Shown here one piece after another: positions 1-64,000 of a stretch of 64,000 nucleotides of DNA; the stretch's first letter is position 1; the number at the start of each line of letters is the position of its first letter. This DNA is from Polyangiales bacterium (GTDB lineage Bacteria; Myxococcota_A; Polyangia; Polyangiales; Ga0077539). The stretch is taken from contig JBGARZ010000022.1 of the NCBI GenBank assembly GCA_044229975.1, forward strand, positions 1-64,000, read 5' to 3'. Both the position numbers and the translations under genes were made by a program. Under the pieces are notes generated by a model that was given only the letters and a program-made list of their open reading frames with translations, did not search any database and had not been told where the DNA came from.

Positions 1-72
1 TTGGCCCTCACCCCATCCTTTAATTGCCTGGGCTGAGTGCCAACGCCCGAACCCCAGCGACACGGCGGGACC

Positions 73-3000
73 ATGAACATCTCCGCCCCCTTCGTGCACC
101 GGCCCGTGGCCACGGCGCTTCTCGCGCTCGCGGTGCTGCTCGGGGGCATCGCCGCGTACACCCAGCTCCCCGTCGCGCCGCTGCCCCGCGTCGACTTCCC
201 TACGCTCTCCGTGAGCGCCTCGCTGCCCGGCGCCGCGCCCGAGATCATGGCCTCCGCCGTCGCCACGCCGCTCGAACGCCGCCTCGGCCGCATCCCCGGT
301 GTCACCGAGATGACCTCCAGCAGCTCGCTCGGGCAGACGAGCGTCACGCTCCAGTTCGACCTCAACCGCCGCGTCGAAGACGCCTCTCGCGACGTCCAGG
401 CCGCCATCAACGCCTCGCTCGGTGAGCTTCCTCCAGGGCTGCCCAACCGACCCAGCTTCCGCAACTTCAACCCCTCCGACGCGCCCATCATGATCGTTTC
501 GCTGGTGTCGGACTCGCTGCCGCTGCCGCAGCTCTTCGACCAGGCCAACACGGTGCTCGCCCAGCGCATCTCGCGCGTCGAAGGCGTCGGGCAGGTGATG
601 GTCGGCGGCGGCCAGCAACCTGCCGTGCGCGTGCAGGCCGACCCCGTCGCGCTCGCGGGCGTCGGGCTCTCCATGGAGGACGTCCGCACGGCGCTCGCGC
701 GCTCCACCGTCGACCAGGCCACCGGCTCCGTCGGCGACGGCGCGCAGACCCGCGCCATCGAGCCCACCGACCAGCTCTTCGGGGCCGCCGCCTTCGAGCC
801 GCTCGTGCTCGCGTGGCGCAACGGCGCGCCCGTCCGACTGCGCGACGTGGCCCGCGTGCTCGACGACGTGGAGAACAACCGCGCCGCCGCGTGGGCCAAC
901 GGCGAGCGCGCCGTGGTGCTCATCATCCGCAAGGAGCCCGGCGCCAACGTCATCGACGTCATCGCCCGCGTTCGCGCGCTGCTGCCCTCGCTCGCCAACT
1001 CCATCTCGCCGTCCATCCGCGTGGACGTCGCCGTCGATCGCGCCGTCACCATCCGCGCGTCGGTGCGCGAGGTCGAGGTCTCGCTCGTCATCAGCGTGGC
1101 GCTGGTGGTGCTGGTGGTGTTCGCGTTTCTGCGCAGCGCGCGGGCGACCGTCATCCCCTCCGTCGCGGTTCCGCTGTCGCTCGTCGGAACCTTCGGGCTG
1201 ATGCACCTCCTCGGCTACAGCCTCAACAACCTGTCGCTGATGGCCCTCACGGTCTCCACGGGCTTCGTCGTCGACGACGCCATCGTCGTCACCGAGAACG
1301 TCTCCCGCTACCTCGAAGAAGGCGCCACACCGGTCGAAGCCGCGCTCAAGGGCGCCAAGCAGATCGGCTTCACCATCGTCTCCATCACCGTGTCGCTGCT
1401 CGCGGTGTTCATCCCGATTCTGTTGATGGGCGGCATCGTGGGGCGCCTCTTCCGCGAGTTCGCCGTCACGCTCAGCCTCGCCATCGCCCTCTCCGCCGTC
1501 GTCTCGCTCACCGTCACGCCCGCGATGTGCGCGCGGCTGTTGCTCCCCGAGTCGTCGCAGCAGCACGGCCGCCTCTACCGCGTCTCCGAGCGCGCCTTCG
1601 AGCTCATGCTCAAGGGCTACGAGCACGGCCTCGACTTCGTCTTGCGCCACCGCAAGCTCACGCTGCTGGTCACCCTCGGGGCCGTCGGGCTCACGGTCTA
1701 CCTCGCGGCCATCATCCCCAAGGGGCTCTTTCCCCAGCAGGACACCGGGCAGCTCAACGGGTCGGCCGAGGCGCCGCAGGACGTCTCCTTCCTCACGACG
1801 CGCGACCGCCTCCAGAACGTCGCGCGCGCCGTGCTCACCGACCCCGACGTGTCCCACGCGGTGGCCTTCGTGGGCGGCGGCGGTGGCCGCGGGTCGTCGG
1901 GGTCGCTGTTCATCGAGCTCCGCGCGCAGCCCCAGCGCACGGCGAGCGCCGATGAGGTCATCGCGCGCCTGCGACGCACGCTCGGCCGGGTGCAGGGCAT
2001 CACGGTATTCCTCCAGTCGGTGCAGGACGTCCGCATCGGCGGGCGTTCGTCGCGCACGCAGTACCAGTACACGTTGGAAGACGCCGACCTCGACGAGCTG
2101 CGCGAGTGGTCGCCGCGCCTGCTCACGGCGCTGCGCGGCGTGCGCGAGCTGCGCGACGTGGCCACCGACCAGGAGAACGCCGGGCTCTCCTTGGCCATCG
2201 ACGTCGACCGCGACACGGCCGCGCGGCTAGGCGTCTCGATGCAGGCGGTGGACGAGACCCTGGGCGACGCGTTTGCGCAGCGGCAGGTGGCGATCACGCA
2301 CACCGAGGTCAACAACTACCGGGTGATTCTGGAGGCCCCGCCGTCGATGCAGCAGGGCCCGGAGTCCATCGAGCGGGTGTACGTGCGCGGGACGGGCGAC
2401 GCGCTCGTTCCGCTGGGGGCGATCGCGCGGGCGCGGCCTGGGTCGTTGCCGCTGTCGGTCAACCACCAGGGGCAGTTTCCGGCGGTGACGCTGTCGTTCA
2501 ATCTCGCGCCCGGCGTGTCGCTGGGGCAGGCGGTGGAGGCCATCAACGCGGCCGAGCGCAACATCGGGATGCCCGCCGGCGTGCGCGCGAGCTTTCGCGG
2601 GACGGCGCAGGCGTTTCAGGCGTCGCTGGAGAGCCAGCCGATGCTCATCCTCGCGGCGCTCATCACCGTGTATCTCGTGCTGGGGATGCTCTACGAGAGC
2701 CTCGTGCACCCGATCACGATCCTGTCGACGCTGCCGTCGGCGGGGGTCGGTGCGCTCGCGGCGCTGCTGGTGACGAAGACGGAGTTCAGCGTCATCGCGC
2801 TCGTCGGCGTCATCCTCCTCATCGGCATCGTGAAGAAGAACGCCATCATGATGATCGACTTCGCCCTGGAGGCGGAGCGCGACGAGGGGCTGTCGCCCGA
2901 GGCGGCCATCCACAAGGCGAGCCTGTTGAGGTTCAGGCCCATCATGATGACGACGCTGGCGGCGCTCTTGGGCGCGCTGCCGCTGGCGTTGGGGCACGGC

Positions 3001-3144
3001 ACCGGAGCGGAGCTGCGTCGACCGCTGGGCATCGCCATCGTCGGGGGATTGCTGGTGTCGCAGATGCTGACGCTGTTCACGACGCCGGTGATCTACCTGG
3101 CGCTCGACCGCTTCACGCGGCGCAAGGTGCGGCCGAAGGGGTAG
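73..3144 (+). CDS. mdtC: RND efflux transporter permease subunit, MdtC/MdtB-like (AcrB family)
   Basis: About 1020 aa. Starts MNISAPFVHRPVATALL; contains LPVAPLPRVDFPTL, GFVVDDAIVV, IGIVKKNAIMMIDFAL and LRFRPIMMTT motifs. Start moved to ATG 73. Confidence 0.9.
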   Translation: MNISAPFVHRPVATALLALAVLLGGIAAYTQLPVAPLPRVDFPTLSVSASLPGAAPEIMASAVATPLERRLGRIPGVTEMTSSSSLGQTSVTLQFDLNRRVEDASRDVQAAINASLGELPPGLPNRPSFRNFNPSDAPIMIVSLVSDSLPLPQLFDQANTVLAQRISRVEGVGQVMVGGGQQPAVRVQADPVALAGVGLSMEDVRTALARSTVDQATGSVGDGAQTRAIEPTDQLFGAAAFEPLVLAWRNGAPVRLRDVARVLDDVENNRAAAWANGERAVVLIIRKEPGANVIDVIARVRALLPSLANSISPSIRVDVAVDRAVTIRASVREVEVSLVISVALVVLVVFAFLRSARATVIPSVAVPLSLVGTFGLMHLLGYSLNNLSLMALTVSTGFVVDDAIVVTENVSRYLEEGATPVEAALKGAKQIGFTIVSITVSLLAVFIPILLMGGIVGRLFREFAVTLSLAIALSAVVSLTVTPAMCARLLLPESSQQHGRLYRVSERAFELMLKGYEHGLDFVLRHRKLTLLVTLGAVGLTVYLAAIIPKGLFPQQDTGQLNGSAEAPQDVSFLTTRDRLQNVARAVLTDPDVSHAVAFVGGGGGRGSSGSLFIELRAQPQRTASADEVIARLRRTLGRVQGITVFLQSVQDVRIGGRSSRTQYQYTLEDADLDELREWSPRLLTALRGVRELRDVATDQENAGLSLAIDVDRDTAARLGVSMQAVDETLGDAFAQRQVAITHTEVNNYRVILEAPPSMQQGPESIERVYVRGTGDALVPLGAIARARPGSLPLSVNHQGQFPAVTLSFNLAPGVSLGQAVEAINAAERNIGMPAGVRASFRGTAQAFQASLESQPMLILAALITVYLVLGMLYESLVHPITILSTLPSAGVGALAALLVTKTEFSVIALVGVILLIGIVKKNAIMMIDFALEAERDEGLSPEAAIHKASLLRFRPIMMTTLAALLGALPLALGHGTGAELRRPLGIAIVGGLLVSQMLTLFTTPVIYLALDRFTRRKVRPKG

Positions 3145-3205
3145 GCTGTCACCGCCAAGAGCGTCGGCTTGCACGGGACGGCGCGTTGCTCTACGACCCC
3201 TCTTC

Positions 3206-3622
3206 GTGCCGCAACGGGATCGCTATCACGCCCTCGTCAAGGCGGCCCTCGAAGCGGAAGGGTGGACGGTCACCCACGACCCCTACACGCTCCCGAGTGG
3301 TCGCCGAAACCTCTACGTCGATCTCGGCGCCGAGCGACTCATCGCCGCGGAGCGGGGTGGGGAGACGATTGCGGTCGAGATCAAGAGCTTCTTGCGTGAC
3401 TCAGAGGTGGCAGACCTCGAAGACGCGCTCGGTCAGTTCGTGCTCTATCGCGCAGCGTTACGTCGGCACGATCCCTCTCGTCGGCTGCTCGTGGCGGTGC
3501 CGCTCGACGCGTTCGAGAGCGTCTGGTCCGACGACGTCGGGCGTGACGTGATGGAGGATGAGAAGATCCCACTGTTGGTGTTCGATCCGAGCGAAGGAAC
3601 CATCAAGCGTTGGGTGCCATGA
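3206..3622 (+). CDS. xisH: XisH family protein (PD-(D/E)XK fold)
   Basis: RDRYHALVKAALEAEGWTVTHDPY, YVDLGAERLIAAER, IAVEIKSF and ALGQFVLYR are typical XisH motifs. Confidence 0.9.
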   Translation: MPQRDRYHALVKAALEAEGWTVTHDPYTLPSGRRNLYVDLGAERLIAAERGGETIAVEIKSFLRDSEVADLEDALGQFVLYRAALRRHDPSRRLLVAVPLDAFESVWSDDVGRDVMEDEKIPLLVFDPSEGTIKRWVP

Positions 3623-3945
3623 GCGACGACGTAGCGATCATCAAGCGCATCCTGGAGGGCTTCGCGTCCGTGAAGCCCGCCGTCGGCGACGTGGAGGTGG
3701 AGCTCGTCTGCGACGACGAGCGTGGCCACTACGAGCTCATGCAATGCGGATGGATGGGCATGCGGCGCGTGCATGGCAGCGTCATCCATATCGACCTTCG
3801 CGGAGACAAGGTGTGGATCCAACACGATGGCACCAACGCTCACGTGGCGGAGCAGCTCGTCGAGGCGGGCATTCCTCGCGAGCGCATCGTCCTGGGTTTC
3901 CACGCGCCCTACAAGCGAGGGCTCACGTCGTTCGCCGTGGGGTGA
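3619..3945 (+). CDS. xisI: XisI family protein
   Basis: DDERGHY, GWMGMRRVHGSVIHIDLRGDKVWIQHDGT, GIPRERIVLGFHAP. ATGA overlap with xisH. Confidence 0.9.
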   Translation: MSDDVAIIKRILEGFASVKPAVGDVEVELVCDDERGHYELMQCGWMGMRRVHGSVIHIDLRGDKVWIQHDGTNAHVAEQLVEAGIPRERIVLGFHAPYKRGLTSFAVG

Positions 3946-4075
3946 GCACGCGATCGGTGGCCGGCGTCGAGGTCCATCGCGGTGAGGCCGAACGCGTACC
4001 GGACGTCGCTGCGCGCCGCTTCGGTCGAACCGGTATCCTCATCAAGCACCGAGTCGGTTGCGGTGCGCGTGGAGG

Positions 4076-4543
4076 CTACGGCTCGCGGTGGTGCAGGAGC
4101 GGCGCGATGAGGGCAGCGGCGGCCTCCATCGTGGGCAGCTCGTGCACGGGCACGTCGCACGGCTTCAGGTCGAAGTGGCAGAGCGTCCCGATGGGGGAGC
4201 CGAGCTCGTCGCGCAGCAACACCCCACAGTAGGCGATCACCTGATCGCGGGCGGGGTGACCGTCGAGTCGCTGGTCGGCGCGCGTGTCGGGTGTGACGAA
4301 GGGGTGCTCCGTCGCGCCCACGATGGCGCAGTAGGTCTCGGCCATCGGAGGGTCATCGCCGCGACGAACGTCGGGGCTGAAGCTGTCGACCAGATGGACG
4401 CTCCGCAGGGTCGGCGGGTCGAAGCGATAGACGCCCGTGAAGCGGTGGGGCGCGCGACCGTTGAGGAAGCGCAGCGCCGCGTGGAGCCCATCGTCCCGGA
4501 GAATCGTCGCGAACGTTGCCACCGGGTCGCCGCTCTCCATCAC
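4076..4543 (-). CDS. GAF domain protein
   Basis: FLNGRAPHRFTGVYRF, ETYCAIV, AYCGVLLRDELGSPIGTLCHFD. Confidence 0.75.
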   Translation of the reverse strand: MMESGDPVATFATILRDDGLHAALRFLNGRAPHRFTGVYRFDPPTLRSVHLVDSFSPDVRRGDDPPMAETYCAIVGATEHPFVTPDTRADQRLDGHPARDQVIAYCGVLLRDELGSPIGTLCHFDLKPCDVPVHELPTMEAAAALIAPLLHHREP

Positions 4544-4944
4544 GCTCGTACTTCGGACACCGCTCCGCGCTTGACAAGGGAATTCGAGAGACCGCTATGG
4601 CGCGGTGGCGCGTCAGCAGTCGCCTCGAGTGTCGGCGCGTCGAGCATCGTTTCGAGTGGCGTCGCGCGATCGACGGCGACATCGAGCGGGGCGGGCGCGT
4701 CGGTCGGTACGTCGAGCGTCGGCGCGTCGTGCGCGATCACGACGTCGTGCGTGGTCGCGGAGTCGTGCGTCACGCTCGCGTCGTAGGCACGCGAGGTGGT
4801 TGTCGTGGGCCCCACCCGCGCGTCGCCCACGTGGGCGAGGGTGTCACGCGCAGGTTGCAGTTGGAGCGTGGCGACCGCGACAGCCGTCGAGGCCGACGTG
4901 CAGCCGAGCACCGCCGCGACGACGAGCAGCGTGCGAGGGATCAT
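4540..4944 (-). CDS. Hypothetical exported low-complexity protein
   Basis: MIPRTLLVVAAVLGC signal-like start, Asp/Ala/Pro/Thr-rich. 4-bp overlaps with both neighbours. Confidence 0.5.
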   Translation of the reverse strand: MIPRTLLVVAAVLGCTSASTAVAVATLQLQPARDTLAHVGDARVGPTTTTSRAYDASVTHDSATTHDVVIAHDAPTLDVPTDAPAPLDVAVDRATPLETMLDAPTLEATADAPPRHSGLSNSLVKRGAVSEVRA

Positions 4945-6314
4945 CGCCCGCAGTAGCGGTACGCCGCGCCGATGTCCGTGCGCGTCGCCACCGGTTGCAA
5001 CCCGACGTAGACGCAGCGCCCGTCGGTGGCGATGGCGTTGGGCACCACCCGGTACGTCGCCGCGTCGATGCCCGTCACAAACGACGTCCAGGTGCCGCCG
5101 TTGCGCGACCGGTAGATGGAGGTGCCGGTGACCATGAAGTTTTCGCCCCAGGGCGCGAGCACGATGTTGTGCACCCACACGGCGACGGAGCTGTGGTTGA
5201 AGTCGTCGCCCGCGAGCCCGAGGTCGGCGCGCACCCAACCGCGCACCGGGTCGCGGCGGTAGATCTTCGTGAGGTCGGCGTCGACGTTGCGGGAGAAGAG
5301 CGCGTCGCCCGCCTGCGTGAAGCCCACGCCGTAGGGGTTTCCGCGCGCCCCCCACGGGGCCGTGTCCACCGCGGTGAAGGTGCGGCCGTTGTCGAAGGAG
5401 TGCTGGAAGCTCTCGGTCTCGGCGCCCACGATCATCTCCTCGCCGGGCCCGACACCAACCGAGAACAAGAACCCGTAGCGCACCCCAGGACGTTCGGCGT
5501 CGAAGTCGTGGGCCACGGCGAAGGTGTCGCCGTGGTCGGTCGAGCGCAGCAGCGTGGCGGCCCATCCACCGGTCGCGAAGACGCTGCCGTCGCGCGCGAC
5601 GAGGAAGTCCGACGCGCTGCGGGTGTAGCCCGGCGAAGGGATGGTCGACCGAACCCACTGCCCCGTGGTGCGGTTGAAGCGGAAGATGGTCCCGGGCCCC
5701 GTCGCGCCGTACATCGCGCCCCAACAACCGAGGAGTGGCTCTCCGAGGTCGTTGACGCCGAGCGAGCTGAACAGGACGTTGGTGAGCCCCGTCGTCGGCA
5801 GGAGGTCGAAGACGTAGCGGCCGTCGCGGGCCGTGCCGCGGTAGACACCGACGCGGGAGCGCGCGACGTAGATGGTTCCGTCGGGGGCGGCGGAGAGGTA
5901 GGGGCCCCACTGCCAGAGGCCGTTGGCGAAGTCTCCGATGAGCTCCCATGCGCCGGGCGCGCCGCCGTCGCCGGGCACGGCCGGGACGTCGGCGACGGTC
6001 GGGACGTCTCGCGGCGCGCCTGCGTCGACGGTCGCGGGCGCATCGACGGTGGGGCCCGGAACATCGGCCGCGGGCACATCGGGTGTTGGCGACGGCGCGT
6101 CCACCGGTGCGACGTCGGCCGTCGATGAAGGGAGGTCGTCCGGTTGAACGTCGACCGTCGGCTGCGGGAGGTCGATGGCTGGTACGTCGGGCGCCGCGGC
6201 GTCCACGGCGTTTGCGGCGTCGCGAGGGGTGGTCGCAGGCGCGGAGCACCCGGCGGTGAGCAGCGCGGTGAGCGCAACGGACCCCAACCATCCCCGCGAC
6301 GGACGAGAGATCAT
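4941..6314 (-). CDS. Lipoprotein with BNR/Asp-box (sialidase-like) beta-propeller
   Basis: LLTAGC lipobox, DVP linker, Asp-box repeats RSTDHGDTF, HSFDNGRTF and RSRNGGTW. Confidence 0.7.
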   Translation of the reverse strand: MISRPSRGWLGSVALTALLTAGCSAPATTPRDAANAVDAAAPDVPAIDLPQPTVDVQPDDLPSSTADVAPVDAPSPTPDVPAADVPGPTVDAPATVDAGAPRDVPTVADVPAVPGDGGAPGAWELIGDFANGLWQWGPYLSAAPDGTIYVARSRVGVYRGTARDGRYVFDLLPTTGLTNVLFSSLGVNDLGEPLLGCWGAMYGATGPGTIFRFNRTTGQWVRSTIPSPGYTRSASDFLVARDGSVFATGGWAATLLRSTDHGDTFAVAHDFDAERPGVRYGFLFSVGVGPGEEMIVGAETESFQHSFDNGRTFTAVDTAPWGARGNPYGVGFTQAGDALFSRNVDADLTKIYRRDPVRGWVRADLGLAGDDFNHSSVAVWVHNIVLAPWGENFMVTGTSIYRSRNGGTWTSFVTGIDAATYRVVPNAIATDGRCVYVGLQPVATRTDIGAAYRYCGR

Positions 6315-6437
6315 GATCGCCGATCGTATCGAAGGTCGTCACCGACGGGTACGGTGGTGGGCCGATGGCAGCCCGGTGGCAGCGCGGCGGGGCCCGCGCT
6401 GCGGCGTGATACGACCGCCTTCAACGAGGTTGAGCCG

Positions 6438-7271
6438 ATGCCCGCGTTTGTCATCCACACGCTCGGAGACGCCCCCCACATCATCGAGTACGACACACCG
6501 CCGGTGCGCATCGGGCGCGACCCCGACAACGACGTCGTGCTCGCCGACGAGGCCGTGTCGCGCGAGCACGCCGCCTTCGTCATCGACGAACACGGCGCCT
6601 GGATGGCGTGCTGCGTCTCCGACACCAACCCCATCGTGGTGGACGGCGTGCTCGTCACCGGCGGCGCGCTCGTCACCGAGGGGAGCGAGGTGCTGGTCGG
6701 TGGCGAGCACCTGGTGATCTTCTCGAAGGACGAGAAGACCGCGCGACGCTACCTGGGCGCCAACGCGATGCTCTCCAAGCGCGAGTGCGCAGGCTGCCAC
6801 TGGGTCGGCGTCGTCAGCAACGTGCGGACGGCGGGCGCGTGTCCGCGCTGCGGGAGCACCCAGTTCGTCGAGCGCGTGAGCCTCGTGTCGGGCGGCGCGA
6901 AGTCGGCGAAAAACGCCGCGAGCACCAAGGCCCTCACCGCCAACGACGTGCGCGAGCAGTTTCGTCTCATGCAGGCGGCCAAGCGCAGCTACCTCGAACG
7001 CATCGACGGCAAGCAGGCGGGCGACCCGCGGCGGGAGCTGTCGGAGACGGTTCCGTTCGTGCTCAACGCGCCGACGGGGAACTCGTTCGAGCTGTCGGGG
7101 CTCGCGCGAGGGACGGTGTCCATCCGGTGGGGCGGAATGGGCTTCGTCGCCGAGAGCGCGATGACCTTCCCGAGCATGAAGGTCAACGGCGTCGAGAGCC
7201 GTCAGAGCCCGATCATGAGCGGCGACGTGATCGAGATCGGCTCCAACCGCTTCCGCCTCGTCACCACCTGA
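6438..7271 (+). CDS. FHA domain protein (N- and C-terminal FHA-like domains, central Zn ribbon)
   Basis: VRIGRDPDNDVVLADEAVSREHA; CAGC...CPRC; C-terminal KVNGV...SGDVIEIG. Confidence 0.75.
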   Translation: MPAFVIHTLGDAPHIIEYDTPPVRIGRDPDNDVVLADEAVSREHAAFVIDEHGAWMACCVSDTNPIVVDGVLVTGGALVTEGSEVLVGGEHLVIFSKDEKTARRYLGANAMLSKRECAGCHWVGVVSNVRTAGACPRCGSTQFVERVSLVSGGAKSAKNAASTKALTANDVREQFRLMQAAKRSYLERIDGKQAGDPRRELSETVPFVLNAPTGNSFELSGLARGTVSIRWGGMGFVAESAMTFPSMKVNGVESRQSPIMSGDVIEIGSNRFRLVTT

Positions 7272-7278
7272 ATCCGCG

Positions 7279-7632
7279 CTAGCAGCCGCTCCCGATGCAG
7301 CGCGGGGTGCACGTCTGGTTGTCCGTCGAGCTCCACGTCCGGGACTGGTAGCGCGGCGTCCACGTCTCGATGGTGATCACGGTGATGTCGAGGGCGCGGA
7401 TCTCCGCGCAGTGATCGGCCACGTACTGCCTCGCGCGGTCCACCGATTCGGTGTCCGCGCACGGGCTCAGCTTGAGGACGCCGCTGCCCTCGAACTTCAC
7501 GCGACACCCCGACGCCGCCGTCGCGAGGTTGGACTCCAGCCTCTTGCGACCGATCACGTTGCATCCCGTCGCACCAACCAGCAGCGAGAGCACCGCCACG
7601 CCGCACCACACCCGACCCATCGACCGCGTCAT
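7279..7632 (-). CDS. Small Cys-containing lipoprotein, hypothetical
   Basis: Hydrophobic leader ending LVGATGC. Confidence 0.55.
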   Translation of the reverse strand: MTRSMGRVWCGVAVLSLLVGATGCNVIGRKRLESNLATAASGCRVKFEGSGVLKLSPCADTESVDRARQYVADHCAEIRALDITVITIETWTPRYQSRTWSSTDNQTCTPRCIGSGC

Positions 7633-7737
7633 GAGACCTCCGCTGCGACCATCCCGACGCACCGCGCGTCGTGAACACAGCCTGCGGGAACCACCGCGCG
7701 GGACGCACCTCAACGCGCCTCAAGGCGCCTCAATGGT

Positions 7738-9339
7738 TCAGTACACGTACGAGTAGGCCGCGTAGCGAAACTCGCTCCACGCGCGCTCGCCCACCGCTGC
7801 GCCGGGGACGATGGCGTGCTCCACCGGGGCGTGGCGCACGCGCACCCTGATCGACGATCGCCCCGCCGTGAGCCTCGTCGGCACCAGGAACTCATCGTCC
7901 CGCCACCGCCGGTTGGAGGTCTGGATGGTCTGTTCGGCGGCCCCGAGCTCGGCGTCGGGGTTGGAGTACACGCAGCAGTACGCCGCGGTTGTCGGGGTCG
8001 ATCGCCAGTGTGAACTCCGACGTCCCGCGGGTGTGCCGCCCGGTGTCGGTGCGCTCGGGGTAGACGGGCGTCCCGTCGCGCAGGGTGTCGGGGCCGAGCT
8101 CGTAGCGGGAGGTGAGCGTGTCGATCGTCGGCGCCTCGGGTGAGGCGTAGCCGTGGCGCGCTTCGTCCGCGGTGTCGCCGACGTCGAGCCAGTCGGTGGG
8201 GACGAGGCAGGCGCCGGGGCGGCCGTACCAGTACGTGACCGTACGATAGTGCTCGGTGGAGTCGTTTTCGCCGCCGTGTTCGAGCTGGATGCGGGCGTTG
8301 CGGCCGAAGGGCATCGCGTCGGCGACGAGGAAGCGATAGGCCGACTCGATGAGGTCTTCCGCGTTGACGGCGGTGGTCGCATGGACCGCGCCCACCGGGT
8401 GTCCCGCGAGCGGGAGCGTCATGGTCTGGCCGCCCCAGTAGTCGCCGCCGCCGCCCCACTCCTCGGTGCCTGTCCCCTGTCCCTGCGGGCTCTCGCTGTC
8501 GTCGAAGAAGAAGCGCGGATCGCCCTCCAGCGTTCCCAGCACCGCGCGGTCGGAGAAGGTGAAGGAGGTGCCCATGAAGGCGCCGCACCACCCGTCGCCG
8601 GGCTCCGCGTTGGTCGTGTCGAGGAGCACGAGGTCGCGCCCCGCAACGGGTGCGACGTGGTCGACGTAGGTCGCGTGCAGGTAGGCGGTCGCGGCGCGCT
8701 CATGGGGCCACGGCTGCGTGCGGACCTGCCAGGCGACGCCGTCGATGGCTTCTCCCGCGCCGACGAGCTCGATGCGGGCGCGCTCGAAGAAGGGCATCGG
8801 GAGGTACATCGACAGGCGCACCGAGGTGGTGTCCTGGCAGATGTTGGTGAGGAGACCGCGCACGAGGCACTCGCGCTCGTCGCGGTTGAAGAGGGTTCCT
8901 GCGCCGAAGAAGAGCGCGATGGGTGCGTCGATGGAGGGGACGTTGAAGCCGTCCCAGGTGATGCGCAGGCGGGCGCGTCCGAAGGCCACCGCGCGACCGC
9001 GAGGGACGACGAAGCGCAGCGCGCGGATGGCCGACGCGCCGCCGCCGAGGGTGAGCACCGGGACGGGGCCGGTGGCGGGGAGGGTGAGGGTTCCTTCGCG
9101 GGGTTGCCGCCAGAGCGGTCGTAGGTGCTGCGAAGGTAGGTGCGCGTCCCGAGACGGATGAGCGGCAGGCGGTCCCAGCGGCGGTAGGCATCGAGGCCGA
9201 GCGCGAGCGCCGGGGGCGTGCGGGGGGCGTCCGTAGCGGCGTCGCGCGGGCCGCCATCGGCGGGGGGGTTGGTCGATGTGCACGCCGCGAGCAGGGTGAC
9301 GGGGAGGGCGGCGCTGGTGACCCGACGGGAGGTTCGCAT
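7738..9339 (-). pseudogene. DUF2961 (glycoside hydrolase 172-like) lipoprotein, broken by two frameshifts
   Basis: Lipobox plus STYDRSGGN in one frame; LRITWDG, LEGDPRFFFD, GTGTEEWGGGG and LEHGGEN in a second; C-terminus CVYSNP...AYSYVY out of frame with the middle. Breaks near 9103 and 7973. Confidence 0.75.
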
Positions 9340-9422
9340 CGCGAGCGAGGATGGTGTGCCGGGTTGCTCTGCGTCCGTCCAGGGCGTCAGACCGTCGGCT
9401 GTCATGGCGCGTCCATCGGGCG

Positions 9423-9788
9423 ATGAGATCAGGACGTGTGCTGGCGACGATGCTCGTGGCGACGATGGCCGCACCCGCCTGGGCGCAGCCGATCGCGGTG
9501 AGCGTCGTGCCCGCGGGCGATCCGACGGGTGCCGTGCGTCGTGCGCTGCCCGGGAGGCGCTTCGCGGCGTGTCAGGGGACGTGGAGCGGCGGCGTGGTGC
9601 AGCTCGTGGTGCGCGTCGAGGCGAGCGGGGCGATGGCGGTCGCCTCGGCGCGCAGCGGAGAGGAGACGTGGCCCTTCGTGGCGTGCGTTCGCGCGGTGGT
9701 GCGGCGCGCGAGGGTGGCTCCACGGGCGACGGCGTCGACCGTAGCGGTGCGGGTGCGTTTCCCGCCGCTGGGCGCGGGTCCGCCATGA
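9423..9788 (+). CDS. Exported protein, possible AgmX/PglI/TonB C-terminal-like domain
   Basis: Signal peptide (AAPAWAQ); FAAC...GVVQLVVRVEASG...VACV...VRFP pattern. Confidence 0.45.
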   Translation: MRSGRVLATMLVATMAAPAWAQPIAVSVVPAGDPTGAVRRALPGRRFAACQGTWSGGVVQLVVRVEASGAMAVASARSGEETWPFVACVRAVVRRARVAPRATASTVAVRVRFPPLGAGPP

Positions 9789-9838
9789 GCAACGCCAGCG
9801 GCAACGTCGCCCTGCGGTCGAGGGAGAGGTCGTACCGC

Positions 9839-10420
9839 TCACGTCGCAGCGTCGGCTGCGAGCAGGTCGCGCCACGGTCCGCTGCGTCCGCCCAGCAGCT
9901 CGATCTCGCGGAGCGCGGCGAGGTGCCTCGTAGTCGTCCCGGCAGCGGTCGCGTCAGCGAGCACGGCGACCTCGTAGCCCAGCGTGTGGGCTTCGCGCGC
10001 GGTGGCCATCACGCACCCGTTGGTGGTCACACCACCGAGCGCGATGCGACGTACGCCCGCAACGGTGAGGCGCGTGTGCAGGTCGGTCTCGCGGAAGGCC
10101 GAGTACCAGCCCTTGACGATGTGTGCGTCGGCGCCGCGCGCCTCGAAGAGCGGGCGCAGTGGAGCGAAGACCTCGATGCCCCAGGTTCCGGGAACGCAGC
10201 ACGGAGAGCCCACGTGTGTGAGCCCGCGAGAGCCCGGCGGCGCGTCGCCGTAGGCCGAGGTCACCCACACCACGGGCGAGCCGCGTCGTCGTGCGGCAAC
10301 GACCGCGCCGGTGAGCTCCTGCGCGAGTGACGCCGCGGCGAAGTGACGTCGCGAGAAGGCGCCGCCCTCGGCGAGGTAGTCGTTCTGCGGGTCGAGGACG
10401 AGGAGGGCGGTGAGTGACAT
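9839..10420 (-). CDS. Isochorismatase-family cysteine hydrolase
   Basis: TALLVLDPQNDY, KGWYSAFRETDL, GVTTNGCV. Confidence 0.9.
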   Translation of the reverse strand: MSLTALLVLDPQNDYLAEGGAFSRRHFAAASLAQELTGAVVAARRRGSPVVWVTSAYGDAPPGSRGLTHVGSPCCVPGTWGIEVFAPLRPLFEARGADAHIVKGWYSAFRETDLHTRLTVAGVRRIALGGVTTNGCVMATAREAHTLGYEVAVLADATAAGTTTRHLAALREIELLGGRSGPWRDLLAADAAT

Positions 10421-10519
10421 GGGCGGGCGCTCGGGGACGGGAGCGTTGCTACCGCGCGCCGATCGGTGAGACCAAGGGCGCCATCCGGGGCGTCACGCGG
10501 TGGTGCTAAGGCTCTCTCC

Positions 10520-11008
10520 ATGAACCTCCACCCGCTCTCGATCGCCGCCTTCGCGCTGCTGCTCGGTTGTGGTTCCACCCCGGCCGCGGTTGGGAACCTT
10601 GATGCTTCGACCGACGTCGCGCCGGACGTCGACTTCCTCGACGCGCCTCTCGGCGGAGACGCCGTCTGGCCAGATGCCGGGCCCCGCGGCGGCGATCCTC
10701 CGACCTGCAATCAACTGCGCGCCGGGGCGGCGCGTCTCGGTCTCGCGGCGGGAGGCGTCCTCTGCGATCGGGGCAGCGTTCACGGGGTGGACCCGGGAGA
10801 CCCTCGCTTCGTGTCCATCGCGGACTGCCACCGGGAGGCCACGGCGTGCACGATGCGGTGCCTGCCTGCGACCCTGCCCCCATCGACCACGGCGTACCAG
10901 TCGCTGGTTGGCTCATGCTGGCCAGGGGTCGTGTACACCTTCGATCAGCTCGACGCTGGGCTCTCCGAGGAGAGCTGCGACGGGGGCGTCGCGCCCTGCG
11001 TGCCCTGA
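10520..11008 (+). CDS. Cys-rich lipoprotein, hypothetical
   Basis: Lipobox ALLLGC. Confidence 0.6.
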   Translation: MNLHPLSIAAFALLLGCGSTPAAVGNLDASTDVAPDVDFLDAPLGGDAVWPDAGPRGGDPPTCNQLRAGAARLGLAAGGVLCDRGSVHGVDPGDPRFVSIADCHREATACTMRCLPATLPPSTTAYQSLVGSCWPGVVYTFDQLDAGLSEESCDGGVAPCVP

Positions 11009-11093
11009 GACGCCGCCGCGGCGGTGCGATTGGGAGATCGTCCCCGGTGGTCATGGACAGCCGCGCTCGCATGACCTACGGCCCGCCGCGCCG

Positions 11094-12002
11094 ATGAACA
11101 CCGCCCCCCGTGACGCTCCGCTGCGCGCCATCGCCTTCATGCTGGCCGCCGCCTCGTGCTTCGCCTTCATGAACGCCCTCGCCCGCGCGATGCGCCACCT
11201 GCCGTGGCCCATGCTGGCCTTCTCGCGCGCCGCGCTGGGCCTCTGCGTCGCGCTCACCATCGCCCGCACCCGCGGCGCGTCGCTCGCCATCGCCGACCGC
11301 CGCGTCATGTGGCGCCGCAGCCTCGCGGGCACCACCAGCATGCTCTGCACCTTCTTCGCGCTCACGCACATGCCGCTCGCCGACGCGACCGCGCTGCTCA
11401 ACACCACGCCCCTCTTCATCGCCGCCCTCGCCTGGATCACCCTCCGCGAGCGCCTCTCCCCGCGCGTTCTCGTCGCCCTCGCGGTGGCCTTCGCGGGCAT
11501 CCTCCTCGTGGAGCGCCCTGGCCTGCGCGGTGACGGCTTCGCGGGCCTCGTCGCCCTCGCCGCAGGGGCAGGCAGCGCGGTCGCCATGGTCTCGCTGCGT
11601 CGCCTCTCGGGCGAGACCCCGGAGGCCGTCGTGGTGCACTTCTCCGCCACCGCCACCGGGGTGCTCGGCGCGCTCTCGCTCGGCTGGGTCGCCACCCGCG
11701 GCGCGCCCGCGGGAATCACCGCCCGCGAGCTCGTCGGCCTCCTCGCCATGGGGGCGCTCGCGACGCTCGGGCAGCTCTCGCTGACGCGCGCCTACGCCCT
11801 CGACAAGGCCGCGCGCGTTGGGGCCGCCGGGTGGTTGCAGATCGTGATCGCCCTCGGCATCGACGCCGTGGTCTTCGCCCGCTGGCCGGAGGCGCCGACG
11901 CTCGGGGGCATCGCGCTGCTGCTGATCGCAGGGGTGCTGCTGGTGTCGGACGCGCGCCGCGACGAGCGGGCGCTACGGGAGTCAGTCCCGGTCGTGCGAT
12001 GA
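11094..12002 (+). CDS. DMT/EamA family transporter
   Basis: About ten hydrophobic segments; MPLADATALLNTTPLFIAALAWITLRERL. Confidence 0.88.
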   Translation: MNTAPRDAPLRAIAFMLAAASCFAFMNALARAMRHLPWPMLAFSRAALGLCVALTIARTRGASLAIADRRVMWRRSLAGTTSMLCTFFALTHMPLADATALLNTTPLFIAALAWITLRERLSPRVLVALAVAFAGILLVERPGLRGDGFAGLVALAAGAGSAVAMVSLRRLSGETPEAVVVHFSATATGVLGALSLGWVATRGAPAGITARELVGLLAMGALATLGQLSLTRAYALDKAARVGAAGWLQIVIALGIDAVVFARWPEAPTLGGIALLLIAGVLLVSDARRDERALRESVPVVR

Positions 12003-13798
12003 TCCGCGCCGTGGAGCCACGGCGGAGACACGCTCGACGGCGCCGATCGGGCGTGCGCCTCGCACTCGTCGCGGGTCTGCTCTCGCTGGCGCCGCTGCGC
12101 TGCTCGGACCCTGCCCCCACCACGGGGGACGACGGTCCGCCCGTCGCCCGCTTCGCCGCGCCGCAGGGGCGCTTCGAGATCGAGCACGACGCGCTCCCCG
12201 GCACGCCGTCTTCGGTCTCTCTCGGCGACTGCGACGGCGACGGTCGCCTTGACGTCGTGACCCTCGGAATGGGCACGCCGCCCGTGATGCGACAGGACGC
12301 CGACGGGCGCTTCGTGGCGGTGCCCGAGGGGCCCAGCTTCGACCGGCCCGCCGGCGCGGCCTTCCTCGACTACGACCACGACGGGGTGCTCGACCTCGTG
12401 CTCGTGGGCGCCCGGGATGTCCGGGTGGGCCTGTCCCGCGGCCTGGGCGGTTGCCGCTTCCGCGCGGTCGAGGAGATCGCGCCCGGGACGACCGGAACGG
12501 CCGGGCAGGTGATGGTCGCCGACGTCGACCTCGACGGCCTCGAAGACCTCGCCGTCAACCGCCGTGATGACACCGGCGGCGCCTACCGTCTGCTCCTCGC
12601 GCGCGGCGACGGGAGCTGGGAGGAGACACGGCCGCCGACGCCGCCCCGCCCGGGCCATCACAGCCCCGGCTACCAGACCTTCGCGATGCACTTCACCGAC
12701 GTCGACGGCGACGGCGCGCAGGACCTCCTCGGCCTCATCGATCAGGGCGCCTCGTGGTTCGCGTGGGGCGCGTCCGCCGATGCGCCGCGCTTCACGACCG
12801 ACGTCGCGCTCTCGGAGCAGTTCGTGCGGGCGTGTCCGATGAGCGTGTCGGCCCTCGACTTCGATCGCGACGGCCGCACGGACTGGTTTCTCTCGGGCGT
12901 GACGCGGGCCAGCCTGCTGTACCGACTGGAGGGGCCGCGGCGCCTCGTCGATGCCTCCGGACCGGCGCACATCCGCGGCGTGGGCGAGTCCTTCGCGTGG
13001 GGTTCCTTCGCCCTCGACGCCGACCTCGACGGCTGGCAGGACCTCCTCGTCCTCCTGCAACCACCGGACTCCACGCAGGGCATCCCGTGGCCGGTCGCGC
13101 TGTGGACCAACCAGCGGGATCGCACCTTCTTCGACTGGGGCCCCGACCTCGTCCCCGTGAGCACCGTGGCCCAGGGCCTCGCGTGCGGCGACCTCGCGAG
13201 CGACGGTCACATCGGCTGCTTCGTCATGGACGCCCGCGGCGCCGTGCTCATGCGCAACCGGGTCCAGCCCGCCGGACACTGGCTCGGCCTGCGGCTCCGC
13301 GGGACCGTCTCCGCCAGCGCCGCGACCGGCGCGATCGTGTCCGTGGAGGGCGCCTCGCCGCCGCAGGTCGTGAGGGTCAACGAGCAGGTGAGCGTGACCG
13401 GCCACCACGCGCCCGGCGTTCTCATCGCGACCGGCGCGCGCACGCAGGTCGACGTCACCATCACCTGGCCCAGCGGGCTCCGTCAGACCCTGCGCGGACT
13501 CCCGTCCGATCGCTACACCGACGTGACGGAGCCGGTCGCGCTGTCGGTCTCGCGCCGCGTCGCCCCGGCCGACGGAAGCACCCGCGTGGAGGTCATCGTC
13601 GACGCGCGCTCCGTCGGCGCCACCCGCGTCGCGCTCGAACGCAACGGCGCGGGCACCTGGGACGGCGCCGGCACCACCGACGCCGACGGCAGGCTGCACC
13701 GGGCGCTGGTGGCGCCCACTTCGGCGGGCTCGGCGCGCATCGAGCTGAGCCTCGACGGGGTGGCGCTGAAGGTGCGGCCGATCGTTCGCTTCCGCTGA
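11999..13798 (+). CDS. CRTAC1-like FG-GAP repeat plus ASPIC/UnbV protein
   Basis: Repeated DxDGDGxxD motifs; WLGLRLRGTVS...GAIV...ITWPSG. Start uncertain. Confidence 0.8.
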   Translation: MIRAVEPRRRHARRRRSGVRLALVAGLLSLAPLRCSDPAPTTGDDGPPVARFAAPQGRFEIEHDALPGTPSSVSLGDCDGDGRLDVVTLGMGTPPVMRQDADGRFVAVPEGPSFDRPAGAAFLDYDHDGVLDLVLVGARDVRVGLSRGLGGCRFRAVEEIAPGTTGTAGQVMVADVDLDGLEDLAVNRRDDTGGAYRLLLARGDGSWEETRPPTPPRPGHHSPGYQTFAMHFTDVDGDGAQDLLGLIDQGASWFAWGASADAPRFTTDVALSEQFVRACPMSVSALDFDRDGRTDWFLSGVTRASLLYRLEGPRRLVDASGPAHIRGVGESFAWGSFALDADLDGWQDLLVLLQPPDSTQGIPWPVALWTNQRDRTFFDWGPDLVPVSTVAQGLACGDLASDGHIGCFVMDARGAVLMRNRVQPAGHWLGLRLRGTVSASAATGAIVSVEGASPPQVVRVNEQVSVTGHHAPGVLIATGARTQVDVTITWPSGLRQTLRGLPSDRYTDVTEPVALSVSRRVAPADGSTRVEVIVDARSVGATRVALERNGAGTWDGAGTTDADGRLHRALVAPTSAGSARIELSLDGVALKVRPIVRFR

Positions 13799-13811
13799 CG
13801 GGGTGACCCGG

Positions 13812-14684
13812 TCAGCGCTCGGCCACGGCGAGCCGTCGACCCTCGCGGATCATCTCGCTCCAAGGCGTCGGGAGCATGCGCTGCGCGAGCGTCGCGAAGT
13901 CGTCGTCGCTCCGCAGAGAGAAGCCCCGCGACCCGAGCCACGCGGGCAGCTCGTCCGGGTCGAAGCCCGATCGGAAGGGCTCCCCGACGCCGCGCACCAC
14001 CGCCGCCACCGCGCGGGTGAGCGGCCCTGGACGGTCCACGAGGTCGCGCCGCACGTAGTTGAACGCGAGCCGCGAGCCCGGCGCGCTGAAGGCCGCGATG
14101 GCCTCGACGCTGCTCGCGAGCGCCTCGGGCGACAGGTACATCGTCACGCCCTCCCAGATCACGAAGGTGGCGCGCGAGCGGTCGTGCCCCACCTCGCGCA
14201 GCCGCGTCGGGAGGTCGGTGAGCGGGTCGCGCTCGAAGTCCCACGCGAGGTACCGCGCGCCCGAGTTGGCGCCCGCTTCGGCGAGCACTGTCTGCTTGCG
14301 TCCCTGCGTCGCCGGGTGGTCGACCTCGATGAAGCGCACGCCCTCCAGGGACAGGCGCACGGCCCGCGCGTCGAAGCCCGCGCCGAGGATCACCACCTGC
14401 TCGCCGCCGCCCTCCGCGAAGTCGATCAGCGCGTCGTCGATGGCCTTCGTCCGCACCTGCATGTACGCGACCCACGGGAGCATCGGCAGCAGCGCCGCCT
14501 GCGCCGCCGCGCGCGTGGGACCGCGCGCCGAGACGATCGCCCGTGAGAGCGCGGGCGGGAGCAGCTCGGCGAAGCGCAGCCCGAGCGGGTCGTCGACGAG
14601 GCGCGCGTCGGGCGGCAGCAGCGGTGAGAGGCCCCGGCAGGTGGCGACGAAGGCGGCGGTGAAGCTCGGGCGGTGGGTCTTCAT
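13812..14684 (-). CDS. SAM-dependent methyltransferase (leucine carboxyl methyltransferase-like family)
   Basis: VRTKAIDD, QVVILGAGFDARA, EVDHPATQ, WEGVTMYL. Confidence 0.9.
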   Translation of the reverse strand: MKTHRPSFTAAFVATCRGLSPLLPPDARLVDDPLGLRFAELLPPALSRAIVSARGPTRAAAQAALLPMLPWVAYMQVRTKAIDDALIDFAEGGGEQVVILGAGFDARAVRLSLEGVRFIEVDHPATQGRKQTVLAEAGANSGARYLAWDFERDPLTDLPTRLREVGHDRSRATFVIWEGVTMYLSPEALASSVEAIAAFSAPGSRLAFNYVRRDLVDRPGPLTRAVAAVVRGVGEPFRSGFDPDELPAWLGSRGFSLRSDDDFATLAQRMLPTPWSEMIREGRRLAVAER

Positions 14685-16606
14685 GGCGCGTCGAACCATA
14701 GGCGCGGTCGCGCGGGCAGCACACGACCGTTGACGCTCACCCGCAGCGAGACCGTCCCGACGCGCTCGGCCGCAAGTAGTACGCGCTCGAACGATCCATC
14801 GGCGCGCGGCGTCGTCGGACCCATCCAGCGGCCCGCGTTCGCGACGTCATCGATGACTACCTCCGTCCCGGCGGCGCCCACGAGGTCGGGGCGAACGGTG
14901 ACGGTGATGGTGGCGTCGGAGCCGGCGACGTGGTGGCGCTGCGCGGGCGCGAGCGTGAGCCACGAGGGCTCGGTGACCACGATCGTCGGCGTGGTGATGG
15001 GCCCGCGCACCACCTGCTCGCAGCCGCTCGGCCAGTGGATCTGGAGCTCGTCGGTGGACCGATCGGCGCCGAGCGCGACGTCGACCACGGGTTGCGGCGC
15101 GGCCCACGGAGGGAAGTGATCGCCCACGGGGTACGCGCGACGCGGTGATGCGGCGACGATGGTCGCGCCGAGGCCATGCGGGTTGCTGACCGTTCCGCGC
15201 AGGGTCACCAGGGCGTGGCGGGTCGGCGTGGCGAGGCGGTTCTCCAGCACGAGGGCTGACTGGCCGAAGCGACCGAGCACGACGTCGAGGTCACCGTCCG
15301 TGTCGAGGTCGCCGAGTTGAACGTGACAGAACTGGTCGGCGCGGTTGGTCCCGATGCGGTCCGCGATCTCCGCGAAGGTTCCGTCGGCCTGGCCCCGGTA
15401 GACCAGCATGAAGCTCTGGCCGCGGTTGGGGCCCTGGGCGAAGCCCTCGTCGTCGCCGCTGGCCACCCACAGGTCGAGGGCGCCGTCGTGGTCCATGTCC
15501 CAGAGGACGGGCGACCACGGGACGAGGAAGTTGCCCGTCGTGGTGGTCGAGCGGTCCATCCCGAGCTGGCGCTCGATGTCGATCCAGTCGTGCGGCGGCC
15601 TCGGGTTGCGCGTGAGCACGTTGAGCGACGGACCCGTGGCCAGCACCAGCTCCGGCGATCCGTCGCCGTTGATGTCACCGAGCGCGACGCCCATGGGAGC
15701 GGCGTTGCTCGTCGCGAAGAACCCCACCGGGTCGCACGCCTCCTCCGTCGGCCGGAAGCGCTCCCACCGCGGCTCCGTCGCGCCCGCCGCGCGCGCGTCG
15801 CGGAAGGCGCGGTTCTCGTGCGCGGCGCCGTCCGCGGGGATGTAGAGCTCACGCGCTCCATCGCCGTCGAAGTCGACGAAGGCCGCGGTCCAGGCGTGCC
15901 CGTTGGCGTCGAGGTTCCAGTCGGCGGTCACGTCCGCGAAGGTCCGCGCGCTGCGGTTGTGCAGCACCTGCGACGCGCCCTGCCAGTTGGCGAACACCAG
16001 GTCGAGCGCGCCGTCGGCGTCGATGTCCCACGCCGTGGTCGCCATCACCGCGGCCGTCACGGGGAGGCTGGTCGAGGGCGCCGCGAGGAGGCCGGCCGGG
16101 CCGTTCCACCACACGGCCCAGCCCCGCTCCGAGGAGCACACGAGGTCGAGGCCGCCGTCGCCGTCGAGGTCGGCCGCGAGCTGACAGTTGTTGCGCCCCT
16201 CCAACGGAACGGCGGGGCCGAGCGAGCCGGTCGCGTCCTGCCAGAGCACCCACGAGCGGGCGGTGGGCTGCGGCCCGCCGCAGTAGTCCCGGTGGTCGTT
16301 GAAGAGGAGGTCGGTGCGCCCGTCGCCGTCGAGGTCGGCCAGCAGCGACGAGCTCACGTTGCGGGGCAGCCCCGTGAACGCGATGGGCGAGGCCGACGCG
16401 AGCCGCGCTTCCAACGGTGCGTCGTGCACGAACCCTCCGCTCATGAGCCACGCCGCGACCGCGACAGGCCGGGTGCGCGAATGGACCACGCGGCACTGCT
16501 CGGGGACCGGATCAGTGTCGCCCTGGCCTCGCTCCGTTGGACCGCAGCGAGACATCGCGAGCAGCGCCACGATGCACGATGGGGCGCGAGCTCGGTTCCG
16601 CCACAT
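14681..16606 (-). CDS. CRTAC1-like FG-GAP repeat plus ASPIC/UnbV protein
   Basis: Several DxDGDG repeats; LRGTVSNPHGLGA...IHWPSG. Start uncertain. Confidence 0.8.
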   Translation of the reverse strand: MWRNRARAPSCIVALLAMSRCGPTERGQGDTDPVPEQCRVVHSRTRPVAVAAWLMSGGFVHDAPLEARLASASPIAFTGLPRNVSSSLLADLDGDGRTDLLFNDHRDYCGGPQPTARSWVLWQDATGSLGPAVPLEGRNNCQLAADLDGDGGLDLVCSSERGWAVWWNGPAGLLAAPSTSLPVTAAVMATTAWDIDADGALDLVFANWQGASQVLHNRSARTFADVTADWNLDANGHAWTAAFVDFDGDGARELYIPADGAAHENRAFRDARAAGATEPRWERFRPTEEACDPVGFFATSNAAPMGVALGDINGDGSPELVLATGPSLNVLTRNPRPPHDWIDIERQLGMDRSTTTTGNFLVPWSPVLWDMDHDGALDLWVASGDDEGFAQGPNRGQSFMLVYRGQADGTFAEIADRIGTNRADQFCHVQLGDLDTDGDLDVVLGRFGQSALVLENRLATPTRHALVTLRGTVSNPHGLGATIVAASPRRAYPVGDHFPPWAAPQPVVDVALGADRSTDELQIHWPSGCEQVVRGPITTPTIVVTEPSWLTLAPAQRHHVAGSDATITVTVRPDLVGAAGTEVVIDDVANAGRWMGPTTPRADGSFERVLLAAERVGTVSLRVSVNGRVLPARPRLWFDAP

Positions 16607-16646
16607 GCGGCGACGTTACCGGCGAGGCGCATCGGCTGGAAAGAGC

Positions 16647-17267
16647 TCAGCGCGAGCGAACCTCGACTTCGGTGAACCCGAGCGACCGCGCGAGGCTCCC
16701 GACGGTGCGCTCGGCGCCCTGCCGGGCTCGATCGAGGATGCCCGACTCGGTCGCGCCGAGGGCGATGGAGCGCTCTGCCTCCTGGCGGGCGCGCGTCTCG
16801 AGGCCCTCGTTGCGTCGCGCGAGGAGGTCGGTGCTGCGGCTGTGGACGCGGGTGTGCTCGCTGTCGAGGTGCGACACGAAGATCTGCGCGCGGGGGAGGG
16901 TGATGCTCACGCGGTGCTTCGCGGGGTCGACGACGACGTCCTCGGGGCGGAGGGCGGCGAGGTCGACACCGGCGATGACTTCACCGACGGCCACGAGCAG
17001 GATGGCGTCCTCGGCGTGGACGAGCCCGAAGGCGTGGGACTGCTCTTCGTGGAGGTCGATGACGCGCTCCATGTGGAAGGTGACCGTCTCCAGGCGGGCG
17101 AGGTCGCGCACCGCGCGGAGCACGTTGGGCGTCGGGCGAACGACGACCTGCGCGCTGCTGGCGGTGAGCGCCGGGCGCGCCGTGACGCCCGCGGTGACGG
17201 CCGCGGTGGTGACCGAGAGGGCAACGACGAAGAGGACGCCACCGACGCGACGGAAGAGCTTGGCCAT
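16647..17267 (-). CDS. DUF4230 domain protein
   Basis: N-terminal TM, LARLETV, GEVIAGVDL, ITLPRAQI, GILDRARQGAE. Confidence 0.8.
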   Translation of the reverse strand: MAKLFRRVGGVLFVVALSVTTAAVTAGVTARPALTASSAQVVVRPTPNVLRAVRDLARLETVTFHMERVIDLHEEQSHAFGLVHAEDAILLVAVGEVIAGVDLAALRPEDVVVDPAKHRVSITLPRAQIFVSHLDSEHTRVHSRSTDLLARRNEGLETRARQEAERSIALGATESGILDRARQGAERTVGSLARSLGFTEVEVRSR

Positions 17268-17304
17268 GGGGAGCCAGTGTAGGGCCCGAGCGCGAGAGCG
17301 CCCG

Positions 17305-18441
17305 TCAGAGGTAGCTCAACCACCAGTCCCGCCGGCGCGCCTTCACCCCCGCGAACCACCTGCACAGCGGGTAGAGCCCCACCACCACGACGACCCACCC
17401 GACGTAGGCGCCCGCGAGCCCGAAGCCCAGGTGACCCTCGCGCACGCCCATGAGCAGCGCGAGCAGCCGACTCGTCCAGCGCATCGTGACCAGGTGCACG
17501 AAGTAGTACAGCAGCGGAACGCTCCCAAACACCGCGAGCCCCCGCGTCACCCGGTTGGGCCTCGCGCCGTCGAGCAGGGCAAGCACCACCAGCGCCGGGC
17601 CCACCGTCATCAGCGCGTACATCAACGACGGCGGGTACTTGTCGCAGTTGAGGAAGGACATCGCCGTGAAGGCCGCCCCGCGCGGCTGCACCGACCAGCG
17701 CACCGGGTCGCCGTACACGTTGATGCCTCGCAGCACCACGAAGGCCGCCGTCATCGCGAGGCCCAGACGCATGACGAGCGGGCGACGCTCCTCCAGGGGC
17801 CGCTTCATCCAGGCGCCGAGCGCGTAGCCCACGGCGATGACGCCGATCCAGGGCAGCACCGGGTAGGCGACGTAGAGCTGATGGCCGCGCACCGGCTCCA
17901 GCGGGCCGCCATCGTGGGCGATCACCCAGAGCCACTCCATCGACCCGAAGGCGGCGTGCTTCAGCCCGTCGAAGAGGTTGTGCAGCGCCACGATGGCCGC
18001 GCCGATGATCGCCACCGCGCGCAGCGGCAGGCGGCTGAGCGCGGAGAGCACCACCATCGACCACCCGATGGCCCAGATCACCTGCGCGACGGTGAAGCTC
18101 CAGGTGATGTTCGGGGTCCACCCGAGGCGCATCGCCGTGAGCTCCAGAAACACCAGCCACAGCCCGCGCGTGAGCAGGAAGCGCGAGCCCGCGGCGGGGC
18201 CGTTCTTGTCGCGGTAGAGGTAGGCCGCCGTGCCCGCGAGCAGCACGAACACCGGCGCGCAGTAGTGCGTCACCCACCGCGTGAAGAAGAGCGCGACCGT
18301 CGTCGTCGCGAGGTTGGTCGGCTCGGTGCTGAAGCCGTCGCCGTAGAAGTCGCGCGCGTGGTCGAGCGCCATCAGCACCATCACGGCGCCGCGCAGCGCG
18401 TCGATGGCGATGTTGCGCTGGCGGGCAGGAGCGTCGCTCAC
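17305..18441 (-). CDS. DUF1624 / heparan-alpha-glucosaminide N-acetyltransferase-like membrane protein
   Basis: IDALRGAVMVLMALDHARDF, TRWVTHYCAPVF, KYPPSL, WWLSYL. GTG start inferred. Confidence 0.85.
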   Translation of the reverse strand: MSDAPARQRNIAIDALRGAVMVLMALDHARDFYGDGFSTEPTNLATTTVALFFTRWVTHYCAPVFVLLAGTAAYLYRDKNGPAAGSRFLLTRGLWLVFLELTAMRLGWTPNITWSFTVAQVIWAIGWSMVVLSALSRLPLRAVAIIGAAIVALHNLFDGLKHAAFGSMEWLWVIAHDGGPLEPVRGHQLYVAYPVLPWIGVIAVGYALGAWMKRPLEERRPLVMRLGLAMTAAFVVLRGINVYGDPVRWSVQPRGAAFTAMSFLNCDKYPPSLMYALMTVGPALVVLALLDGARPNRVTRGLAVFGSVPLLYYFVHLVTMRWTSRLLALLMGVREGHLGFGLAGAYVGWVVVVVGLYPLCRWFAGVKARRRDWWLSYL

Positions 18442-18490
18442 GGTGAGCGCATCGTCGAGCAATGGTTCATGCGGTGCACCATCGTCCTCG

Positions 18491-19663
18491 ATGAGCGCCG
18501 CGGTCAACGTGGACGCGTCGGCGCGCAGCGACGGCACTCGCGGCGTCGTGCGGTTGCTGCCACTGGTCGTGCTGTTGTTGGGGTGCGAGACGGCGGCCCC
18601 GCCCGCTGGTCCGGACCTCTTCCGCGTGGCGGTGAGCGGGGTGTCGGGCGGATCGCTCCTCGGCGTGTGGGGAGACGGCGCGACCTCGTCGGCGTTCATC
18701 GCGGGCGGGTACGTGGGCGTCGATCGCGCGCTCGTCACCGACGGCCGCGTCGGGCGGCTCGTGGCGTACACCGCGGGTCGCTTCGAGACGCGCTGCGCCA
18801 CCGACGCGACGCTCTGGTGGGTGCATGGTGTTCGCGCGATGGGCGAGCTCACGGTGTATGCGGTTGGCGACGACGCCCGCGTGGTGCGCCTGCGCGACGG
18901 CCGCTGCGAGACGCTCACCGTCGACGTGCCGTGGCCCGCGGGGAGGCCGACGTTCTGGGGCGTGTACGCGCGTCGCCCCGACGACGTGTGGATGGTCGGC
19001 GGGTCGGTGCGCCCCGACGGACCGCGCGGCGTGGTGGTCCGCTACGACGGCGAGCGCTTCACGCAGGTCGTCGACCTGCCGGTCGAGGCGCGCGACGCCA
19101 ATCTCTACAAGATCACCGCGGGACGGGACGGCGCGCTCATGGTCGTGGGCGCCAACGGCCTGGTGCTCCGCTACGACGGAACTCGCTGGGCGCGCTTGCC
19201 CGCGACGGTGCGCGACGAGGACGACCGGCTCTTCACCGTGTCGTGCGTGGAGGGTCGCGACGACTGCTACGCGGTGGGCGGCGCGGGCTCTGGGGTGCTC
19301 CTGCGCGGCGACGCGACGCGGTGGGAGTCGGTCGCGACGCTGGGCGACCCGCCGGGACTCAACGGGGTGTGGGCGCAGGACGACGAGCACGTCTTCGTGG
19401 TGGGAGTTGGCGGGTACACCGCGGTGGTGGGCGGGGCGCGGCCGTATGTTCCGACGCGACGGCCGACGGCGGCGACGCTGCATGGGGTCGGTGGTTTCAC
19501 GGGCGTGGCCATCGCGGTGGGCGGCGAGCTCGACGAGCGGAGCGCGTCGCAGCGTGGGGTGATCCTGGTGCGGGGCGACGACGCGGCGCGGTTCACCTTC
19601 GACGGGGTGGTCTTCGAGGCGACGGGCGACCTGCGGCCGAGCAGCGGGGGCGGCGGGCAGTAG
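18491..19663 (+). CDS. Lipoprotein with beta-propeller-like repeats
   Basis: VLLLGC lipobox; repeats LLGVWG, FWGVYA...DVWMVG and LNGVWAQ...VFVVG. Start uncertain. Confidence 0.7.
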   Translation: MSAAVNVDASARSDGTRGVVRLLPLVVLLLGCETAAPPAGPDLFRVAVSGVSGGSLLGVWGDGATSSAFIAGGYVGVDRALVTDGRVGRLVAYTAGRFETRCATDATLWWVHGVRAMGELTVYAVGDDARVVRLRDGRCETLTVDVPWPAGRPTFWGVYARRPDDVWMVGGSVRPDGPRGVVVRYDGERFTQVVDLPVEARDANLYKITAGRDGALMVVGANGLVLRYDGTRWARLPATVRDEDDRLFTVSCVEGRDDCYAVGGAGSGVLLRGDATRWESVATLGDPPGLNGVWAQDDEHVFVVGVGGYTAVVGGARPYVPTRRPTAATLHGVGGFTGVAIAVGGELDERSASQRGVILVRGDDAARFTFDGVVFEATGDLRPSSGGGGQ

Positions 19664-19667
19664 GGCC

Positions 19668-19703
19668 GGGGGGGGGGGGGGGGGGGGGCCCGCCCCCCCC
19701 CCC
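19668..19703. repeat. Poly-G (21) followed by poly-C (11) tract
   Basis: Homopolymer runs seen directly. Confidence 0.95.
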
Positions 19704-19800
19704 GCCGCCGGAGCGCGGGATCGGCCTGGACGCGCTGGTGGGTCAGCTGGGGGTGGCGCTGACGGACCTGCGGCCGGCCGGGCGGGTGGAGGTGATCAAC
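19704..19800 (+). pseudogene. NfeD C-terminal (OB-fold) fragment
   Basis: Translates to LDALVGQLGVALTDLRPAGRVEVI with no start or proper end. Confidence 0.6.
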
Positions 19801-20191
19801 CACCGTGAGCGCCCGACGGGTCGACGTCCGCGGCGGCGGCGTGCGTGTAGATCCGCTCGTAGCGACCGGCGACCTCGATGGCGCCCCAGCGGCGTCCCCC
19901 GGAGCCGGGCCACACCCGTGGCGCGCGGTGGGCGCCGACGATCATCCACGAGACCTCCGTCGAGACGCCGCCCGACTCCACCGCGGGGAGCGACACGCGC
20001 GGAGTGGCCGCGTTGCCGTCGTCGTCGCGTTCGCGGGACTCGCGCGCGAAGCCTGCCTCGACCAGGAGCTGAACGGGCCCCGCGTTGCCCAGGAGGTGGG
20101 CCTCGGCGAGCCAGCGGGTGCCGGAGACCACCGGGGCGCGGTCGAAGACGAAGCCCGCGACGGTGCGCAGCCCGATGCCGGCGCGGCGCAC
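19796..20191 (-). pseudogene. Internal fragment of a phosphate-selective porin (OprO/OprP-like)
   Basis: EVSWMIVG...WGAIEVAGRYERI resembles the OprO/P C-terminal half. No signal peptide; truncated at both ends. Confidence 0.55.
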
Positions 20192-20197
20192 GGGAGC

Positions 20198-21172
20198 TCA
20201 GTCGACGGGGAGGATGCGGAGGCGGTGGGTGGTTCCGTCGGCGGGGGTGGCGTCGTGGTCGGCGACGAAGAGGCGGCGGTGGACGGCGTCGTAGGCGAGG
20301 CCGCGGGTCTGCTGGAAGCCGCCCTGAAACACGGTCACCGACGAGCCGTCGGCGGAGACGCGGTAGACGTTGCCGGTGGTGCTGCCGACGAAGACGGTTC
20401 CGTCGGGCGTGACGGTGAGGAGGTCGGGGGACATCACCGTCGCGAAGAGGCTGGGCGTGCCGCCAGTGCGAGGGGCGCGCAGGAGCTGGTTCTGGTCCTG
20501 ATCGGCGACGAGGAGATCATCGCCGAGCACGGCGATGCCCACGGGCTTGCGGAGCATCGGGAGCACCTCGGCCTCGGTGCCGTTGAGCGTGAGGCGCGCG
20601 ACGCTCCCCACACGGGCGCCTCCGGCGATGCGGAGGAAGTAGCTCACGTAGAGGGTGTCGTCGGCGGCGACGGCGAGGCCGAGGCTACGGCGCGTGACGT
20701 CGAGGCCGGGGATGTTGGCGGCGGTTCCGTCGGGGCGGACGGCGATGACGGCGCCGGCGGTTCCGCCGCCGAAGCGGATGACGAGGAGGGTGCCGTCGCG
20801 GAGGAGAAGAAGCTGGCCGAGCCCCACGAGGTCGGGCGCGATGGCCGGGAGCGCGACGGGGGTGAGGAAGCCAGCGGCGTCCTGCCAGCGGAGGATGCGG
20901 TTGTTGTCGTCGTCGGCGATGAAGAGCGTGCCCGAGGCGGCGTCCCAGGTGAGTCCGTTGGGGTCGCCATCGAGGGCGATGCTCATGGGGCCGCGCTCGA
21001 CGGTTTTGGCGTCGGGAGTGCCTGCGTCGACGACGGCGGGGGTGCCGATGGCGGTGGAGACGTCGGTGACGACGGCGACGTCGGTGACCGCGGCGTCGGC
21101 GGGAGCGGGGCGCTCGTCGATGCAGCCGAGGGCGAGGGCGAGGGGAGCGCAACAGAGGAGGCGACGGATCAC
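20198..21172 (-). CDS. Lipoprotein, SMP-30/NHL-like beta-propeller
   Basis: LALGC lipobox; DPNGLTWD...LFIADDDNNRI, KPVGIAV...LVADQ, TRGLAYD. Confidence 0.75.
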   Translation of the reverse strand: MIRRLLCCAPLALALGCIDERPAPADAAVTDVAVVTDVSTAIGTPAVVDAGTPDAKTVERGPMSIALDGDPNGLTWDAASGTLFIADDDNNRILRWQDAAGFLTPVALPAIAPDLVGLGQLLLLRDGTLLVIRFGGGTAGAVIAVRPDGTAANIPGLDVTRRSLGLAVAADDTLYVSYFLRIAGGARVGSVARLTLNGTEAEVLPMLRKPVGIAVLGDDLLVADQDQNQLLRAPRTGGTPSLFATVMSPDLLTVTPDGTVFVGSTTGNVYRVSADGSSVTVFQGGFQQTRGLAYDAVHRRLFVADHDATPADGTTHRLRILPVD

Positions 21173-21260
21173 GGTCCGTGGGTGCCATCGACCACGGACG
21201 CGAAGGTCAATGAGGTCGGCGCCCATCGCTCGGTGAGCGTTCTTCGCGGGGAGCAAAGGG

Positions 21261-21417
21261 GCCGCCAGGGCGCAGGGGTCGCAAGGAGGAGTGCTCACGG
21301 CGAATGGGTATTGGGCTTTGCGACGAAGGTTGAAGCGGGCGGTCGGTGCGAGCGATCCGATCAATCCTCCGTCCTGCCCATCTTCCTTCTCCCTTGCGAC
21401 CCCTGCGCCCTTGCGGC
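21261..21417. repeat. Intergenic inverted repeat with 26-bp arms
   Basis: gccgccagggcgcaggggtcgcaagg (21261-21286) versus ccttgcgacccctgcgcccttgcggc (21392-21417), 1 mismatch. Confidence 0.8.
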
Positions 21418-21420
21418 TTC

Positions 21421-21861
21421 TCACTCGCACGCGCCCGCGTGGGCGAGGCGGGTGCGCGCCGCGCGGGCCCAGCAGGCGTTGGAGTAGGTGATCCCGTTGC
21501 AGCCGCAGGCCGTCGCCAGCTCGCCGGTGCAGCCGCGCCCCGCGAGGCTGACGCATGCCCCCAGGGAGTCGCACGTCGCCCCATCGCAGAACTCCTCAGC
21601 GGTCGGACAGTCGACGTCGTGCCGACAGAGCCCGCTGGAGTTGGCGGGCGCGGGACCGCAGCAGTCGGGACAGGTCGTGGCGTCGTAACAGAAGCCGGTG
21701 ATCGCGCAGCACGCCGCCCCCTTGGGGCACTGCGAGTCGAAGCCGCACGGGAGGTTGGAGACCCGAGGCCAACCCGCGCCGGCGTCACCGGGGCGGGGGA
21801 TGCGCGACGGAGGTCCACGAGAATGCCGCGGATAGGAAGGGCAGCGGGCCGCGTCCGTCAA
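21421..21861 (-). CDS. Cys-rich protein with C-terminal Kazal-like domain
   Basis: ACGCNGITYSNACWA...HAGAC. Start uncertain. Confidence 0.65.
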   Translation of the reverse strand: MTDAARCPSYPRHSRGPPSRIPRPGDAGAGWPRVSNLPCGFDSQCPKGAACCAITGFCYDATTCPDCCGPAPANSSGLCRHDVDCPTAEEFCDGATCDSLGACVSLAGRGCTGELATACGCNGITYSNACWARAARTRLAHAGACE

Positions 21862-21867
21862 GCGCGC

Positions 21868-23187
21868 TCAGCGCACCGGGAGGTTCACGCCGTTCTCTTC
21901 GCAGACCGTGATGAGGTTGCGGTGCGCCAGCCGGAACAGCGGCGCGGCCCACGAGCTGGGCGCCGTCGGCCAGTCGCGCAGCACGCACGCGCGCACCGTC
22001 GACACCGTGGCGCTGTTCGGCCAGAGCATCGTCAGCGTGATGCCCGGCGGGAGCGGCGGCCGTGCTTGTGCGCGCCACGACGTCCCGTCGAAGCCGTAGC
22101 CCTCCCACACCACCATGTCGCCGAACGACACCGTGAACGCCGCCCGACTCCACGCCTGCGCGTCGGCGCTTAGCGCCGCCTCACCCGCGGGACCGATCGT
22201 CGTCGCGAGGTCCGTCACCGTGCCAAACGCCGGCACCACTCCACGAAACGACGGTCGCGTCGTGACCGAACCCCGCACCGGCGCGGGCCCGTCGAAGCGC
22301 ACCGTCGTGGAGATGAGGTCGGGCGCGAGGTCGCCTTCGAAGGCTTCGATGGTCCAGCGCGCTGCCGACGGATCAGTGGGTCGCCGGAGCTGCGAGCGCC
22401 CGACCTCGGCGAGATCGGTCCCGGTCCCGACGTACTCCACTCGCGCGACGATGCCGGCGAGCACTTCGCCGAAGGTCGCCGCGGTCACCCGCCCGATGGA
22501 TGGCAGGTCCACGCGCAGCTCCTGCACCACGGCCGCTGTGGCCGGCGTCGGGAACTCGACCACCACCGGCGTTCCGTCGAAGGCGAGCGGCGCCGAGAGC
22601 GCCCCGTTGACGAAGCCGGTCTCGCCTTCGCGTTCGATCGCGATGAGACGCGAGGGCGGCGCGCCCGGCCACGTCTGGAAGAACACCGAGAAGTCCTCGC
22701 TCGGCGTCGACGAGTTGCCCGGTCCCCCTTCCAGCAGCACCAGCGCACCCGCTCGCGTTCGGCCGCGAATGACGCCCGACACCATCACGTCGCGCACCTC
22801 GGGCGGCGGCGTCCCGAGCGTCCCGCGCAGGTACACCTCCGTCATCGTCGGGACCGGAACACCCAGCAGCGACACGGCGCTGTGGTCGGGCTCGGCGGCG
22901 GAGACGTTCCATCGGCGCGAGGCGTCGAGCGGGAGGTGCACCCACCCCGTGGCGTCGGTGAGCGCGTCGACCGTCTGCCCGCTTCCATCGCTCGCCCGCA
23001 CCCGCACGCCCGCGCGGTACGTCGGCGGAAACAGCGGCCCCAGGCCCACGCGCAGCGACAGGGTCGGTCCCGTCGCGTCGATCGTCGGCGCGCTCGCATC
23101 TTCTGCGCGGCCGTTCGTCGCGGTGGCGGTCGCGGCGCACCCGACGCCGCACGCCAGCAGTCCGATGAGGCCCAGCGTCCGTCCCAT
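21868..23187 (-). CDS. Lipoprotein, hypothetical
   Basis: MGRTLGLIGLLACGVGC leader; long plausible ORF. Confidence 0.6.
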   Translation of the reverse strand: MGRTLGLIGLLACGVGCAATATATNGRAEDASAPTIDATGPTLSLRVGLGPLFPPTYRAGVRVRASDGSGQTVDALTDATGWVHLPLDASRRWNVSAAEPDHSAVSLLGVPVPTMTEVYLRGTLGTPPPEVRDVMVSGVIRGRTRAGALVLLEGGPGNSSTPSEDFSVFFQTWPGAPPSRLIAIEREGETGFVNGALSAPLAFDGTPVVVEFPTPATAAVVQELRVDLPSIGRVTAATFGEVLAGIVARVEYVGTGTDLAEVGRSQLRRPTDPSAARWTIEAFEGDLAPDLISTTVRFDGPAPVRGSVTTRPSFRGVVPAFGTVTDLATTIGPAGEAALSADAQAWSRAAFTVSFGDMVVWEGYGFDGTSWRAQARPPLPPGITLTMLWPNSATVSTVRACVLRDWPTAPSSWAAPLFRLAHRNLITVCEENGVNLPVR

Positions 23188-23207
23188 GGGTCGAGTGTAC
23201 GGGAAGC

Positions 23208-24377
23208 TCATTGCGTTCGCAGATGCGTCAGCAGCGCCGCGCGGTCGTCCGTCGTCAGGTCGAGCCCGTAGGCGTGCCCGCGCACCGCGCCCACCCCGCG
23301 CGGCCCCACGTAGTCGTCCCGCAGCCGCGCCGGATCGAAGAGCCCGTCGAGTCCCCGCACCGCCCCGTCGTGCAGCAGCCACCCGCGCTCGTTCACTCCG
23401 CGGAGCGAAGGCACCCGGTAGCTCCCCGTCCCGCGCGTTGCCGTGCGCGCGAGCCTCGGATCGGTGCCCACCACCTCCGCCGCGACGAGCCCGCCACCGA
23501 GCGTTGGCGGCGCGTGACAGCTCGCACACCGCTCCGCGAACACCGCCTCCCCGCGCGCGCCCGTCGACGCACCTCGCGGGAGCATCTCGGCCAGGCTTTC
23601 GAGGTACAGCGCGAGCCCCAGCGCGACCTCCCTCGGCGGCCGCACGACCTCGTGATGCGACGTGATGAGCAGCGTCTCCACCCGTATCGCCAGCGACACC
23701 ACCGACCTTCGCCGCACCGCCCCCGCCCGCTGCAAGAACGCCTGCTCTCCCACCGCGCGCAGGTCGGGCGTCGCGAGCGCTTCGCTGCCGTCGTGGGTGG
23801 TCACGTCGACGCGCCCGCGGCCCCACGCGCCGAGGTCGAGGTCGGCGTTGGCGAGGCCCGCGACCAGCGCGCCGTCGCGAATCGACGCGTGGCAGGTCGC
23901 GCAGGAGTAGGCGAGCCCGACGCTGCCATCGGCGAGGGCGACGCGCACGAGGCCACCGAGCGCTCCGTCCGACGACACCCAGAAGCCGTAGCGGGTGGGC
24001 CCGCCGGGCTCCCGCAGCGCGGCTTCGACGGCGGGCGAGGCCAGCATGGCGGGGTAGCGGAAGAAGGCGCGCTCGCCCAACGCACGGAGCGCCGCGAGGT
24101 CACCCGTCGTCGGGAGGTCGAGCGAGCGCGCGGCGTCGTCGCGGCCGACGGGCGTGGTCGGAGGGTTCCAGACGGGCAAACGCGACCAGTCGTCGGGGGC
24201 GCCGGTGTCGTAGCGGGCGAGCCGCAGCCGGGCGTAGTCGTTGTCGACGGTGGTGAGCGAGGCGACGAGCTCGCTGCGTCGCCACGCGGCGTCGCGGAGG
24301 TATCGCGACGGGTCGAGCGTTGGTTCGTCTCCGCACGATGTCGCGGCGACGAAGACGAGCGAGGCTAGCCGGCGCAT
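23208..24377 (-). CDS. Di-heme c-type cytochrome lipoprotein (RoxA / di-heme peroxidase-like)
   Basis: CATCH and CASCH; YRVPSLRGV...LLHDGAV; RGHAYG. Confidence 0.75.
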   Translation of the reverse strand: MRRLASLVFVAATSCGDEPTLDPSRYLRDAAWRRSELVASLTTVDNDYARLRLARYDTGAPDDWSRLPVWNPPTTPVGRDDAARSLDLPTTGDLAALRALGERAFFRYPAMLASPAVEAALREPGGPTRYGFWVSSDGALGGLVRVALADGSVGLAYSCATCHASIRDGALVAGLANADLDLGAWGRGRVDVTTHDGSEALATPDLRAVGEQAFLQRAGAVRRRSVVSLAIRVETLLITSHHEVVRPPREVALGLALYLESLAEMLPRGASTGARGEAVFAERCASCHAPPTLGGGLVAAEVVGTDPRLARTATRGTGSYRVPSLRGVNERGWLLHDGAVRGLDGLFDPARLRDDYVGPRGVGAVRGHAYGLDLTTDDRAALLTHLRTQ

Positions 24378-25045
24378 CCCTGGTTGGAACACACCCAACG
24401 GCCGACCTCGCGCGCGAACATGCAGTAGGGCCGCTGCCCCAGGAAGCCCGCGTCGCCGAGGCAGTCGGCGTCGTCGATGCACTCGTCGGCGGGGGTGTGG
24501 CAGTAGTAGCCGACGGTTCCGCCGAAGTCGCCGCAGGAGCCGAGCGAGGGCGAGCAGTAGCCCTCGGCGCCGCAGTTGGCGTCGACCTGACAGTTGCCCG
24601 CCATGCACACGTTGGCGCCCGACGCGCCGCGCGATGCGAGGCGGCACTCACACGGCCCACCCGCGGAGCACTGGCCATCGTTGTTGCAGAGGTCGTAGTT
24701 GCAGCGGCAGCCGTCGTGGGGATTGCCGACGCAGCGCCCGTTGACGCCCATCGTGCACTGGCTGTCCGCGGTGCAGTCCACGGGCGGACCCATGCCCGCC
24801 ATGCAGGAGCTCGCGGGACGCTCCGTCGAACACGCCACCGCGCTCGCCCGGTGCCGCAGCGGAACCCGTCGCGTGGGCGGAACGTCGACCGCCGGAGGCG
24901 CGTCCATGACGGGAGCGTCGGTGAGCGGTCGATCAGCGACGGGAGTGTCCGTGAGCGCGACGTCCGTCGAAGCGTCGCCCACCGCGACGACCGTGGAGCT
25001 GCACCCGAGCATCGCGAGCACCGCGACGGTGGCGAGCGGGCGCAT
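24365..25045 (-). CDS. Cys-rich lipoprotein
   Basis: AMLGC lipobox; repeated CxxDxxC units. Confidence 0.7.
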   Translation of the reverse strand: MRPLATVAVLAMLGCSSTVVAVGDASTDVALTDTPVADRPLTDAPVMDAPPAVDVPPTRRVPLRHRASAVACSTERPASSCMAGMGPPVDCTADSQCTMGVNGRCVGNPHDGCRCNYDLCNNDGQCSAGGPCECRLASRGASGANVCMAGNCQVDANCGAEGYCSPSLGSCGDFGGTVGYYCHTPADECIDDADCLGDAGFLGQRPYCMFAREVGRWVCSNQGCAG

Positions 25046-25458
25046 CAGTCGACCCGCCTGGGCGTGTGCTCGGCGAGCAGCGCGAGGATGCGGTTGAAGT
25101 TCACCGGCTTCACCAGGTAGTGGACGCAGCCCGCGCGCTGGAGTCGCTCGCGGTCTTCCACGCGGTCGTAGCCCGACACGGCGACCACGAGCGGCGACGC
25201 GGCGTGGCGTGCCGCGTGGAGCGCTTCGGCGACCTCGATGCCGTTCATCCCCGGCAGGCCAAGGTCGAGCAGCACGACGTCGGGTCGGTCGCTCGTCACC
25301 GACGTGAGCGCGCTCGGGCCATCGTTGGCGATGGTGACCTCGTGGCCGTACATGCGGAGCATCTCGGCGGTCATCTCGGCGACGTCGTCGCTGTCGTCGA
25401 CCACCAGGACACGAAGGCCAATGTTGGGGGAGGAATCAGTAGGCGGGGGCGGAAGCAT
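25045..25458 (-). CDS. Single-domain response regulator
   Basis: RVLVVDD, DVVLLDLGLPGMNG, YLVKPV. Confidence 0.9.
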   Translation of the reverse strand: MLPPPPTDSSPNIGLRVLVVDDSDDVAEMTAEMLRMYGHEVTIANDGPSALTSVTSDRPDVVLLDLGLPGMNGIEVAEALHAARHAASPLVVAVSGYDRVEDRERLQRAGCVHYLVKPVNFNRILALLAEHTPRRVD

Positions 25459-25512
25459 GGCCGCCGATTCTAAGGGTCGCGGCCCGAACCGCAACGCCCG
25501 TCGACGCGGTCG

Positions 25513-26145
25513 TCACTCCTTCGGAGCGCGGTGCGAGAGGCCCGGCGTGCGGGTCTTGGCGTGCGATCCGCTCCCGCCGCCGCCTCGGCTGCTCGGGTTC
25601 GGCTCCGGGGTGGCGTCGCCGTTGTGGAGGACACCGTGCGCGGCTTCTTCCACGGAGTGCACCGCGCCGCGGGCCGTCGTCTCGACGTCCTTCGCGATGG
25701 TGCGGGCGCGGTTCTCGACGTCGTGGGCCACGTCGAGGGCGCGGGTGCCGACCTCGTCGACGACCTCCTCCGCATCGCGGCGCAGGGACTTCACGCTCTT
25801 CTGGATGAGCGCGCGGTTCTGCGCGCCCGAGCGCGGCGAGAAGAGCATCGCGACGCCCGCTCCGACGGCCGCGCCCACGGCCACGAGCCCGACGCCCGTC
25901 GCGATGCGCGAGAAGGTGCTGGGGCGGCGCTGGAGGCCCATCGCGCCGAGGACCCAGTTCATCGGAACGTCCGGGTTGAGCACCTTCGAGATGGCCTTCG
26001 CGGACGTGGCCGCGGCGACGACCTTGGAGAGCGTGGCGATCCTGTCGGTCGCGGCGCTCACCGGGCCGTGGAGGGCCTCCTGGCCCTGCTCAAGGGCGTC
26101 GGCGGCGAGGTGGGAGAGGTTCGACTTCACGGTGTTGATGTTCAT
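25513..26145 (-). CDS. YtxH domain protein
   Basis: GAAVGAGVAMLFSPRSGAQNR. Confidence 0.8.
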   Translation of the reverse strand: MNINTVKSNLSHLAADALEQGQEALHGPVSAATDRIATLSKVVAAATSAKAISKVLNPDVPMNWVLGAMGLQRRPSTFSRIATGVGLVAVGAAVGAGVAMLFSPRSGAQNRALIQKSVKSLRRDAEEVVDEVGTRALDVAHDVENRARTIAKDVETTARGAVHSVEEAAHGVLHNGDATPEPNPSSRGGGGSGSHAKTRTPGLSHRAPKE

Positions 26146-26193
26146 GGTGTTGGCTCCGTCGTTGGGTGTTTGAAGGTCGTAGGGGGTGACGAC

Positions 26194-26580
26194 TCAGCGC
26201 GCTCGGCTCTGCGGGTCGCGCTCGGCCGTCTGCGGCACCGGCCGGTCGTCGCGTCCGACGCCGGCGCCGATGCCCCGGTGGTCGCCCACGCTTGCCTCTT
26301 CGGCCGCCGCGGCGAGGGGCGCGGAGTTGCCGCCCTCGGAGACGAAGCGCGAGATCTCGTCGTCGGTGCGCGCCTGGTCGTAGCCGTAGGTCTTCGAGAT
26401 GCGCTGCGAGAGCTCGTCGTAGCGACCGTCGACGGCATGAACGTCCTCGTCGGTGAGCCGATCGAACTTCGCGCGGACGGTGGTCTTGAGGTGGTTCCAC
26501 TCGCCGGCGATGCGGTCGCGGATGCTGGCGAGGGTGACGTTTTCGCGGGGTGCCGGGTTGGTCTTGCTCATAGGGTTCAT
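26194..26580 (-). CDS. CsbD family stress protein
   Basis: DRIAGEWNHLK...KFDRLTDEDV...GRYDEL...YG. Confidence 0.75.
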   Translation of the reverse strand: MNPMSKTNPAPRENVTLASIRDRIAGEWNHLKTTVRAKFDRLTDEDVHAVDGRYDELSQRISKTYGYDQARTDDEISRFVSEGGNSAPLAAAAEEASVGDHRGIGAGVGRDDRPVPQTAERDPQSRAR

Positions 26581-26736
26581 CTGCTCCGATGGGGTCACTG
26601 GTTGGACCGGCCGTACTCTTCGTCCCGGTCGGCGACTCACACTCAGCAGGGTTGATGCCGACCCTGAAATCCACGCATCTGCCGTTGCGTCGTGCTCACT
26701 CCCGCCACAGTCGTGGCGAGCGCGAGCACACTCGCG

Positions 26737-27354
26737 TCACGTGAACTCCCGCAGCGGCGACGGGAGCGGTGCGATCGGATCAGGCGGCGCGACGCCCGTC
26801 GGCGCGAGCGCGGTGTCCGCCGAGTGCGCCGCTGGGTTGTCGGTCACGGGCGTCGTCACGAAGCTCACCTCGGGGACGTCCGACACCCGGTCGAGCACCT
26901 CGGGACCGCGCTGCGCCTCGGCGGCCTCCAGCGCCCGCGTGACGATGGCGCGCGCGGCCTCCGACGCGACGGACATCACCAGCGACCCGACGGCCTCGCT
27001 CACCAGTCGCGACAGCAGCGACGGCTGCGGCGGCATCGCGTACTTGAACCACGCCTGCTGGAGCAGCTTGAGCGGTCGGCGCCGCTCGCGTTGGCGGTGC
27101 TGTACGAGCAGCGCGACGGCCGTGACGAGACCGCCCGCCGCCGCGCCGAGGAGGGCGTTGCGCACCGCCCCGCCGCTGGGCTCGGGCGCGTCATTGGCCG
27201 AATGCGGAACCAGCGCTGCGACGTCCTCGACGACGTGGGTGACCGCCTGACGCCTGCGGTCGATGGCGCCGAGCGCGCGCGTCAGTCGATTGACGATGAG
27301 GTCTCGCTTGCGGGTGAGCGTCTCGTGGTTGTCGTCGTGGGAATCCGTGCTCAT
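26737..27354 (-). CDS. Hypothetical membrane-anchored protein
   Basis: Overlaps the holin-X gene by 4 bp; one TM segment. Confidence 0.6.
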   Translation of the reverse strand: MSTDSHDDNHETLTRKRDLIVNRLTRALGAIDRRRQAVTHVVEDVAALVPHSANDAPEPSGGAVRNALLGAAAGGLVTAVALLVQHRQRERRRPLKLLQQAWFKYAMPPQPSLLSRLVSEAVGSLVMSVASEAARAIVTRALEAAEAQRGPEVLDRVSDVPEVSFVTTPVTDNPAAHSADTALAPTGVAPPDPIAPLPSPLREFT

Positions 27355-27731
27355 GCGATCGCCTCCTTGATGCGCCGCACGTCGGACTCGACGCGCGCCC
27401 TGGTCTTGTTCAACACCCCCGCGGGGACGGCCTTCGCGCCGAGCACCCCCGCCGCCAACGCCGCCAGCAGCAGCACCCCGCCGACGCTCACCATCACCAC
27501 CGCCCCGCCGCCCAGCGCCATCACCAACGCGGTGACCAGCACCGCGAGCGACACCGTCACCAGCACCAGCGCCACGGCCGCAAGAACCACCGCGCGCTTC
27601 ACGCTGGCGAGCTCTCCCAGCGCCTCGTTCTTCGCCAGCGCGATCTCCACCTGGACGAGCTCGCGCCCTTCTCGCAGCGTCTCCGCGAGCAGCTCGGTCA
27701 GGGGCGCGTCGTCCACTCGGTTCGTATTCAT
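27351..27731 (-). CDS. Holin-X / YhjD-like (phage holin family) membrane protein
   Basis: ELVQVEIALAKNE followed by two TM helices and T...VESDV tail. Confidence 0.8.
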   Translation of the reverse strand: MNTNRVDDAPLTELLAETLREGRELVQVEIALAKNEALGELASVKRAVVLAAVALVLVTVSLAVLVTALVMALGGGAVVMVSVGGVLLLAALAAGVLGAKAVPAGVLNKTRARVESDVRRIKEAIA

Positions 27732-27753
27732 CGTCGGTCTCCGTCTCGGTGGT

Positions 27754-28794
27754 TCAGGTGCCGTGGGGCAGCGGGAGGCTGTCGCGATAGGACGGCCGGT
27801 CGGTCGGTCGGCGGGTCTGCGTCGGCGGGCGACCGAGCACCTTCGTCATGAGCGAGTCGACCTCGTCGCCCTTCAGCCGCTGGCGCAGCAGGTCGCTGAG
27901 CTCGTTCGCCCAGGGCTTGCCCTCGGCCGCGCGAATGGCCTCCGCGAACATCACCGCCGACGCCGCGTGGCTCTCGCTCTCCGCCTGGAGCTTCCGCGAC
28001 TTCATGATGAGCCGCACGACCCACAGCGCGAGCAGGAAGGCTACGGCCCCCACCGCGATGGCCGTCCACTGCAACGCCTTGAGCCCGTCCGACGTCGCGC
28101 TGGTGATGCGCCCCAGGAACGAAGTCTGCCCGCGCTCCTGCTGCCGCTGGAGCTGCGTGATGGCGTCGTTGCTGCCGAGCACCACCTCGCGCGTCATCGA
28201 TCGCCCGACGAGGCCGAGCGCGTGCATCGTCTCCGGGTCGAGCAGCGCGTTGCGCATCGCCGGGGCGAGGTCGCGCGTCACGCCTTCCGCCATCCCGCGG
28301 CTCGCGGCCTCCACGGTGGCGCGGGTGAGCCCGCTCGCGACGCGCTCCATGTCGCGCTGGTAGTTCTCGCTGAGGGCCTCGCGGATGGTGCTCGTCACCG
28401 TCTCGCGCATCACCTGGGCGATGGCCGGACCGAGGTCGCGCCGCAGCCCGTCGGACATCGCCCGCGTGACGGCGCGGGTGATGGTCGCGACGTAGCGGGT
28501 GGACATCGCCTCGATGCGAGCGAGGCGCTCGGGCTCCGTCATCGCGGTCAAGGTCCCGTCGGCGATCTCGCTCGCGAAGGCCCGCGCCGCCTCGTGCATC
28601 TGCGGGCTGTCGAGGAGCTGAACCATCAGCCGCTGGTTGTCCTGATCGTTCAGGGCGCTGAGGGTCGAGTGGATGGCCGCCGGGGGTGAGGCAGAAGCGA
28701 CGTCGTGTGCGAGGCCCCGTGGCGTCAGCGCACACCCGAACGCGCCGAGCGCGCACCCCACGACGACCAGAAGAGCAGAGAGGCGAGTGAGCAT
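27754..28794 (-). CDS. Helical lipoprotein with C-terminal TM, hypothetical
   Basis: GAFGC lipobox; helical body. Confidence 0.65.
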   Translation of the reverse strand: MLTRLSALLVVVGCALGAFGCALTPRGLAHDVASASPPAAIHSTLSALNDQDNQRLMVQLLDSPQMHEAARAFASEIADGTLTAMTEPERLARIEAMSTRYVATITRAVTRAMSDGLRRDLGPAIAQVMRETVTSTIREALSENYQRDMERVASGLTRATVEAASRGMAEGVTRDLAPAMRNALLDPETMHALGLVGRSMTREVVLGSNDAITQLQRQQERGQTSFLGRITSATSDGLKALQWTAIAVGAVAFLLALWVVRLIMKSRKLQAESESHAASAVMFAEAIRAAEGKPWANELSDLLRQRLKGDEVDSLMTKVLGRPPTQTRRPTDRPSYRDSLPLPHGT

Positions 28795-28892
28795 CGTGCG
28801 CTCGCCCATCGCACGCGGAGTGCCAGCACCACGGCCACCTCGATGGCACGCGTGGTGCTCAAGGGTTCGCCTCGTCCCAAAGGAGGTTTGCC

Positions 28893-29381
28893 ATGATGAA
28901 GACTCTCTCGATGCTGTGTGCGCTCGGTGCGCTCTCGTTCGGATGTGCGAGCACCCCGGCCCCCGAGCCGGCTGATCCCGCGATGCGGGCGAGGGCCACC
29001 GCGCAGGCGCCGACGCCCGAGCCGCAGCGCATCGCCACCAACACCCGTTGCAACGACTGGGAGGTGTTCTTCGCGACGGGGTCGGCGGAGGTGTCACCGA
29101 CCGCGCGCGCGGTGCTGGGTGGTCTCGCCGACTGCATCCAGCGCGGCGACGTGCGCGACGTCTCCATCGTCGGCAGCGCCGACCCGCGCGGCGGACAGAT
29201 GGACAACCTGGAGCTCGGCAACCAGCGCGCGCAGGCCATCCGCGATGTGCTGGTGTCCCGCGGCTGCGACCCGTCGGTGGTGCGCACCGCGAGCGTCGGC
29301 GAGGCCCGCACCTCGGGCTCACCCGAGACCTACGCGCTCGAGCGCCACGCGAGCGTCCGCACGCGCGATCAGCTCCGCTGA
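28893..29381 (+). CDS. OmpA family lipoprotein
   Basis: VFFATGSAEV, IVGSADPRG, NLELGNQRAQAI. Confidence 0.85.
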   Translation: MMKTLSMLCALGALSFGCASTPAPEPADPAMRARATAQAPTPEPQRIATNTRCNDWEVFFATGSAEVSPTARAVLGGLADCIQRGDVRDVSIVGSADPRGGQMDNLELGNQRAQAIRDVLVSRGCDPSVVRTASVGEARTSGSPETYALERHASVRTRDQLR

Positions 29382-29510
29382 CCCTTCCCCCCTCACGCGC
29401 TCCTTCGACCCGTCGACCCAACGCGTCCTTACCCGAAGGGACGCGCCCGCCCACGCCGCAGTTCCCGACCTGGGTCGACGTGCCGAAGCCGTCGCGGTCG
29501 CAAAGCGCCC

Positions 29511-29562
29511 AAACACGAAAGCCCCGGGCGGCGCGCTCGGCACCACCCCGGGGCTCTCGTGT
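29511..29562 (-). terminator. Probable intrinsic terminator between convergent ompA-like and DUF1328 genes
   Basis: 16-bp stem acacgaaagccccggg / cccggggctctcgtgt, U-rich 3' end on the minus strand. Confidence 0.6.
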
Positions 29563-29582
29563 GTCGCGGTCTTCTCAGCGCA

Positions 29583-29747
29583 TCAGGTCGAGCGGCGTCC
29601 GTGCATGAAGAACGACACCACCGCCATCGCCAGGGCGACGACGCAGAGGATCTTCGCGATGCCCGCGGCGCTCGCCGCGAGGCCACCAAACCCGAGGACC
29701 GCAGCGATGATCGCCACGACGAAGAAGACGAGCGCGTAGTGCAGCAT
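29583..29747 (-). CDS. DUF1328 (UPF0391) small membrane protein
   Basis: [34 protein letters not shown]. Confidence 0.92.
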
Positions 29748-29897
29748 GGTGGAGACTCCTGTGGTTGACGCGCCGACGTTCTCGTCAGCCCGTTGCCACA
29801 CCCCTTCGCAGAAAGCGGGCCACCCCCCAACCAGCCCCGCGCGCCACACATCGCGTGCGCTGTCGCCACGCCTGTGGCGTCACACCACGGGCGCTCG

Positions 29898-31103
29898 CTA
29901 CGTCGCCTCGGCGCACCACGCCAACCACGTCGCCACGTGGGCACCCGCCAGCGCCGTCGACCGCGCCAGCACCCCGTCGAGCTCCGCGTCGCTCCACGCG
30001 CGCCCCGCCGCGCCGTCGCGTCCTCGCAGGTGAGCCCGCGCCGTCACCGCGCCCAGGTGCTGCGCCACGCCCGCGAGCTCGCCCGCGTCGACGTCCGCCA
30101 CGTCGACCTTGTCCTCTTGCGGGGAGAGCCGTCGCACCAGCATCGACCGCCGCCCCACCCGCGTCGTCCCCAGCATCCGCGGAACCACCTCCAGGCACCC
30201 GCGCATCGCCGCCACCACCCGCTCGGCGGGCTCGGTCGCAGGGATCGTCACGCCCATCAGCGCCGGCGGATCGAGCGTCTCCTTCAGGTCGAAGATCCAC
30301 TCGCCATCACCGCCGCGACCGCGCGTGAGCACCGCCGCGCGCAGCACCCCGAGGCTGCCGGTGCCCGCCACGCGAAACGCCACGTCCACGACCGACCCCT
30401 CGTCGCCGCCCGGCCGGTGCTCGTCGGGCAGCGCCGCGAGGTAGCGCGCGAAGGCCCGCGTGATCTTCTCGACCCGCTCGTCCGACAGATCGCCGTAGCG
30501 CTCTCCGCGGGTGAAGCGCCGTCGCCCCCGCACCACCGTCGTCCGGTCGGCGAGCATCGACCCGTGCGTCCGAGCGCCCACCTTCTCCACGAGGCGCTGG
30601 ATGTACGCGGGCGGCGCGGGCGTTGGTCCGTCGCCGAAGACGGCGTCGCGCCATGACGTGAGCGCCGCGCGGGCCACGCGCACGGTGCCGTCGCCGTCGA
30701 GGCCGCGCTCCCTCGCGGCGAGCAGGAGGCTGGTGGTGAGCCGCGCGAGGTCGTAGCGCCACGGTCCGACGACGGCGAGGTCGAGGTCGTTGAGGTCGAA
30801 CACCACGCGGTCGCGACGCTTCGCGCGGGCCGCGGTCTCTCCGCGGAAGGCGCCGAAGTTCTCGACGTGGAGGTCGCCGACGATCCAGCCGCCGCCCGGC
30901 GGACCGCCCATCAGGTCGGGGCTGAGCGTCAGCATCCGATCGAAGAGGCCGGCGCTGCCGCGCAGAAACGCGTGCGGCGAGCGGGCCATCCGGGCGCGCT
31001 TGCGGGCGAGGAGCTCAGGCATCTTGCGGGTGGCCGCGCGGTCGGCCTCGTGCTGCCAGCGAGCCAGGGCCACGGGGTCGAGGGTCAGTCGGGTGCGCGC
31101 CAT
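29898..31103 (-). CDS. DUF2252 family protein (kinase-like)
   Basis: MARSPHAFLRGSA, GDLHVENFG, FDLNDLD, RVAGTGSLG. Confidence 0.88.
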   Translation of the reverse strand: MARTRLTLDPVALARWQHEADRAATRKMPELLARKRARMARSPHAFLRGSAGLFDRMLTLSPDLMGGPPGGGWIVGDLHVENFGAFRGETAARAKRRDRVVFDLNDLDLAVVGPWRYDLARLTTSLLLAARERGLDGDGTVRVARAALTSWRDAVFGDGPTPAPPAYIQRLVEKVGARTHGSMLADRTTVVRGRRRFTRGERYGDLSDERVEKITRAFARYLAALPDEHRPGGDEGSVVDVAFRVAGTGSLGVLRAAVLTRGRGGDGEWIFDLKETLDPPALMGVTIPATEPAERVVAAMRGCLEVVPRMLGTTRVGRRSMLVRRLSPQEDKVDVADVDAGELAGVAQHLGAVTARAHLRGRDGAAGRAWSDAELDGVLARSTALAGAHVATWLAWCAEAT

Positions 31104-31239
31104 CGGTGGATCCTTTGCCTCCGCAACGACCTGACACCACCGAACCCGTCGTCCGCAAGGGTCATGACGGAAGCGTCCGTTGCTGGCGGTCGGGGTCGCT
31201 GGTCGGCTACATCACGGCCTCCCCCCGCTGGTCACCCTC

Positions 31240-31995
31240 ATGCGCTCTCGCCTCGCCCTCGCCGCTCTCACGACGCTCTGGTGCGGCTGTGCGTTTGGCG
31301 TCGCCCCCGACTTCCACGACGTCGGACCACCCAATGAGTTCGCGCCCGCGGCTGACCGACCGTCGCCCGTCATCGATGTGCGCGACGTCCCCGATGCGCC
31401 CGACGTCGCCGACGTCACCGACGTGCAGCTTCCTCGCTTCGACCTCGGCGACCCGATGGACGTCGTCGTCCCGGTCGACCGCCCCGTCGTCGTCATGGAC
31501 GTGCCCCCGACCGACCTCGGCTGCGCCGTCACGCCGGGCCGTGACTGCGCGCCCGGCGAGCGTCGCGTGTGCGGCAACTGCGGCACCCAGGAGTGCAGCT
31601 CGGCCTGCACCTGGTCGGCCTGCACCGGCGGTGGCACCTGCGCCGCTGGCACCACCCGCACCCAACCCTGCGGCAACTGCGGAACCCAATCCCAACGCTG
31701 CTCGGCCACCTGCGCGTGGGAGTCCGTGGGCACCTGCTCGGGCAGCGGCGCGTGCGCGCCCGGCGCGACGCAGGGCGGCGGGTGTGACCCGTGCTCGCAG
31801 CAGGTCTGCCAGTCCAACTGCACCTGGGGCGGCTGCGCGCTGCGGCCGGGCAACGGGTGCGAGTACCAGGCAGGGCGCCATCACCGCGCCTGCGGGGCGT
31901 GCCGGTGCGGGCTCCAGTTCTGTCTCAACAGTTGTCAGTGGAGCACGAGCTGCGTCTCCTGCTGCACCACCTGCGGCGGGTGTCAGGCGCCCTGA
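31240..31995 (+). CDS. Cys-rich repeat lipoprotein
   Basis: Repeated CGNCGTQxCSxxCxW units after a DVP linker. Confidence 0.75.
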   Translation: MRSRLALAALTTLWCGCAFGVAPDFHDVGPPNEFAPAADRPSPVIDVRDVPDAPDVADVTDVQLPRFDLGDPMDVVVPVDRPVVVMDVPPTDLGCAVTPGRDCAPGERRVCGNCGTQECSSACTWSACTGGGTCAAGTTRTQPCGNCGTQSQRCSATCAWESVGTCSGSGACAPGATQGGGCDPCSQQVCQSNCTWGGCALRPGNGCEYQAGRHHRACGACRCGLQFCLNSCQWSTSCVSCCTTCGGCQAP

Positions 31996-32054
31996 ACGGC
32001 ATCGCGCACTTTCCCCGATGGACGCCCCCGCGTCGGAGATGACAACCTCCGCGT

Positions 32055-32984
32055 TTGATGCCCGACCTCCTCGATCACCTCGTCACGGCTGACCCGACAG
32101 CGCTGACGTGTTTCACCCTCGAAGAGTGGTGGCCGCTCATGACGAAGGTCGGCTCGGCCTTCGAAGACGCCATCGATCGAACCATCGTGTCGGGCTTCGC
32201 CGCCGACCGCCTCGGGTGGGCCTTCGCGTCGGGCTACCACCATGCGTTGCGGCGGCTGGTTCCGGGTCTGCGCACGGGCGACCCGGTCGCGCTCGCGGCC
32301 ACCGAGGACGGCGGCGGCCACCCGCGAGCCATCATCTCCACGCTGCGCCCCTCCGACGACGGCGGCTTCGTCCTCGACGGAACCAAGCGCTTCGTCACCC
32401 TCGGCCGCTACGCCCGTCGCCTGCTCGTGGTCGCCTCCACCGGCACCACCGCTGCGGGACAGAACCAGCTCCGCCTCGTGCGGGTGAGCCCCGACGCGCC
32501 CGGCCTCACGCTGAGCGACCTCCCTCCGACGCCCTTCGCGCCGGAGATCGAGCACGCGCAGGCGGTGTTCGTCGCAGTGCGCGTCTCAGCCGACGACGTG
32601 CTGCCGGGGGACGGCTACGAGCGCTACCTCAAGCCCTTCCGCACGCTCGAAGACCTCCACGTGCTCGGCGCCGCGCTCGGTCATCTCGTGGCGATGGGCC
32701 GCCGTCGCCATTGGCCCGAGCCCTTCTGCGAAGACGCGCTGGCGGCGGCGTGTGCGGTGCGTTCGCTCGTGGTCGAGCCGCCGGCGAGCGCGGCCACGCA
32801 CCTCGCGCTGGGGGGCCTGCTGCGCACCGTCGGTCAGCTCGTGTCGGTCGCGGACGCGCAGCTCGCGGGCGTCGCCGACGACGAGGCCGCGCGGTGGACG
32901 CGCGACCGCGGCATCTTGAAGGTGGCCGATCGGGTGAGGGCGATGCGCCTGGAAGCGGCCTGGAAGATCGTCGGCCGGCGCTGA
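32055..32984 (+). CDS. Acyl-CoA dehydrogenase-like protein (short form)
   Basis: ALAATEDGGGHPRAI, LDGTKRFVT, GDGYERYLKPFRTLED. Confidence 0.8.
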   Translation: MMPDLLDHLVTADPTALTCFTLEEWWPLMTKVGSAFEDAIDRTIVSGFAADRLGWAFASGYHHALRRLVPGLRTGDPVALAATEDGGGHPRAIISTLRPSDDGGFVLDGTKRFVTLGRYARRLLVVASTGTTAAGQNQLRLVRVSPDAPGLTLSDLPPTPFAPEIEHAQAVFVAVRVSADDVLPGDGYERYLKPFRTLEDLHVLGAALGHLVAMGRRRHWPEPFCEDALAAACAVRSLVVEPPASAATHLALGGLLRTVGQLVSVADAQLAGVADDEAARWTRDRGILKVADRVRAMRLEAAWKIVGRR

Positions 32985-32989
32985 TTCAG

Positions 32990-33226
32990 GCGGCGGCGGA
33001 GTTCGCGTGCCGCCCATGGGTCGGAGTGCGGTCGCTCACTCCGGGCTATTTCACGTGGTCACCTCGCTGCGCGAGGTTGCAGGGACTCACAACCGACCAT
33101 GGATGGTCGATGGGTTGTTCATTGAAACCAACGCTGCAACCTCGCGCAGCGAGGTGACCACGTGAAGTAGCCCGGAGTGAGCGACCGCACTGCGACTCAT
33201 GGGCGGCACGCGAACTCCGCCGCCGC
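32990..33226. mobile_element. Long inverted-repeat element (MITE/REPIN-like): 93-bp arms, 51-bp spacer
   Basis: 32990-33082 is the reverse complement of 33134-33226 with 3 mismatches. Mobility is inferred. Confidence 0.6.
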
Positions 33227-33239
33227 TCCGAGCAGTCTC

Positions 33240-35348
33240 CTACGAGCACTCCCCGAGGGAGCTGCCGTTGATCTGGATGCTCACGCCGTTGATGGAGCGT
33301 GAGGTGCAGCAGTCGTCGATGTGGGTCAGCACGATGCGGTTGCGGCCCGTCACGAGGAAGCGCGACAGGTCGGTGGTGGCGCCGTCCGAGCCGAGCAGCA
33401 CGTACGACGACGGGTCGACGATGCCCGCCGGGTAGCGCGAGTTGTGCACCGTGATGCGAACGCCATCATCGACGGAGCCAATGCGCACGATGAGGCTCGA
33501 CACCGCGTAGCCCGCCGGGATGTCGAAGAAGGTCTGGAAGAACGTGAACTCCCCGCCGTTGAGGCACGTGCACACGCGCCCGCACAGCGCCGACCCCTCC
33601 GAGAACCCGATGTCCGTACGCTCCACCGGCGTCCACGACCCGTCGGCCTCGTTGGGAATCGACGCCAGCTCGTACTCGCCCGCGTCGCCGTGCACCGAAA
33701 ACGTCCGACCGAAGCACACCGGCCCGCTCGCGCGGCTGATCTGCCAGGGCGACCCCGAGGCCGTGAGGCACGGCAGGCAGCCGGTGTTCACCTCGCCCAC
33801 GCACGCACCCCAGTTCGAGGCGCCGCCCGAGGCCGTGCAGGTCTGCGTGCCGCCGTGGCAGCGCCCGACGCCCTCGGTGCCCGCCGCGCCCGTGTAGCAG
33901 GGGCGCGTGGTGGTCGCGACGCACGCGCAGCGCGTACCCGCCCCCGAGCACGATCGATCGACGCCGTCGCAGGTGTCCGTCGTGGGCGTCACCTCGCCGT
34001 CGCAGCCGCCCCACGCCGACGTGCTCCCGCTCACGATGCACTGTTGGGTGCCCGCGCGGCAGAGGCCCACGCCATTCGTCGAGGGGAGCCCGCTGTAACA
34101 AGACCGCGTCGCCCCCGCGAGGCAGGTGCACGACGCGGTGCTGCCCGTGCACGCGCGGTCGACGCCGTCGCAGCGGTCGGCCACCGGGGTGACCTCGCCC
34201 TCGCACGCGCCCCACACCGAGCCGGCGCCGGTGAAGAGGCAGCGCTGCGTTCCGCCGCGGCAGAGGCCGACGCCCCGTGTCCCGGCCGGGCCCGAGTAGC
34301 ACTCGCGCATCGTGCCGGTGGTGCACGCGCAGGGCGACGTGGTGCCCGTGCACGAGCGATCGACGCCGTCGCAGGTGTCGCTCGTCGGCGTGACCTCGCC
34401 CACGCACGCGCCCCACGCCGTGCGCCCCGACTCGGTGCGCCCGCACACCTGCGAGCCCGCGCGGCAGGCGCCCACGCCCATCGTCGCCGGTGCGCCCGTG
34501 TAGCAGGAGCGACTGCGCCCGAGGATGCAGTCGCAGTCGGCTTCGGGCATGCCGTTGCAGGCGCGGTCGACGCCGTCGCACTGGCTCGTGGTCGGGGTGA
34601 CCTCGCCCTCGCACGCGCCCCACACGGCGCCGGTGGCGGTCATCGTGCAGGTGGAGGTTCCGGCGCGGCAGGCGCCCCGACCGGCGGTGCCCGCGGCCCC
34701 CGAGTAGCACGAGCGGGTCATGCCCGGCGTGCACGCGCAGCCCTCGTCGATGACGCCGTTGCAGCGCCAATCGCGCCCCTCACCACAGCGCACCATCTGG
34801 GGCGAGCCCGCGCCCATGCACGCGCTCCACGTCCCGAACTCGCCGGTGCCCATGCACTGCTGCATCCCGAAGTTGCAGACGCCGCGTCCGGCCTCGGCGG
34901 GAGCGCCCGGGTAGCACCGCTGGCTCTGACCTGGGAGGCACGGGCACGACTCGTCGAGGCGACCGTCGCAGTTGTCGTCGAGGCCGTTGTTGCAGATCTC
35001 CATCGGCACGCAGCCCGTGACGGGCGGGCTCACGACGGCGCCGTCGGGGAGCTGCACCGCGCCGTCGCCGAGCACCACGCTGCCGTCGGGGTAGCCCGCG
35101 GCGCCGTCGGTGGGCGCGACGCTTCCGTCGTTGGGGGTGACGCCGCCGCCGTCCATGGTCGACGCGCCGTCGGTGGGAGCGCCCGCCTCGCGGTCGGCGC
35201 GGCCGTTGGCGTCGGTGCGGCCGAGGTCGGTGCCGGTGCCTCCATCGCCGGGGTCGTGCACCGCGTAGTCCGAGTCGAAACAGCCCCCGAGGGAGAGCGC
35301 CACGAACCACAAGGCCCACCATCGCGACGACATCGGCAAGTACCTCAC
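33240..35348 (-). CDS. Cys-rich repeat lipoprotein (MopE-related / myxobacterial Cys repeats)
   Basis: EICNNGLDDNCDG and about six CYxGxxGTxGxGxCRAGTQxC...WGACxGEVTP...CDGVD repeats. Confidence 0.85.
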   Translation of the reverse strand: MRYLPMSSRWWALWFVALSLGGCFDSDYAVHDPGDGGTGTDLGRTDANGRADREAGAPTDGASTMDGGGVTPNDGSVAPTDGAAGYPDGSVVLGDGAVQLPDGAVVSPPVTGCVPMEICNNGLDDNCDGRLDESCPCLPGQSQRCYPGAPAEAGRGVCNFGMQQCMGTGEFGTWSACMGAGSPQMVRCGEGRDWRCNGVIDEGCACTPGMTRSCYSGAAGTAGRGACRAGTSTCTMTATGAVWGACEGEVTPTTSQCDGVDRACNGMPEADCDCILGRSRSCYTGAPATMGVGACRAGSQVCGRTESGRTAWGACVGEVTPTSDTCDGVDRSCTGTTSPCACTTGTMRECYSGPAGTRGVGLCRGGTQRCLFTGAGSVWGACEGEVTPVADRCDGVDRACTGSTASCTCLAGATRSCYSGLPSTNGVGLCRAGTQQCIVSGSTSAWGGCDGEVTPTTDTCDGVDRSCSGAGTRCACVATTTRPCYTGAAGTEGVGRCHGGTQTCTASGGASNWGACVGEVNTGCLPCLTASGSPWQISRASGPVCFGRTFSVHGDAGEYELASIPNEADGSWTPVERTDIGFSEGSALCGRVCTCLNGGEFTFFQTFFDIPAGYAVSSLIVRIGSVDDGVRITVHNSRYPAGIVDPSSYVLLGSDGATTDLSRFLVTGRNRIVLTHIDDCCTSRSINGVSIQINGSSLGECS

Positions 35349-35418
35349 TGGGGCCGATGGTAGGCACGCCTCGCCAACGCGCGAAACCTACGAGCGCGCG
35401 ATGGTGACGGGTGGGATC

Positions 35419-35575
35419 TACGCCGCGGCGTCCACGCGGGGCACACCGGTCGGGCCCGCAGTGCGCGGGTCCTACGCCGCGGCGTAGGGCAAGCGCAGTG
35501 GTCGGGTTCCTCCTCACCGGGCCTACGCCGCGGCGTCAGCGCGGCGCGCGCCGGTCGGGCCCGCAGTGCGCGAGG
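35419..35575 (+). repeat. Three degenerate copies of the 53-54 bp REP-like unit
   Basis: tacgccgcggcgt palindrome three times, with ccggtcgggcccgcagt; same unit as 43541-44341. Confidence 0.85.
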
Positions 35576-35621
35576 CCACACTGCCAGTCCCGCTCGCACG
35601 AAGCGGCCCTACGTTGGGCTC

Positions 35622-35954
35622 ATGAGCAGCGAAACCAACGCGGTGACCTGGAAGGACGGCTCCCGGTGGAGCACGGGGGCGGGCGTATTCCGACGACTGA
35701 CCGGACGGCTCGACGGGCTGCGCGACACGGTGGTGGGCTTGGGGCCGGTGCTCGATCGGTGGAAGGCACGGGGCGCGGGGGCCGTCGACGTGGACGACTT
35801 CGCGCCGACGGAGGACGACCGCGCAGTGCTGACCGCGGCGCTGGCGCGGGTGGTCGAGGACGACGACGGGGACGCGAGCGAGGAGGGGAGGGCGGTGGGC
35901 ACCGAGGCGCGGGCGCTGCACGAGTTGTTCATGACGGATGTGACGAAGGGGTAG
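35622..35954 (+). CDS. Hypothetical protein
   Basis: 110 aa ORF whose stop lies inside the truncated attC. Confidence 0.55.
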   Translation: MSSETNAVTWKDGSRWSTGAGVFRRLTGRLDGLRDTVVGLGPVLDRWKARGAGAVDVDDFAPTEDDRAVLTAALARVVEDDDGDASEEGRAVGTEARALHELFMTDVTKG

Positions 35955-35995
35955 CGGCGGAGGCGGGGGCAGTCGGCACCAGCGGCTTGTTGGGC
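35941..35995 (-). other. Truncated attC site (R''-L'' half only)
   Basis: Minus strand GCCCAACAAGCCGCTGGTGCCGACTGC; the L'/R' half is missing. Confidence 0.75.
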
Positions 35996-36041
35996 GGGGC
36001 TCCACTCTGTCCCGAAGGCATCCTCAAAACCGAGGCGTTCG

Positions 36042-36479
36042 TCAGCCTGCAACGTCGGGTTCGGGAGAATCCACCACGAGATCCGGATGAAGAGTGTGCG
36101 TTTCCCAGAAGTAGGGGTGTTCCCGAAGGACCGGCGTTGGCTTGATGGTCCGCTGTGCGGGGCGCATGCGACTCTTGAATCGCTCGTCGATGGGTGTGAC
36201 AGCTGCGCGAAGGCGCGCTGCTGTCTCGGCGCTTGCATGCTCGATGGAGAGTTGAATCCATACGCGGCAGCCAATCTCGTGGTTGTACTCGGATGGGTCC
36301 CAGTTCGACCAGTCGGTGTCCACGAACTGAGCCCACTGGGAGAAGTGGTCATGGAGTGTCGCTCCAACGTATGCGTCTACAAGAGTCGGGTGCTCGCCCC
36401 AGCGCTGAATCGCCACTCGAATTGCGGCCAGGTCGGTCAGGGTAATCGACACGTCGAACTCTGGTTCTCGTACTTGCAC
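36042..36479 (-). CDS. Integron cassette 6 gene, hypothetical
   Basis: Single ORF between two attC sites; GTG start just after the R' box. Confidence 0.65.
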   Translation of the reverse strand: MQVREPEFDVSITLTDLAAIRVAIQRWGEHPTLVDAYVGATLHDHFSQWAQFVDTDWSNWDPSEYNHEIGCRVWIQLSIEHASAETAARLRAAVTPIDERFKSRMRPAQRTIKPTPVLREHPYFWETHTLHPDLVVDSPEPDVAG

Positions 36480-36494
36480 CGTTGCCTCGATTTT

Positions 36495-36585
36495 GCCTGA
36501 TGGCTGGCCGCCGCGCCGCCGCAGCGGACGCGACGGGGTAGTGGCGGGTGAAGCGACCGCGGTCGGCACCATCGGCTTGTTGGGC
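36495..36585 (-). other. attC site (degenerate R')
   Basis: 91 bp; R'' GCCCAAC, R' decayed to ATCAGGC. Confidence 0.8.
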
Positions 36586-36597
36586 AGGGCGCGCATC

Positions 36598-37116
36598 TCA
36601 AGTCTCGGCGACCGCTGGGAGAGCATTGAAGTCCCTGATCGACGACTCGACCAGATTCGCCAGAGCGATCCATTCACCTGGGACAATCGCACCGTGCCAC
36701 GACAATCGCGATCTCGCTTGCCCTACAAATGCAGCCACCTCGTAGCGCACTCCGTCGCAGGCTTCTGCCGGTATTCGTTGTGTTCGTATGGGGACCAAAA
36801 GACCGTCAATCGATCCCACCAACTTCTCGACGATCTCCGGGTCGATCATCACCCGAGAAAATCCAAAAACGAAGTCGTCCTCGGGCTCTGCGGAAAGAGA
36901 ACGGTACAGCCGCAGTACATCCTCTCTGTAGATTTCATAGCATACGGTAGGTTCGAACGAGGGTCTATATACAAGTTGAAGCAGGCGTTCGCCCGAGCCA
37001 GGAAAGCACCACCATTCGTCGTGGATATGCCTCGGCGTGGTCGTCGCGATCCGCTTCTCGCTCTCGAACTCCGCGAGGCGCCTCTCAAGTTTTCGCTGCG
37101 CCTTAGTACTCGGCAT
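36598..37116 (-). CDS. Integron cassette 5 gene, hypothetical
   Basis: 172 aa, lower GC, stops just before attC; RPSFEP...CDGVRYE. Confidence 0.75.
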   Translation of the reverse strand: MPSTKAQRKLERRLAEFESEKRIATTTPRHIHDEWWCFPGSGERLLQLVYRPSFEPTVCYEIYREDVLRLYRSLSAEPEDDFVFGFSRVMIDPEIVEKLVGSIDGLLVPIRTQRIPAEACDGVRYEVAAFVGQARSRLSWHGAIVPGEWIALANLVESSIRDFNALPAVAET

Positions 37117-37195
37117 CGCTACTCTCCCAATCTACTGCCGTCCCGCAGGCAGAGCGATCTCATGGGACGCCTACAATCGGCGGCGACGAGGCTCC

Positions 37196-37286
37196 GCCCA
37201 ACGGCAGGCCTCTGTGCCGCCGCAGCGGGCACGGCTGGTTGGCAGAGGGTGAATGGGGAGCGGTCGGCACCATCGGCTTGTTGGGC
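37196..37286 (-). other. attC site
   Basis: 91 bp; GCCCAAC...GTTGGGC. Confidence 0.9.
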
Positions 37287-37313
37287 TCACCGCTCTTTGG
37301 TAGGCTCCCCGAC

Positions 37314-37508
37314 ATGACTGCCAGGAAGATCGAAAACCGCCTCCCCGACGACCACCCCGCCTTGTTGGCTGCACGGCGTGCCCCGATCGAGTCCGAAACG
37401 GATGAGGAACGTGAGGTGGTCGAGGCTGCGATGAACTCGGGACAACTCGTGCCTGGGTCGATCGTGACGGCGGAACTCGCGCGGCGCGCACGTCGGCCCC
37501 ATGGCTGA
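37314..37508 (+). CDS. Putative antitoxin (cassette 4)
   Basis: 64 aa acidic ORF overlapping the downstream RelE-like gene. Confidence 0.6.
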   Translation: MTARKIENRLPDDHPALLAARRAPIESETDEEREVVEAAMNSGQLVPGSIVTAELARRARRPHG

Positions 37509-37746
37509 TTTGGAGATTCTCTGGACCCCCGCTGCGATCTGGGCGCTCCGCAGCTTTCACTGGCGTGAGGGCGAAGTCATTGACGCCGCTGTGCAGAAGT
37601 TTGCTCGGACGGGCGAGGGGCATGTGACTCGAATTGACGGGTCGCTGAGCCGGATGCGCCTCTACGTGCCGCCATTCACCGTGCGGTTCAGCCTGGACCA
37701 AGACAAGGGCGTACTCGTGGTCGCTTGGGTGTGGCGACAAGACTGA
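37501..37746 (+). CDS. RelE/ParE-like toxin (cassette 4)
   Basis: ILWTPAAIWAL...IDAAVQKFARTGEGHV...RLYVPPFTVRF...VLVVAWV fits the RelE layout. Confidence 0.65.
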   Translation: MADLEILWTPAAIWALRSFHWREGEVIDAAVQKFARTGEGHVTRIDGSLSRMRLYVPPFTVRFSLDQDKGVLVVAWVWRQD

Positions 37747-37903
37747 CGAGCAGGCTGTCGATGCCCTGGCCTCGCCGCTCGGTGCTTGGTTTGTCGTCAT
37801 CCCGCTGCCCTCGTTGATCGCAGCCCGCTGTCCGCAGTCGACTGCCTGTTGCTCGTTGACCGCGACTCGCAGCTTGCTCTTCCACAGCCCGTCGCTCGTC
37901 GCT

Positions 37904-37994
37904 GCCCAACGGCCTGCCGATGTGCCGCCGCAACGGGTGCAGCGGGTTGGTGGTGGGTGAAGCGGGAGCGGTCGGCACCATCGGCTTGTTAGAT
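37904..37994 (-). other. attC site
   Basis: 91 bp; R'' ATCTAAC, L'' CCGATGGTGCCG / L' CGGCACATCGG, R' GTTGGGC. Confidence 0.93.
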
Positions 37995-38153
37995 GTGCCG
38001 GATATCGCTCGCCGCTCACCCGTTTGCCGGAACCCGTTACTCGTCGTCTCGTCTGTCGCCTCGGCCGTTGTCACGCCACTGCTCTCACTGGCCGATGCAT
38101 GGAGTCTTTGGGAGAGATTGCTGATTGCAGGCCGGAGAGGTGACACAGCATGG

Positions 38154-38429
38154 CTACACTCGATACTCCAGCCCAAGGAGATTCATCGCCTCTTTCAATG
38201 CGATCGGTCTAGCGGCCTTCGTCTGCTCATCAACGAAGAGAAAGTTACTTGTACCAAGCGGCATATACGCCATGTCGCGATCCACCGTCCAACGAGCGTC
38301 AGCGTATGGAGCGACCCAACCGCCCTCTACCTTGGTGTAGTCCTCCTTCCGCGTCGCGAGCCTGTCATCGATATAGTCCACTCGGCCCAGAGCTTCTTCA
38401 GCAAGTCGATACGCCTCGTCTACATCCAT
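38154..38429 (-). CDS. Cassette 3 gene, YrhB/Imm35-like small protein
   Basis: MDVDEAYRLAEEAL...GWVAPY...PLGTSNFLFVDEQT resembles the YrhB/Imm35 pattern. Confidence 0.5.
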   Translation of the reverse strand: MDVDEAYRLAEEALGRVDYIDDRLATRKEDYTKVEGGWVAPYADARWTVDRDMAYMPLGTSNFLFVDEQTKAARPIALKEAMNLLGLEYRV

Positions 38430-38719
38430 CACGGCACCTCGTCCCTTGACTCCCTCACAAGCCCCACGACCGCTCTTCACACACCGCGTGAGGCGTATTT
38501 CTTCCTCGCCTTTTCCAAATAGATGCACCAGACGTCACCGCCGGCCGCCTGCTCGCTGGGGTCTTTCGTCGTTCGTCGTCTGGACCGTTGTCACGCCGCT
38601 TTCCTCATTGACCGATGCTCGCGGTCGCCACTCGTTGTCCGTTGCCCACAGCCCATTGCTCGTTGGCCGTGGCCCAATCGTTGCCTTTTCGCCGCCCGTA
38701 GCTCGCTGCCCTGTGCTCT

Positions 38720-38810
38720 ATCTAACGACTGGCCGATGTGCCGCCGCAGCAGACGCGGCGGGGTGGTAGTGGGTGAGGTGGCGGCGGTCGGCACCATCGG
38801 CTTGTTGGAC
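38720..38810 (-). other. attC site
   Basis: 91 bp; R'' GTCCAAC, R' GTTAGAT. Confidence 0.93.
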
Positions 38811-38845
38811 ATCTCGGCAGACGCGGGGTGTATGTTTGCAGCCAG

Positions 38846-40573
38846 CTATTCCGCAGACCACCTCGGGACAAACGACGTTGCCGGGACAGTCATCAGCTTC
38901 ATCAACTCCTTGCCGTTCGGCCACCCCGGAATCATTGTCGCAACGGTGCTCGCTGCGAGGCTTTCAGCATTTACACTGGCGACCGCCTTCAGCCAGTTCA
39001 TTGGACTGAACAACTTTCCGCTTGGTTGTGTATTGATCGCATTCTGAAGAGCATTGTCCAAGCAGCTGGCAGCCAGCGTCAGGATCTCGGTCGGCTGCTG
39101 AGCCGCCTTCAACGTCGCGGCGGGCTCCACAACGAGTTGCTGCTTGTTGGCTCTGGCAATAATAGCCGACACAACAAACAGCACATGATACTTAGCATAG
39201 CCCTTTCCTGCCTTTATCGTATCGTCGAACGTAAAATTGGACCACAGATCCTCAATGGCGTTCAGCCACGTCTGGAGGGCAAGCATTGACGCCGGATTGT
39301 AGCCAGTACGAAAGAGAGTTTTGTAGTGATCATCAAACAATCGTTTCTCGTTATACGAAATATTCGGCCTCTGGCAGTGCCAGGCCATTAGCATTTTTCC
39401 GAGTATGGCTGTGTCGATGGTCTTTGCCGCATCTCTATTGGCAGGTCGTTCTTCTCCTCTCTTGGTGAGGAGATAGCCGTCCGGGTATTGAATCTCATAC
39501 GCTCTCTTCAGTCCCACCAAGACCTTGTCGTTGCTCTTAAGATCTCGTGGCTTTACCTGAGTCTGCGAGTTCGTGTTGATGCTGATTCGATCCCCAAGCG
39601 CTCGGTCAGGAATCTCGTAAAGCCGAAAGAGAATTCGCGCATCGGAGGCTTCCGACGAGCGCACTCGCTCCGAGACCGAAAAGATCGTTGAAAGCGACTG
39701 GCATCCGTTCACGACGCTCAGTCCCTTGATGTTCATGGTTTTCCCGTCGTCGCTTATGGCGACGGAATCACATAGTGCGGTAACGCCATTGTGGTAGAAG
39801 AAAAATTCCCTCACTCGATCGCCATTGTTGATGGTGTCTTTGAGTGCCCTGTTTACCTTGTTCATTCCGAGCGACTGACGGACGTTCTTGCGAAAAAGAC
39901 GCCCGTCCTTGATCCCAGGCAGCCGTAGACATTCCTTCAAAGGCAAGACGGCTAGTACCGTCTGGGCAGAGCCTAGCTTTGTGACCAATGTGCTAGCAGG
40001 ATCAACGATCATCGCATGGTCCAATGACGGAAGTTCCTGCGCTTCAGCCTCGGCGAGCCGCAGCTTGAGAACATCTGTGTCGATGAGATGGAGCCCTGCT
40101 TCGAAGTCGTCAGATTTTTCCAGATTTTCCGCAAAGGCTTTCAAGTCTCCCCGCGCAGCGTCGGTCAATGCGCCCGTCGTGATCAACTCGAAGTCCACTC
40201 GGTAGTCGTCCTCCAGAGCTCGTCGAACCGCTTCGAGTTTCACTTTGAGTTTGTCGTTGGCATCCTTTTGCAAGGACGGAAGGTCTTGAAGTCGCATCCA
40301 CGCGCCTAGCACTTCACGAAGCGGCTCCCCATCGACGGGGCTCCCGTCGATGAATTTGCCTTGAATAACGATCACTCTACGCTCTTCGTCCTCAACGATG
40401 ATGGCGTCGATCTGCTTGTCATTGGCGCCGTCGGTGATGTCGTCCCGCGTTGCGACCGCATCACGAAGCAGTACCCTTCGCAGATGCCAGGCAACAAAAC
40501 GCTGGCCATCGTTGGCGAAATTCTGCTGATAGTAACTACCGTCCGTGATCTCACGCTTGATCTGATCGATCAT
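38846..40573 (-). CDS. AIPR (abortive infection phage resistance) family protein, cassette 2
   Basis: ITDGANDKQIDA, IQGKF, LFRKNVRQSLG, FFFYHNGVT, VVNGCQS, NTNSQTQVKPRDLKSND. Confidence 0.9.
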   Translation of the reverse strand: MIDQIKREITDGSYYQQNFANDGQRFVAWHLRRVLLRDAVATRDDITDGANDKQIDAIIVEDEERRVIVIQGKFIDGSPVDGEPLREVLGAWMRLQDLPSLQKDANDKLKVKLEAVRRALEDDYRVDFELITTGALTDAARGDLKAFAENLEKSDDFEAGLHLIDTDVLKLRLAEAEAQELPSLDHAMIVDPASTLVTKLGSAQTVLAVLPLKECLRLPGIKDGRLFRKNVRQSLGMNKVNRALKDTINNGDRVREFFFYHNGVTALCDSVAISDDGKTMNIKGLSVVNGCQSLSTIFSVSERVRSSEASDARILFRLYEIPDRALGDRISINTNSQTQVKPRDLKSNDKVLVGLKRAYEIQYPDGYLLTKRGEERPANRDAAKTIDTAILGKMLMAWHCQRPNISYNEKRLFDDHYKTLFRTGYNPASMLALQTWLNAIEDLWSNFTFDDTIKAGKGYAKYHVLFVVSAIIARANKQQLVVEPAATLKAAQQPTEILTLAASCLDNALQNAINTQPSGKLFSPMNWLKAVASVNAESLAASTVATMIPGWPNGKELMKLMTVPATSFVPRWSAE

Positions 40574-40731
40574 ATTTTTTCCTCCGGTGTGCTTGCGAGA
40601 GTGTCAGAGCCGACTGCCGTTGTTCAAGAGTCTTCGTGTCGCCTGCGTCGTAATCACCACATTGATCGCTTTTCTTCGCTCGTGACCCGCCGTTTGCCAC
40701 CTCACAGCCGGCCGCCCGCTGCTCTGTGGCT

Positions 40732-40822
40732 GTCCAACGGCTGGCCGATGTGCCGCCGCAGCGGGTGTAACGGGTTGGCATTGGGCGAGTTGGCGGCGGT
40801 CGGCACCATCGGCTTGTTGGGC
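40732..40822 (-). other. attC site
   Basis: 91 bp; R'' GCCCAAC, R' GTTGGAC. Confidence 0.93.
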
Positions 40823-40870
40823 GGTCTTGCCACAGAGTCCTGATCTCCAGATCGACGAAGCCGCGCAGTA

Positions 40871-41653
40871 TCACTTAGTCCCGAGTGCTCGATCCCACAA
40901 CAAGACTTGTGTTTGAATGGCTCCGGAGTCACCACCAGACAGCATGTCAAATTCTTCATTTGACATCGCGGCGATTTTTTCTCTAATAAGCTGATCTTCA
41001 GAAAGCAATCGCCGGTTCTGAATTGCTGAATTTGATCTTGCAAAGCCCAGCATACAGCGGACAACTCCATCAGCGAGCGTTTTCCGATCCGCGGATCGCA
41101 ACCAAGCGATCAGGCGGTTCAGATCGGCTAACGAATCAGACGTCGGACGCATGCCCGATAAAAGAAAAAGACCTTCGTAATGATACCACAACACGTCATC
41201 AAAAGAGCAGGACGGCCGTTGCCAATCTTGATACCGCACGGAACACAGCTCTTCGTAGAAGAGCCGAGAAGCCTCGAGTCGTTGCGCAACCCGATCAGCC
41301 GAACAGGGCGCCGTGTGAGCAGTTACCACGCTGATGGTGCCGTAGGCCGTGTCCAATGAGTACTTATCGAACTCGTGGCCGAACGGACGCCGATCCACGT
41401 CCTTTCGTACGGACTGAATCGCCGCCTTCATCTCTCCCCAGAGATACGCTCGCCACTTCGGACCGTCCCAACTGAAGTCGCTCGTCGCGTCGATCACAAC
41501 GATCTGATCGGCCGCAACCGGTTGGACAGGGATCTGGGGGAATTGCCCTGACTTCTTGTACGCTCGCGCCCATCGCATGCCCTCGCGCCGCACCGCCTGC
41601 CGAACAGCAGGAGCGGTTCCATAGAGGAAATCTGGAATTTCCAAGCACTTCAT
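40871..41653 (-). CDS. Integron cassette 1 gene, hypothetical
   Basis: 260 aa, low GC, AGAGGA RBS; ends just before the first attC. Confidence 0.8.
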   Translation of the reverse strand: MKCLEIPDFLYGTAPAVRQAVRREGMRWARAYKKSGQFPQIPVQPVAADQIVVIDATSDFSWDGPKWRAYLWGEMKAAIQSVRKDVDRRPFGHEFDKYSLDTAYGTISVVTAHTAPCSADRVAQRLEASRLFYEELCSVRYQDWQRPSCSFDDVLWYHYEGLFLLSGMRPTSDSLADLNRLIAWLRSADRKTLADGVVRCMLGFARSNSAIQNRRLLSEDQLIREKIAAMSNEEFDMLSGGDSGAIQTQVLLWDRALGTK

Positions 41654-41719
41654 CGCGTCCTCTCTTGGCTAGAATACCGCATCGATGAGCGGGTCAGCGA
41701 GTTCATCGGGGGGCGTCAC

Positions 41720-41763
41720 GCCCAACTCTGTCCGCCCAACATCTCATTCACCCGCCGCCCAAC
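41720..41763 (-). other. Candidate attI region
   Basis: Three GTTGGGC cores (minus strand 41720-26, 41734-40, 41757-63) between the first cassette and the intI remnant, complementary to cassette 1 R''. Confidence 0.55.
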
Positions 41764-41774
41764 CTCACTCTTCT

Positions 41775-41959
41775 GCTGTTCGCCCGCCGCCGTCACTGCC
41801 GAACCCCATTTCGTCCGTTGTTCGCCCGCCGCCGTCACTGCCGAATCCCCATTCGTCCGTGGTTCGCCCGCTGCCGTCACTGCCGAACCCCGTTCGTCCG
41901 TTGTTCGCCCGCCGCCGTCACTGCCGAACCCCATTCTCCCGTTGTTCGCCCGCCGCTGT
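41775..41959 (+). repeat. Tandem repeat, 41-42 bp unit, about 4.4 copies
   Basis: gttcgcccgccgccgtcactgccgaaccccattcgtccgtt starting at 41778, 41820, 41862, 41903 and 41944 (partial). Confidence 0.92.
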
Positions 41960-41989
41960 CCACCCCTCCGCGCCCGCGCCGCCCTTCTG

Positions 41990-42385
41990 CTCGCCCATGC
42001 CCGCGGCGCCCGCGCCGCTCCGATCGAATCTGCCCATCGACGCCAACCCGCGGATCCCGCCATCGGCCGCGTCGAAGTCCACCGCCCCCACGCGCCTCGT
42101 GTGCCAACACGGCTTCCCCATATCGCGTCCCTCTGCCGCCGTCGCGACCTGCACAGCAACAACCCTCCACAAGGCGCCCCACGATGTTGCTGCGCCCGGA
42201 GGCAGCGATCGTCGCTCCATCTGTCGCCGCGTCGTCACCGATGACCCCAATGAACCCCGAACGACCCTCCGCACCATCCAGGAGCCGCCAGGCCACGAGG
42301 ACCGCCGCACCACGATGATCGCCCCTCCACCATGTTGTCGACCGCAGCTCGCCAGGCGTGGCGAGCCCGCTCGACCGCCGGTCGC
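41990..42385 (+). pseudogene. intI: Integron integrase C-terminal remnant, multiply frameshifted
   Basis: Across frames: ADPAIGRVEVHRPHAPR, QHGFPISRPS, RRRDLH, LHKA...RRSICR, LRTIQEPPGHEDRRTTMI, HVVDRSSPGVASPLDR. These parallel the IntI motifs DL..G.G.V.LP.AL, WQWVFP, RRHH, RTVQELLGH.DV.TTMIYTHV...GV.SPLD. Confidence 0.8.
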
Positions 42386-42516
42386 CCTTCACTCCCCTTC
42401 AATCCTCAGTTGATCGTTGGAACCGCTCCCACAGCAGTGTGCGGGAGCGCGTCGTTTCCGGGGCATCCGGCCATGCGGGAGCCGCATCCCTCTTCGGTCA
42501 GCGGTGCGCCTCTGCG

Positions 42517-43323
42517 CTATGCCGTCCCCTTCTTGTCGTCCGTCCCTTCGGTCTTCCCCTTCGCCTTCGCCTTCTTCTTCCCGACCGCCCTCCCGGGCCG
42601 CCGGAACCGCCGCGCCTCCGCCGCGTCCTCCCGCAGCGCGAAGCGCCCTGCGGTGCACAGCCGCGCCGCGATCGCATCGACCTGCGTCCAGGCCGCGTTG
42701 CGCAGTCGTGTGTGCAGCTTGTTCGCTTCGGCGTCCGGCGCTGACACCTTCGGCAACGCCGCCGCCGCCTTCGTCATCCGCTTCCGCGCTGCGCCCAGCT
42801 TCGAGAAGCGCACCAACGACGCCTTGTTCTCCTCGCAGAACGCCTCAAGCGCCCGCACATCATCGTGCAGGTCGGCGAGCCCGTCGCCGCGCAACACCTC
42901 ACGGCACCACGCGCGCTTCCTGGCGTCCTTGCGAAACGCGAAGCGAATGACCGCCACGACATCGCCTTCCGCCGCGCGCGCTTCGTCGTAGAGCGTCTTC
43001 TGCTTGGGCGTGAGGTTCGACGTGCCCACCTGCCGCCGCGTGTGCTCGTCCTGAAGCGTGGTCAGCAGCGCCAGCGCCCCCGAAAACCGCCCGATCTCGC
43101 CCTCGGTCAGATCGTCGTCGGGGTCCATCGGCGTCGCCAGCAGGGCAGCCTTGTGGGGCCCGACCGCGGCCTCCAGCGCCTGCGCCCACGTGATGTACGC
43201 CGGAACATCCCGATTGGGCCGCTTGATCTCCCCTGCGGGAACAGCCTCCAACTCCGACCGCAGCGCCGCCCCGACATCCCGGGGCACGCGGCTCCCACCC
43301 GTCTTCGTCTTCCGCTCCGCCAT
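42517..43323 (-). CDS. Hypothetical helical protein
   Basis: 268 aa from MAERKTKTGG, GGAGG RBS, Lys-rich tail. Confidence 0.75.
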   Translation of the reverse strand: MAERKTKTGGSRVPRDVGAALRSELEAVPAGEIKRPNRDVPAYITWAQALEAAVGPHKAALLATPMDPDDDLTEGEIGRFSGALALLTTLQDEHTRRQVGTSNLTPKQKTLYDEARAAEGDVVAVIRFAFRKDARKRAWCREVLRGDGLADLHDDVRALEAFCEENKASLVRFSKLGAARKRMTKAAAALPKVSAPDAEANKLHTRLRNAAWTQVDAIAARLCTAGRFALREDAAEARRFRRPGRAVGKKKAKAKGKTEGTDDKKGTA

Positions 43324-43386
43324 GTGCAGACCTCCAGCAACGACCGTATCAGCGGCTGCCAGAGCGCAGCAACGCCTACATGGGTC

Positions 43387-43540
43387 GGTGAGCGGGTCGA
43401 CCAGTGTGGTGAGCGGGTCGACCGGTGTGGTGAGCGGGTCGACCAGTGTGGTGAGCGGGTCGACCAGTGTGGTGAGCGGGTCGACCAGTGTGGTGAGCGG
43501 GTCGACCAGTGTGGTGAGCCCGTCGGACAACTCGGTGAGC
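43387..43540 (+). repeat. Tandem repeat, 21-bp unit, 6 near-perfect copies plus degenerate copies
   Basis: ggtgagcgggtcgaccagtgt at 43387, 43408, 43429, 43450, 43471 and 43492. Confidence 0.95.
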
Positions 43541-44341
43541 CGCGCACCGATCAGGCCCGCAGTCACGGGGGCCCACGCCGCGGCGTCAGCGCGGCGCGCA
43601 CCGGTCCGGCCCGCAGTCACCGGGGCTACGCCGCGGCGTCAGCGCGGCGCGCATTGGTCAGGCCCGCAGCCACCGGGGCCACGCCGCGGCGTCAGCGCGG
43701 CGCGCATTGGTCAGGCCCGCAGTCACCGGGGCTACGCCGCGGCGTCAGCGCGGCGCGCACCGGTCAGGCCCCAGTCGCCTGCCGTCCGTTGATCGATGTT
43801 GGTCCGGACTGTGACTGCAGGCCCGACCGTTGCGCGCCGCGCTGACGCCGCGGCGTGGGCCCCGGTGACTGCGGGCCTGACCGTTGCGCGCCGCGCTGAC
43901 GCTGCGGCGTAGCCCCGGTGGCTGCAGGCCCGACCGTTGCGCGCCGCGCTGACGCCGCGGCGTAGCCCCGGTGACTGCGGGCCCGACCGGTGCACGCCGC
44001 GCTGACGCTGCGGCGTGGCCCCCGTGACTGCGGGCCTGACCGGTGCGCGCCGCGCTGACGCCGCGGCGTGGGTCCGCCGACTGCGGGCCTGACCGTTGCG
44101 CGCCGCGCTAACGCTGCGGCGTAGGGCCGGTGACTGCGGACGTGAGCGTTGCGCGCCGCGCTGACGCCGCGGCGTGGGCCCCCGTGACTGCGGGCCTGAC
44201 CGGTGCGCGCCGCGCTGACGCCGCGGCGTGGGCCCCCGTGACTGCGGGCCTGACCGTTGCGCGCCGCGCTGACGCCGCGGCGTGGGTCCGCCGACTGCGG
44301 GCCTGACCGGTGCGCGCCGCACCGACCCCGCGGCGTGGGTC
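43541..44341. repeat. REP/BIME-like array: 53-54 bp unit, about 4 forward then about 10 inverted copies
   Basis: Unit contains the palindrome acgccgcggcgt. Forward block 43541-43775, reverse block 43811-44341. Confidence 0.92.
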
Positions 44342-44350
44342 CGCCGCCGC

Positions 44351-45709
44351 TCAGTACCCGTCGATCACGCTGAGCGCCTCGTCGTGGGCCGAGTTCACCG
44401 CGGCCTGCGGGGCGGCGGAGGTCGCGCCCGAGGTCGGCGACGTCATCGCGGGCAGCGCGCGGCGCATCGAGCTCACCCGCCCGATCTGCTCCCGGTACGC
44501 GCGGCTGTTTCGCGTCGAGGCGTCGCTGCGCGCCCGGTCGAGCAGCGCGTCGAGCTGCCGCTCGGCGGCGGCGACGTTGCCGCTGCGGGCCTCGCGGATG
44601 GCGGCCACGGTGCCGACGGCGAGCTGCACCTGCGCGGCCACTGCCTCGACCTCCGCGCTACGACCGCCCTCGATCTCCGCCGCATCGCTGCTCGCGTGGG
44701 CCCCCAGAAACACATCCCGCTCGTAGCGCTCGGAGGGGGCGGCCGGGTCGTTCCAGGCGAGGCGGGCGTCGACGAGCTCGATGGGCGAGCCCGCGCGGTG
44801 CGCCGGAACGTTGAGCCTCACGATGAGGTCCCGCGTCGCCCCTTCGGTGATCTCGCCGAGCTGCACGGTGATGCCCGCGTCGGTGCGCGCGGCGTCGTGT
44901 CCGAGCACCGCCTCGATCTGCACATCGGGCCCGGGGCTCAGCGTCACCACGGCGTTGCGGGCGATGACGCGCTCCATGCGCAGCACCTCGGTGCGAAACG
45001 CCGTCGCCACCGCCGAGGAGTCTTCGACGTAGTGGAAGTGTCCGCCCGAGCGCTGCGCGATCGCGCCCATGAGGGTCTCGTTGTATTCGAGCCCGAGGCC
45101 GAGGGACGTGATGGTGATCTGGTGGGCCCCGGCGCTCGCCGCCATCGCCTCGATGCTCGCCGCGTCCGTGTTGGGAACCCCATCCCCCAACAGCACCACG
45201 CGGTTGATGCCGCCGGTGTTGAGGTGCGCGGCGACCTGCTCGATGCCGAGGCGCAGGCCGTTGGCCATGTCGGTGGTTCCGCGGGCGCGCATCGCGCTGA
45301 TGCGCTGGCGGGCCGCGGCGCGCTCGCTCGCGTCGAGGACGGCGGAGGGGAAGATGACCTCGGCGCGCGAGTCGAAGGTGACGACGGCGAGGCGGTCGCC
45401 GTCGCGCATGGCGTCGACGAGCGCGAGGCTGGCGGCGCGGGCGTCGTCGATGGGCCGACCCTCCATGGAGCCCGACGTATCGATGACGAGGCCGACGTTG
45501 ATGGGCGGTCGGATGGTCGGGTCGACGGCGGCGGTCGCGAGGCGTAGCCGCGCAACGAGCGTGCTGCGCGCCCCGGCGGGGACGAAGCGGTTGCCGAGGG
45601 CGCCGTCGAGGGAGAGGGCTTGCGGGGTTCGTGCGTGGCGCTGGGCGCCGGCGCAGGCCGCGAGGGAGGAGAACAGGGCGAAGACGAAGAGCAGCAATGG
45701 GCGTCGCAT
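44351..45709 (-). CDS. VWA domain lipoprotein
   Basis: VIDTSGSMEG MIDAS motif, GTTDMANGL, VVLLGDG. Confidence 0.9.
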   Translation of the reverse strand: MRRPLLLFVFALFSSLAACAGAQRHARTPQALSLDGALGNRFVPAGARSTLVARLRLATAAVDPTIRPPINVGLVIDTSGSMEGRPIDDARAASLALVDAMRDGDRLAVVTFDSRAEVIFPSAVLDASERAAARQRISAMRARGTTDMANGLRLGIEQVAAHLNTGGINRVVLLGDGVPNTDAASIEAMAASAGAHQITITSLGLGLEYNETLMGAIAQRSGGHFHYVEDSSAVATAFRTEVLRMERVIARNAVVTLSPGPDVQIEAVLGHDAARTDAGITVQLGEITEGATRDLIVRLNVPAHRAGSPIELVDARLAWNDPAAPSERYERDVFLGAHASSDAAEIEGGRSAEVEAVAAQVQLAVGTVAAIREARSGNVAAAERQLDALLDRARSDASTRNSRAYREQIGRVSSMRRALPAMTSPTSGATSAAPQAAVNSAHDEALSVIDGY

Positions 45710-45806
45710 GGTGGGAACCTCTGACGCGCAGAACGCACCAGAGGTCTCCGGGCTTACGCTGGTCGTTGCGAAGGGTGGAGGGGGAGGAGGGGTGAAGGAG
45801 GGACGA

Positions 45807-48362
45807 TCAGCGCGGCGTGAGGCGGTACGCCCGGCCCGTCACGACCGCGTCGGCCGTGTTGTACGAGACCTGCGTGCCGTACTCGCTCGTGAGGCTCTCG
45901 GCGCCGATGGTCGCGCTGTTGCCCGAGGCGCGTTCGTCGCCCGCGGTGATCGAGCAGTAGTGCAGCTCGATGACGTTGGTGCCCTCGAACAGCTTGGCCT
46001 GGAAGGTCAGCCGGATGAGGCCATCGCCGTCGGTGAAGTTCGTCCACTGCGTGACGAAGCGGCGCGCGGGCGCGGTGCCGAGGGTGATCGTTCGCGCGGT
46101 GGCGATCTGGTTGTCGTCGTCGTCGACGGTGCGGAGGTCGTCCCAGAAGGGAGCCACGAAGCCGTCGGGCTCCTCGTCGCTGTCGGGGATGGCGTAGTTG
46201 ACGTACTCCGTGCTCGTCGACCCCCCGGTGGCCGCGTAGAGCTGGAGGAAGCCGTTGGACGCCATCGACCAGCGCGTCGCCGCGTCGCCGAAGAACGTCA
46301 GCGTGAAGGGCAGCGCCGCAATGTCGCTGGAGTTGTCATCGCCCCAGTCGCCGCCCGCCGCGCGGGTCACGGCCGTGCCCGTCGTGACGTCGTCGCAGGC
46401 CGCCGTGATGGTCGTGACGGTGTAGCCGGGCAGGAGCACCGGCGCGCCGACCTCCAGGTCGAAGGTTCCGCTCGCGGCGGCGCTACCCGCGACGGACACG
46501 AGGTAGTCCTGCGCCATGGCGCCGCCGTTGGTGAGCGTCACCGTGGCGGCGCCGCCCGACGCGGCCGCCGTGTTGTTGGCGACGCAGCTCGTCGAGGTGC
46601 ACGAGGACAACACGCGCAGCGTCGGCGTCCACGCCATCATCGCGCCCGCGGGAACCGCGCGCACCGGCACCCGGCTCCCCGACGGAACGGTCACGCGATA
46701 GAAGAGCTGTCCTCCATTGGCGGCCGAGACGCACGGGGTGGTCGTGCGGAGACCGTTGCGGGCGTCCTGCGCGCTCAGGGTCATGCCAGCCGTCACCGCC
46801 ACGGGCGTCGCGCAGAACTGACCCGCGACGATGGGCGCGGTCGTCGCGGAGAGGTCCCACGATCCCTCCGTCGTCGCGGAGGTCGACGACAGGCTCACGA
46901 CCACCGTGATGGCCGCGGTGCCCGCGTTCGGGATGTCGAGGATGGCGGGGGCGGGCGTGCCGCTCGTGCCCCCGATGGTGCTGTCGATGCACGTGGTGGA
47001 TGAGCACTCGTCGCGCAGCCGCAGCACGGGCTGACGGGGCGTCGTTCCCACCGGGGTGGCGGTGACGCGCGCGCGCTGCCCGGCCGGAATCGTCAGGCTG
47101 TAGAAGCGCTGACCGCCCACGTCACCCGTGCGGCAGGGCGCGGCCGTGAAGGGAGCGCCCGCGTTGGACTGCCCGGTGAGGGGAGTGCCGGGGACGAGCG
47201 CGACGGCGTCTTCGCAGGCCTGACCGGCGGAGAGCGCGGCGGTGTTGACGACGAGGTCGAAGGAGGTCGAGGTGTCCGCGGAGGCCATCTGCGCCACGGA
47301 GACGATGAAGGTTCGCGGAGAGGTCGTGGCGTTGGCGAAGGGCTGCGAGAGCGTCGACGACGACGACGACGCGAACTGGACGCAGGACGTGGCGTCGCAG
47401 CCGGCGTAGACGCGCACGGCGTAGCCCCAGCTCCCGGATGCTCGCGTGACGAGCGCGGTGCCCACGGTGTTGGCCGGGAGCGTGACCGTGTAGAAGAGCT
47501 GGCCCCCCGGCTCGACGCCCGGCGTGCACAGGCCCGGACCGCCCGCGTTGGCGAAGGTCTGGCCCGTGAGCGCGGTGCCCACGGTGAGGGCGCGCGCCGT
47601 CGCGCAGGTGGCGTTGTCCGCGGGCGTGAAGGTGCTCGCGGTGAGGGCGTAGGTGCCGAACTGGCCGTTGTAGCCGTCGACGACGACGGAGTAGGTGCCG
47701 GGGTCGAGGACGGCGCGCATCACCGACGAGTTGGTGCGACCGGAGCCGGTGCCCGAGTCGTCGTCGCACGACAGCTCCGTCGTCGCGTCGTTGCAGACGC
47801 GGCGGATGGAGAGCTCGGTGTCGAAGCTCGTCCCGGCGTTGTCGAGGGAGAGGATCACCCCGGTGCGCGCGGTGACCACCAGGTTGTAGAAGGCCTCGCC
47901 GCCGCTGGTGTTGCTCTGGCAGCGCGTGCTCGGGACGATGCCGCCGGTCGCGATGGTCGTGCCCATGAGCGCGATGGGGGTCGCCGACGGGAGGGTGATG
48001 GTGTCGCGCGGCGCCGGGCACATCACGCCGCCATCCACCAGAACATCCACCGCCGGCACATCGGCGACATCCGTCGTGGGCACGTCAACCACGATCGCGT
48101 CGGCGAGGCCGCCGTCCTTGTCGGCCGCATCGATGGGCGTTCCCACGTCGAGCGCGGCGTCCATCGGGGTTCCGCCGTCGGCCGGGACGTCGGTGGGCGT
48201 CCCGACGTCGAAGCCGAGATCGGTCGGCGTGGCGTTGTCCGTCGGGAAGCCTGCGTCGGCGCTGCCGTCGTCGGGCGTCACGACGGGATCGTCCCCGCAG
48301 CCGACGGCCGCGACGGACAGGGCGCAGAGCGCCAGGGAGAGGCGCCATGGAGTCGAGTTCAT
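45807..48362 (-). CDS. Large secreted lipoprotein with PPC-like and repeated beta domains
   Basis: AAVGC lipobox; FDTEL...CDDDSG...LDPGTYSVVVDGY; C-terminal FVAPFWDDL. Confidence 0.75.
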   Translation of the reverse strand: MNSTPWRLSLALCALSVAAVGCGDDPVVTPDDGSADAGFPTDNATPTDLGFDVGTPTDVPADGGTPMDAALDVGTPIDAADKDGGLADAIVVDVPTTDVADVPAVDVLVDGGVMCPAPRDTITLPSATPIALMGTTIATGGIVPSTRCQSNTSGGEAFYNLVVTARTGVILSLDNAGTSFDTELSIRRVCNDATTELSCDDDSGTGSGRTNSSVMRAVLDPGTYSVVVDGYNGQFGTYALTASTFTPADNATCATARALTVGTALTGQTFANAGGPGLCTPGVEPGGQLFYTVTLPANTVGTALVTRASGSWGYAVRVYAGCDATSCVQFASSSSSTLSQPFANATTSPRTFIVSVAQMASADTSTSFDLVVNTAALSAGQACEDAVALVPGTPLTGQSNAGAPFTAAPCRTGDVGGQRFYSLTIPAGQRARVTATPVGTTPRQPVLRLRDECSSTTCIDSTIGGTSGTPAPAILDIPNAGTAAITVVVSLSSTSATTEGSWDLSATTAPIVAGQFCATPVAVTAGMTLSAQDARNGLRTTTPCVSAANGGQLFYRVTVPSGSRVPVRAVPAGAMMAWTPTLRVLSSCTSTSCVANNTAAASGGAATVTLTNGGAMAQDYLVSVAGSAAASGTFDLEVGAPVLLPGYTVTTITAACDDVTTGTAVTRAAGGDWGDDNSSDIAALPFTLTFFGDAATRWSMASNGFLQLYAATGGSTSTEYVNYAIPDSDEEPDGFVAPFWDDLRTVDDDDNQIATARTITLGTAPARRFVTQWTNFTDGDGLIRLTFQAKLFEGTNVIELHYCSITAGDERASGNSATIGAESLTSEYGTQVSYNTADAVVTGRAYRLTPR

Positions 48363-48615
48363 CGGTGGGTGCTCCTGCAAACAGTTTTTGTGACGAGAGG
48401 TGCGCCGCCCTCCCACTGAGCTCCCCGGCAGCATCGTGGCCGGTCTCGTGGGCGTCGCAGAAGCGCGGCCCGGGCGCTGTTGTGCCCTCGGTGGCCGAGC
48501 GCAACCCGCGAGGCGTCGAGCCCGCGCGTGGCGCGATTCGTCACGAGCCCGCGAAGGTGCGGCGCCAGACGGCAGGGGGTGACCTCCGAGCCGCGACGGC
48601 GTTAGCGTGCGCCCC

Positions 48616-49512
48616 ATGCACATCGCAATGATCGGCCTCGGGAAGATGGGCCTCAACATGGTGGTGCGGCTGCTCAAGGGCGGCCACACGGTGGTGGCGA
48701 TGGATCGTGACCCCGCGCAGGTCGCGAAGGCGAAGGAGGCGGGTGCCATCGCGGCCGCCGACGTCGACGCCGTCATCGCCGCTCTGCCGACTCCGCGCGT
48801 CGTCTGGGTGATGGTTCCGTCGGGGGCGATCACGCAGACGGTCATCGACTCGGTCGCGGCGAAGCTCTCGCCCGGCGACGTCATCGTCGATGGCGGCAAC
48901 TCCAACTGGCACGACTCGCAGGCCCGCGGCGCCGCGCTCGCCGCGAAGGGCATCCGCTTCGCCGACGCGGGCACGTCGGGTGGCGTGTGGGGCCTCGCCA
49001 ACGGCTACTGCCTGATGGTGGGCGCCGAGCCCGAGACCTTCGCCGTCATCGAGCCCGCCATCGCGACGCTGGCGCCCGTCGACGGGTACCGCCGCGTCGG
49101 CCCGGTGGGCGCCGGGCACTACGTGAAGATGATCCACAACGGCATCGAGTACGGGCTGATGCAGGCGTACGCGGAGGGCTTCGAGATCCTCCAGACGTCG
49201 CCCTTCAAGCTCGACCTCGGGTCCATCGCGGAGCTGTGGGGCAAGGGGTCCGTCGTGCGGAGCTGGCTGCTCGACCTCATGGCCGACGGGCTCAAGAAGG
49301 CGCCCGGCCTGCCCGACATCAAGGGCTTCGTCCCCGACTCGGGTGAGGGTCGCTGGACGGTGCAGGCCGCCATCGATCAGGACGTGCCCGCGCCGGTCAT
49401 CACGCTGTCACTCCAGATGCGCTTCCGGTCGCGGCAGGCCGACAGCTTCGGCGCGAAGCTGCTCGCGATGATGCGCAACCAGTTCGGCGGTCACGCGGTG
49501 ACGAAGTCATGA
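48616..49512 (+). CDS. gnd: 6-phosphogluconate dehydrogenase, decarboxylating (short YqeC type)
   Basis: IGLGKMG, VDGGNS, DAGTSGGVWG, GHYVKMIHNGIEYG, MRNQFGGH. Confidence 0.95.
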   Translation: MHIAMIGLGKMGLNMVVRLLKGGHTVVAMDRDPAQVAKAKEAGAIAAADVDAVIAALPTPRVVWVMVPSGAITQTVIDSVAAKLSPGDVIVDGGNSNWHDSQARGAALAAKGIRFADAGTSGGVWGLANGYCLMVGAEPETFAVIEPAIATLAPVDGYRRVGPVGAGHYVKMIHNGIEYGLMQAYAEGFEILQTSPFKLDLGSIAELWGKGSVVRSWLLDLMADGLKKAPGLPDIKGFVPDSGEGRWTVQAAIDQDVPAPVITLSLQMRFRSRQADSFGAKLLAMMRNQFGGHAVTKS

Positions 49513-51032
49513 CCAACCCCTTTCGCCAGGGGCTCCATGGCGACCGGCTGCCCGCGCCGACGGCGGTGGTGATCTTCGGCGCGTCGGGTGACCTCACGCG
49601 GCGCAAGCTGATGCCGGCGCTCTACAACCTCGCCCTCGCACGCTTGCTCCCGCCGGGATTCTCGGTGCTGGGTGTCGCGCGCCGCCCGTGGACGGAGGAC
49701 TTCTTCCGCGACGAGCAGCACAAGGCCGTCGCGGAGTTCTCCCGCAAGAAGCCCCTGGACGAGACCGTCTGGAACGACTTCGCCCAGGGCATCGGCTACG
49801 TCGAGGGCGACCACACGAAGCCCGAGACCTACGCGTCGCTGAAGCAGAAGCTGGAGGAGCTCGATCGTACCCGCGGCACCTGTGGCAACCGGGTCTTCTA
49901 CCTCTCGGTGTCCCCGTCGGAGGTGGGCACCATCGTCAAGCATCTCGCCGACGCGGGGCTCCTCGCCGACCCGCGGGACACGACGTGCGCGACGCGTGTC
50001 GTGTGCGAGAAGCCCCACGGCACCGACCTCGAAAGCTCGCGCAAGCTCGACGAGACCCTGCACGCCTCGCTCGACGAGTCGCAGATCTTCCGCATCGACC
50101 ACTACCTCGGCAAGGAGGCAGTGCCGAACCTCCTCGCGTTCCGCTTTGCCAACGCCATCTTCGAGCCGCTCTGGAGCCGCCAGCACATCGACCACGTGCA
50201 GATCACCGTGGCCGAGGACATCGGCATCGAAGGCCGCGGGAAGTTCTACGAGTCGGCCGGTGCGATGCGCGACATCGTGCAGAACCACCTCGTGCAGCTC
50301 GTCACCCTCTGCGCGATGGAACCCCTCGCGTCGCTCGATGCCACCTCGGTGCGCGACGAGAAGGTGAAGGTGCTGCGCGCCCTGAGACCGCTCTCGCCCG
50401 ACGACCTCCATCGCAATGTGGTGCGCGGTCAGTACGGTCCTGGCGGAGTCGGGGGCGCGCTCGTCCCGGGCTACCGCGAGGAGAAGGACGTCGCGCCCGA
50501 CAGCACCACCGAGACCTTCGTCGCGATGAAGCTCGCGATCGACAACTGGCGCTGGCAGGGCGTTCCCTTCTACATCCGCGCGGGCAAGCGGTTGACCCGT
50601 CGCGTGACGGAGATCTCGGTGCACTTCCGGGGCGTCCCCTTGCCCCTCTTCGGCGCGGCGGCCTCGGAGCCCAACGTGCTCGCGCTGCGCATCCAGCCCG
50701 ACGAGGGCATCACGCTGCGCTTCGTCTCCAAGGTGCCGGGTCCCACCACGGTGCTGCGCCCCGTGAGCATGGACTTCCGCTACGGAACCACCTTCGGCAA
50801 CACGGGCCCCGAGGCGTACGAGCGGCTGCTGCTCGACGTGATGCTGGGCGAGGCGACGCTCTTCACCCGCGCCGACGAGGTCGACTGGAGCTGGCGCTAC
50901 TTCGACCCGGTGCTCGCGCACTGGAAGTCCGAGGGCGCGAAGCAGCTCCCGACGTACCACGCGGGCACCTGGGGACCCGCGGCGGCCGAGGAGCTCATCG
51001 CGCGGGACGGCCGACGGTGGAGGTCACCTTGA
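49509..51032 (+). CDS. zwf: Glucose-6-phosphate 1-dehydrogenase
   Basis: IFGASGDLTRRKL, RIDHYLGKE, RWQGVPFYIRAGKRL. Confidence 0.97.
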   Translation: MTNPFRQGLHGDRLPAPTAVVIFGASGDLTRRKLMPALYNLALARLLPPGFSVLGVARRPWTEDFFRDEQHKAVAEFSRKKPLDETVWNDFAQGIGYVEGDHTKPETYASLKQKLEELDRTRGTCGNRVFYLSVSPSEVGTIVKHLADAGLLADPRDTTCATRVVCEKPHGTDLESSRKLDETLHASLDESQIFRIDHYLGKEAVPNLLAFRFANAIFEPLWSRQHIDHVQITVAEDIGIEGRGKFYESAGAMRDIVQNHLVQLVTLCAMEPLASLDATSVRDEKVKVLRALRPLSPDDLHRNVVRGQYGPGGVGGALVPGYREEKDVAPDSTTETFVAMKLAIDNWRWQGVPFYIRAGKRLTRRVTEISVHFRGVPLPLFGAAASEPNVLALRIQPDEGITLRFVSKVPGPTTVLRPVSMDFRYGTTFGNTGPEAYERLLLDVMLGEATLFTRADEVDWSWRYFDPVLAHWKSEGAKQLPTYHAGTWGPAAAEELIARDGRRWRSP

Positions 51033-52135
51033 GCGTTCCGCTGCACAAGGTCGAGGCCGAGCTGACGAAGCTGTGGGCGGAGAAGTCTCAGCAGGACTCG
51101 CACCCGCGGGTGCTCGACCTGGTGGCGTTCTGCGCGACGCCCGACGAGCTGCCGCGGGTGTGCGCCGCCCTCGCGCCGCTCGCGCTCAAGCACCCGTGCC
51201 GAACGCTGACCGTCGTGTGCTACCCGGGCGACGAGCCGTCCATCACGGCGCGGGTGGCGCTGCACGTCGACCCGTCGCGCGGCGGAGAGCCCGTCGGCGA
51301 CGACGTGGTGCTGGAGGTGCGCGGCGCGGCGCGATCGTGGGTGCCGTCGGCCCTCCAGCAGCTCCGCCGGGGCGACCTGCCGATGCACCTCTGGTGGTCG
51401 GGTGACCTGCCCGACGACGACCGGCTCTTCGACCACCTCACCGACGACGCCGACGTCACCATCGTCCACAGCGCCGACATGGACCTGCGCGACCTCGAAC
51501 AGCTCCGCCGCGTGCTGGCGTGGCGCGTCGAGCGCGCGGTGTTCCTCGACCTCAACTGGGTGCGGCTGGCGCTGTGGCAGGAGCTCACGGCGCGCTTCTT
51601 CGATGGTGCGGGGGTGGCCGCGCTCATCCCGGCTCTCGACGCCCTGTCGCTCGGCTTTGCACCGCGCCCGGGCTCCGACGACGCCTCGCCGACGCAGGCC
51701 GCGCTCCTCGCCGGGTGGATCTCCGTCTGCACCGGTTGGGTCGTCGATGGCGCGACGTGGACCACGGAGTCCGATGGCTCGCGCGTCGCGACGGTGAAGC
51801 GCGCCGACGGATCACCCGCGCGGGTTCGCTTCGCGGAGGACGATCGGCCCGGCGTGTACGCGGGCGCGCTGCACACGGTCACCTTGAGCGGCCCCGGGCT
51901 GAAGCTGGAGGTCGGGCGCGCGCTCGAAGACCCGCTGGTGCTCTGCTGGTCGGGCGAGGTGCCGGGGCAGCTCCTGCCGTCGCAGTGCGTTCGCATGGGC
52001 GTGCCCGACGAGCCGAAGATGCTGGCGCGCGCGCTCGATCGACCGGAGCGCGATCCCTTGTTCGAGCGCAGCCTCGCGGCGGCGGCGGCGCTCACGCGGG
52101 CGGTGGCGCCCTTGAAGGGCGAAGAGACAACGTGA
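51029..52135 (+). CDS. opcA: G6PD assembly protein OpcA
   Basis: Between zwf and pgl, TTGA overlap; HPCR, DLPMHLWW, DLNWVRLALWQELTARFFD. Confidence 0.88.
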   Translation: MSVPLHKVEAELTKLWAEKSQQDSHPRVLDLVAFCATPDELPRVCAALAPLALKHPCRTLTVVCYPGDEPSITARVALHVDPSRGGEPVGDDVVLEVRGAARSWVPSALQQLRRGDLPMHLWWSGDLPDDDRLFDHLTDDADVTIVHSADMDLRDLEQLRRVLAWRVERAVFLDLNWVRLALWQELTARFFDGAGVAALIPALDALSLGFAPRPGSDDASPTQAALLAGWISVCTGWVVDGATWTTESDGSRVATVKRADGSPARVRFAEDDRPGVYAGALHTVTLSGPGLKLEVGRALEDPLVLCWSGEVPGQLLPSQCVRMGVPDEPKMLARALDRPERDPLFERSLAAAAALTRAVAPLKGEETT

Positions 52136-52154
52136 CGGAGGCATCGAAGAGCGA

Positions 52155-52880
52155 ATGAAGTTCATCGAGGGAGGTCTGCCTGCGAAGACGGCGATCGAGG
52201 GCGCGGCGCTCATCGCCGAGTGGAGCCGCGAGGCCATCGCCGAGCGCGGGCGCTTCGACGTGGCCCTCGCCGGGGGCGAGAGCCCGAAGCCCATCTACGA
52301 GGCGCTGCGCGCTCGGCGCGACGTCGATTGGAAGCGCTGGGAGGTGTTCTTCGGTGACGAGCGCGCGGTGTCGTCGCACGACCCGCTGAGCAACCAGCTC
52401 GGGGCGGAGGAGGCGCTGCTCAACCGCGTGCCCCTCCGGCCCGAGCACGTCCACCCGATGTACACGCTGGGCCTCGACATCGAGCAGGCGGCGCTGGACT
52501 ACGAGCAGGAGCTGGTGAAGGTGCTCGGTTCGCCGCCGGTGTTCGACCTGGTGATCCTCGGGGTCGGCCGCGACGGGCACACGCTCTCGCTGCCTCCGTA
52601 CTGCGGCGCGATCTTCGAGAAGGAGCGCTTCGTGATGGCGCTCGTCGACCCGGAGATGAACCCGGCCGTCGACCGCATCACGCTCACGCCGCCCGTGGTC
52701 GTCGCCGCGCGGCGGGTGCTGGTGATCGCCAGCGGTCGCGCCAAGGCGAACGCCATGATGGCCGTCCTCGACGACCCCGACGACCGGGCGAAGGTGCCCG
52801 CACAGATCATCCGCGACGCGAAGGGCGAGGTGACGGTGCTGGTCGACTACGAGCTCGCCCGGGCCATCGGGAGGGCATAG
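52155..52880 (+). CDS. pgl: 6-phosphogluconolactonase
   Basis: ALAGGESP, FFGDERAV, LGVGRDGHTLSL, RITLT. Confidence 0.93.
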   Translation: MKFIEGGLPAKTAIEGAALIAEWSREAIAERGRFDVALAGGESPKPIYEALRARRDVDWKRWEVFFGDERAVSSHDPLSNQLGAEEALLNRVPLRPEHVHPMYTLGLDIEQAALDYEQELVKVLGSPPVFDLVILGVGRDGHTLSLPPYCGAIFEKERFVMALVDPEMNPAVDRITLTPPVVVAARRVLVIASGRAKANAMMAVLDDPDDRAKVPAQIIRDAKGEVTVLVDYELARAIGRA

Positions 52881-52882
52881 AG

Positions 52883-53710
52883 ATGGCGCGGGCTCGATGG
52901 GTGTGGTCGGCGGCGCTCGCCGTGGCGTGTCAGGGCGCTCCGACGCGTCGCCCGCCCGCACCGCGGGTGGACGCCGCCCGACCCATCGACGCGGGCGCTG
53001 CACGCGATGCGGCAGTCGTCGACGTCGCAGCCGACGCCGTGGCCGATGCGGGCGCTGACGCGGGTCCACCGTCCACGATCTATCTCAACACCCTCGGGGT
53101 CGACCGCCTGCGCGTGGGCACCACCATCCCCTTGCGGGTGTGGCGGCGCGGGGCCGTGGACGTCGACGTCACGGCGCAGTCCACCATCACCGTCGAGGAC
53201 CCCAACCTCGGGCAGATCCTGCCGGGGCATCGGTTTCACGCCGCCAACCTCGGACGGGTGATGCTCATCGCTCACGTGGGCGACGAGGAGGCGCGCGGCG
53301 TGGTCGAGGTGAGCGCCCGGATGCCTCCGGGCATGGGCTACGTCCCAATGGTGCGCGGCGGTCCCGGTCGGCCGCTCATCTACGCGCGCTTCTCGTCGCC
53401 GCGCACCGCCGTGCAGCGCTTCGAGTTCGCCTGGGTCGACGGAACACTCTCCTTCGAGTCACGCGGCCGCGCGGTGGACTTTCCCGTCACGGTCCGCGTC
53501 GCGAGCGGAACCTTCGACCCGCACCGCGGCCCCGAGGAGCTCGCTGCCGTGACCGGGCAGGTGGTGTTCGATCGGTGGGTGCAGGAGCGCCTCGACGGCC
53601 ACGCCGAGCTCATGGCGGGCGGTCGACCGCTGCGGTTCACGTTCTCGTTTCACGACACCGACCCGTGGACGCTGCGCATTCCGCCGACAGAGCTGCGACC
53701 AGTGCAGTGA
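52883..53710 (+). CDS. Lipoprotein, hypothetical (possible Ig-like domain)
   Basis: LAVAC lipobox, DAG linker. Confidence 0.6.
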   Translation: MARARWVWSAALAVACQGAPTRRPPAPRVDAARPIDAGAARDAAVVDVAADAVADAGADAGPPSTIYLNTLGVDRLRVGTTIPLRVWRRGAVDVDVTAQSTITVEDPNLGQILPGHRFHAANLGRVMLIAHVGDEEARGVVEVSARMPPGMGYVPMVRGGPGRPLIYARFSSPRTAVQRFEFAWVDGTLSFESRGRAVDFPVTVRVASGTFDPHRGPEELAAVTGQVVFDRWVQERLDGHAELMAGGRPLRFTFSFHDTDPWTLRIPPTELRPVQ

Positions 53711-55232
53711 GGTACGGCAGCGGCAGCAGGTTGCGCGGCCGCAGCCCCAACCGCATCCCGAGACCCCAGGCGACGACGTAGACGGCCGCGAGCGCGAGCG
53801 CATCGAAGCGTCGGCCGCCGCGCCACGCGAGCACGAGCACGGCGACCAGGAGCGATGCGGCGAGGACGGCCATCGGGGCGGTGACGTCCTCCGCGCGACC
53901 GAGCGTCCCGTACGAAGCGAGCGAGCGGGCGAGGGGGAGCCCGCCGTGCTGGCCGAGGCCGTTGCCTGCGCGCAGATCGGGCGCATCGCCGGTCACCGAC
54001 GTCGGGTGCACCTGCGCGCGTGATGCGAGCAGGGCGCCTGGGACGAGGGCGACGCACCACGCGGCGACGGCGATGGCGATGAGCACGCGAGCGCGGGCGG
54101 GGGATGGTGGGAGGGTGCGCGGGTCGATCCACGCGGCAGCGACGAAGGTGAGCGCGAAGAGCCCGGCGACGAGGTCGGTCCAGGCGGCGAGGCCGGCCGC
54201 GGTGAGCAGGACGAACCAGCGGGCAGCGCGGTCGCGGTCGTCATCGCGGAGCGCAGACGAGGCGACGGCGGCGAGGACGACGAAGAGCGTCGCGAGCGCG
54301 TAGGGGCGGGCGAGCACCGCCTCCGAGGTCACGCGCGGCGCGAGGAGTGGCAGCGCGACGAGCAGCATCGACCACGGTCGACGAGCGCGCACGGCGTGGG
54401 CGAAGGCGAGCGCGCACGCCGCGAGGATGGCGCACACCACGGAGAGCCTGCGCAACACCGCGTCACCGCGGGCGGGCGTCCAGCGCAGCGCGTGCCCGTA
54501 GCCCTGTTGCAACGCGCGAAACACCGGCGGATGAACCCACGCGTCGTGGTCGTCATCGAGGACGAGGGTCGTCGCGGGCCGCGCCCAGTTCTCGTCGCCG
54601 TCGTGCGCGCGTTGCCGCCCGGCGCGGGCCGTCATCACACCCGCGATGACGACCAGCGCGAGCGCGATGGCGAGGGCGCGACGGTCGGCGCGACCCGATG
54701 GCGTGGTCGGTGTGCGAGCGAGCAGGGAGGCCGCGAGCGTGGCGAGGAGCGCGAGCGCGAAGCACACCGCGACGACGCGGTCGGGCGCGAGTCCGGTGCG
54801 GGCCATGAAGGGCGTGAGCAGCCCGTGCGAGGCAGCAGCGCGTGGCGGGGCGACGGTCCAGATGTCGCCGTGCTCACGGGCGCAGAGGGCGTCGCGCACG
54901 CGGCGGACGTCGGTGGCGCCCCCACAGGTTCGTGCGGACACGTCGAGCGCGCAGCCCCACCCTCCGCGGTGGGCGACGACCAGCGCGCACCGGCCGTCGC
55001 CTGGCGCGAACTGCACCCGCACCTCGTCGTCGGCGAGCCGCACGCCCGCCACCCGCATCCCGTGAAACGCACCGTCGAGCACCGGCGCGAGAAAGCGCAT
55101 CACCGCCTGTTCGCGTCCGGGGTAGATGTGCGCCGCGGCCCCCGGCGGGCGCGCCACGATGAGCGCAACGAGGGCGCAGACCAGCGACAGCGCGAGGCCG
55201 ATGAGGCGGTACGCGGTCGGGGCGGCGCTCAG
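53637..55232 (-). CDS. Polytopic membrane protein, GT-C/mannosyltransferase-like
   Basis: DE...HPP, LRRLSV, ARPYAL motifs and many TM segments. Start uncertain. Confidence 0.55.
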   Translation of the reverse strand: MSAAPTAYRLIGLALSLVCALVALIVARPPGAAAHIYPGREQAVMRFLAPVLDGAFHGMRVAGVRLADDEVRVQFAPGDGRCALVVAHRGGWGCALDVSARTCGGATDVRRVRDALCAREHGDIWTVAPPRAAASHGLLTPFMARTGLAPDRVVAVCFALALLATLAASLLARTPTTPSGRADRRALAIALALVVIAGVMTARAGRQRAHDGDENWARPATTLVLDDDHDAWVHPPVFRALQQGYGHALRWTPARGDAVLRRLSVVCAILAACALAFAHAVRARRPWSMLLVALPLLAPRVTSEAVLARPYALATLFVVLAAVASSALRDDDRDRAARWFVLLTAAGLAAWTDLVAGLFALTFVAAAWIDPRTLPPSPARARVLIAIAVAAWCVALVPGALLASRAQVHPTSVTGDAPDLRAGNGLGQHGGLPLARSLASYGTLGRAEDVTAPMAVLAASLLVAVLVLAWRGGRRFDALALAAVYVVAWGLGMRLGLRPRNLLPLPYLTALVAALSAECAASTGRCRETRT

Positions 55233-55972
55233 AGGTCCACCAGGTCGAAGATCTCCACCTGCACCCCTTCGGCGAAGTGCGCGAGCGGCTCTTCGTCGGG
55301 TCGCGCGATGCCGCACGCCGCGCAGATGGACTCCTCCCACGAGAACACCGTCGCGCGCTGCAACGGGTACGGCGTGTGGTGGACCTGGCCGCGCTGGATG
55401 CGCCCGCCGCCCGTGTCGGCGAAGAGGTAGTACCGCTCGGCGAGGAAGTGCTCCAACGTGCCCGGAACCGCCGCCGACGGTTCCCCTTCGGGGCGATAGC
55501 GGCCCTTGAAGTGCGCGGGGAGGGGAGGCGGCGAGAGGCGCTCGGTGGCGTAGTCGATGACGCCGTCGTCGCCGCGCGTGAGCGACATGCGCGCGTAGTG
55601 GTAGGGCAGGTGCCAGCCCGCGCGGGCGACCTGCACCGGCAGCCACGCCGCGGCCTCCAGCGTGAAGAACCACACCCCAGGGTCCTTGCCCTTGTGATGG
55701 ACGTAGGTGCGGAGGTTGGTCTCGTGGAAGTCGGAGGTCCCGGGCACCGCGGGGAGCCACGCGAGGCGCACGCCCTTCATGGTGAAGGGGACGAGACCCA
55801 CCCACGCGCTGCCGTCGAAGGTGTCGATCTCCAGCTCCGCGGGGATGAGCGGGCGCAGCACCTCCACCGGCACGCGCCAGTGGAGGAAGAGCAGGGTCTC
55901 CCAGGTCTGGTGTTGCGCGGGGCTCACTCCCTCGGGTCGTCGCGTCGGGGCGATGCGGTCGATGGTGTCCAT
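55229..55972 (-). CDS. DUF2071 (YqjF) family protein
   Basis: QTWETLLFLHW, DTFDGSAWVGLVPF, ETNLRTYV, FLAERY. Confidence 0.9.
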   Translation of the reverse strand: MDTIDRIAPTRRPEGVSPAQHQTWETLLFLHWRVPVEVLRPLIPAELEIDTFDGSAWVGLVPFTMKGVRLAWLPAVPGTSDFHETNLRTYVHHKGKDPGVWFFTLEAAAWLPVQVARAGWHLPYHYARMSLTRGDDGVIDYATERLSPPPLPAHFKGRYRPEGEPSAAVPGTLEHFLAERYYLFADTGGGRIQRGQVHHTPYPLQRATVFSWEESICAACGIARPDEEPLAHFAEGVQVEIFDLVDL

Positions 55973-55995
55973 GGAGGACCGCGACGATAGCGGAC

Positions 55996-56700
55996 CTACC
56001 GCTGCGTCGCGAAGCGCGTCCAGAGGCGCTCGAACTCCGCACCGAACGCGTCGACCAGGGCGCGGTCGCCCGTGACCACGACGTTCTCCTGGTTGTAGTT
56101 GGCGGCGCTGCGGGTCCAGTTGTAGCTGCCGTTGAGCAGCCGGGCGCCGTCGAAGATCGCGAACTTGTGGTGCATGTGCGCCTCGGTCTGGTCGACCCTG
56201 ACCTCCACGCCCGCCCGCCGCAGCGGCTCGATGTCCGAGCCCTCGTCCATGGACTTGTCGTTGTCGCTGATGACCCGGATCACCACGCCGCGGCGCCGCG
56301 CGTCGAGCATCGCGTTGCGGATGCGGTCGTCCGTGATGGTGAACACGCAGACGTCCACCTTGCGCTTCGCCCGCCCGAACTCCTCACGGATGGCGTCGAG
56401 GCACTGGTCCCCCGGACTGAACGTCGCCCGCCCGCCCGTCTCCGCCGACGGCGCCGCGGGCTTCGCGCCGTCCTGCGTGAGCTCGGCGAGCGAGAGCACC
56501 CAGCGGAAGGTGTCGCGCATGCGGTCGTCGCTCATCGACGCGCGCGCCAGCACGATGGCCTGCGCGCAGAAGAGCGTGACGGTCTCGCGGTCCATCGCCC
56601 GCTGACCAAACACGCGCTCGACGGAGGCGCGGGTGGCGTGCGTGATGCTCGGATCGGCGAGGGACTGCTGGATGAGTGCTTCGAGCTCGCGTGCGCCCAT
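55996..56700 (-). CDS. Phospholipase D-like domain protein (single HKD, Nuc/Zucchini-like)
   Basis: FSPG, DVCVFTITDD, HMHHKFAIFD, GSYNWTRSA...NQEN. Confidence 0.88.
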   Translation of the reverse strand: MGARELEALIQQSLADPSITHATRASVERVFGQRAMDRETVTLFCAQAIVLARASMSDDRMRDTFRWVLSLAELTQDGAKPAAPSAETGGRATFSPGDQCLDAIREEFGRAKRKVDVCVFTITDDRIRNAMLDARRRGVVIRVISDNDKSMDEGSDIEPLRRAGVEVRVDQTEAHMHHKFAIFDGARLLNGSYNWTRSAANYNQENVVVTGDRALVDAFGAEFERLWTRFATQR

Positions 56701-56730
56701 GAAATGTTCCGGTGCCTCCGGGCGCGGACG

Positions 56731-57861
56731 CTACTCAACCGCCCGCGGGAGAAACACCCGAAACGTCGTCCCGCGCCCGAGCTCGCTCTCCACGGTGACG
56801 TGCCCGCCGCTCTGCTTCACGATACCGAACACCGTCGACAACCCGAGCCCGGTGCCTTCGCCCACGGGCTTGGTGGTGAACAATGGCTCGAACACCTTCG
56901 CCTTCGTCTCGGCGTCCATCCCCGTGCCCGTGTCGGCCACGAAGACCCCGACGTAGGGGCCCGGCTTCACCCCGGGGTTCTTCGCCGCGTAGGCGTCGTC
57001 GAGCAACACGTTGGCGGTCTCGAAGCGCACCGTTCCCCCTTTGGGCATCGCGTCGCGCGCGTTGACCACGAGGTTGATGAGGATCTGGCTGACCTGACCC
57101 GGGTCGACCCGCACCCGCGCCAGCGGCTCTTCGAAGGCCTCGACGAAGGCGATGTGCTGCCCGATGGTGCGCCGCAGCAGCCGCTCGGCCTCACGCACCA
57201 GATCGTTGAGGTCGACCACCTTGGGCGCCAGCACCTGCTTGCTGCCGAAGGCCAGGAGCTGCTTCGCCAGGGACCTCGCGCGCTCGGCCGCGTCGCGGAT
57301 GGCCTGCATGTCCTCGTGCCGCGGGTCGGCCTTGGGCGTGCTCGACATGACCAGCTCGGTGTAGCTGAGGATGATCGCGAGGAGGTTGTTGAAGTCGTGC
57401 GCGACGCCGCCCGCGAGGTGGCCGATGGCCTCCATCTTCTGCGACTGCCGGAGCTGCGCCTCCAGCCGACCGCGCTCGCGGTGCTCGACCATCGCGGCGA
57501 GCTCGCGGCGCACCGCCGGGTTGAGCCGGGTGAGGTTGCCCTTGGAGATGAAGTCGCTCGCGCCGCGCTTGAGCGAGGCCACCGCGAGCTCTTCGTTGAC
57601 CGTCCCCGACACGATGATGAACGGGATCTCGACCCCGCTCTCCTGCACCACGGAGAGCACCTGCGGGGCTTCGAAGCGCGGCATGCTGTAGTCCGAGATG
57701 ACGATGTCCCAGGGCCCGCCGAGCAGGGCTTCGCGCAGGGCCTCCGGGGTCTCGACCCGGGTCGCCCGCGGGTCGAAGCCGCCGCGGCGCAGCTCCATCA
57801 GCAGCAGCGTCGCGTCGTCCTCGTTGTCCTCGACGACCAGCACACGGAGTACATCCGTCAT
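56731..57861 (-). CDS. Hybrid sensor histidine kinase (REC-HisKA-HATPase)
   Basis: VLVVEDN, LAGGVAHDFNN, NLVVNARDAM, FTTK..GEGTGLGL. Confidence 0.93.
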   Translation of the reverse strand: MTDVLRVLVVEDNEDDATLLLMELRRGGFDPRATRVETPEALREALLGGPWDIVISDYSMPRFEAPQVLSVVQESGVEIPFIIVSGTVNEELAVASLKRGASDFISKGNLTRLNPAVRRELAAMVEHRERGRLEAQLRQSQKMEAIGHLAGGVAHDFNNLLAIILSYTELVMSSTPKADPRHEDMQAIRDAAERARSLAKQLLAFGSKQVLAPKVVDLNDLVREAERLLRRTIGQHIAFVEAFEEPLARVRVDPGQVSQILINLVVNARDAMPKGGTVRFETANVLLDDAYAAKNPGVKPGPYVGVFVADTGTGMDAETKAKVFEPLFTTKPVGEGTGLGLSTVFGIVKQSGGHVTVESELGRGTTFRVFLPRAVE

Positions 57862-58298
57862 CGCGAGCTCCCCCCGGCGCCGGGCGCCTCGTTGACCACC
57901 AGCCAGTACTGTCCGAGGGCGCGCACCACCTCGTTGAACTGAACGAAGTCCACCGGCTTGCGCACGTAGCTGTTGGCGCCGCAGCGGTAGGCGTCGGCGA
58001 TGCCCTGCTCCTCGGCCGACGACGTCAGGATCACCACCGGCACGAGGGCCGTCCGCGGGTCGGCCCGCAGGACGCGCAGCACGTCGATGCCGTCGAGCTT
58101 CGGCAGCTTGAGGTCGAGCAGCACCAGGGCGGGGGTGACGTCCGGCGGGGCTTCGGGGGTGCCCACGAGCCGGGCCACCGCCTCGGCGCCGTCGCGGGCC
58201 ACCACCACCCGGTCACCGATGCCGTTGTTCTTGAGCGCGCGCAGCGTCAAGAACTCATCATCCGGGTTGTCTTCGACCACCAGGATCGTGCCCTTCAT
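57858..58298 (-). CDS. Response regulator (Rcp1-like)
   Basis: ILVVEDNPDD, LLDLKLPKLDG, GANSYVRKPVDF. Confidence 0.92.
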   Translation of the reverse strand: MKGTILVVEDNPDDEFLTLRALKNNGIGDRVVVARDGAEAVARLVGTPEAPPDVTPALVLLDLKLPKLDGIDVLRVLRADPRTALVPVVILTSSAEEQGIADAYRCGANSYVRKPVDFVQFNEVVRALGQYWLVVNEAPGAGGSSR

Positions 58299-58379
58299 CA
58301 CCAACGCCTGACCTCCGCGAACTGTCACGATAGAACGCCCCGCCCGGCGTCGCGAGGGGATAGAGTGGGGGCAACCCCC

Positions 58380-58970
58380 ATGGCAAGACTCGACCTGCGG
58401 CTGCGTAACCTCGAGAACTCCGAGCTCCTCATCGCCTCGTTCGAGAGCGAGGACGACGCGGAGACCTGGCTGGCCGACCGGCCCCACATGATGGAGGTGA
58501 TCGGCCTCATCGCCGAGTCCTCCGACCCGGCGATGCACCAGCGCCTGCGGCAGGCGGTGCGCCCGCTCGACGCCGACGAGGCCGCGGTGGTGCGTCGCAT
58601 GGACGAAGCAGATGCCATCGCCCGCGCCGAGCAGGAGGCGGAGGCTGTTCGCCGCGCGGCGGCCGACGCCGAGGCCCACCGCCAGTCGATGCGCGACGCC
58701 GACCCCGATCGACCGCTACAGCTCACCTGGACGCCGCGCGACGGCTACTCGGTCATGGACCCGGCGGACGAGCGCCCGATCTCACAGGAAGTGAAGGACG
58801 CCGTGGTGGCCTGGGTCGCCGAGCGCAACGAGTGGGTCGCCGACCGCGGTCAGGTCGTGGCCGAGGCCGTGGTGACGGTGTGGCCGGGCGCGCTGCCCGA
58901 CGGCGAGTCGCGGGTGATGCGCGGCGGAAGGTTTGTTCCCGTGGCCAAGGAGCCGACCGGGAAGTCCTAG
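58380..58970 (+). CDS. Hypothetical protein
   Basis: 196 aa ORF with typical codon pattern. Confidence 0.7.
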   Translation: MARLDLRLRNLENSELLIASFESEDDAETWLADRPHMMEVIGLIAESSDPAMHQRLRQAVRPLDADEAAVVRRMDEADAIARAEQEAEAVRRAAADAEAHRQSMRDADPDRPLQLTWTPRDGYSVMDPADERPISQEVKDAVVAWVAERNEWVADRGQVVAEAVVTVWPGALPDGESRVMRGGRFVPVAKEPTGKS

Positions 58971-58991
58971 CGGAAAGGGCAGAGCGCCCGC

Positions 58992-60536
58992 GTGTCCGAC
59001 CGACCCGAAAGCCCTGACGACCGATCGCACGCTCTCGCCGAGGCGCGCTTCGAGTCGATGCTTCACATCACGCCGACGCCGACGGTCATCACCCGCCTCC
59101 GCGACCAGCAGTACATCGCCGTCAGCGACAGCTTCCTCGCGCTGCTCGGCTATGAGCGCGCCGACGTCATCGGCCGCACGTCCACCGAGCTCAACATCTG
59201 GGTCGACTCGCGCGACCGCGACCGCCTCACCGCCGCCTTCGCGGAGGGCCGCCCCGTGCGCAACCTCGAAGCGCGCGTCCGCACCCGCACGGGCGAGCAG
59301 CTCATCGTGCTGGTGTCCGCCGAGCGCATGGACTTCTACGGCGAGCGTTGTGTGTTCTCGCTGGCCAACGACATCACGGCGTTGCGCCGCGGCGAGGAAG
59401 ACCGTCGACACGCCCGGCGGATGGAGGCCATCGGGCAGTTCGCCGGCGGCATCGCGCACGACTTCAACAACATGCTCCAGGTGATCTCCGGCTTCGCCAC
59501 GGTGGCGCGCCACCGCCTGCCCGGCGACCACGAGGTGCACGCCGAGCTGGAGCAGATCCTGCGCGCGGCGTCGCGGGCGGGGCAGCTCACCCGGCAGCTC
59601 TTGTCGTTCAGTCGGAGGCAGCTCTCGCAGGCGCGGGTCATCGACCTCAACGCGCTGGTCGGCGACATGCACCGGATGCTCTCGCGGCTCATCGGCGAGC
59701 ACGTGCGCCTGGAGGTGCGCCTCGACCCGGCGGCGCTGCGCGTGCGGTGCGACCCCGGTCAGCTCGAACAGGTGCTTCTCAACCTCTGCGTCAACGCGCG
59801 CGACGCCATGCCCGCCGGCGGGGTGCTCACGCTGATGGTCTCGTCGGCGCCGCTCGACCCGGACGACGCGCAGATCCACGCCGAGCTCGCGGCGGGCGAC
59901 CATGTGCATCTGCGCGTGACCGACACCGGCGTCGGGATGGACGCGGCGACGGTGGAGCGGGCCTTCGATCCATTCTTCTCGACGAAGGCGACCGGTCAGG
60001 GGACGGGCCTCGGTCTCGCGACGGTCTACGGCATCGTGCGGCAGTGCGGCGGCGCCGTGTGGATCGACAGCGCGCCCGGCCGCGGCACCAGCGTCAACAT
60101 CTGCCTGCCGGGCACCGAAGCCCCGGCCGACGTCGCGCCGCTCCCGCCCGCGCACGCGATGCGCGAGGGCCGCGGCGAGACGGTGCTCGTAGTGGAGGAC
60201 GAGCCCATGGTGCGCCGCCTCGCGGTGCAGCTCCTCGAACGCCACGGCTACCGTGTGATGGAAGCCGTCGACGGTGACGACGGCCTGCGGGTGTACGAGG
60301 CCGCCGCGGGGGCCATCGCGCTGGTGCTCACCGACGTGGTGATGCCCAGCCTCAACGGCGTCGAGATGGTGAACCGCATCGCGCAGCAGCACCCCGGGGT
60401 GCGGGCCCTGTTCATGACGGCGTGGTCGGGCGACGCCATCCCGGCAGCGATGCAGCGCTACGCGGCGGTGCTCGACAAGCCCTTCACGCCGGAGGCGCTC
60501 CTGACGGCGGTGCGCTCGGCCCTCGACCGGCCGTGA
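58992..60536 (+). CDS. PAS domain hybrid histidine kinase/response regulator
   Basis: PAS, AGGIAHDFNN, GTGLGLATVYGIV, C-terminal receiver domain. Confidence 0.93.
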   Translation: MSDRPESPDDRSHALAEARFESMLHITPTPTVITRLRDQQYIAVSDSFLALLGYERADVIGRTSTELNIWVDSRDRDRLTAAFAEGRPVRNLEARVRTRTGEQLIVLVSAERMDFYGERCVFSLANDITALRRGEEDRRHARRMEAIGQFAGGIAHDFNNMLQVISGFATVARHRLPGDHEVHAELEQILRAASRAGQLTRQLLSFSRRQLSQARVIDLNALVGDMHRMLSRLIGEHVRLEVRLDPAALRVRCDPGQLEQVLLNLCVNARDAMPAGGVLTLMVSSAPLDPDDAQIHAELAAGDHVHLRVTDTGVGMDAATVERAFDPFFSTKATGQGTGLGLATVYGIVRQCGGAVWIDSAPGRGTSVNICLPGTEAPADVAPLPPAHAMREGRGETVLVVEDEPMVRRLAVQLLERHGYRVMEAVDGDDGLRVYEAAAGAIALVLTDVVMPSLNGVEMVNRIAQQHPGVRALFMTAWSGDAIPAAMQRYAAVLDKPFTPEALLTAVRSALDRP

Positions 60537-60541
60537 GCTGC

Positions 60542-61213
60542 TCAGACCTGGAGGATCGCCCCGAGGATGGCCATGCCCACGGTGCTCGCCGAGAGCGCGG
60601 CGGCCCCCGTGGGCGGTAGCAGGCGCGGCAGCACCTCGGGCTCGGTGCGCCAGGTCACCATCGGCGGCCGAACGAAGCTCAGCCCGTCGCCCGACCCCGT
60701 CTGCGACTGACGCATCGGGTGCTTCGCCGTCAGCGCGCCGCGCCGCACCTCGCCGATGATCGCCACGCGCTCGCCCACGCGCAGCACCTGCTCGTCGACG
60801 AGGCTCTCGCCGTCGCCCGCGTCGGCCTCGAAGTCGATGCGGCACTGGTTGGGGTCGAGCATCACCCGCCCCGAGTCGTCCTCCACCCAGAACGTCCCTT
60901 CGGTGCGCTCGACCCGCGCGAGCGTCCGTCGCGCGCGCAGCCCACCGCCCTCGATGACGTAGTGGTGCACCTGGCGCACGGCCGTCGCGACGCCGCCGTA
61001 CTGGCTGACCGTGGGGTGCTCGCATCCGAGCGTTCCCACGAGCTTCACGAGACCGGTGGTGGCCTGGCCGATGGGGGTGATCGGGAGGTGTTCGAGGGCC
61101 CTCGCTTCGGCGAGGGTCATGGGACCAAGCTGCTGGCGGTAGAACTGGGCGAGGCTCCCGACGGTCGCAAGGCCCGAGACAACGGCCCCCACGAGCAGCG
61201 GCGGAAACATCAC
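60542..61213 (-). CDS. Membrane protein with GIDE-like domain
   Basis: TMs at both ends; VKLVG, FWVEDDSGRVMLDP, EQVLRVGERVAIIG. Confidence 0.55.
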   Translation of the reverse strand: MMFPPLLVGAVVSGLATVGSLAQFYRQQLGPMTLAEARALEHLPITPIGQATTGLVKLVGTLGCEHPTVSQYGGVATAVRQVHHYVIEGGGLRARRTLARVERTEGTFWVEDDSGRVMLDPNQCRIDFEADAGDGESLVDEQVLRVGERVAIIGEVRRGALTAKHPMRQSQTGSGDGLSFVRPPMVTWRTEPEVLPRLLPPTGAAALSASTVGMAILGAILQV

Positions 61214-61923
61214 ATCATCCTGACGCCGGCCACGTCGCGAAACAACCCCACCGCCACGCCGAGGATGTGAAACACCCCCATCTCGCGCTTGCGCACGAAG
61301 ATGGGGCTCATGGTCTTGTTTTCGGGCTGGAGCCGGATGTGGTCGGGCTCGGGGAAGTAGCGCTTCACCGTCGCCTCGTCGCCCACCACCGCCACCACGA
61401 TCTCGCCGCGCGACGCCGTCTGCTGGCGCTTCACGAACAGCGTGTCGCCGTCGTGGATGCCCGCGTCGATCATCGACTCGCCCTTCACCCGCAGCGCGAA
61501 GGTCTCCCCGCCGCCGCGGAGCATCGACGGGTCGACGTGCATGTAGCGCTCGACGCGCTCATCCATGACGCCGAGCGCGCCGGCCGCGATGCGGCTGTAG
61601 AAGGGGATGGCCACGGCGTCGTTGGCCGGGCGGTCGTCGCGGTCGACGCGGATCACCTTCTCGGGCATCTCCTCGGTGGCTTCGAGGCTCTTCATCAGGA
61701 AGGTGCGGCCGAGCTTGGTGGGCTTGAGCGCGCGCGACTTCATCCCGATGCGCTCGAGGTAGCCCTTGCGCTCCAGCGCGCGCAGGTGATCGCTCACCCC
61801 GTTGGTCGAGCGGATGTCCATGCGCGCCCCGATCTCTCGCAGCGTCGGCGGATACCCCTTCTCCACGATGGCCTGCGCGATGAACTCCAGGATGGCCTGT
61901 TGACGTTCGGTGAGTGGAAGCAT
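61210..61923 (-). CDS. lexA: SOS repressor LexA
   Basis: LTERQQAIL, GYPPTLREIG, IAAG, LRVKGESMIDAGIHDGD, ATVKR. Confidence 0.96.
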   Translation of the reverse strand: MLPLTERQQAILEFIAQAIVEKGYPPTLREIGARMDIRSTNGVSDHLRALERKGYLERIGMKSRALKPTKLGRTFLMKSLEATEEMPEKVIRVDRDDRPANDAVAIPFYSRIAAGALGVMDERVERYMHVDPSMLRGGGETFALRVKGESMIDAGIHDGDTLFVKRQQTASRGEIVVAVVGDEATVKRYFPEPDHIRLQPENKTMSPIFVRKREMGVFHILGVAVGLFRDVAGVRMM

Positions 61924-62001
61924 CGGCGTGTGCGCTCCTCTTCGGTGTTGAACAGTGTCGGCACTGCTCATCGGAACCTGTCTGGCGGTTCAGGCAAGCT
62001 A

Positions 62002-62018
62002 GCTGAACGCTCGTGCAG
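62002..62018 (-). promoter_or_regulatory. Putative LexA box (Myxococcus type)
   Basis: CTGCACGAGCGTTCAGC matches CTRHAMRYBYGTTCAGS with one mismatch, about 80 bp upstream of lexA. Confidence 0.7.
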
Positions 62019-62080
62019 CCGTCAACGAAGCGCTTGTCATTCTCTGGCGTGACCTTCGCGCGCGCTGCTACGCCTCGGCC

Positions 62081-62905
62081 GTGCGGCCCTTGCGACGGCT
62101 CTGGTGGACGCTCCTCGCGCTGTGCAGCGTCGTGGGCGTCGCCCACGCCGACCCTCCGCCCCGCGCCCGCCGCGGTCGCATCCCTCCGCCCCCGCCGACC
62201 ACCAGCGTCGCATGGCCCAACCACGGGACGCTCGACCACGGCCGCCGCCTCGCCTCGGCGGACTGCCGCACGCTCCCTGGTCGCACCCTCCAGTGGGGCA
62301 CCGACGAGCTCGTCAGCCTCCTCGAACGCACCGCCGCCAAGATGCGGCAGCAGTTCAGGGTGCCGCTCACCGTGGGCGATCTCTCGGCCCGCGAAGGCGG
62401 CGCCGTCAGCCGTCACCGCTCGCACCAGTCAGGGCGCGACGCCGACATTGCGTTCTTCGCGCGCACCAACCCGGCGCGCGGTGAGTCGCGTCCGGTGACC
62501 CTCTACGACTACGTGGTCTTCGATCGCAACGGCCGCTCGCTCGATGGCAGCCTGCGCTTCGACACCGAGCGCAACTGGGCCCTCGTCACCGCGCTGCTCA
62601 CCGACCATCACGTCCGCGTCGAGCGCCTCTTCGTCTCGACGCCGCTGCGCGCCCTGCTGCTCCAGCACGCCCGCGCGGTGCACGCCTCGCAGGCCCTCAT
62701 CAACCTCGCGGCCAACACCCTGGTGCAGCCCGCGCGGGTCTCGCCCCACGACAACCACTTCCACGTCCGCATCGCGTGCCCCGCGGGCGATCGCCAGTGC
62801 CACACCGGCGTCTGGCTGCCGCCCCGTCCGCCGCGTCGGCGGGTGAATCATCCCGCCGCCCGCGCCCGCGCCGCCGCGACCCGGCGCGCCCCTACGGGTC
62901 GATGA
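62081..62905 (+). CDS. Penicillin-insensitive murein endopeptidase (MepA-like)
   Basis: VGDLSAREGG...HRSHQSGRDAD, HDNHFHVRIAC. Confidence 0.88.
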   Translation: MRPLRRLWWTLLALCSVVGVAHADPPPRARRGRIPPPPPTTSVAWPNHGTLDHGRRLASADCRTLPGRTLQWGTDELVSLLERTAAKMRQQFRVPLTVGDLSAREGGAVSRHRSHQSGRDADIAFFARTNPARGESRPVTLYDYVVFDRNGRSLDGSLRFDTERNWALVTALLTDHHVRVERLFVSTPLRALLLQHARAVHASQALINLAANTLVQPARVSPHDNHFHVRIACPAGDRQCHTGVWLPPRPPRRRVNHPAARARAAATRRAPTGR

Positions 62906-63779
62906 ACACCTGTACGCCGACGTCGCCCGCGCCCGAAAACACCCGCACCCGGTAGCGATAGAGCCCCGAGTAGCGGGTGCAGAAGCGCGCGCTCTCGGTC
63001 CCGCGGTGCGTCGCGTCCTGGGCCACGCGGTGCCGCGTCGGGTCTTCGAGCTCCACCACCAGATCGCTCACGCTCGGAACGCCCGCCGCCACCACCTCCA
63101 CGCATCGGTTGGAGGGCAACGCGACGGTCTGCTCGATCATCCCGTTGGTGGCCAGCGTGTGCCGCGACATGGCCGTGAACCCGAGCGTCCCCGGGCGCCG
63201 CGCCGCCACCTGGCGGAGCTGCGCGCCGAGGTAGTCCGACCCGGTTCCGCCGACGGGAAACCGCGCCGTCGTCGTGGCGCCGGGGTCCTCTGCACCTGCG
63301 TCGACCGCGACCCGCACCGCGTTGACCCGCTCGTCGAGCGCGAGCACCTCCAGGTGCCACCACGCCGCGCTCCACGCCTCGACGTCGACCCGGTACAGCT
63401 CCGGCGCCTCGGTCACGCAGAACCGCTGGCGCACCGCCGTCCCCGCCGAGTTGGCCAGCGTGAGCCCGGGGCCCTCCATGGCCTCTCGTACCCGCACCTG
63501 CGCACGCACCTGCGAGGCGCCCTGCGCCGCTCCGACGAGCTCATAACAACGGTTGCGTTCGAGCCGCGGGTGCAGCGCCTCGCTCGCCGGGTGCCGCGTG
63601 CGTCTGGCGTTGACCAGCACCGGAACCCTCCCGGCGCGCAGCGGCGCCACCAGCGACTCCGGCGTCACCACCGGAGCGTCGACCGCCCCCGCGTCCTGCG
63701 CGCGAGCCGTCGTGGAGAGCAGGAGGAATGCGGTGCCCGTGATTGCGTCGATGACCCTCACGGCGGCGCACGCTAGCAT
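62892..63779 (-). CDS. Exported hypothetical protein with two related beta domains
   Basis: Signal ending ARAQD; duplicated RCY/RCV...FC...YRV pattern. Start uncertain. Confidence 0.65.
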   Translation of the reverse strand: MLACAAVRVIDAITGTAFLLLSTTARAQDAGAVDAPVVTPESLVAPLRAGRVPVLVNARRTRHPASEALHPRLERNRCYELVGAAQGASQVRAQVRVREAMEGPGLTLANSAGTAVRQRFCVTEAPELYRVDVEAWSAAWWHLEVLALDERVNAVRVAVDAGAEDPGATTTARFPVGGTGSDYLGAQLRQVAARRPGTLGFTAMSRHTLATNGMIEQTVALPSNRCVEVVAAGVPSVSDLVVELEDPTRHRVAQDATHRGTESARFCTRYSGLYRYRVRVFSGAGDVGVQVFIDP

Positions 63780-63794
63780 GCGCGAACCGCCCCG

Positions 63795-64000
63795 ATGTCG
63801 ACCGCTACGCCCACCGACGTGACGCTCGCCCCACCGCCGCGTCGCCTCTTCGATCGAGCCGCCTGGGCGCTCGCCGCGCTCGCCGCGTGGCCGGTGGTCA
63901 TCCTCTCGGCGTGGCTCAACCCCGACCACCGCGGCTTCGGGACGCACCAGCAGCTCGGTCTGCCACCGTGTTCGTTCGAGGCGATGACCCATGTGCCGTG
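63795..64000 (+). CDS. DUF2752 domain protein (partial, runs off the window)
   Basis: LNPDHRGFGTHQQLGLPPCSFEAMTHVP. Confidence 0.8.
   Translation, partial: MSTATPTDVTLAPPPRRLFDRAAWALAALAAWPVVILSAWLNPDHRGFGTHQQLGLPPCSFEAMTHVP

Follow-up and report, generated by a model that had tools for sequence, protein, structure and literature searches.

Clusters of attC sites that lack a nearby integrase (CALINs) are described as occurring about as often as complete integrons, and how they originate is listed as an open question (PMC4889954; 10.1101/2022.02.28.482270). The closest described counterpart of the array analysed here is the CALIN with an intI pseudogene (Cury et al. 2016, PMC4889954), which resembles it in having two or more attC sites, no working intI in the vicinity, about five to six cassettes and an IntI encoded elsewhere. 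In that account, an intI pseudogene was reported at only 15/279 CALINs, attI was searchable for classes 1-3 only, and CALIN cassettes were proposed to be excisable by an integrase located elsewhere in the genome. Unlike in the CALINs described there, an attI can be recognised at the head of nearly every array in the present genome, and thus the satellite arrays could be entry points, not donors alone.

As described, the chromosomal integrons of Xanthomonas (10.1101/2025.06.18.660453) likewise combine lineage-specific homogeneous attC sites with frequent intI inactivation and extra CALINs; their intI sits at one ancestral locus (ilvD) and their CALIN positions are fairly conserved, whereas here the intI loci vary between relatives and the array under study is absent from congeners. 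The sedentary integrons of Vibrio (VchIntIA, PDB 2A3V; PMC13108822) share the IntI family, homogeneous attC and toxin-antitoxin cassettes, but are described as one very long array, compared with seven short ones here. In attG/SALIN dissemination (10.1101/2022.09.11.507474), IntI also puts cassettes away from its own locus; the attG sites are described as unlike attI, whereas the arrays here begin with a family-conserved attI. The kind of locus is already known, i.e., a CALIN with an intI pseudogene, and considered by itself the array is an ordinary integron remnant; what is new is the multi-attI layout.

The cassette array and its attC sites

The features found in the window, i.e., the whole analysed stretch of 64,000 nucleotides of a Polyangiales bacterium, are listed in Table 1.

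Table 1. Features of the array and its flanks (positions in the window; a slash marks the crossover point)
Feature	Position	Strand	Basis or remark
Left flank, 110-aa host gene	35622..35954	+	adjoins VWA gene in three congeners
attC6, 5' half only (R'' + L'')	35935..35995	-	nhmmer model positions 1-62, E 4.3e-5
Cassette 6 ORF, ~145 aa	36042..36479	-	start codon uncertain; no assigned family
attC5	36495..36585	-	R' decayed to ATCAGGC; 5/51 conserved positions differ
Cassette 5 ORF, 172 aa	36598..37116	-	no assigned family
attC4	37196..37286	-	full 91-nt copy, lineage attC model match
Cassette 4 gene 1, 64-aa likely antitoxin	37314..37508	+	position, size, RelE-fold neighbour; overlaps gene 2
Cassette 4 gene 2, 81-aa RelE/ParE-fold toxin (predicted)	37501..37746	+	homologues, model, Foldseek
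attC3	37904..37994	-	full 91-nt copy, lineage attC model match
Cassette 3 ORF, ~91 aa	38154..38429	-	weak likeness to Imm35 immunity proteins (PF15567 E 0.0057, score under curated cut-off)
attC2	38720..38810	-	full 91-nt copy, lineage attC model match
Cassette 2 ORF, 575-aa AIPR-domain protein	38846..40573	-	PF10592 E 5e-32; PADLOC AbiU E 2.7e-36
attC1	40732..40822	-	family consensus at 51/51 conserved positions
Cassette 1 ORF, 260 aa	40871..41653	-	2 other homologues, 63-66% identity
attI simple site GGGTGAA-TGAGAT/GTTGGGC	41734..41756	-	crossover at 41740
Five tandem 41-42-bp attI accessory-box copies	41757..41976	-	sequence repeats
intI pseudogene, 3' half only (gene nt ~484-949)	41971..42380	+	tblastn E 1.7e-7; intI DNA profile E 7.5e-22
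268-aa gene, not a cassette	42517..43323	-	GC3 0.89 (host-like); weak PQLLE-family match E 0.047
21-bp tandem repeat + inverted arrays of 53-bp REP-like repeat	43366..44343	.	fill remainder of block
Right flank, VWA-domain host gene	44351..45709	-	profile match, synteny

The five attC sites, the half site and the six low-GC cassettes are confirmed as a genuine integron cassette array. The earlier note had described five 91-bp palindromes and a half copy, reading RYYYAAC...GTTRRRY on the minus strand with a decayed R' at 36495, as attC/cassette architecture, and the boxes, the fold and the junctions bear this out. The R''/R' boxes are intact in 4/5 full copies and lie on the top strand, 3' of each gene, as in integron arrays. 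On the + strand (the bottom strand of attC), the sites fold into the R box, an unpaired spacer and an L stem with two bulged bases, and 95% of 782 cells across 34 genome copies were paired, compared with 21-53% in slid controls. The extrahelical bases are T69 and C75/76 on the R''-L'' arm, i.e., T-N6-C where T-N6-G is described as usual (PMC3053210). The L stem is almost invariant, so covariation support for the hairpin is thin, and the folding energy alone is weak evidence for the fold (z -0.16 to -2.78, 2/5 bottom strands below -2). The Rfam scan of the window gave no match; the genome and its relatives were searched with a lineage-specific attC model. The family is homogeneous, as had been claimed, with a mean column identity of 86% over 34 sites, and the five window copies differ at 9/255 conserved positions (3.5%; 0, 2, 0, 2 and 5 from attI outward). 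The half site breaks inside its variable terminal part, where comparison with congeners shows it joined to the 110-aa host gene at the end with the stop codon.

The junctions carry the signature of recombination. Among intact junctions genome-wide, the upstream R' is the complement of the downstream R'' in 21/28, while the site's own R' matches in just 9/28; shuffled junctions gave a mean of 7.2, and 0/10000 shuffles reached 21. Because the first 7 nt of a cassette complement its own R'' in these 21/28 cases, the sites are chimeric in the manner of attC arrays. The five attI-proximal junctions in the window, the attI/cassette 1 junction included, match 7/7, and the attI sequence GTTGGGC is the exact complement of R'' in attC1.

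The cassette ORFs have a GC3 of 0.58-0.73, compared with 0.92-0.94 in three flanking host genes (GC of the cassette 2 ORF 0.53), which upholds the lower GC proposed for the genes between the sites; that these are single genes does not hold for cassette 4, whose two genes are both inverted relative to the array. Its 81-aa product has 11 full-length homologues (70-91% identity), and its model (pLDDT 92) is best matched in Foldseek by RelE 1wmi (TM 0.83, E 4e-5); it is predicted to be a toxin of the RelE/ParE fold from a bacterial toxin-antitoxin pair. The 64-aa protein gave no family match and is likely the antitoxin, judging from its RelE-fold neighbour; a metagenome scan with the RelE-like protein as the query found no locus. 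The cassette 2 product is AbiU-like by sequence and a candidate phage-defence protein. No family above the cut-off was found for cassettes 5 and 6 in Pfam, NCBIfam, PADLOC and PHROGs, nor for the cassette 1 ORF, and PHROGs matched 0/8 proteins.

The array head and the locus in congeners

An attI with a GTT crossover lies between the intI remnant and cassette 1, as in a complete integron, though the site is eroded: compared with sister sites, its proximal box lacks about 8 nt, and it has five accessory boxes where most of them have two. Its core is homologous to sites adjoining intact intI genes in relatives. Both the candidate attI (core TGAGAT/GTTGGGC) and the divergent intI remnant proposed earlier were thus recovered, the latter by protein and DNA searches (Table 1). 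A functional intI is absent beside this attI; the decayed 3' half has internal deletions and frameshifts, has lost the catalytic motifs, and is substituted at 67/255 columns invariant in five other family intI genes (26%). With two or more attC sites and no detectable intI protein nearby (TIGR02249 has no match on the window's contig, C28), the array falls under the definition of a CALIN, and since TIGR02249 misses the remnant, the expectation that standard tools would call it so is plausible.

The remnants on C28 and on contig C20 start at intI nt 484 and 488, respectively, and this shared start is the one feature by which they may have common ancestry; a tree of 18 intI 3' halves did not place the remnants (window branch 1.22, 8/15 inner branches open). 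A strand-biased substitution pattern in the C20 remnant was dropped, the alignment being unreliable in C-rich sequence. Promoter and terminator signals were at chance level; one 9/12 sigma-70-like site (41962-41933) faces the array, with 2 such sites found and 1.8 expected by chance. The search of sequencing runs listed one DNA run with 0.11 of words and no RNA run, and read joints at 85% likeness were discarded as evidence owing to admixed other organisms and repeats.

The flanks are syntenic with congeners, yet none of the six congeners with the flanking VWA orthologue (0/6) has an array at this locus. Three have a clean empty site from which the whole 8.4-kb block is absent, the 268-aa gene included. 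The 53-bp REP-like core within the block recurs across the genome, with 76 matches spread over 33 2-kb bins. The window junctions showed no IS, recombinase or target duplication, and a comparison of 19 array heads found no common gene or element able to move the platform.

The earlier note took the locus for a long-resident sedentary integron whose own integrase built the array and was later lost. The attI, the divergent intI remnant and the homogeneous attC sites stand in the canonical order that this would give, and in-place inactivation of intI is described for Xanthomonas (10.1101/2025.06.18.660453). We nevertheless regard this history as improbable, as the locus is not conserved (no array in 6/6 congeners, intact intI loci not syntenic across relatives), intI has decayed by 26% while attC differs by 3.5%, GC3 is unameliorated with the cassette ORFs intact, and the genome has an intact IntI.

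Integrase, attI sites and arrays elsewhere

The genome contains 43 attC matches in seven clusters and three singles. An intact IntI is encoded on contig C4 together with the same attC family (TIGR02249 415 bits, cut-off 265, no stops) and aligns over its full length to VchIntIA 2A3V (E 5.5e-79); it is one of nine TIGR02249 matches in the genome, with none at the window remnant. The proposed loss of integrase function therefore applies to the local intI and not to the genome. Eight attI sites lie at array heads, and two of the arrays have intI remnants. The first attI model contained these eight sites, which makes its eight own-genome loci circular; a held-out model trained on eight sites, all from other genomes, gave ten matches in the genome, all at array heads, and covered 7/8 heads, the single one missed being that of the window. 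The exact attI pattern had 0 matches in 31 genomes, the own genome included, so its positive control failed. Three cassettes are common to different arrays of the genome (91-94%), one of them also to a congener (91%), and the six cassettes of the window are all absent from its other arrays.

The attC family occurs in 14/18 genomes of one Polyangiales-type family and in 0/12 other families, in line with the lineage restriction proposed earlier; the suggested search for the attC consensus and an intact intI thus succeeded in both the genome and its relatives. Some genomes match on four contigs. Where the head of an integrase-less array or site was in view in relatives, attI matched in 12/13. Another intact IntI (G002) is 89% identical to that of C4 in the 3' half and adjoins an attI of the window's type.

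It is hardly credible that the pattern is an assembly or binning artefact of the metagenome-assembled genome. The assembly has 39 contigs and 3% contamination, and the C19 and C2-end/C23-start arrays, whose first cassettes are shared, may be partly collapsed repeats; however, the contigs that contain the arrays are 150-570 kb long and have host GC, the flanks keep synteny with congeners, other genomes show the pattern as well, and a public-run contig matches the remnant at 42141-42310 with 0 differences, although it may share the source and is not independent. Very improbable, too, is that rearrangement broke up one large integron into these arrays, or that they are clusters which grew at secondary (attG) sites. 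Both routes are described for CALINs (PMC4889954; 10.1101/2022.09.11.507474), the C20 array is located at a synteny break, and the single attC sites on C39 and C8 have no attI core upstream; yet such arrays are expected without attI, whereas here a family-type attI stands at the start of every array, and two of them have intI remnants. For the window array, whose head has both an attI and an intI remnant, such an origin is refuted; it is possible for C39 and C8.

Probable loading of the array in trans

The explanation that we consider probable is that this is a genuine array, one of several satellites, that has an attI of its own beside a dead intI and was filled by an IntI encoded elsewhere. 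Since the remnant is 26% substituted and attC 3.5%, the local intI was likely already dead when the cassettes came in, and by sequence they look much younger than its death. The intact C4 integrase and the eight entry sites indicate that an integrase encoded at another locus likely loaded the array and may serve it at present. Once the lineage had separated from the congeners, an attI and intI platform would have reached the intergenic site; intI would then have lost its 5' half by deletion, and the remainder would have decayed. An IntI from elsewhere would have kept adding cassettes at the window attI (attC x attI, G/TT), the newest nearest attI, while distal sites decayed and the toxin-antitoxin cassette would stabilise the array.

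In favour of loading in trans we count the junctions (21/28 genome-wide, 7/7 in the window), the age gap, GC3, the intact C4 IntI, the attI heads here and in relatives, the shared cassettes and G002. Against it stands that attI sites are described as specific to the cognate integrase (PMC2095811), and the window attI (GGTGAA-TGAGAT/GTT) differs from that of C4 (GCCTAC-TGAGAT/GTT), escaped the held-out model and is about 8 nt short in its proximal box; its recognition by today's C4 enzyme is putative. Moreover, no window cassette was found in another array of the genome. The low attC divergence could also reflect selection or gene conversion among about 40 copies, and the genome may have taken up the shared cassettes (91-94%) from congeners in separate events.

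The same observations bear on a frozen import, in which attI, the dead intI and all six cassettes were imported together from a relative as a single block and have stayed inert, so that the C4 integrase could at most excise cassettes. The complete absence of the 8.4-kb block from the empty site of congeners, the eroded attI, the lack of window cassettes shared within the genome, and the non-cassette gene and repeats inside the block would fit it. We hold it to be unlikely, as the age gap between remnant and cassettes would still need loading in trans, only in the donor, and the seven other attI-headed arrays, with 12/13 in relatives, would all need the same history.

Beyond the loading of this array in trans, we tentatively propose that the bacterial family has a distributed integron, in which attI platforms are copied time and again to new chromosomal sites, shed their integrase and stay live for one shared IntI as points of entry used in parallel. 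If this is true, eight short arrays would provide eight promoter-proximal first positions, not one; defence-like genes (AIPR/AbiU, GmrSD, RelA/SpoT-domain) occupy several of the front positions. CALINs elsewhere could then in many cases be of the same kind and unrecognised because their attI is not searchable. As one genome combines a definable attI family, an intact integrase to match and many arrays that lack integrase, the question of dead remnant or live site becomes directly testable, and the lineage supplies a T-N6-C attC family and a cassette pool from uncultured Polyangiales, candidate phage-defence genes included.

The cassette array and its attI platform

The genome (10.0 Mb in 39 contigs, 71% GC) dips to 52–65% GC across 36–42 kb of the window, which lies on contig C28, and here the five 91-nt repeats and the half copy claimed in the earlier note were confirmed, with boxes RYYYAAC and GTTRRRY on the minus strand and a decayed R′ in the site at 36495. 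Bottom-strand pairing of the attC sites holds in 95% of 782 cells from 34 copies in this genome, compared with 21–53% in a slid-partner control, while folding energy by itself gives modest support and covariation adds little because the L stem hardly varies. The two extrahelical bases, a T and a C, are separated as T-N6-C; G is the usual second base, yet sites of the T-N6-C form underwent recombination in assays (PMC3053210). Of the 28 intact-core junctions genome-wide, 21 have an upstream R′ equal to the complement of the R″ that follows, and in nine the site's own R′ equals it; shuffled junctions gave a mean of 7.2, and none of 10,000 shuffles reached 21. The window's five attI-proximal junctions, counted from attI, match at 7/7 nt each. 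The attC sites are genuine recombination products, and the array is a real feature of a known kind.

The proposed attI and intI remnant at the array head were also found, the decayed 3′ half of the gene lying beyond the core. The remnant carries deletions and frameshifts and has lost its catalytic motifs; as its sequence reads, it cannot encode an enzyme. An intI remnant with an almost equal start nucleotide accompanies the array on contig C20.

The −35 box of a candidate promoter, found by eye and absent from the output of the promoter scan, falls inside attC4 and may drive the inverted toxin-antitoxin pair. Front cassettes of integrase-less arrays elsewhere (regions L012:4755-6600, L015:2495-3748 and L014:3272-5623) code for one protein with a GmrSD domain, one with a RelA/SpoT domain and a large one that weakly matches the AAA type; the products of further cassettes are ParE, SMI1/KNR4 and a protein kinase.

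Features of the array and its surroundings in the window
Feature	Position (nt)	Strand	Basis	Description
attI core	41740	−	alignment to sister sites	
attI accessory box				five 41–42-bp copies beyond core; two in most sister attI sites
intI remnant	gene nt 484–949		intI DNA profile, E 7.5e-22	3′ half only
attC, full copies	starts 36495, 37196, 37904, 38720, 40732	−	repeat search	91 nt
attC, 5′ half copy	ends 35995	−	repeat search	
Cassette 1 (nearest attI)				260-aa protein, no assigned function; two other homologues
Cassette 2			family/profile matches	575-aa AIPR/AbiU-like protein
Cassette 3				weakly Imm35-like gene
Cassette 4			homologues, structure model	inverted two-gene unit; second product with predicted RelE fold
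Cassettes 5 and 6				two genes without assigned function
Candidate promoter	37278–37306	+		TTGTTG, 17 nt, TAGGCT, upstream TG; ends 7 nt before antitoxin-like ATG
Flanking repeats	43366–44343; 35413–35590			both array sides; 21-bp tandem repeat (7 copies) and head-to-head 53-bp repeat arrays
Inverted repeat	32990–33226			93 nt, 97% complementary, 51 nt apart; intergenic, MITE- or REP-like
702-aa protein	33240–35348	−		cysteine-rich, ~67-aa repeats, weak MopE-type metal-binding motif; kept in congeners

Arrays in the genome and in its relatives

The loss of integrase function supposed in the earlier note does not extend to the genome, as an intact IntI is encoded on contig C4; it scores 415 bits against TIGR02249, where the cut-off is 265, and matches 2A3V over the full length. 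An attC profile search returned 43 matches, i.e., seven clusters and three single sites. Eight attI sites could be aligned, six directly at cluster heads and the seventh at the head of a single attC site on C14; the eighth, at the C2 end, is probably the head of the array with which C23 starts, judging by first cassettes in common with C19. Contig C2 (L016) stops 130 bp past an attI, C23 (L013) begins within a cassette, and both match the C19 head at 84–99%; the two ends may belong to a single array interrupted at a repeat, and C19 may be a duplicate of recent origin or a copy that is partly collapsed. The first cassette position of C19 (L014, G000:C19:433729-435814), between attI and the first attC, holds an IS91-family (Y2) transposase and a tyrosine recombinase that is no integron integrase, yet could be mistaken for one. 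A held-out attI model, trained only on eight intI-adjacent sites from other genomes (E up to 5 accepted), gave 10 matches in this genome, all at known heads and covering seven of the eight; the sole head missed was the window's. The sites fall into type one (C4, C19, C2 end) and type two (window, C2, C20, C23, C14). Three cassettes, none from the window, are common to different arrays at 91–94%. Single degraded attC sites at C39:237338 and C8:36221 have no attI core upstream and are candidate secondary-site insertions.

The lineage specificity of the attC family was upheld, with the sites found in 14 of the 18 genomes from the same family and in none of 12 from other families. Scanning the species collection for the exact pattern yielded 55 stretches, 52 in records titled Polyangiales, Myxococcota, Myxococcales, Myxococcaceae or Deltaproteobacteria and three on short contigs from two other taxa. 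Of 30 genomes in the family, 14 contain intI, and as many as four contigs per genome carry it; none of four relatives' intI loci shares the C4 flanks, and two share flanks mutually. Among 20 array regions fetched from relatives, five are cut at contig ends, one is undecided and one has a nearly full-length broken intI; 12 of the 13 that remain have an attI match upstream of the first attC, two with different intI fragments. In relative G002, a ~1.3 kb insertion with inverted ends (L025, G002:C5, about 11430–12740) splits the attI beside the intact intI and parts integrase from array. Arrays of G002 and G004 (L077, L078, L081, L082) carry tandem attI-like units with a promoter-like TTGACA...TAACGC motif, and L081 and L082 have 1.4 kb of upstream DNA in common at 94%.

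The array had been taken for a sedentary integron, a view that the congeners contradict. The orthologue of the VWA gene on the right flank is present in six of eight, and attC, attI and intI are absent beside it in all six; its neighbour is the 110-aa gene at 2–3 bp (three), the 702-aa gene (two) or an unrelated gene (one). The window locus is therefore not an ancestral sedentary site. In four of four congeners the C20 array is also absent from the flank examined, which spans at most 1 kb.

Proposed cassette loading by an integrase in trans

In the window's intI remnant, 67 (26%) of the 255 columns that show no variation among five other intI genes of the family, one of which (G004) has a stop, are changed. 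For the window's five attC sites, compared at 255 positions that are conserved across 56 sites of other genomes, the count is 9, with most of the differences in the distal site. Together with intact ORFs and unameliorated GC3 (0.58–0.73 in cassettes versus 0.92–0.94 in flanking host genes), this sequence comparison indicates that the cassettes would be much younger than the local intI death, or that their attC sites would have been kept by selection through continued use. Either would need an integrase in trans.

We hypothesize that an attI platform arrived at the window site, lost its local intI and would then have been loaded with cassettes at attI by an integrase in trans. The main objection to loading by the C4 enzyme is attI specificity, described in the available part of PMC2095811, because the C4 attI belongs to type one and that of the window, a type-two site, has eroded; the loading enzyme may instead be a sister integrase since lost. 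In favour of trans loading at window-type attI, the intact G002 intI is 89% identical to that of C4 in the 3′ half and adjoins an attI of the window's type. No element explaining platform movement was found at the window junctions or in the array heads compared. The core of the 53-bp flanking repeat has 76 matches in the genome, and its block-moving role is putative.

CALINs and their mobilisation in trans have been described or proposed, as far as the accessible text of these sources goes (PMC4889954; PMC9668308; 10.1101/2025.06.18.660453). The portions of the literature available also report an intI pseudogene in 15 of 279 CALINs (PMC4889954), mobilisation of attI-bounded cassettes by IntI1 (PMC12901181) and 192 complete integrons counted in Myxococcota (10.64898/2026.09.14.751636), the supplements of which may include this Polyangiales lineage. 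Our literature search, with subscription papers mostly outside it, returned no account of this attC/attI family or of multiple attI-headed arrays per genome. The new part is the layout, in which many short attI-headed arrays accompany one integrase. We tentatively suggest, with somewhat less than even confidence, that this is a distributed integron, whose attI-headed satellite arrays may serve as live entry points for one shared IntI.

Follow-up and report, generated by a model that had tools for sequence, protein, structure and literature searches.

The 64,000-nucleotide stretch of a Polyangiales genome analysed here (the window) probably contains a six-cassette chromosomal integron array that has kept an attI-type site at position 41740 and retains only a broken 3' remnant of the integrase gene, intI (Table 1). 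The array itself is an ordinary integron gene-cassette array with textbook insertion marks at the cassette ends, and its context matters more than the complementarity of its cores.

Table 1. Integron features in the window. The top strand of the cassettes is the minus strand of the window.
Feature	Positions	Strand	Description
Cassette 6	35955..36500	minus	ORF about 36042-36479; half attC 35955-35995
Cassette 5	36501..37201	minus	ORF 36598-37116, 172 aa; degenerate attC 36495-36585, core ATCAGGC, L' mutated, three L-box mismatches
Cassette 4 (TA)	37202..37909	minus	attC 37196-37286, two L-box mismatches
Putative toxin-antitoxin pair of cassette 4	37314-37508 and 37501-37746	plus (opposite to cassette)	overlapping small ORFs
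Cassette 3	37910..38725	minus	ORF 38154-38528, 124 aa; attC 37904-37994
Cassette 2 (AIPR)	38726..40737	minus	AIPR-domain gene 38846-40573, 575 aa; attC 38720-38810
Cassette 1	40738..41739	minus	ORF 40871-41653, 260 aa, no family; attC 40732-40822, arms with 0 mismatches to family consensus
Core pair, TA cassette	start 37910-37904; own R'' 37286-37280	minus	GTTGGGC; GCCCAAC
Core pair, cassette 3	start 38726-38720; own R'' 37994-37988	minus	GTTAGAT; ATCTAAC
Core pair, AIPR cassette	start 40738-40732; own R'' 38810-38804	minus	GTTGGAC; GTCCAAC
attI core homologue	41734..41756	minus	GGTGAAT GAGAT G^TT, crossover after G at 41740
Tandem repeats	41757..41960	minus	five 41-42-bp units upstream of crossover
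Decayed intI remnant	41971..42378	plus	3' half of integrase gene, about codons 162-316, divergent from array

Cassette content and attC sites

Four full attC sites of about 91 bp, each downstream of its gene or genes, have RYYYAAC (R'') and GTTRRRY (R') boxes flanking L''/L' repeats. A fifth has a degenerate R' and a sixth is a half site, cut short where the host ORF 35622-35954 has its stop codon; these two decayed distal sites, like the attI homologue and the intI remnant, were not mentioned in the preliminary description of the region. The AIPR-domain gene matched Pfam PF10592 (E 5e-32) and the PADLOC AbiU model (E 3e-36), making its product a candidate AIPR/AbiU-like defence protein. The ORF of cassette 3 had a weak, below-cut-off match to Imm35. 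In cassette 4, the gene layout fits the RelE/ParE-type order, with the toxin downstream of a small antitoxin gene; the 81-aa ORF had no match in Pfam, NCBIfam or PADLOC profiles, and a RelE/ParE cluster came up as an Atlas lead at rank 9 (score 0.93). Arrays of a 53-bp REP-like repeat flank both sides of the region; these repeats occur genome-wide and are not specific to the integron.

On the bottom strand, extrahelical C and T were present in 5/5 near-full attC sites, as had been claimed for the L''/L' arms, with some L-box mismatches (Table 1). The extrahelical bases take the form T-N6-C on one arm of the hairpin, and the L'-R' spacer is 8 nt, versus 5 nt on the opposite arm; several IntIs excise T-N6-C sites (PMC3053210), and attC spacers of up to 10 nt are on record (PMC7370490). 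The bottom-strand hairpin has an unpaired central spacer, and in each of the four full sites this strand gave a more stable fold than the top one. When cassettes were circularised in silico at G/TT, as the preliminary description had proposed, the rebuilt attC sites paired 7/7 in the R stem and carried the T-N6-C bulges, and among 30 cassettes the circular form folded better than the integrated one in 16, worse in 5 and equally in 9 (Wilcoxon p=0.004).

Core heptamers as a record of insertion

The three heptamer pairs described earlier (Table 1) were all found, and a match between cassette start and own R'' box was also present in the cassette behind attI (start 41740) and in cassette 5. The further claim that each start does not match the attC it adjoins held for the AIPR cassette and cassette 3; the TA cassette is an exception, its start matching the adjoining core just as well. 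Its pair carries little information, because GTTGGGC/GCCCAAC is the family consensus (15 of the 32 cassette starts in the genome). From family core frequencies, the joint chance of the three matches is ~5e-4. Genome-wide, 23 of 32 cassettes matched their own R'' exactly versus 8.7 expected (permutations; 0/200,000 reached the observed value), while adjoining cores matched at 13 of 39 sites versus 9.5 expected (p=0.07), and relatives gave 51/71 own-core matches versus 15.9 expected and 26/95 adjoining-core matches versus 20.7 expected; cassettes and their kin are not independent, and the p-values of these tests overstate. The own-core excess spans core positions 4, 6, 7 and 8, and past position 8 no complementarity was seen, the excess being essentially gone.

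These counts agree in identifying the integrated attC sites as chimeric, with the crossover at G^TT, and together with the relatives and the folding they bear out the proposal that circular cassettes integrated there. Chimeric attC/attC sites are a published property of cassette arrays after G^TT integration (PMC4889954); the complementarity is thus not new, and it confirms a real cassette array. In the established mechanism, the pattern of which is present here, the six bases now at the front of a cassette would have completed its own attC hairpin while it was a circle, and insertion at G^TT would have left them at the front, giving matching ends. The core matches record the past arrival of cassettes as units cut at G^TT, not present recombination, and they do not tell which integrase acted.

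Such matches could, in principle, also arise without an integrase, through tandem duplication of the near-identical attC repeats or gene conversion between them, and the attC family is indeed homogeneous with GTTGGGC dominant; a few tandem duplicates occur elsewhere (at the start of contig C23 and in locus L021). We regard this origin as very unlikely. The cassette bodies in the window are unrelated, own-core matches are enriched across unrelated bodies, and adjoining-core matches, which stay near chance, should be more frequent under conversion or under selection for the integrated hairpin.

If new cassettes enter at attI and displace older ones away from it, attC decay with distance from attI would be expected, and mismatches with increasing distance were 0, 1, 3, 3 and 5, followed by the truncated site. 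Over all arrays, decay was weakly related to position (Spearman 0.32, p=0.04; truncated sites were given imputed penalties).

The attI-type head and the decayed integrase gene

By homology and position, attI appears to lie between the intI remnant and the first cassette. The 41740 site ranked joint second of 149,330 GTT sites in this genome by an ungapped position weight matrix (PWM) trained on 6 intI-adjacent sites from other genomes, a matrix that is lineage-specific (Sorangium intI-adjacent sites score only 6-9). The same motif lies ~170-180 nt upstream of intact intI in locus L047, a training site, and in L092, from outside the training set. The tandem units are 68-73% similar to the C23, C14 and C2 attI heads of the same genome and, on that similarity, are homologous to the repeat region of other heads; they are likely expanded accessory IntI sites.

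No intact intI stands beside the array; the frameshifted 3' remnant is all that was found there, 230 nt from the head. A tblastn search with the intact IntI of the genome detected it (E 2e-7 genome-wide), as did nhmmer with a 5-gene intI profile (E 3e-26; 0/200 random 3-kb controls matched), and three-frame translation kept the catalytic HxxRH motif and Tyr in no frame. Its identity to same-genus intI is about 70% over aligned columns, with 7-10 indels, whereas those genes are 88-91% identical among themselves without indels. The proximal attC arms, with 0-1 mismatches in 50, are far less decayed.

The array resembles chromosomal integrons with chimeric attC sites (Cury et al. 2016, PMC4889954; Bouvier et al. 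2009, PMC2727003) in its R''-L''...L'-R' sites of ~91 bp, G^TT crossover, chimeric integrated sites, bottom-strand hairpins with two extrahelical bases, and attI and intI divergent from the array. It differs in having a dead fragment for a local intI, C as the L-box extrahelical base where G is commoner, and an L'-R' spacer of 8 nt. It is a CALIN and not a complete integron, which would have an adjacent intact intI: at least two attC sites, no intact intI nearby and an IntI encoded elsewhere in the genome, as in half of CALINs (PMC4889954). Unlike most of these, it has a recognisable intI remnant (only 15/279 CALINs there) and a retained attI homologue, one of eight such heads in one genome; IntegronFinder looks for attI only in classes 1-3 (PMC4889954).

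It is extremely unlikely that the array was built at a random secondary (attG) or attC site and that the head is a chance look-alike. Insertion at attG is described as efficient in the accessible text of Loot et al. (bioRxiv 10.1101/2022.09.11.507474), no intI pseudogene can be recognised in 95% of CALINs (PMC4889954), and a single attC site on contig C8 has no attI-type head. Here, however, the head's rank among GTT sites, its identity in motif to those beside intact intI in L047 and L092 and the proximity of the intI remnant argue otherwise, and the remnant and attI homology largely exclude an attG origin for this array. As in the SALINs of the same preprint, so far as its accessible text describes them, cassettes lie far from an intact intI that the genome encodes; the insertion point differs, in that an attI homologue accompanied by repeats and an intI remnant takes the place of an unrelated genomic site.

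Arrays and integrase elsewhere in the genome

A single intact IntI was found in the genome, on contig C4, in an assembly that is 93% complete, such that further intact copies may be unassembled; it exceeds the TIGR02249 cut-off and has motifs R134, H264/R267 and Y299. The array beside it has no whole cassette in common with the genome's other arrays. Two of the eight attI-type heads, on C14 (16.3) and at C2:257027 (14.7), are not separated from background by the PWM and rest on BLAST similarity to the remaining heads. Elsewhere, cassettes of 92-93% identity are common to arrays with different neighbours (C20-70608/C23-365571 and C2+260563/C23-364387), and in the C20-69623/C23+2630 pair (92-93%) the upstream neighbour is common while the downstream one differs. 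A 2.7-kb cassette follows two different attI heads that lack an integrase (on C19 and at the C2 end), beginning at G^TT in both, and its copies are identical at 130/130 visible bases; it also lies behind a head in relative G001 (89%), which has many attC sites and no intI match. The C2 end probably links to the start of C23.

We tentatively propose, at somewhat under an even chance, that this Polyangiales-like family runs a distributed integron, in which complete platforms reach new loci, lose intI, keep attI and stay live as capture sites through one integrase acting in trans, with cassettes exchanged between some eight arrays. The loss of intI would often involve the 5' part and the promoter. 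The intact C4 IntI likely still serves the 41740 array and the other attI-headed arrays in trans, because the local integrase is long dead.

Rather unlikely, in our judgement, is that a complete integron arrived, built or brought the array with its own integrase, lost intI and has been static since, its core matches being fossils. The block 35955-44340 is missing from the corresponding locus in five same-genus relatives, which indicates arrival as a unit, and the distal attC sites are decayed. The search for shuffled cassette order in relatives suggested by the preliminary description gave only partial gene-level matches, and no whole-cassette match, for the AIPR, cassette 5 and TA bodies in 30 family genomes; nor was a whole copy of any window cassette found in the genome's other arrays or 40 fetched loci, the full range searched for cassettes 1 and 3 (cassette 6 was excluded because its attC is incomplete). 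Loss of intI with frozen arrays is also on record in Xanthomonas, according to the accessible text of a preprint (bioRxiv 10.1101/2025.06.18.660453). Nonetheless, decay has gone much further in the intI remnant than in the proximal attC sites and the intact cassette ORFs, and other integrase-less heads of this genome have a common first cassette, identical where visible.

As far as that preprint's accessible text goes, the Xanthomonas integrons are alike in having lost intI, by frameshift or deletion, while keeping arrays, with extra arrays at other loci, and their CALINs are said to be mobilisable in trans. Their platform is ancestral at one locus (ilvD), whereas the one here is lineage-specific at its locus, and the extra arrays here are headed by attI homologues that fall into several sequence subtypes. 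In the open-access literature, preprint supplements aside, we found no description of CALINs with an attI head and service in trans. The intI remnants on contigs C28 and C20 both start at intI nt 483-487; a single ancestral truncated platform for the whole family is unsupported, because relatives' remnants begin elsewhere. Two DNA runs (shares 0.12 and 0.06) and no RNA run matched; the low-depth contigs of the DNA runs gave attC/attI joints with 22-38 letters on the short side. These joints fit an attC family present in many copies among co-occurring organisms, and none was counted as excision.

The origin and status of CALINs were left open in PMC4889954 and in the accessible text of the attG preprint (bioRxiv 10.1101/2022.09.11.507474). 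If the distributed integron were true, many CALINs would be satellite attI platforms, not debris or attG insertions, and would escape present software for want of an attI model. One integrase and a range of natural attI variants make the idea of arrays that are integrase-less but still capturing directly testable. Under the lineage-specific model, attI heads most arrays of this genome and many arrays in relatives, and models of this kind suggest how CALINs of other clades could be examined afresh.

Core heptamers and attC folding

Within the window, a low-GC island (52–65% GC vs 71% for the genome) contains six copies of a ~91-bp repeat which, read on the minus strand, are attC sites (Table). 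The preliminary description had held that each cassette begins with a core matching its own R'' box rather than that of the adjoining attC, and its three heptamer pairs (AIPR cassette, cassette 3 and TA cassette) were all found at exactly the places claimed. Own-core matching was also seen in the cassette behind the array head and in cassette 5. The preference over the adjoining attC holds for the AIPR cassette and cassette 3 and fails for the TA cassette, where the adjoining core matches equally; for this reason, and because GTTGGGC is the family consensus (15/32 cassette starts in the source genome), just two of the three pairs discriminate.

A profile search of the source genome (E <0.05) recovered 43 attC sites, four of them partial, which fall into 10 clusters. 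Both cores could be read for 32 cassettes in non-first position; at core positions 4–7, 23 of these matched their own R'' exactly (permutation mean 8.7; 0 of 200,000 permutations as high). Of the 39 sites at which both cores were present, the adjoining core matched at 13 (mean 9.5, P = 0.07). Where the two could be paired (30 cases), the own match was better in 16, the adjacent in 4, and 10 were tied. Of 18 same-family genomes, 15 carry this attC family; none of 12 others from the order does. Across 40 loci from 11 of the attC-bearing genomes (leaving out gaps >2.5 kb and any site lacking in-register AAC/GTT), own matches numbered 51/71 (15.9 expected) and adjacent matches 26/95 (20.7 expected, P = 0.06), all P values for core matches being too strong because kin and duplicated cassettes are non-independent. 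The excess was located at core positions 4, 6, 7, and 8.

When circular bottom strands were rebuilt, the four full window sites paired 7/7 in the R stem and carried the predicted unpaired bases, with a bulged C in the L box and, six bases further, a T; the outcome named beforehand as refuting, failure to form the R/L hairpin with extrahelical bases, hence did not occur. The TA attC has two L-box mismatches, and a fifth site has three. For 30 source-genome cassettes, the circular fold was stabler than the integrated one in 16, less stable in 5, and equal in 9 (P = 0.004). Excision of T-N6-C sites is efficient, although G occurs more often (PMC3053210), and spacers as long as 10 nt are on record (PMC7370490). 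Counts from the source genome and its relatives agree with the folding, and integration of circular cassettes at G^TT almost certainly accounts for the window cassettes, as had been proposed. Given that attC hairpin features (PMC2727003), chimeric attI/attC and attC/attC sites (PMC4889954, Cury et al.), and crossover after the first base of GTTRRRY (PMC8876359) are already published, the footprint is the expected mark of a genuine cassette array, recording past insertion of G^TT-cut units and not current activity. The earlier observation is real, rightly interpreted, and textbook.

A decayed integron and its surroundings

The first window cassette starts directly behind GGTGAAT GAGAT G^TT. The sole IntI of the source genome above the TIGR02249 cut-off lies on contig C4, where the array begins behind GCCTACT GAGAT G^TT. 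A PWM built from six sites that adjoin intI in other genomes placed the window site joint second among 149,330 GTT sites of the source genome, and six of the top seven were array heads or attI-type sites. The window motif also occurs ~170–180 nt upstream of intact intI in two relatives' loci, one a training site (L047) and one independent (L092). On the side of the window motif away from the cassettes, five tandem units can be aligned to the repeats of other heads, followed by a dead intI remnant (E = 3e-26; 0 matches in 200 random 3-kb controls), which is frameshifted, with catalytic motifs absent from every frame. Its identity to same-genus intI is ~70% over aligned columns with 7–10 indels, compared with 88–91% and no indels among the latter. 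The nearest relatives of IntI (71–85%) come mostly from Polyangiales MAGs and Sorangium. Judged from sequence, the window element is a decayed integron consisting of an intI remnant, an attI assigned by homology, and six cassettes.

Mismatches in the attC arms going outward number 0, 1, 3, 3, and 5, and then a half site follows. The half site stops exactly at the stop codon of a host ORF, the last codons of which look like an attC loop; trimming of the distal array by microhomology deletion at this ORF is suggested. On their top strand, three of four long non-coding cassette segments are rich in purines (63–65%), and CAACG-type words recur there. Short stretches of such segments are common to unrelated cassettes in the window, C4, C23, and relatives, and may bear on cassette genesis.

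Features of the window array and related loci (window coordinates unless a contig or locus is named)
Feature	Position	Strand	Remarks
attC layout		minus	R'' / 5-nt spacer / L'' GATGGTGC / variable loop / L' GCACATC / 8-nt spacer / R'
First cassette start	41740	minus	own-core match
Five 41-42-bp units	41757-41960		
intI remnant (intI nt 483-948)	41971-42378	plus	
Half attC and end of host ORF	35935-35995		
Host ORF	35622-35954		
Long non-coding segments	37760-37903; 37995-38153; 38530-38719; 40575-40731		
Intact intI	C4:248120-249070		
2.7-kb cassette	C19:433338-436055	minus	first position behind head
2.7-kb cassette	C2:354654-354783		first position behind a different head
2.7-kb cassette	L080:12858-15559		first position behind a third head
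Very short cassette	C4:244921-245131		210 bp; no ORF seen
REP-like repeat arrays	35418-35590; 43532-44343	both	53-bp palindromic units
Hypothetical gene	42517-43323		inside inserted block
Hypothetical gene with preceding repeats, second segment	43366-43533		
Flanking gene	ends at 44351		
Inverted repeat	32990-33226		93 bp, 97%, 51-nt loop
Cys-rich protein	33240-35348	minus	702 aa

Array heads, shared cassettes, and probable service in trans

The source genome has eight attI-type heads: one by an intact intI (C4), two by remnants (C28, the window contig, and C20), and five (C2 twice, C14, C19, C23) that lack any trace of intI within 3 kb. In addition, C39 has a decayed head, and C8 a lone attC site without any head. 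The C23 head retains ~130 bp, 95% identical to another head. Among relatives, 23 heads were kept (22 of 28 PWM rows plus one more; five were training sites), of which 3 lie by intact intI, 1 by a frameshifted gene, and 7 by fragments (one at a contig end); the other 12 have no intI alongside, three of them with <2 kb of sequence to inspect. Of 20 first cassettes, 13 matched the R'' of their own site. In one complete integron (L021, G002:C5), ~1.2 kb of other DNA splits the attI region, placing the core 1.47 kb from intact intI.

Three cassettes each occur in two source-genome arrays at 92–93% identity, each with at least one differing neighbor. Two different heads, both integrase-less, are followed from G^TT by the same 2.7-kb cassette (130/130 visible bases identical), which also stands behind a head in a relative (G001). 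The long attC of this cassette belongs to another family and again matches the cassette's start core. The cassette carries a 287-aa XerC-like tyrosine recombinase and an ORF of 402 aa that, by its motifs, resembles an IS91-type (Y2) transposase. Besides the very short cassette on C4, others of ~230–340 bp were seen in three relatives' loci (L021, L027, L030), some in tandem repeats or first position.

IntI acts on attC as a folded bottom strand, which it cleaves, and inserts circles at attI. The age of the remnant, which appears far greater than that of the intact ORFs and of the proximal attC sites, and the recent shared cassettes behind other orphan heads make it probable that the C4 IntI acts in trans on the window array. 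Against such service, no whole copy of a window cassette was found in other source-genome arrays or in the 40 relatives' loci (cassettes 1–5 compared) or, for the AIPR, TA, and fifth cassettes, in 30 family genomes; the C4 array has no whole cassette in common with other source-genome arrays, the assembly is 93% complete, and sequencing reads yielded no usable junction. On balance, we lean toward the whole explanation, continued trans service included.

Cury et al. found that 15 of 279 CALINs (attC clusters without intact intI nearby) have an intI pseudogene close by, name a scenario in which one of several integrons loses its intI, and searched attI solely for classes 1–3 (PMC4889954). A preprint on attG offers insertion at secondary sites (10.1101/2022.09.11.507474), a Xanthomonas preprint states that CALINs can be mobilized in trans (bioRxiv 10.1101/2025.06.18.660453), and an Archaea preprint reports attI solely beside intI (10.1101/2022.02.06.479319). 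PMC2674596 and PMC4670013 offered no decisive point. We found no description of attI-headed CALINs within one genome in the open-access literature, supplements aside. The satellite-attI reading offers a variant that can be tested and deserves pursuit.

The locus in relatives and neighboring features

In three relatives (G002, G003, and G004), the orthologue of the host ORF adjoins the flanking gene, and in two (G001 and G007) the Cys-rich gene lies next to that flanking gene. No attC, attI, or intI was found there in any of the six loci examined; the integron block is thus lineage-specific here. The REP-like repeat has dozens of copies in the source genome and is absent among the matches listed for 8 same-genus genomes (E ≤1e-15). 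The hypothetical gene is preceded by 21-bp tandem repeats and has a single paralogue, on C38 (50%), as well as homologues elsewhere in five relatives. The Cys-rich repeat protein contains 201-bp repeats, with a weak, below cut-off match to Cu-binding_MopE. The near-perfect inverted repeat, MITE-like in form, lies between convergent genes.
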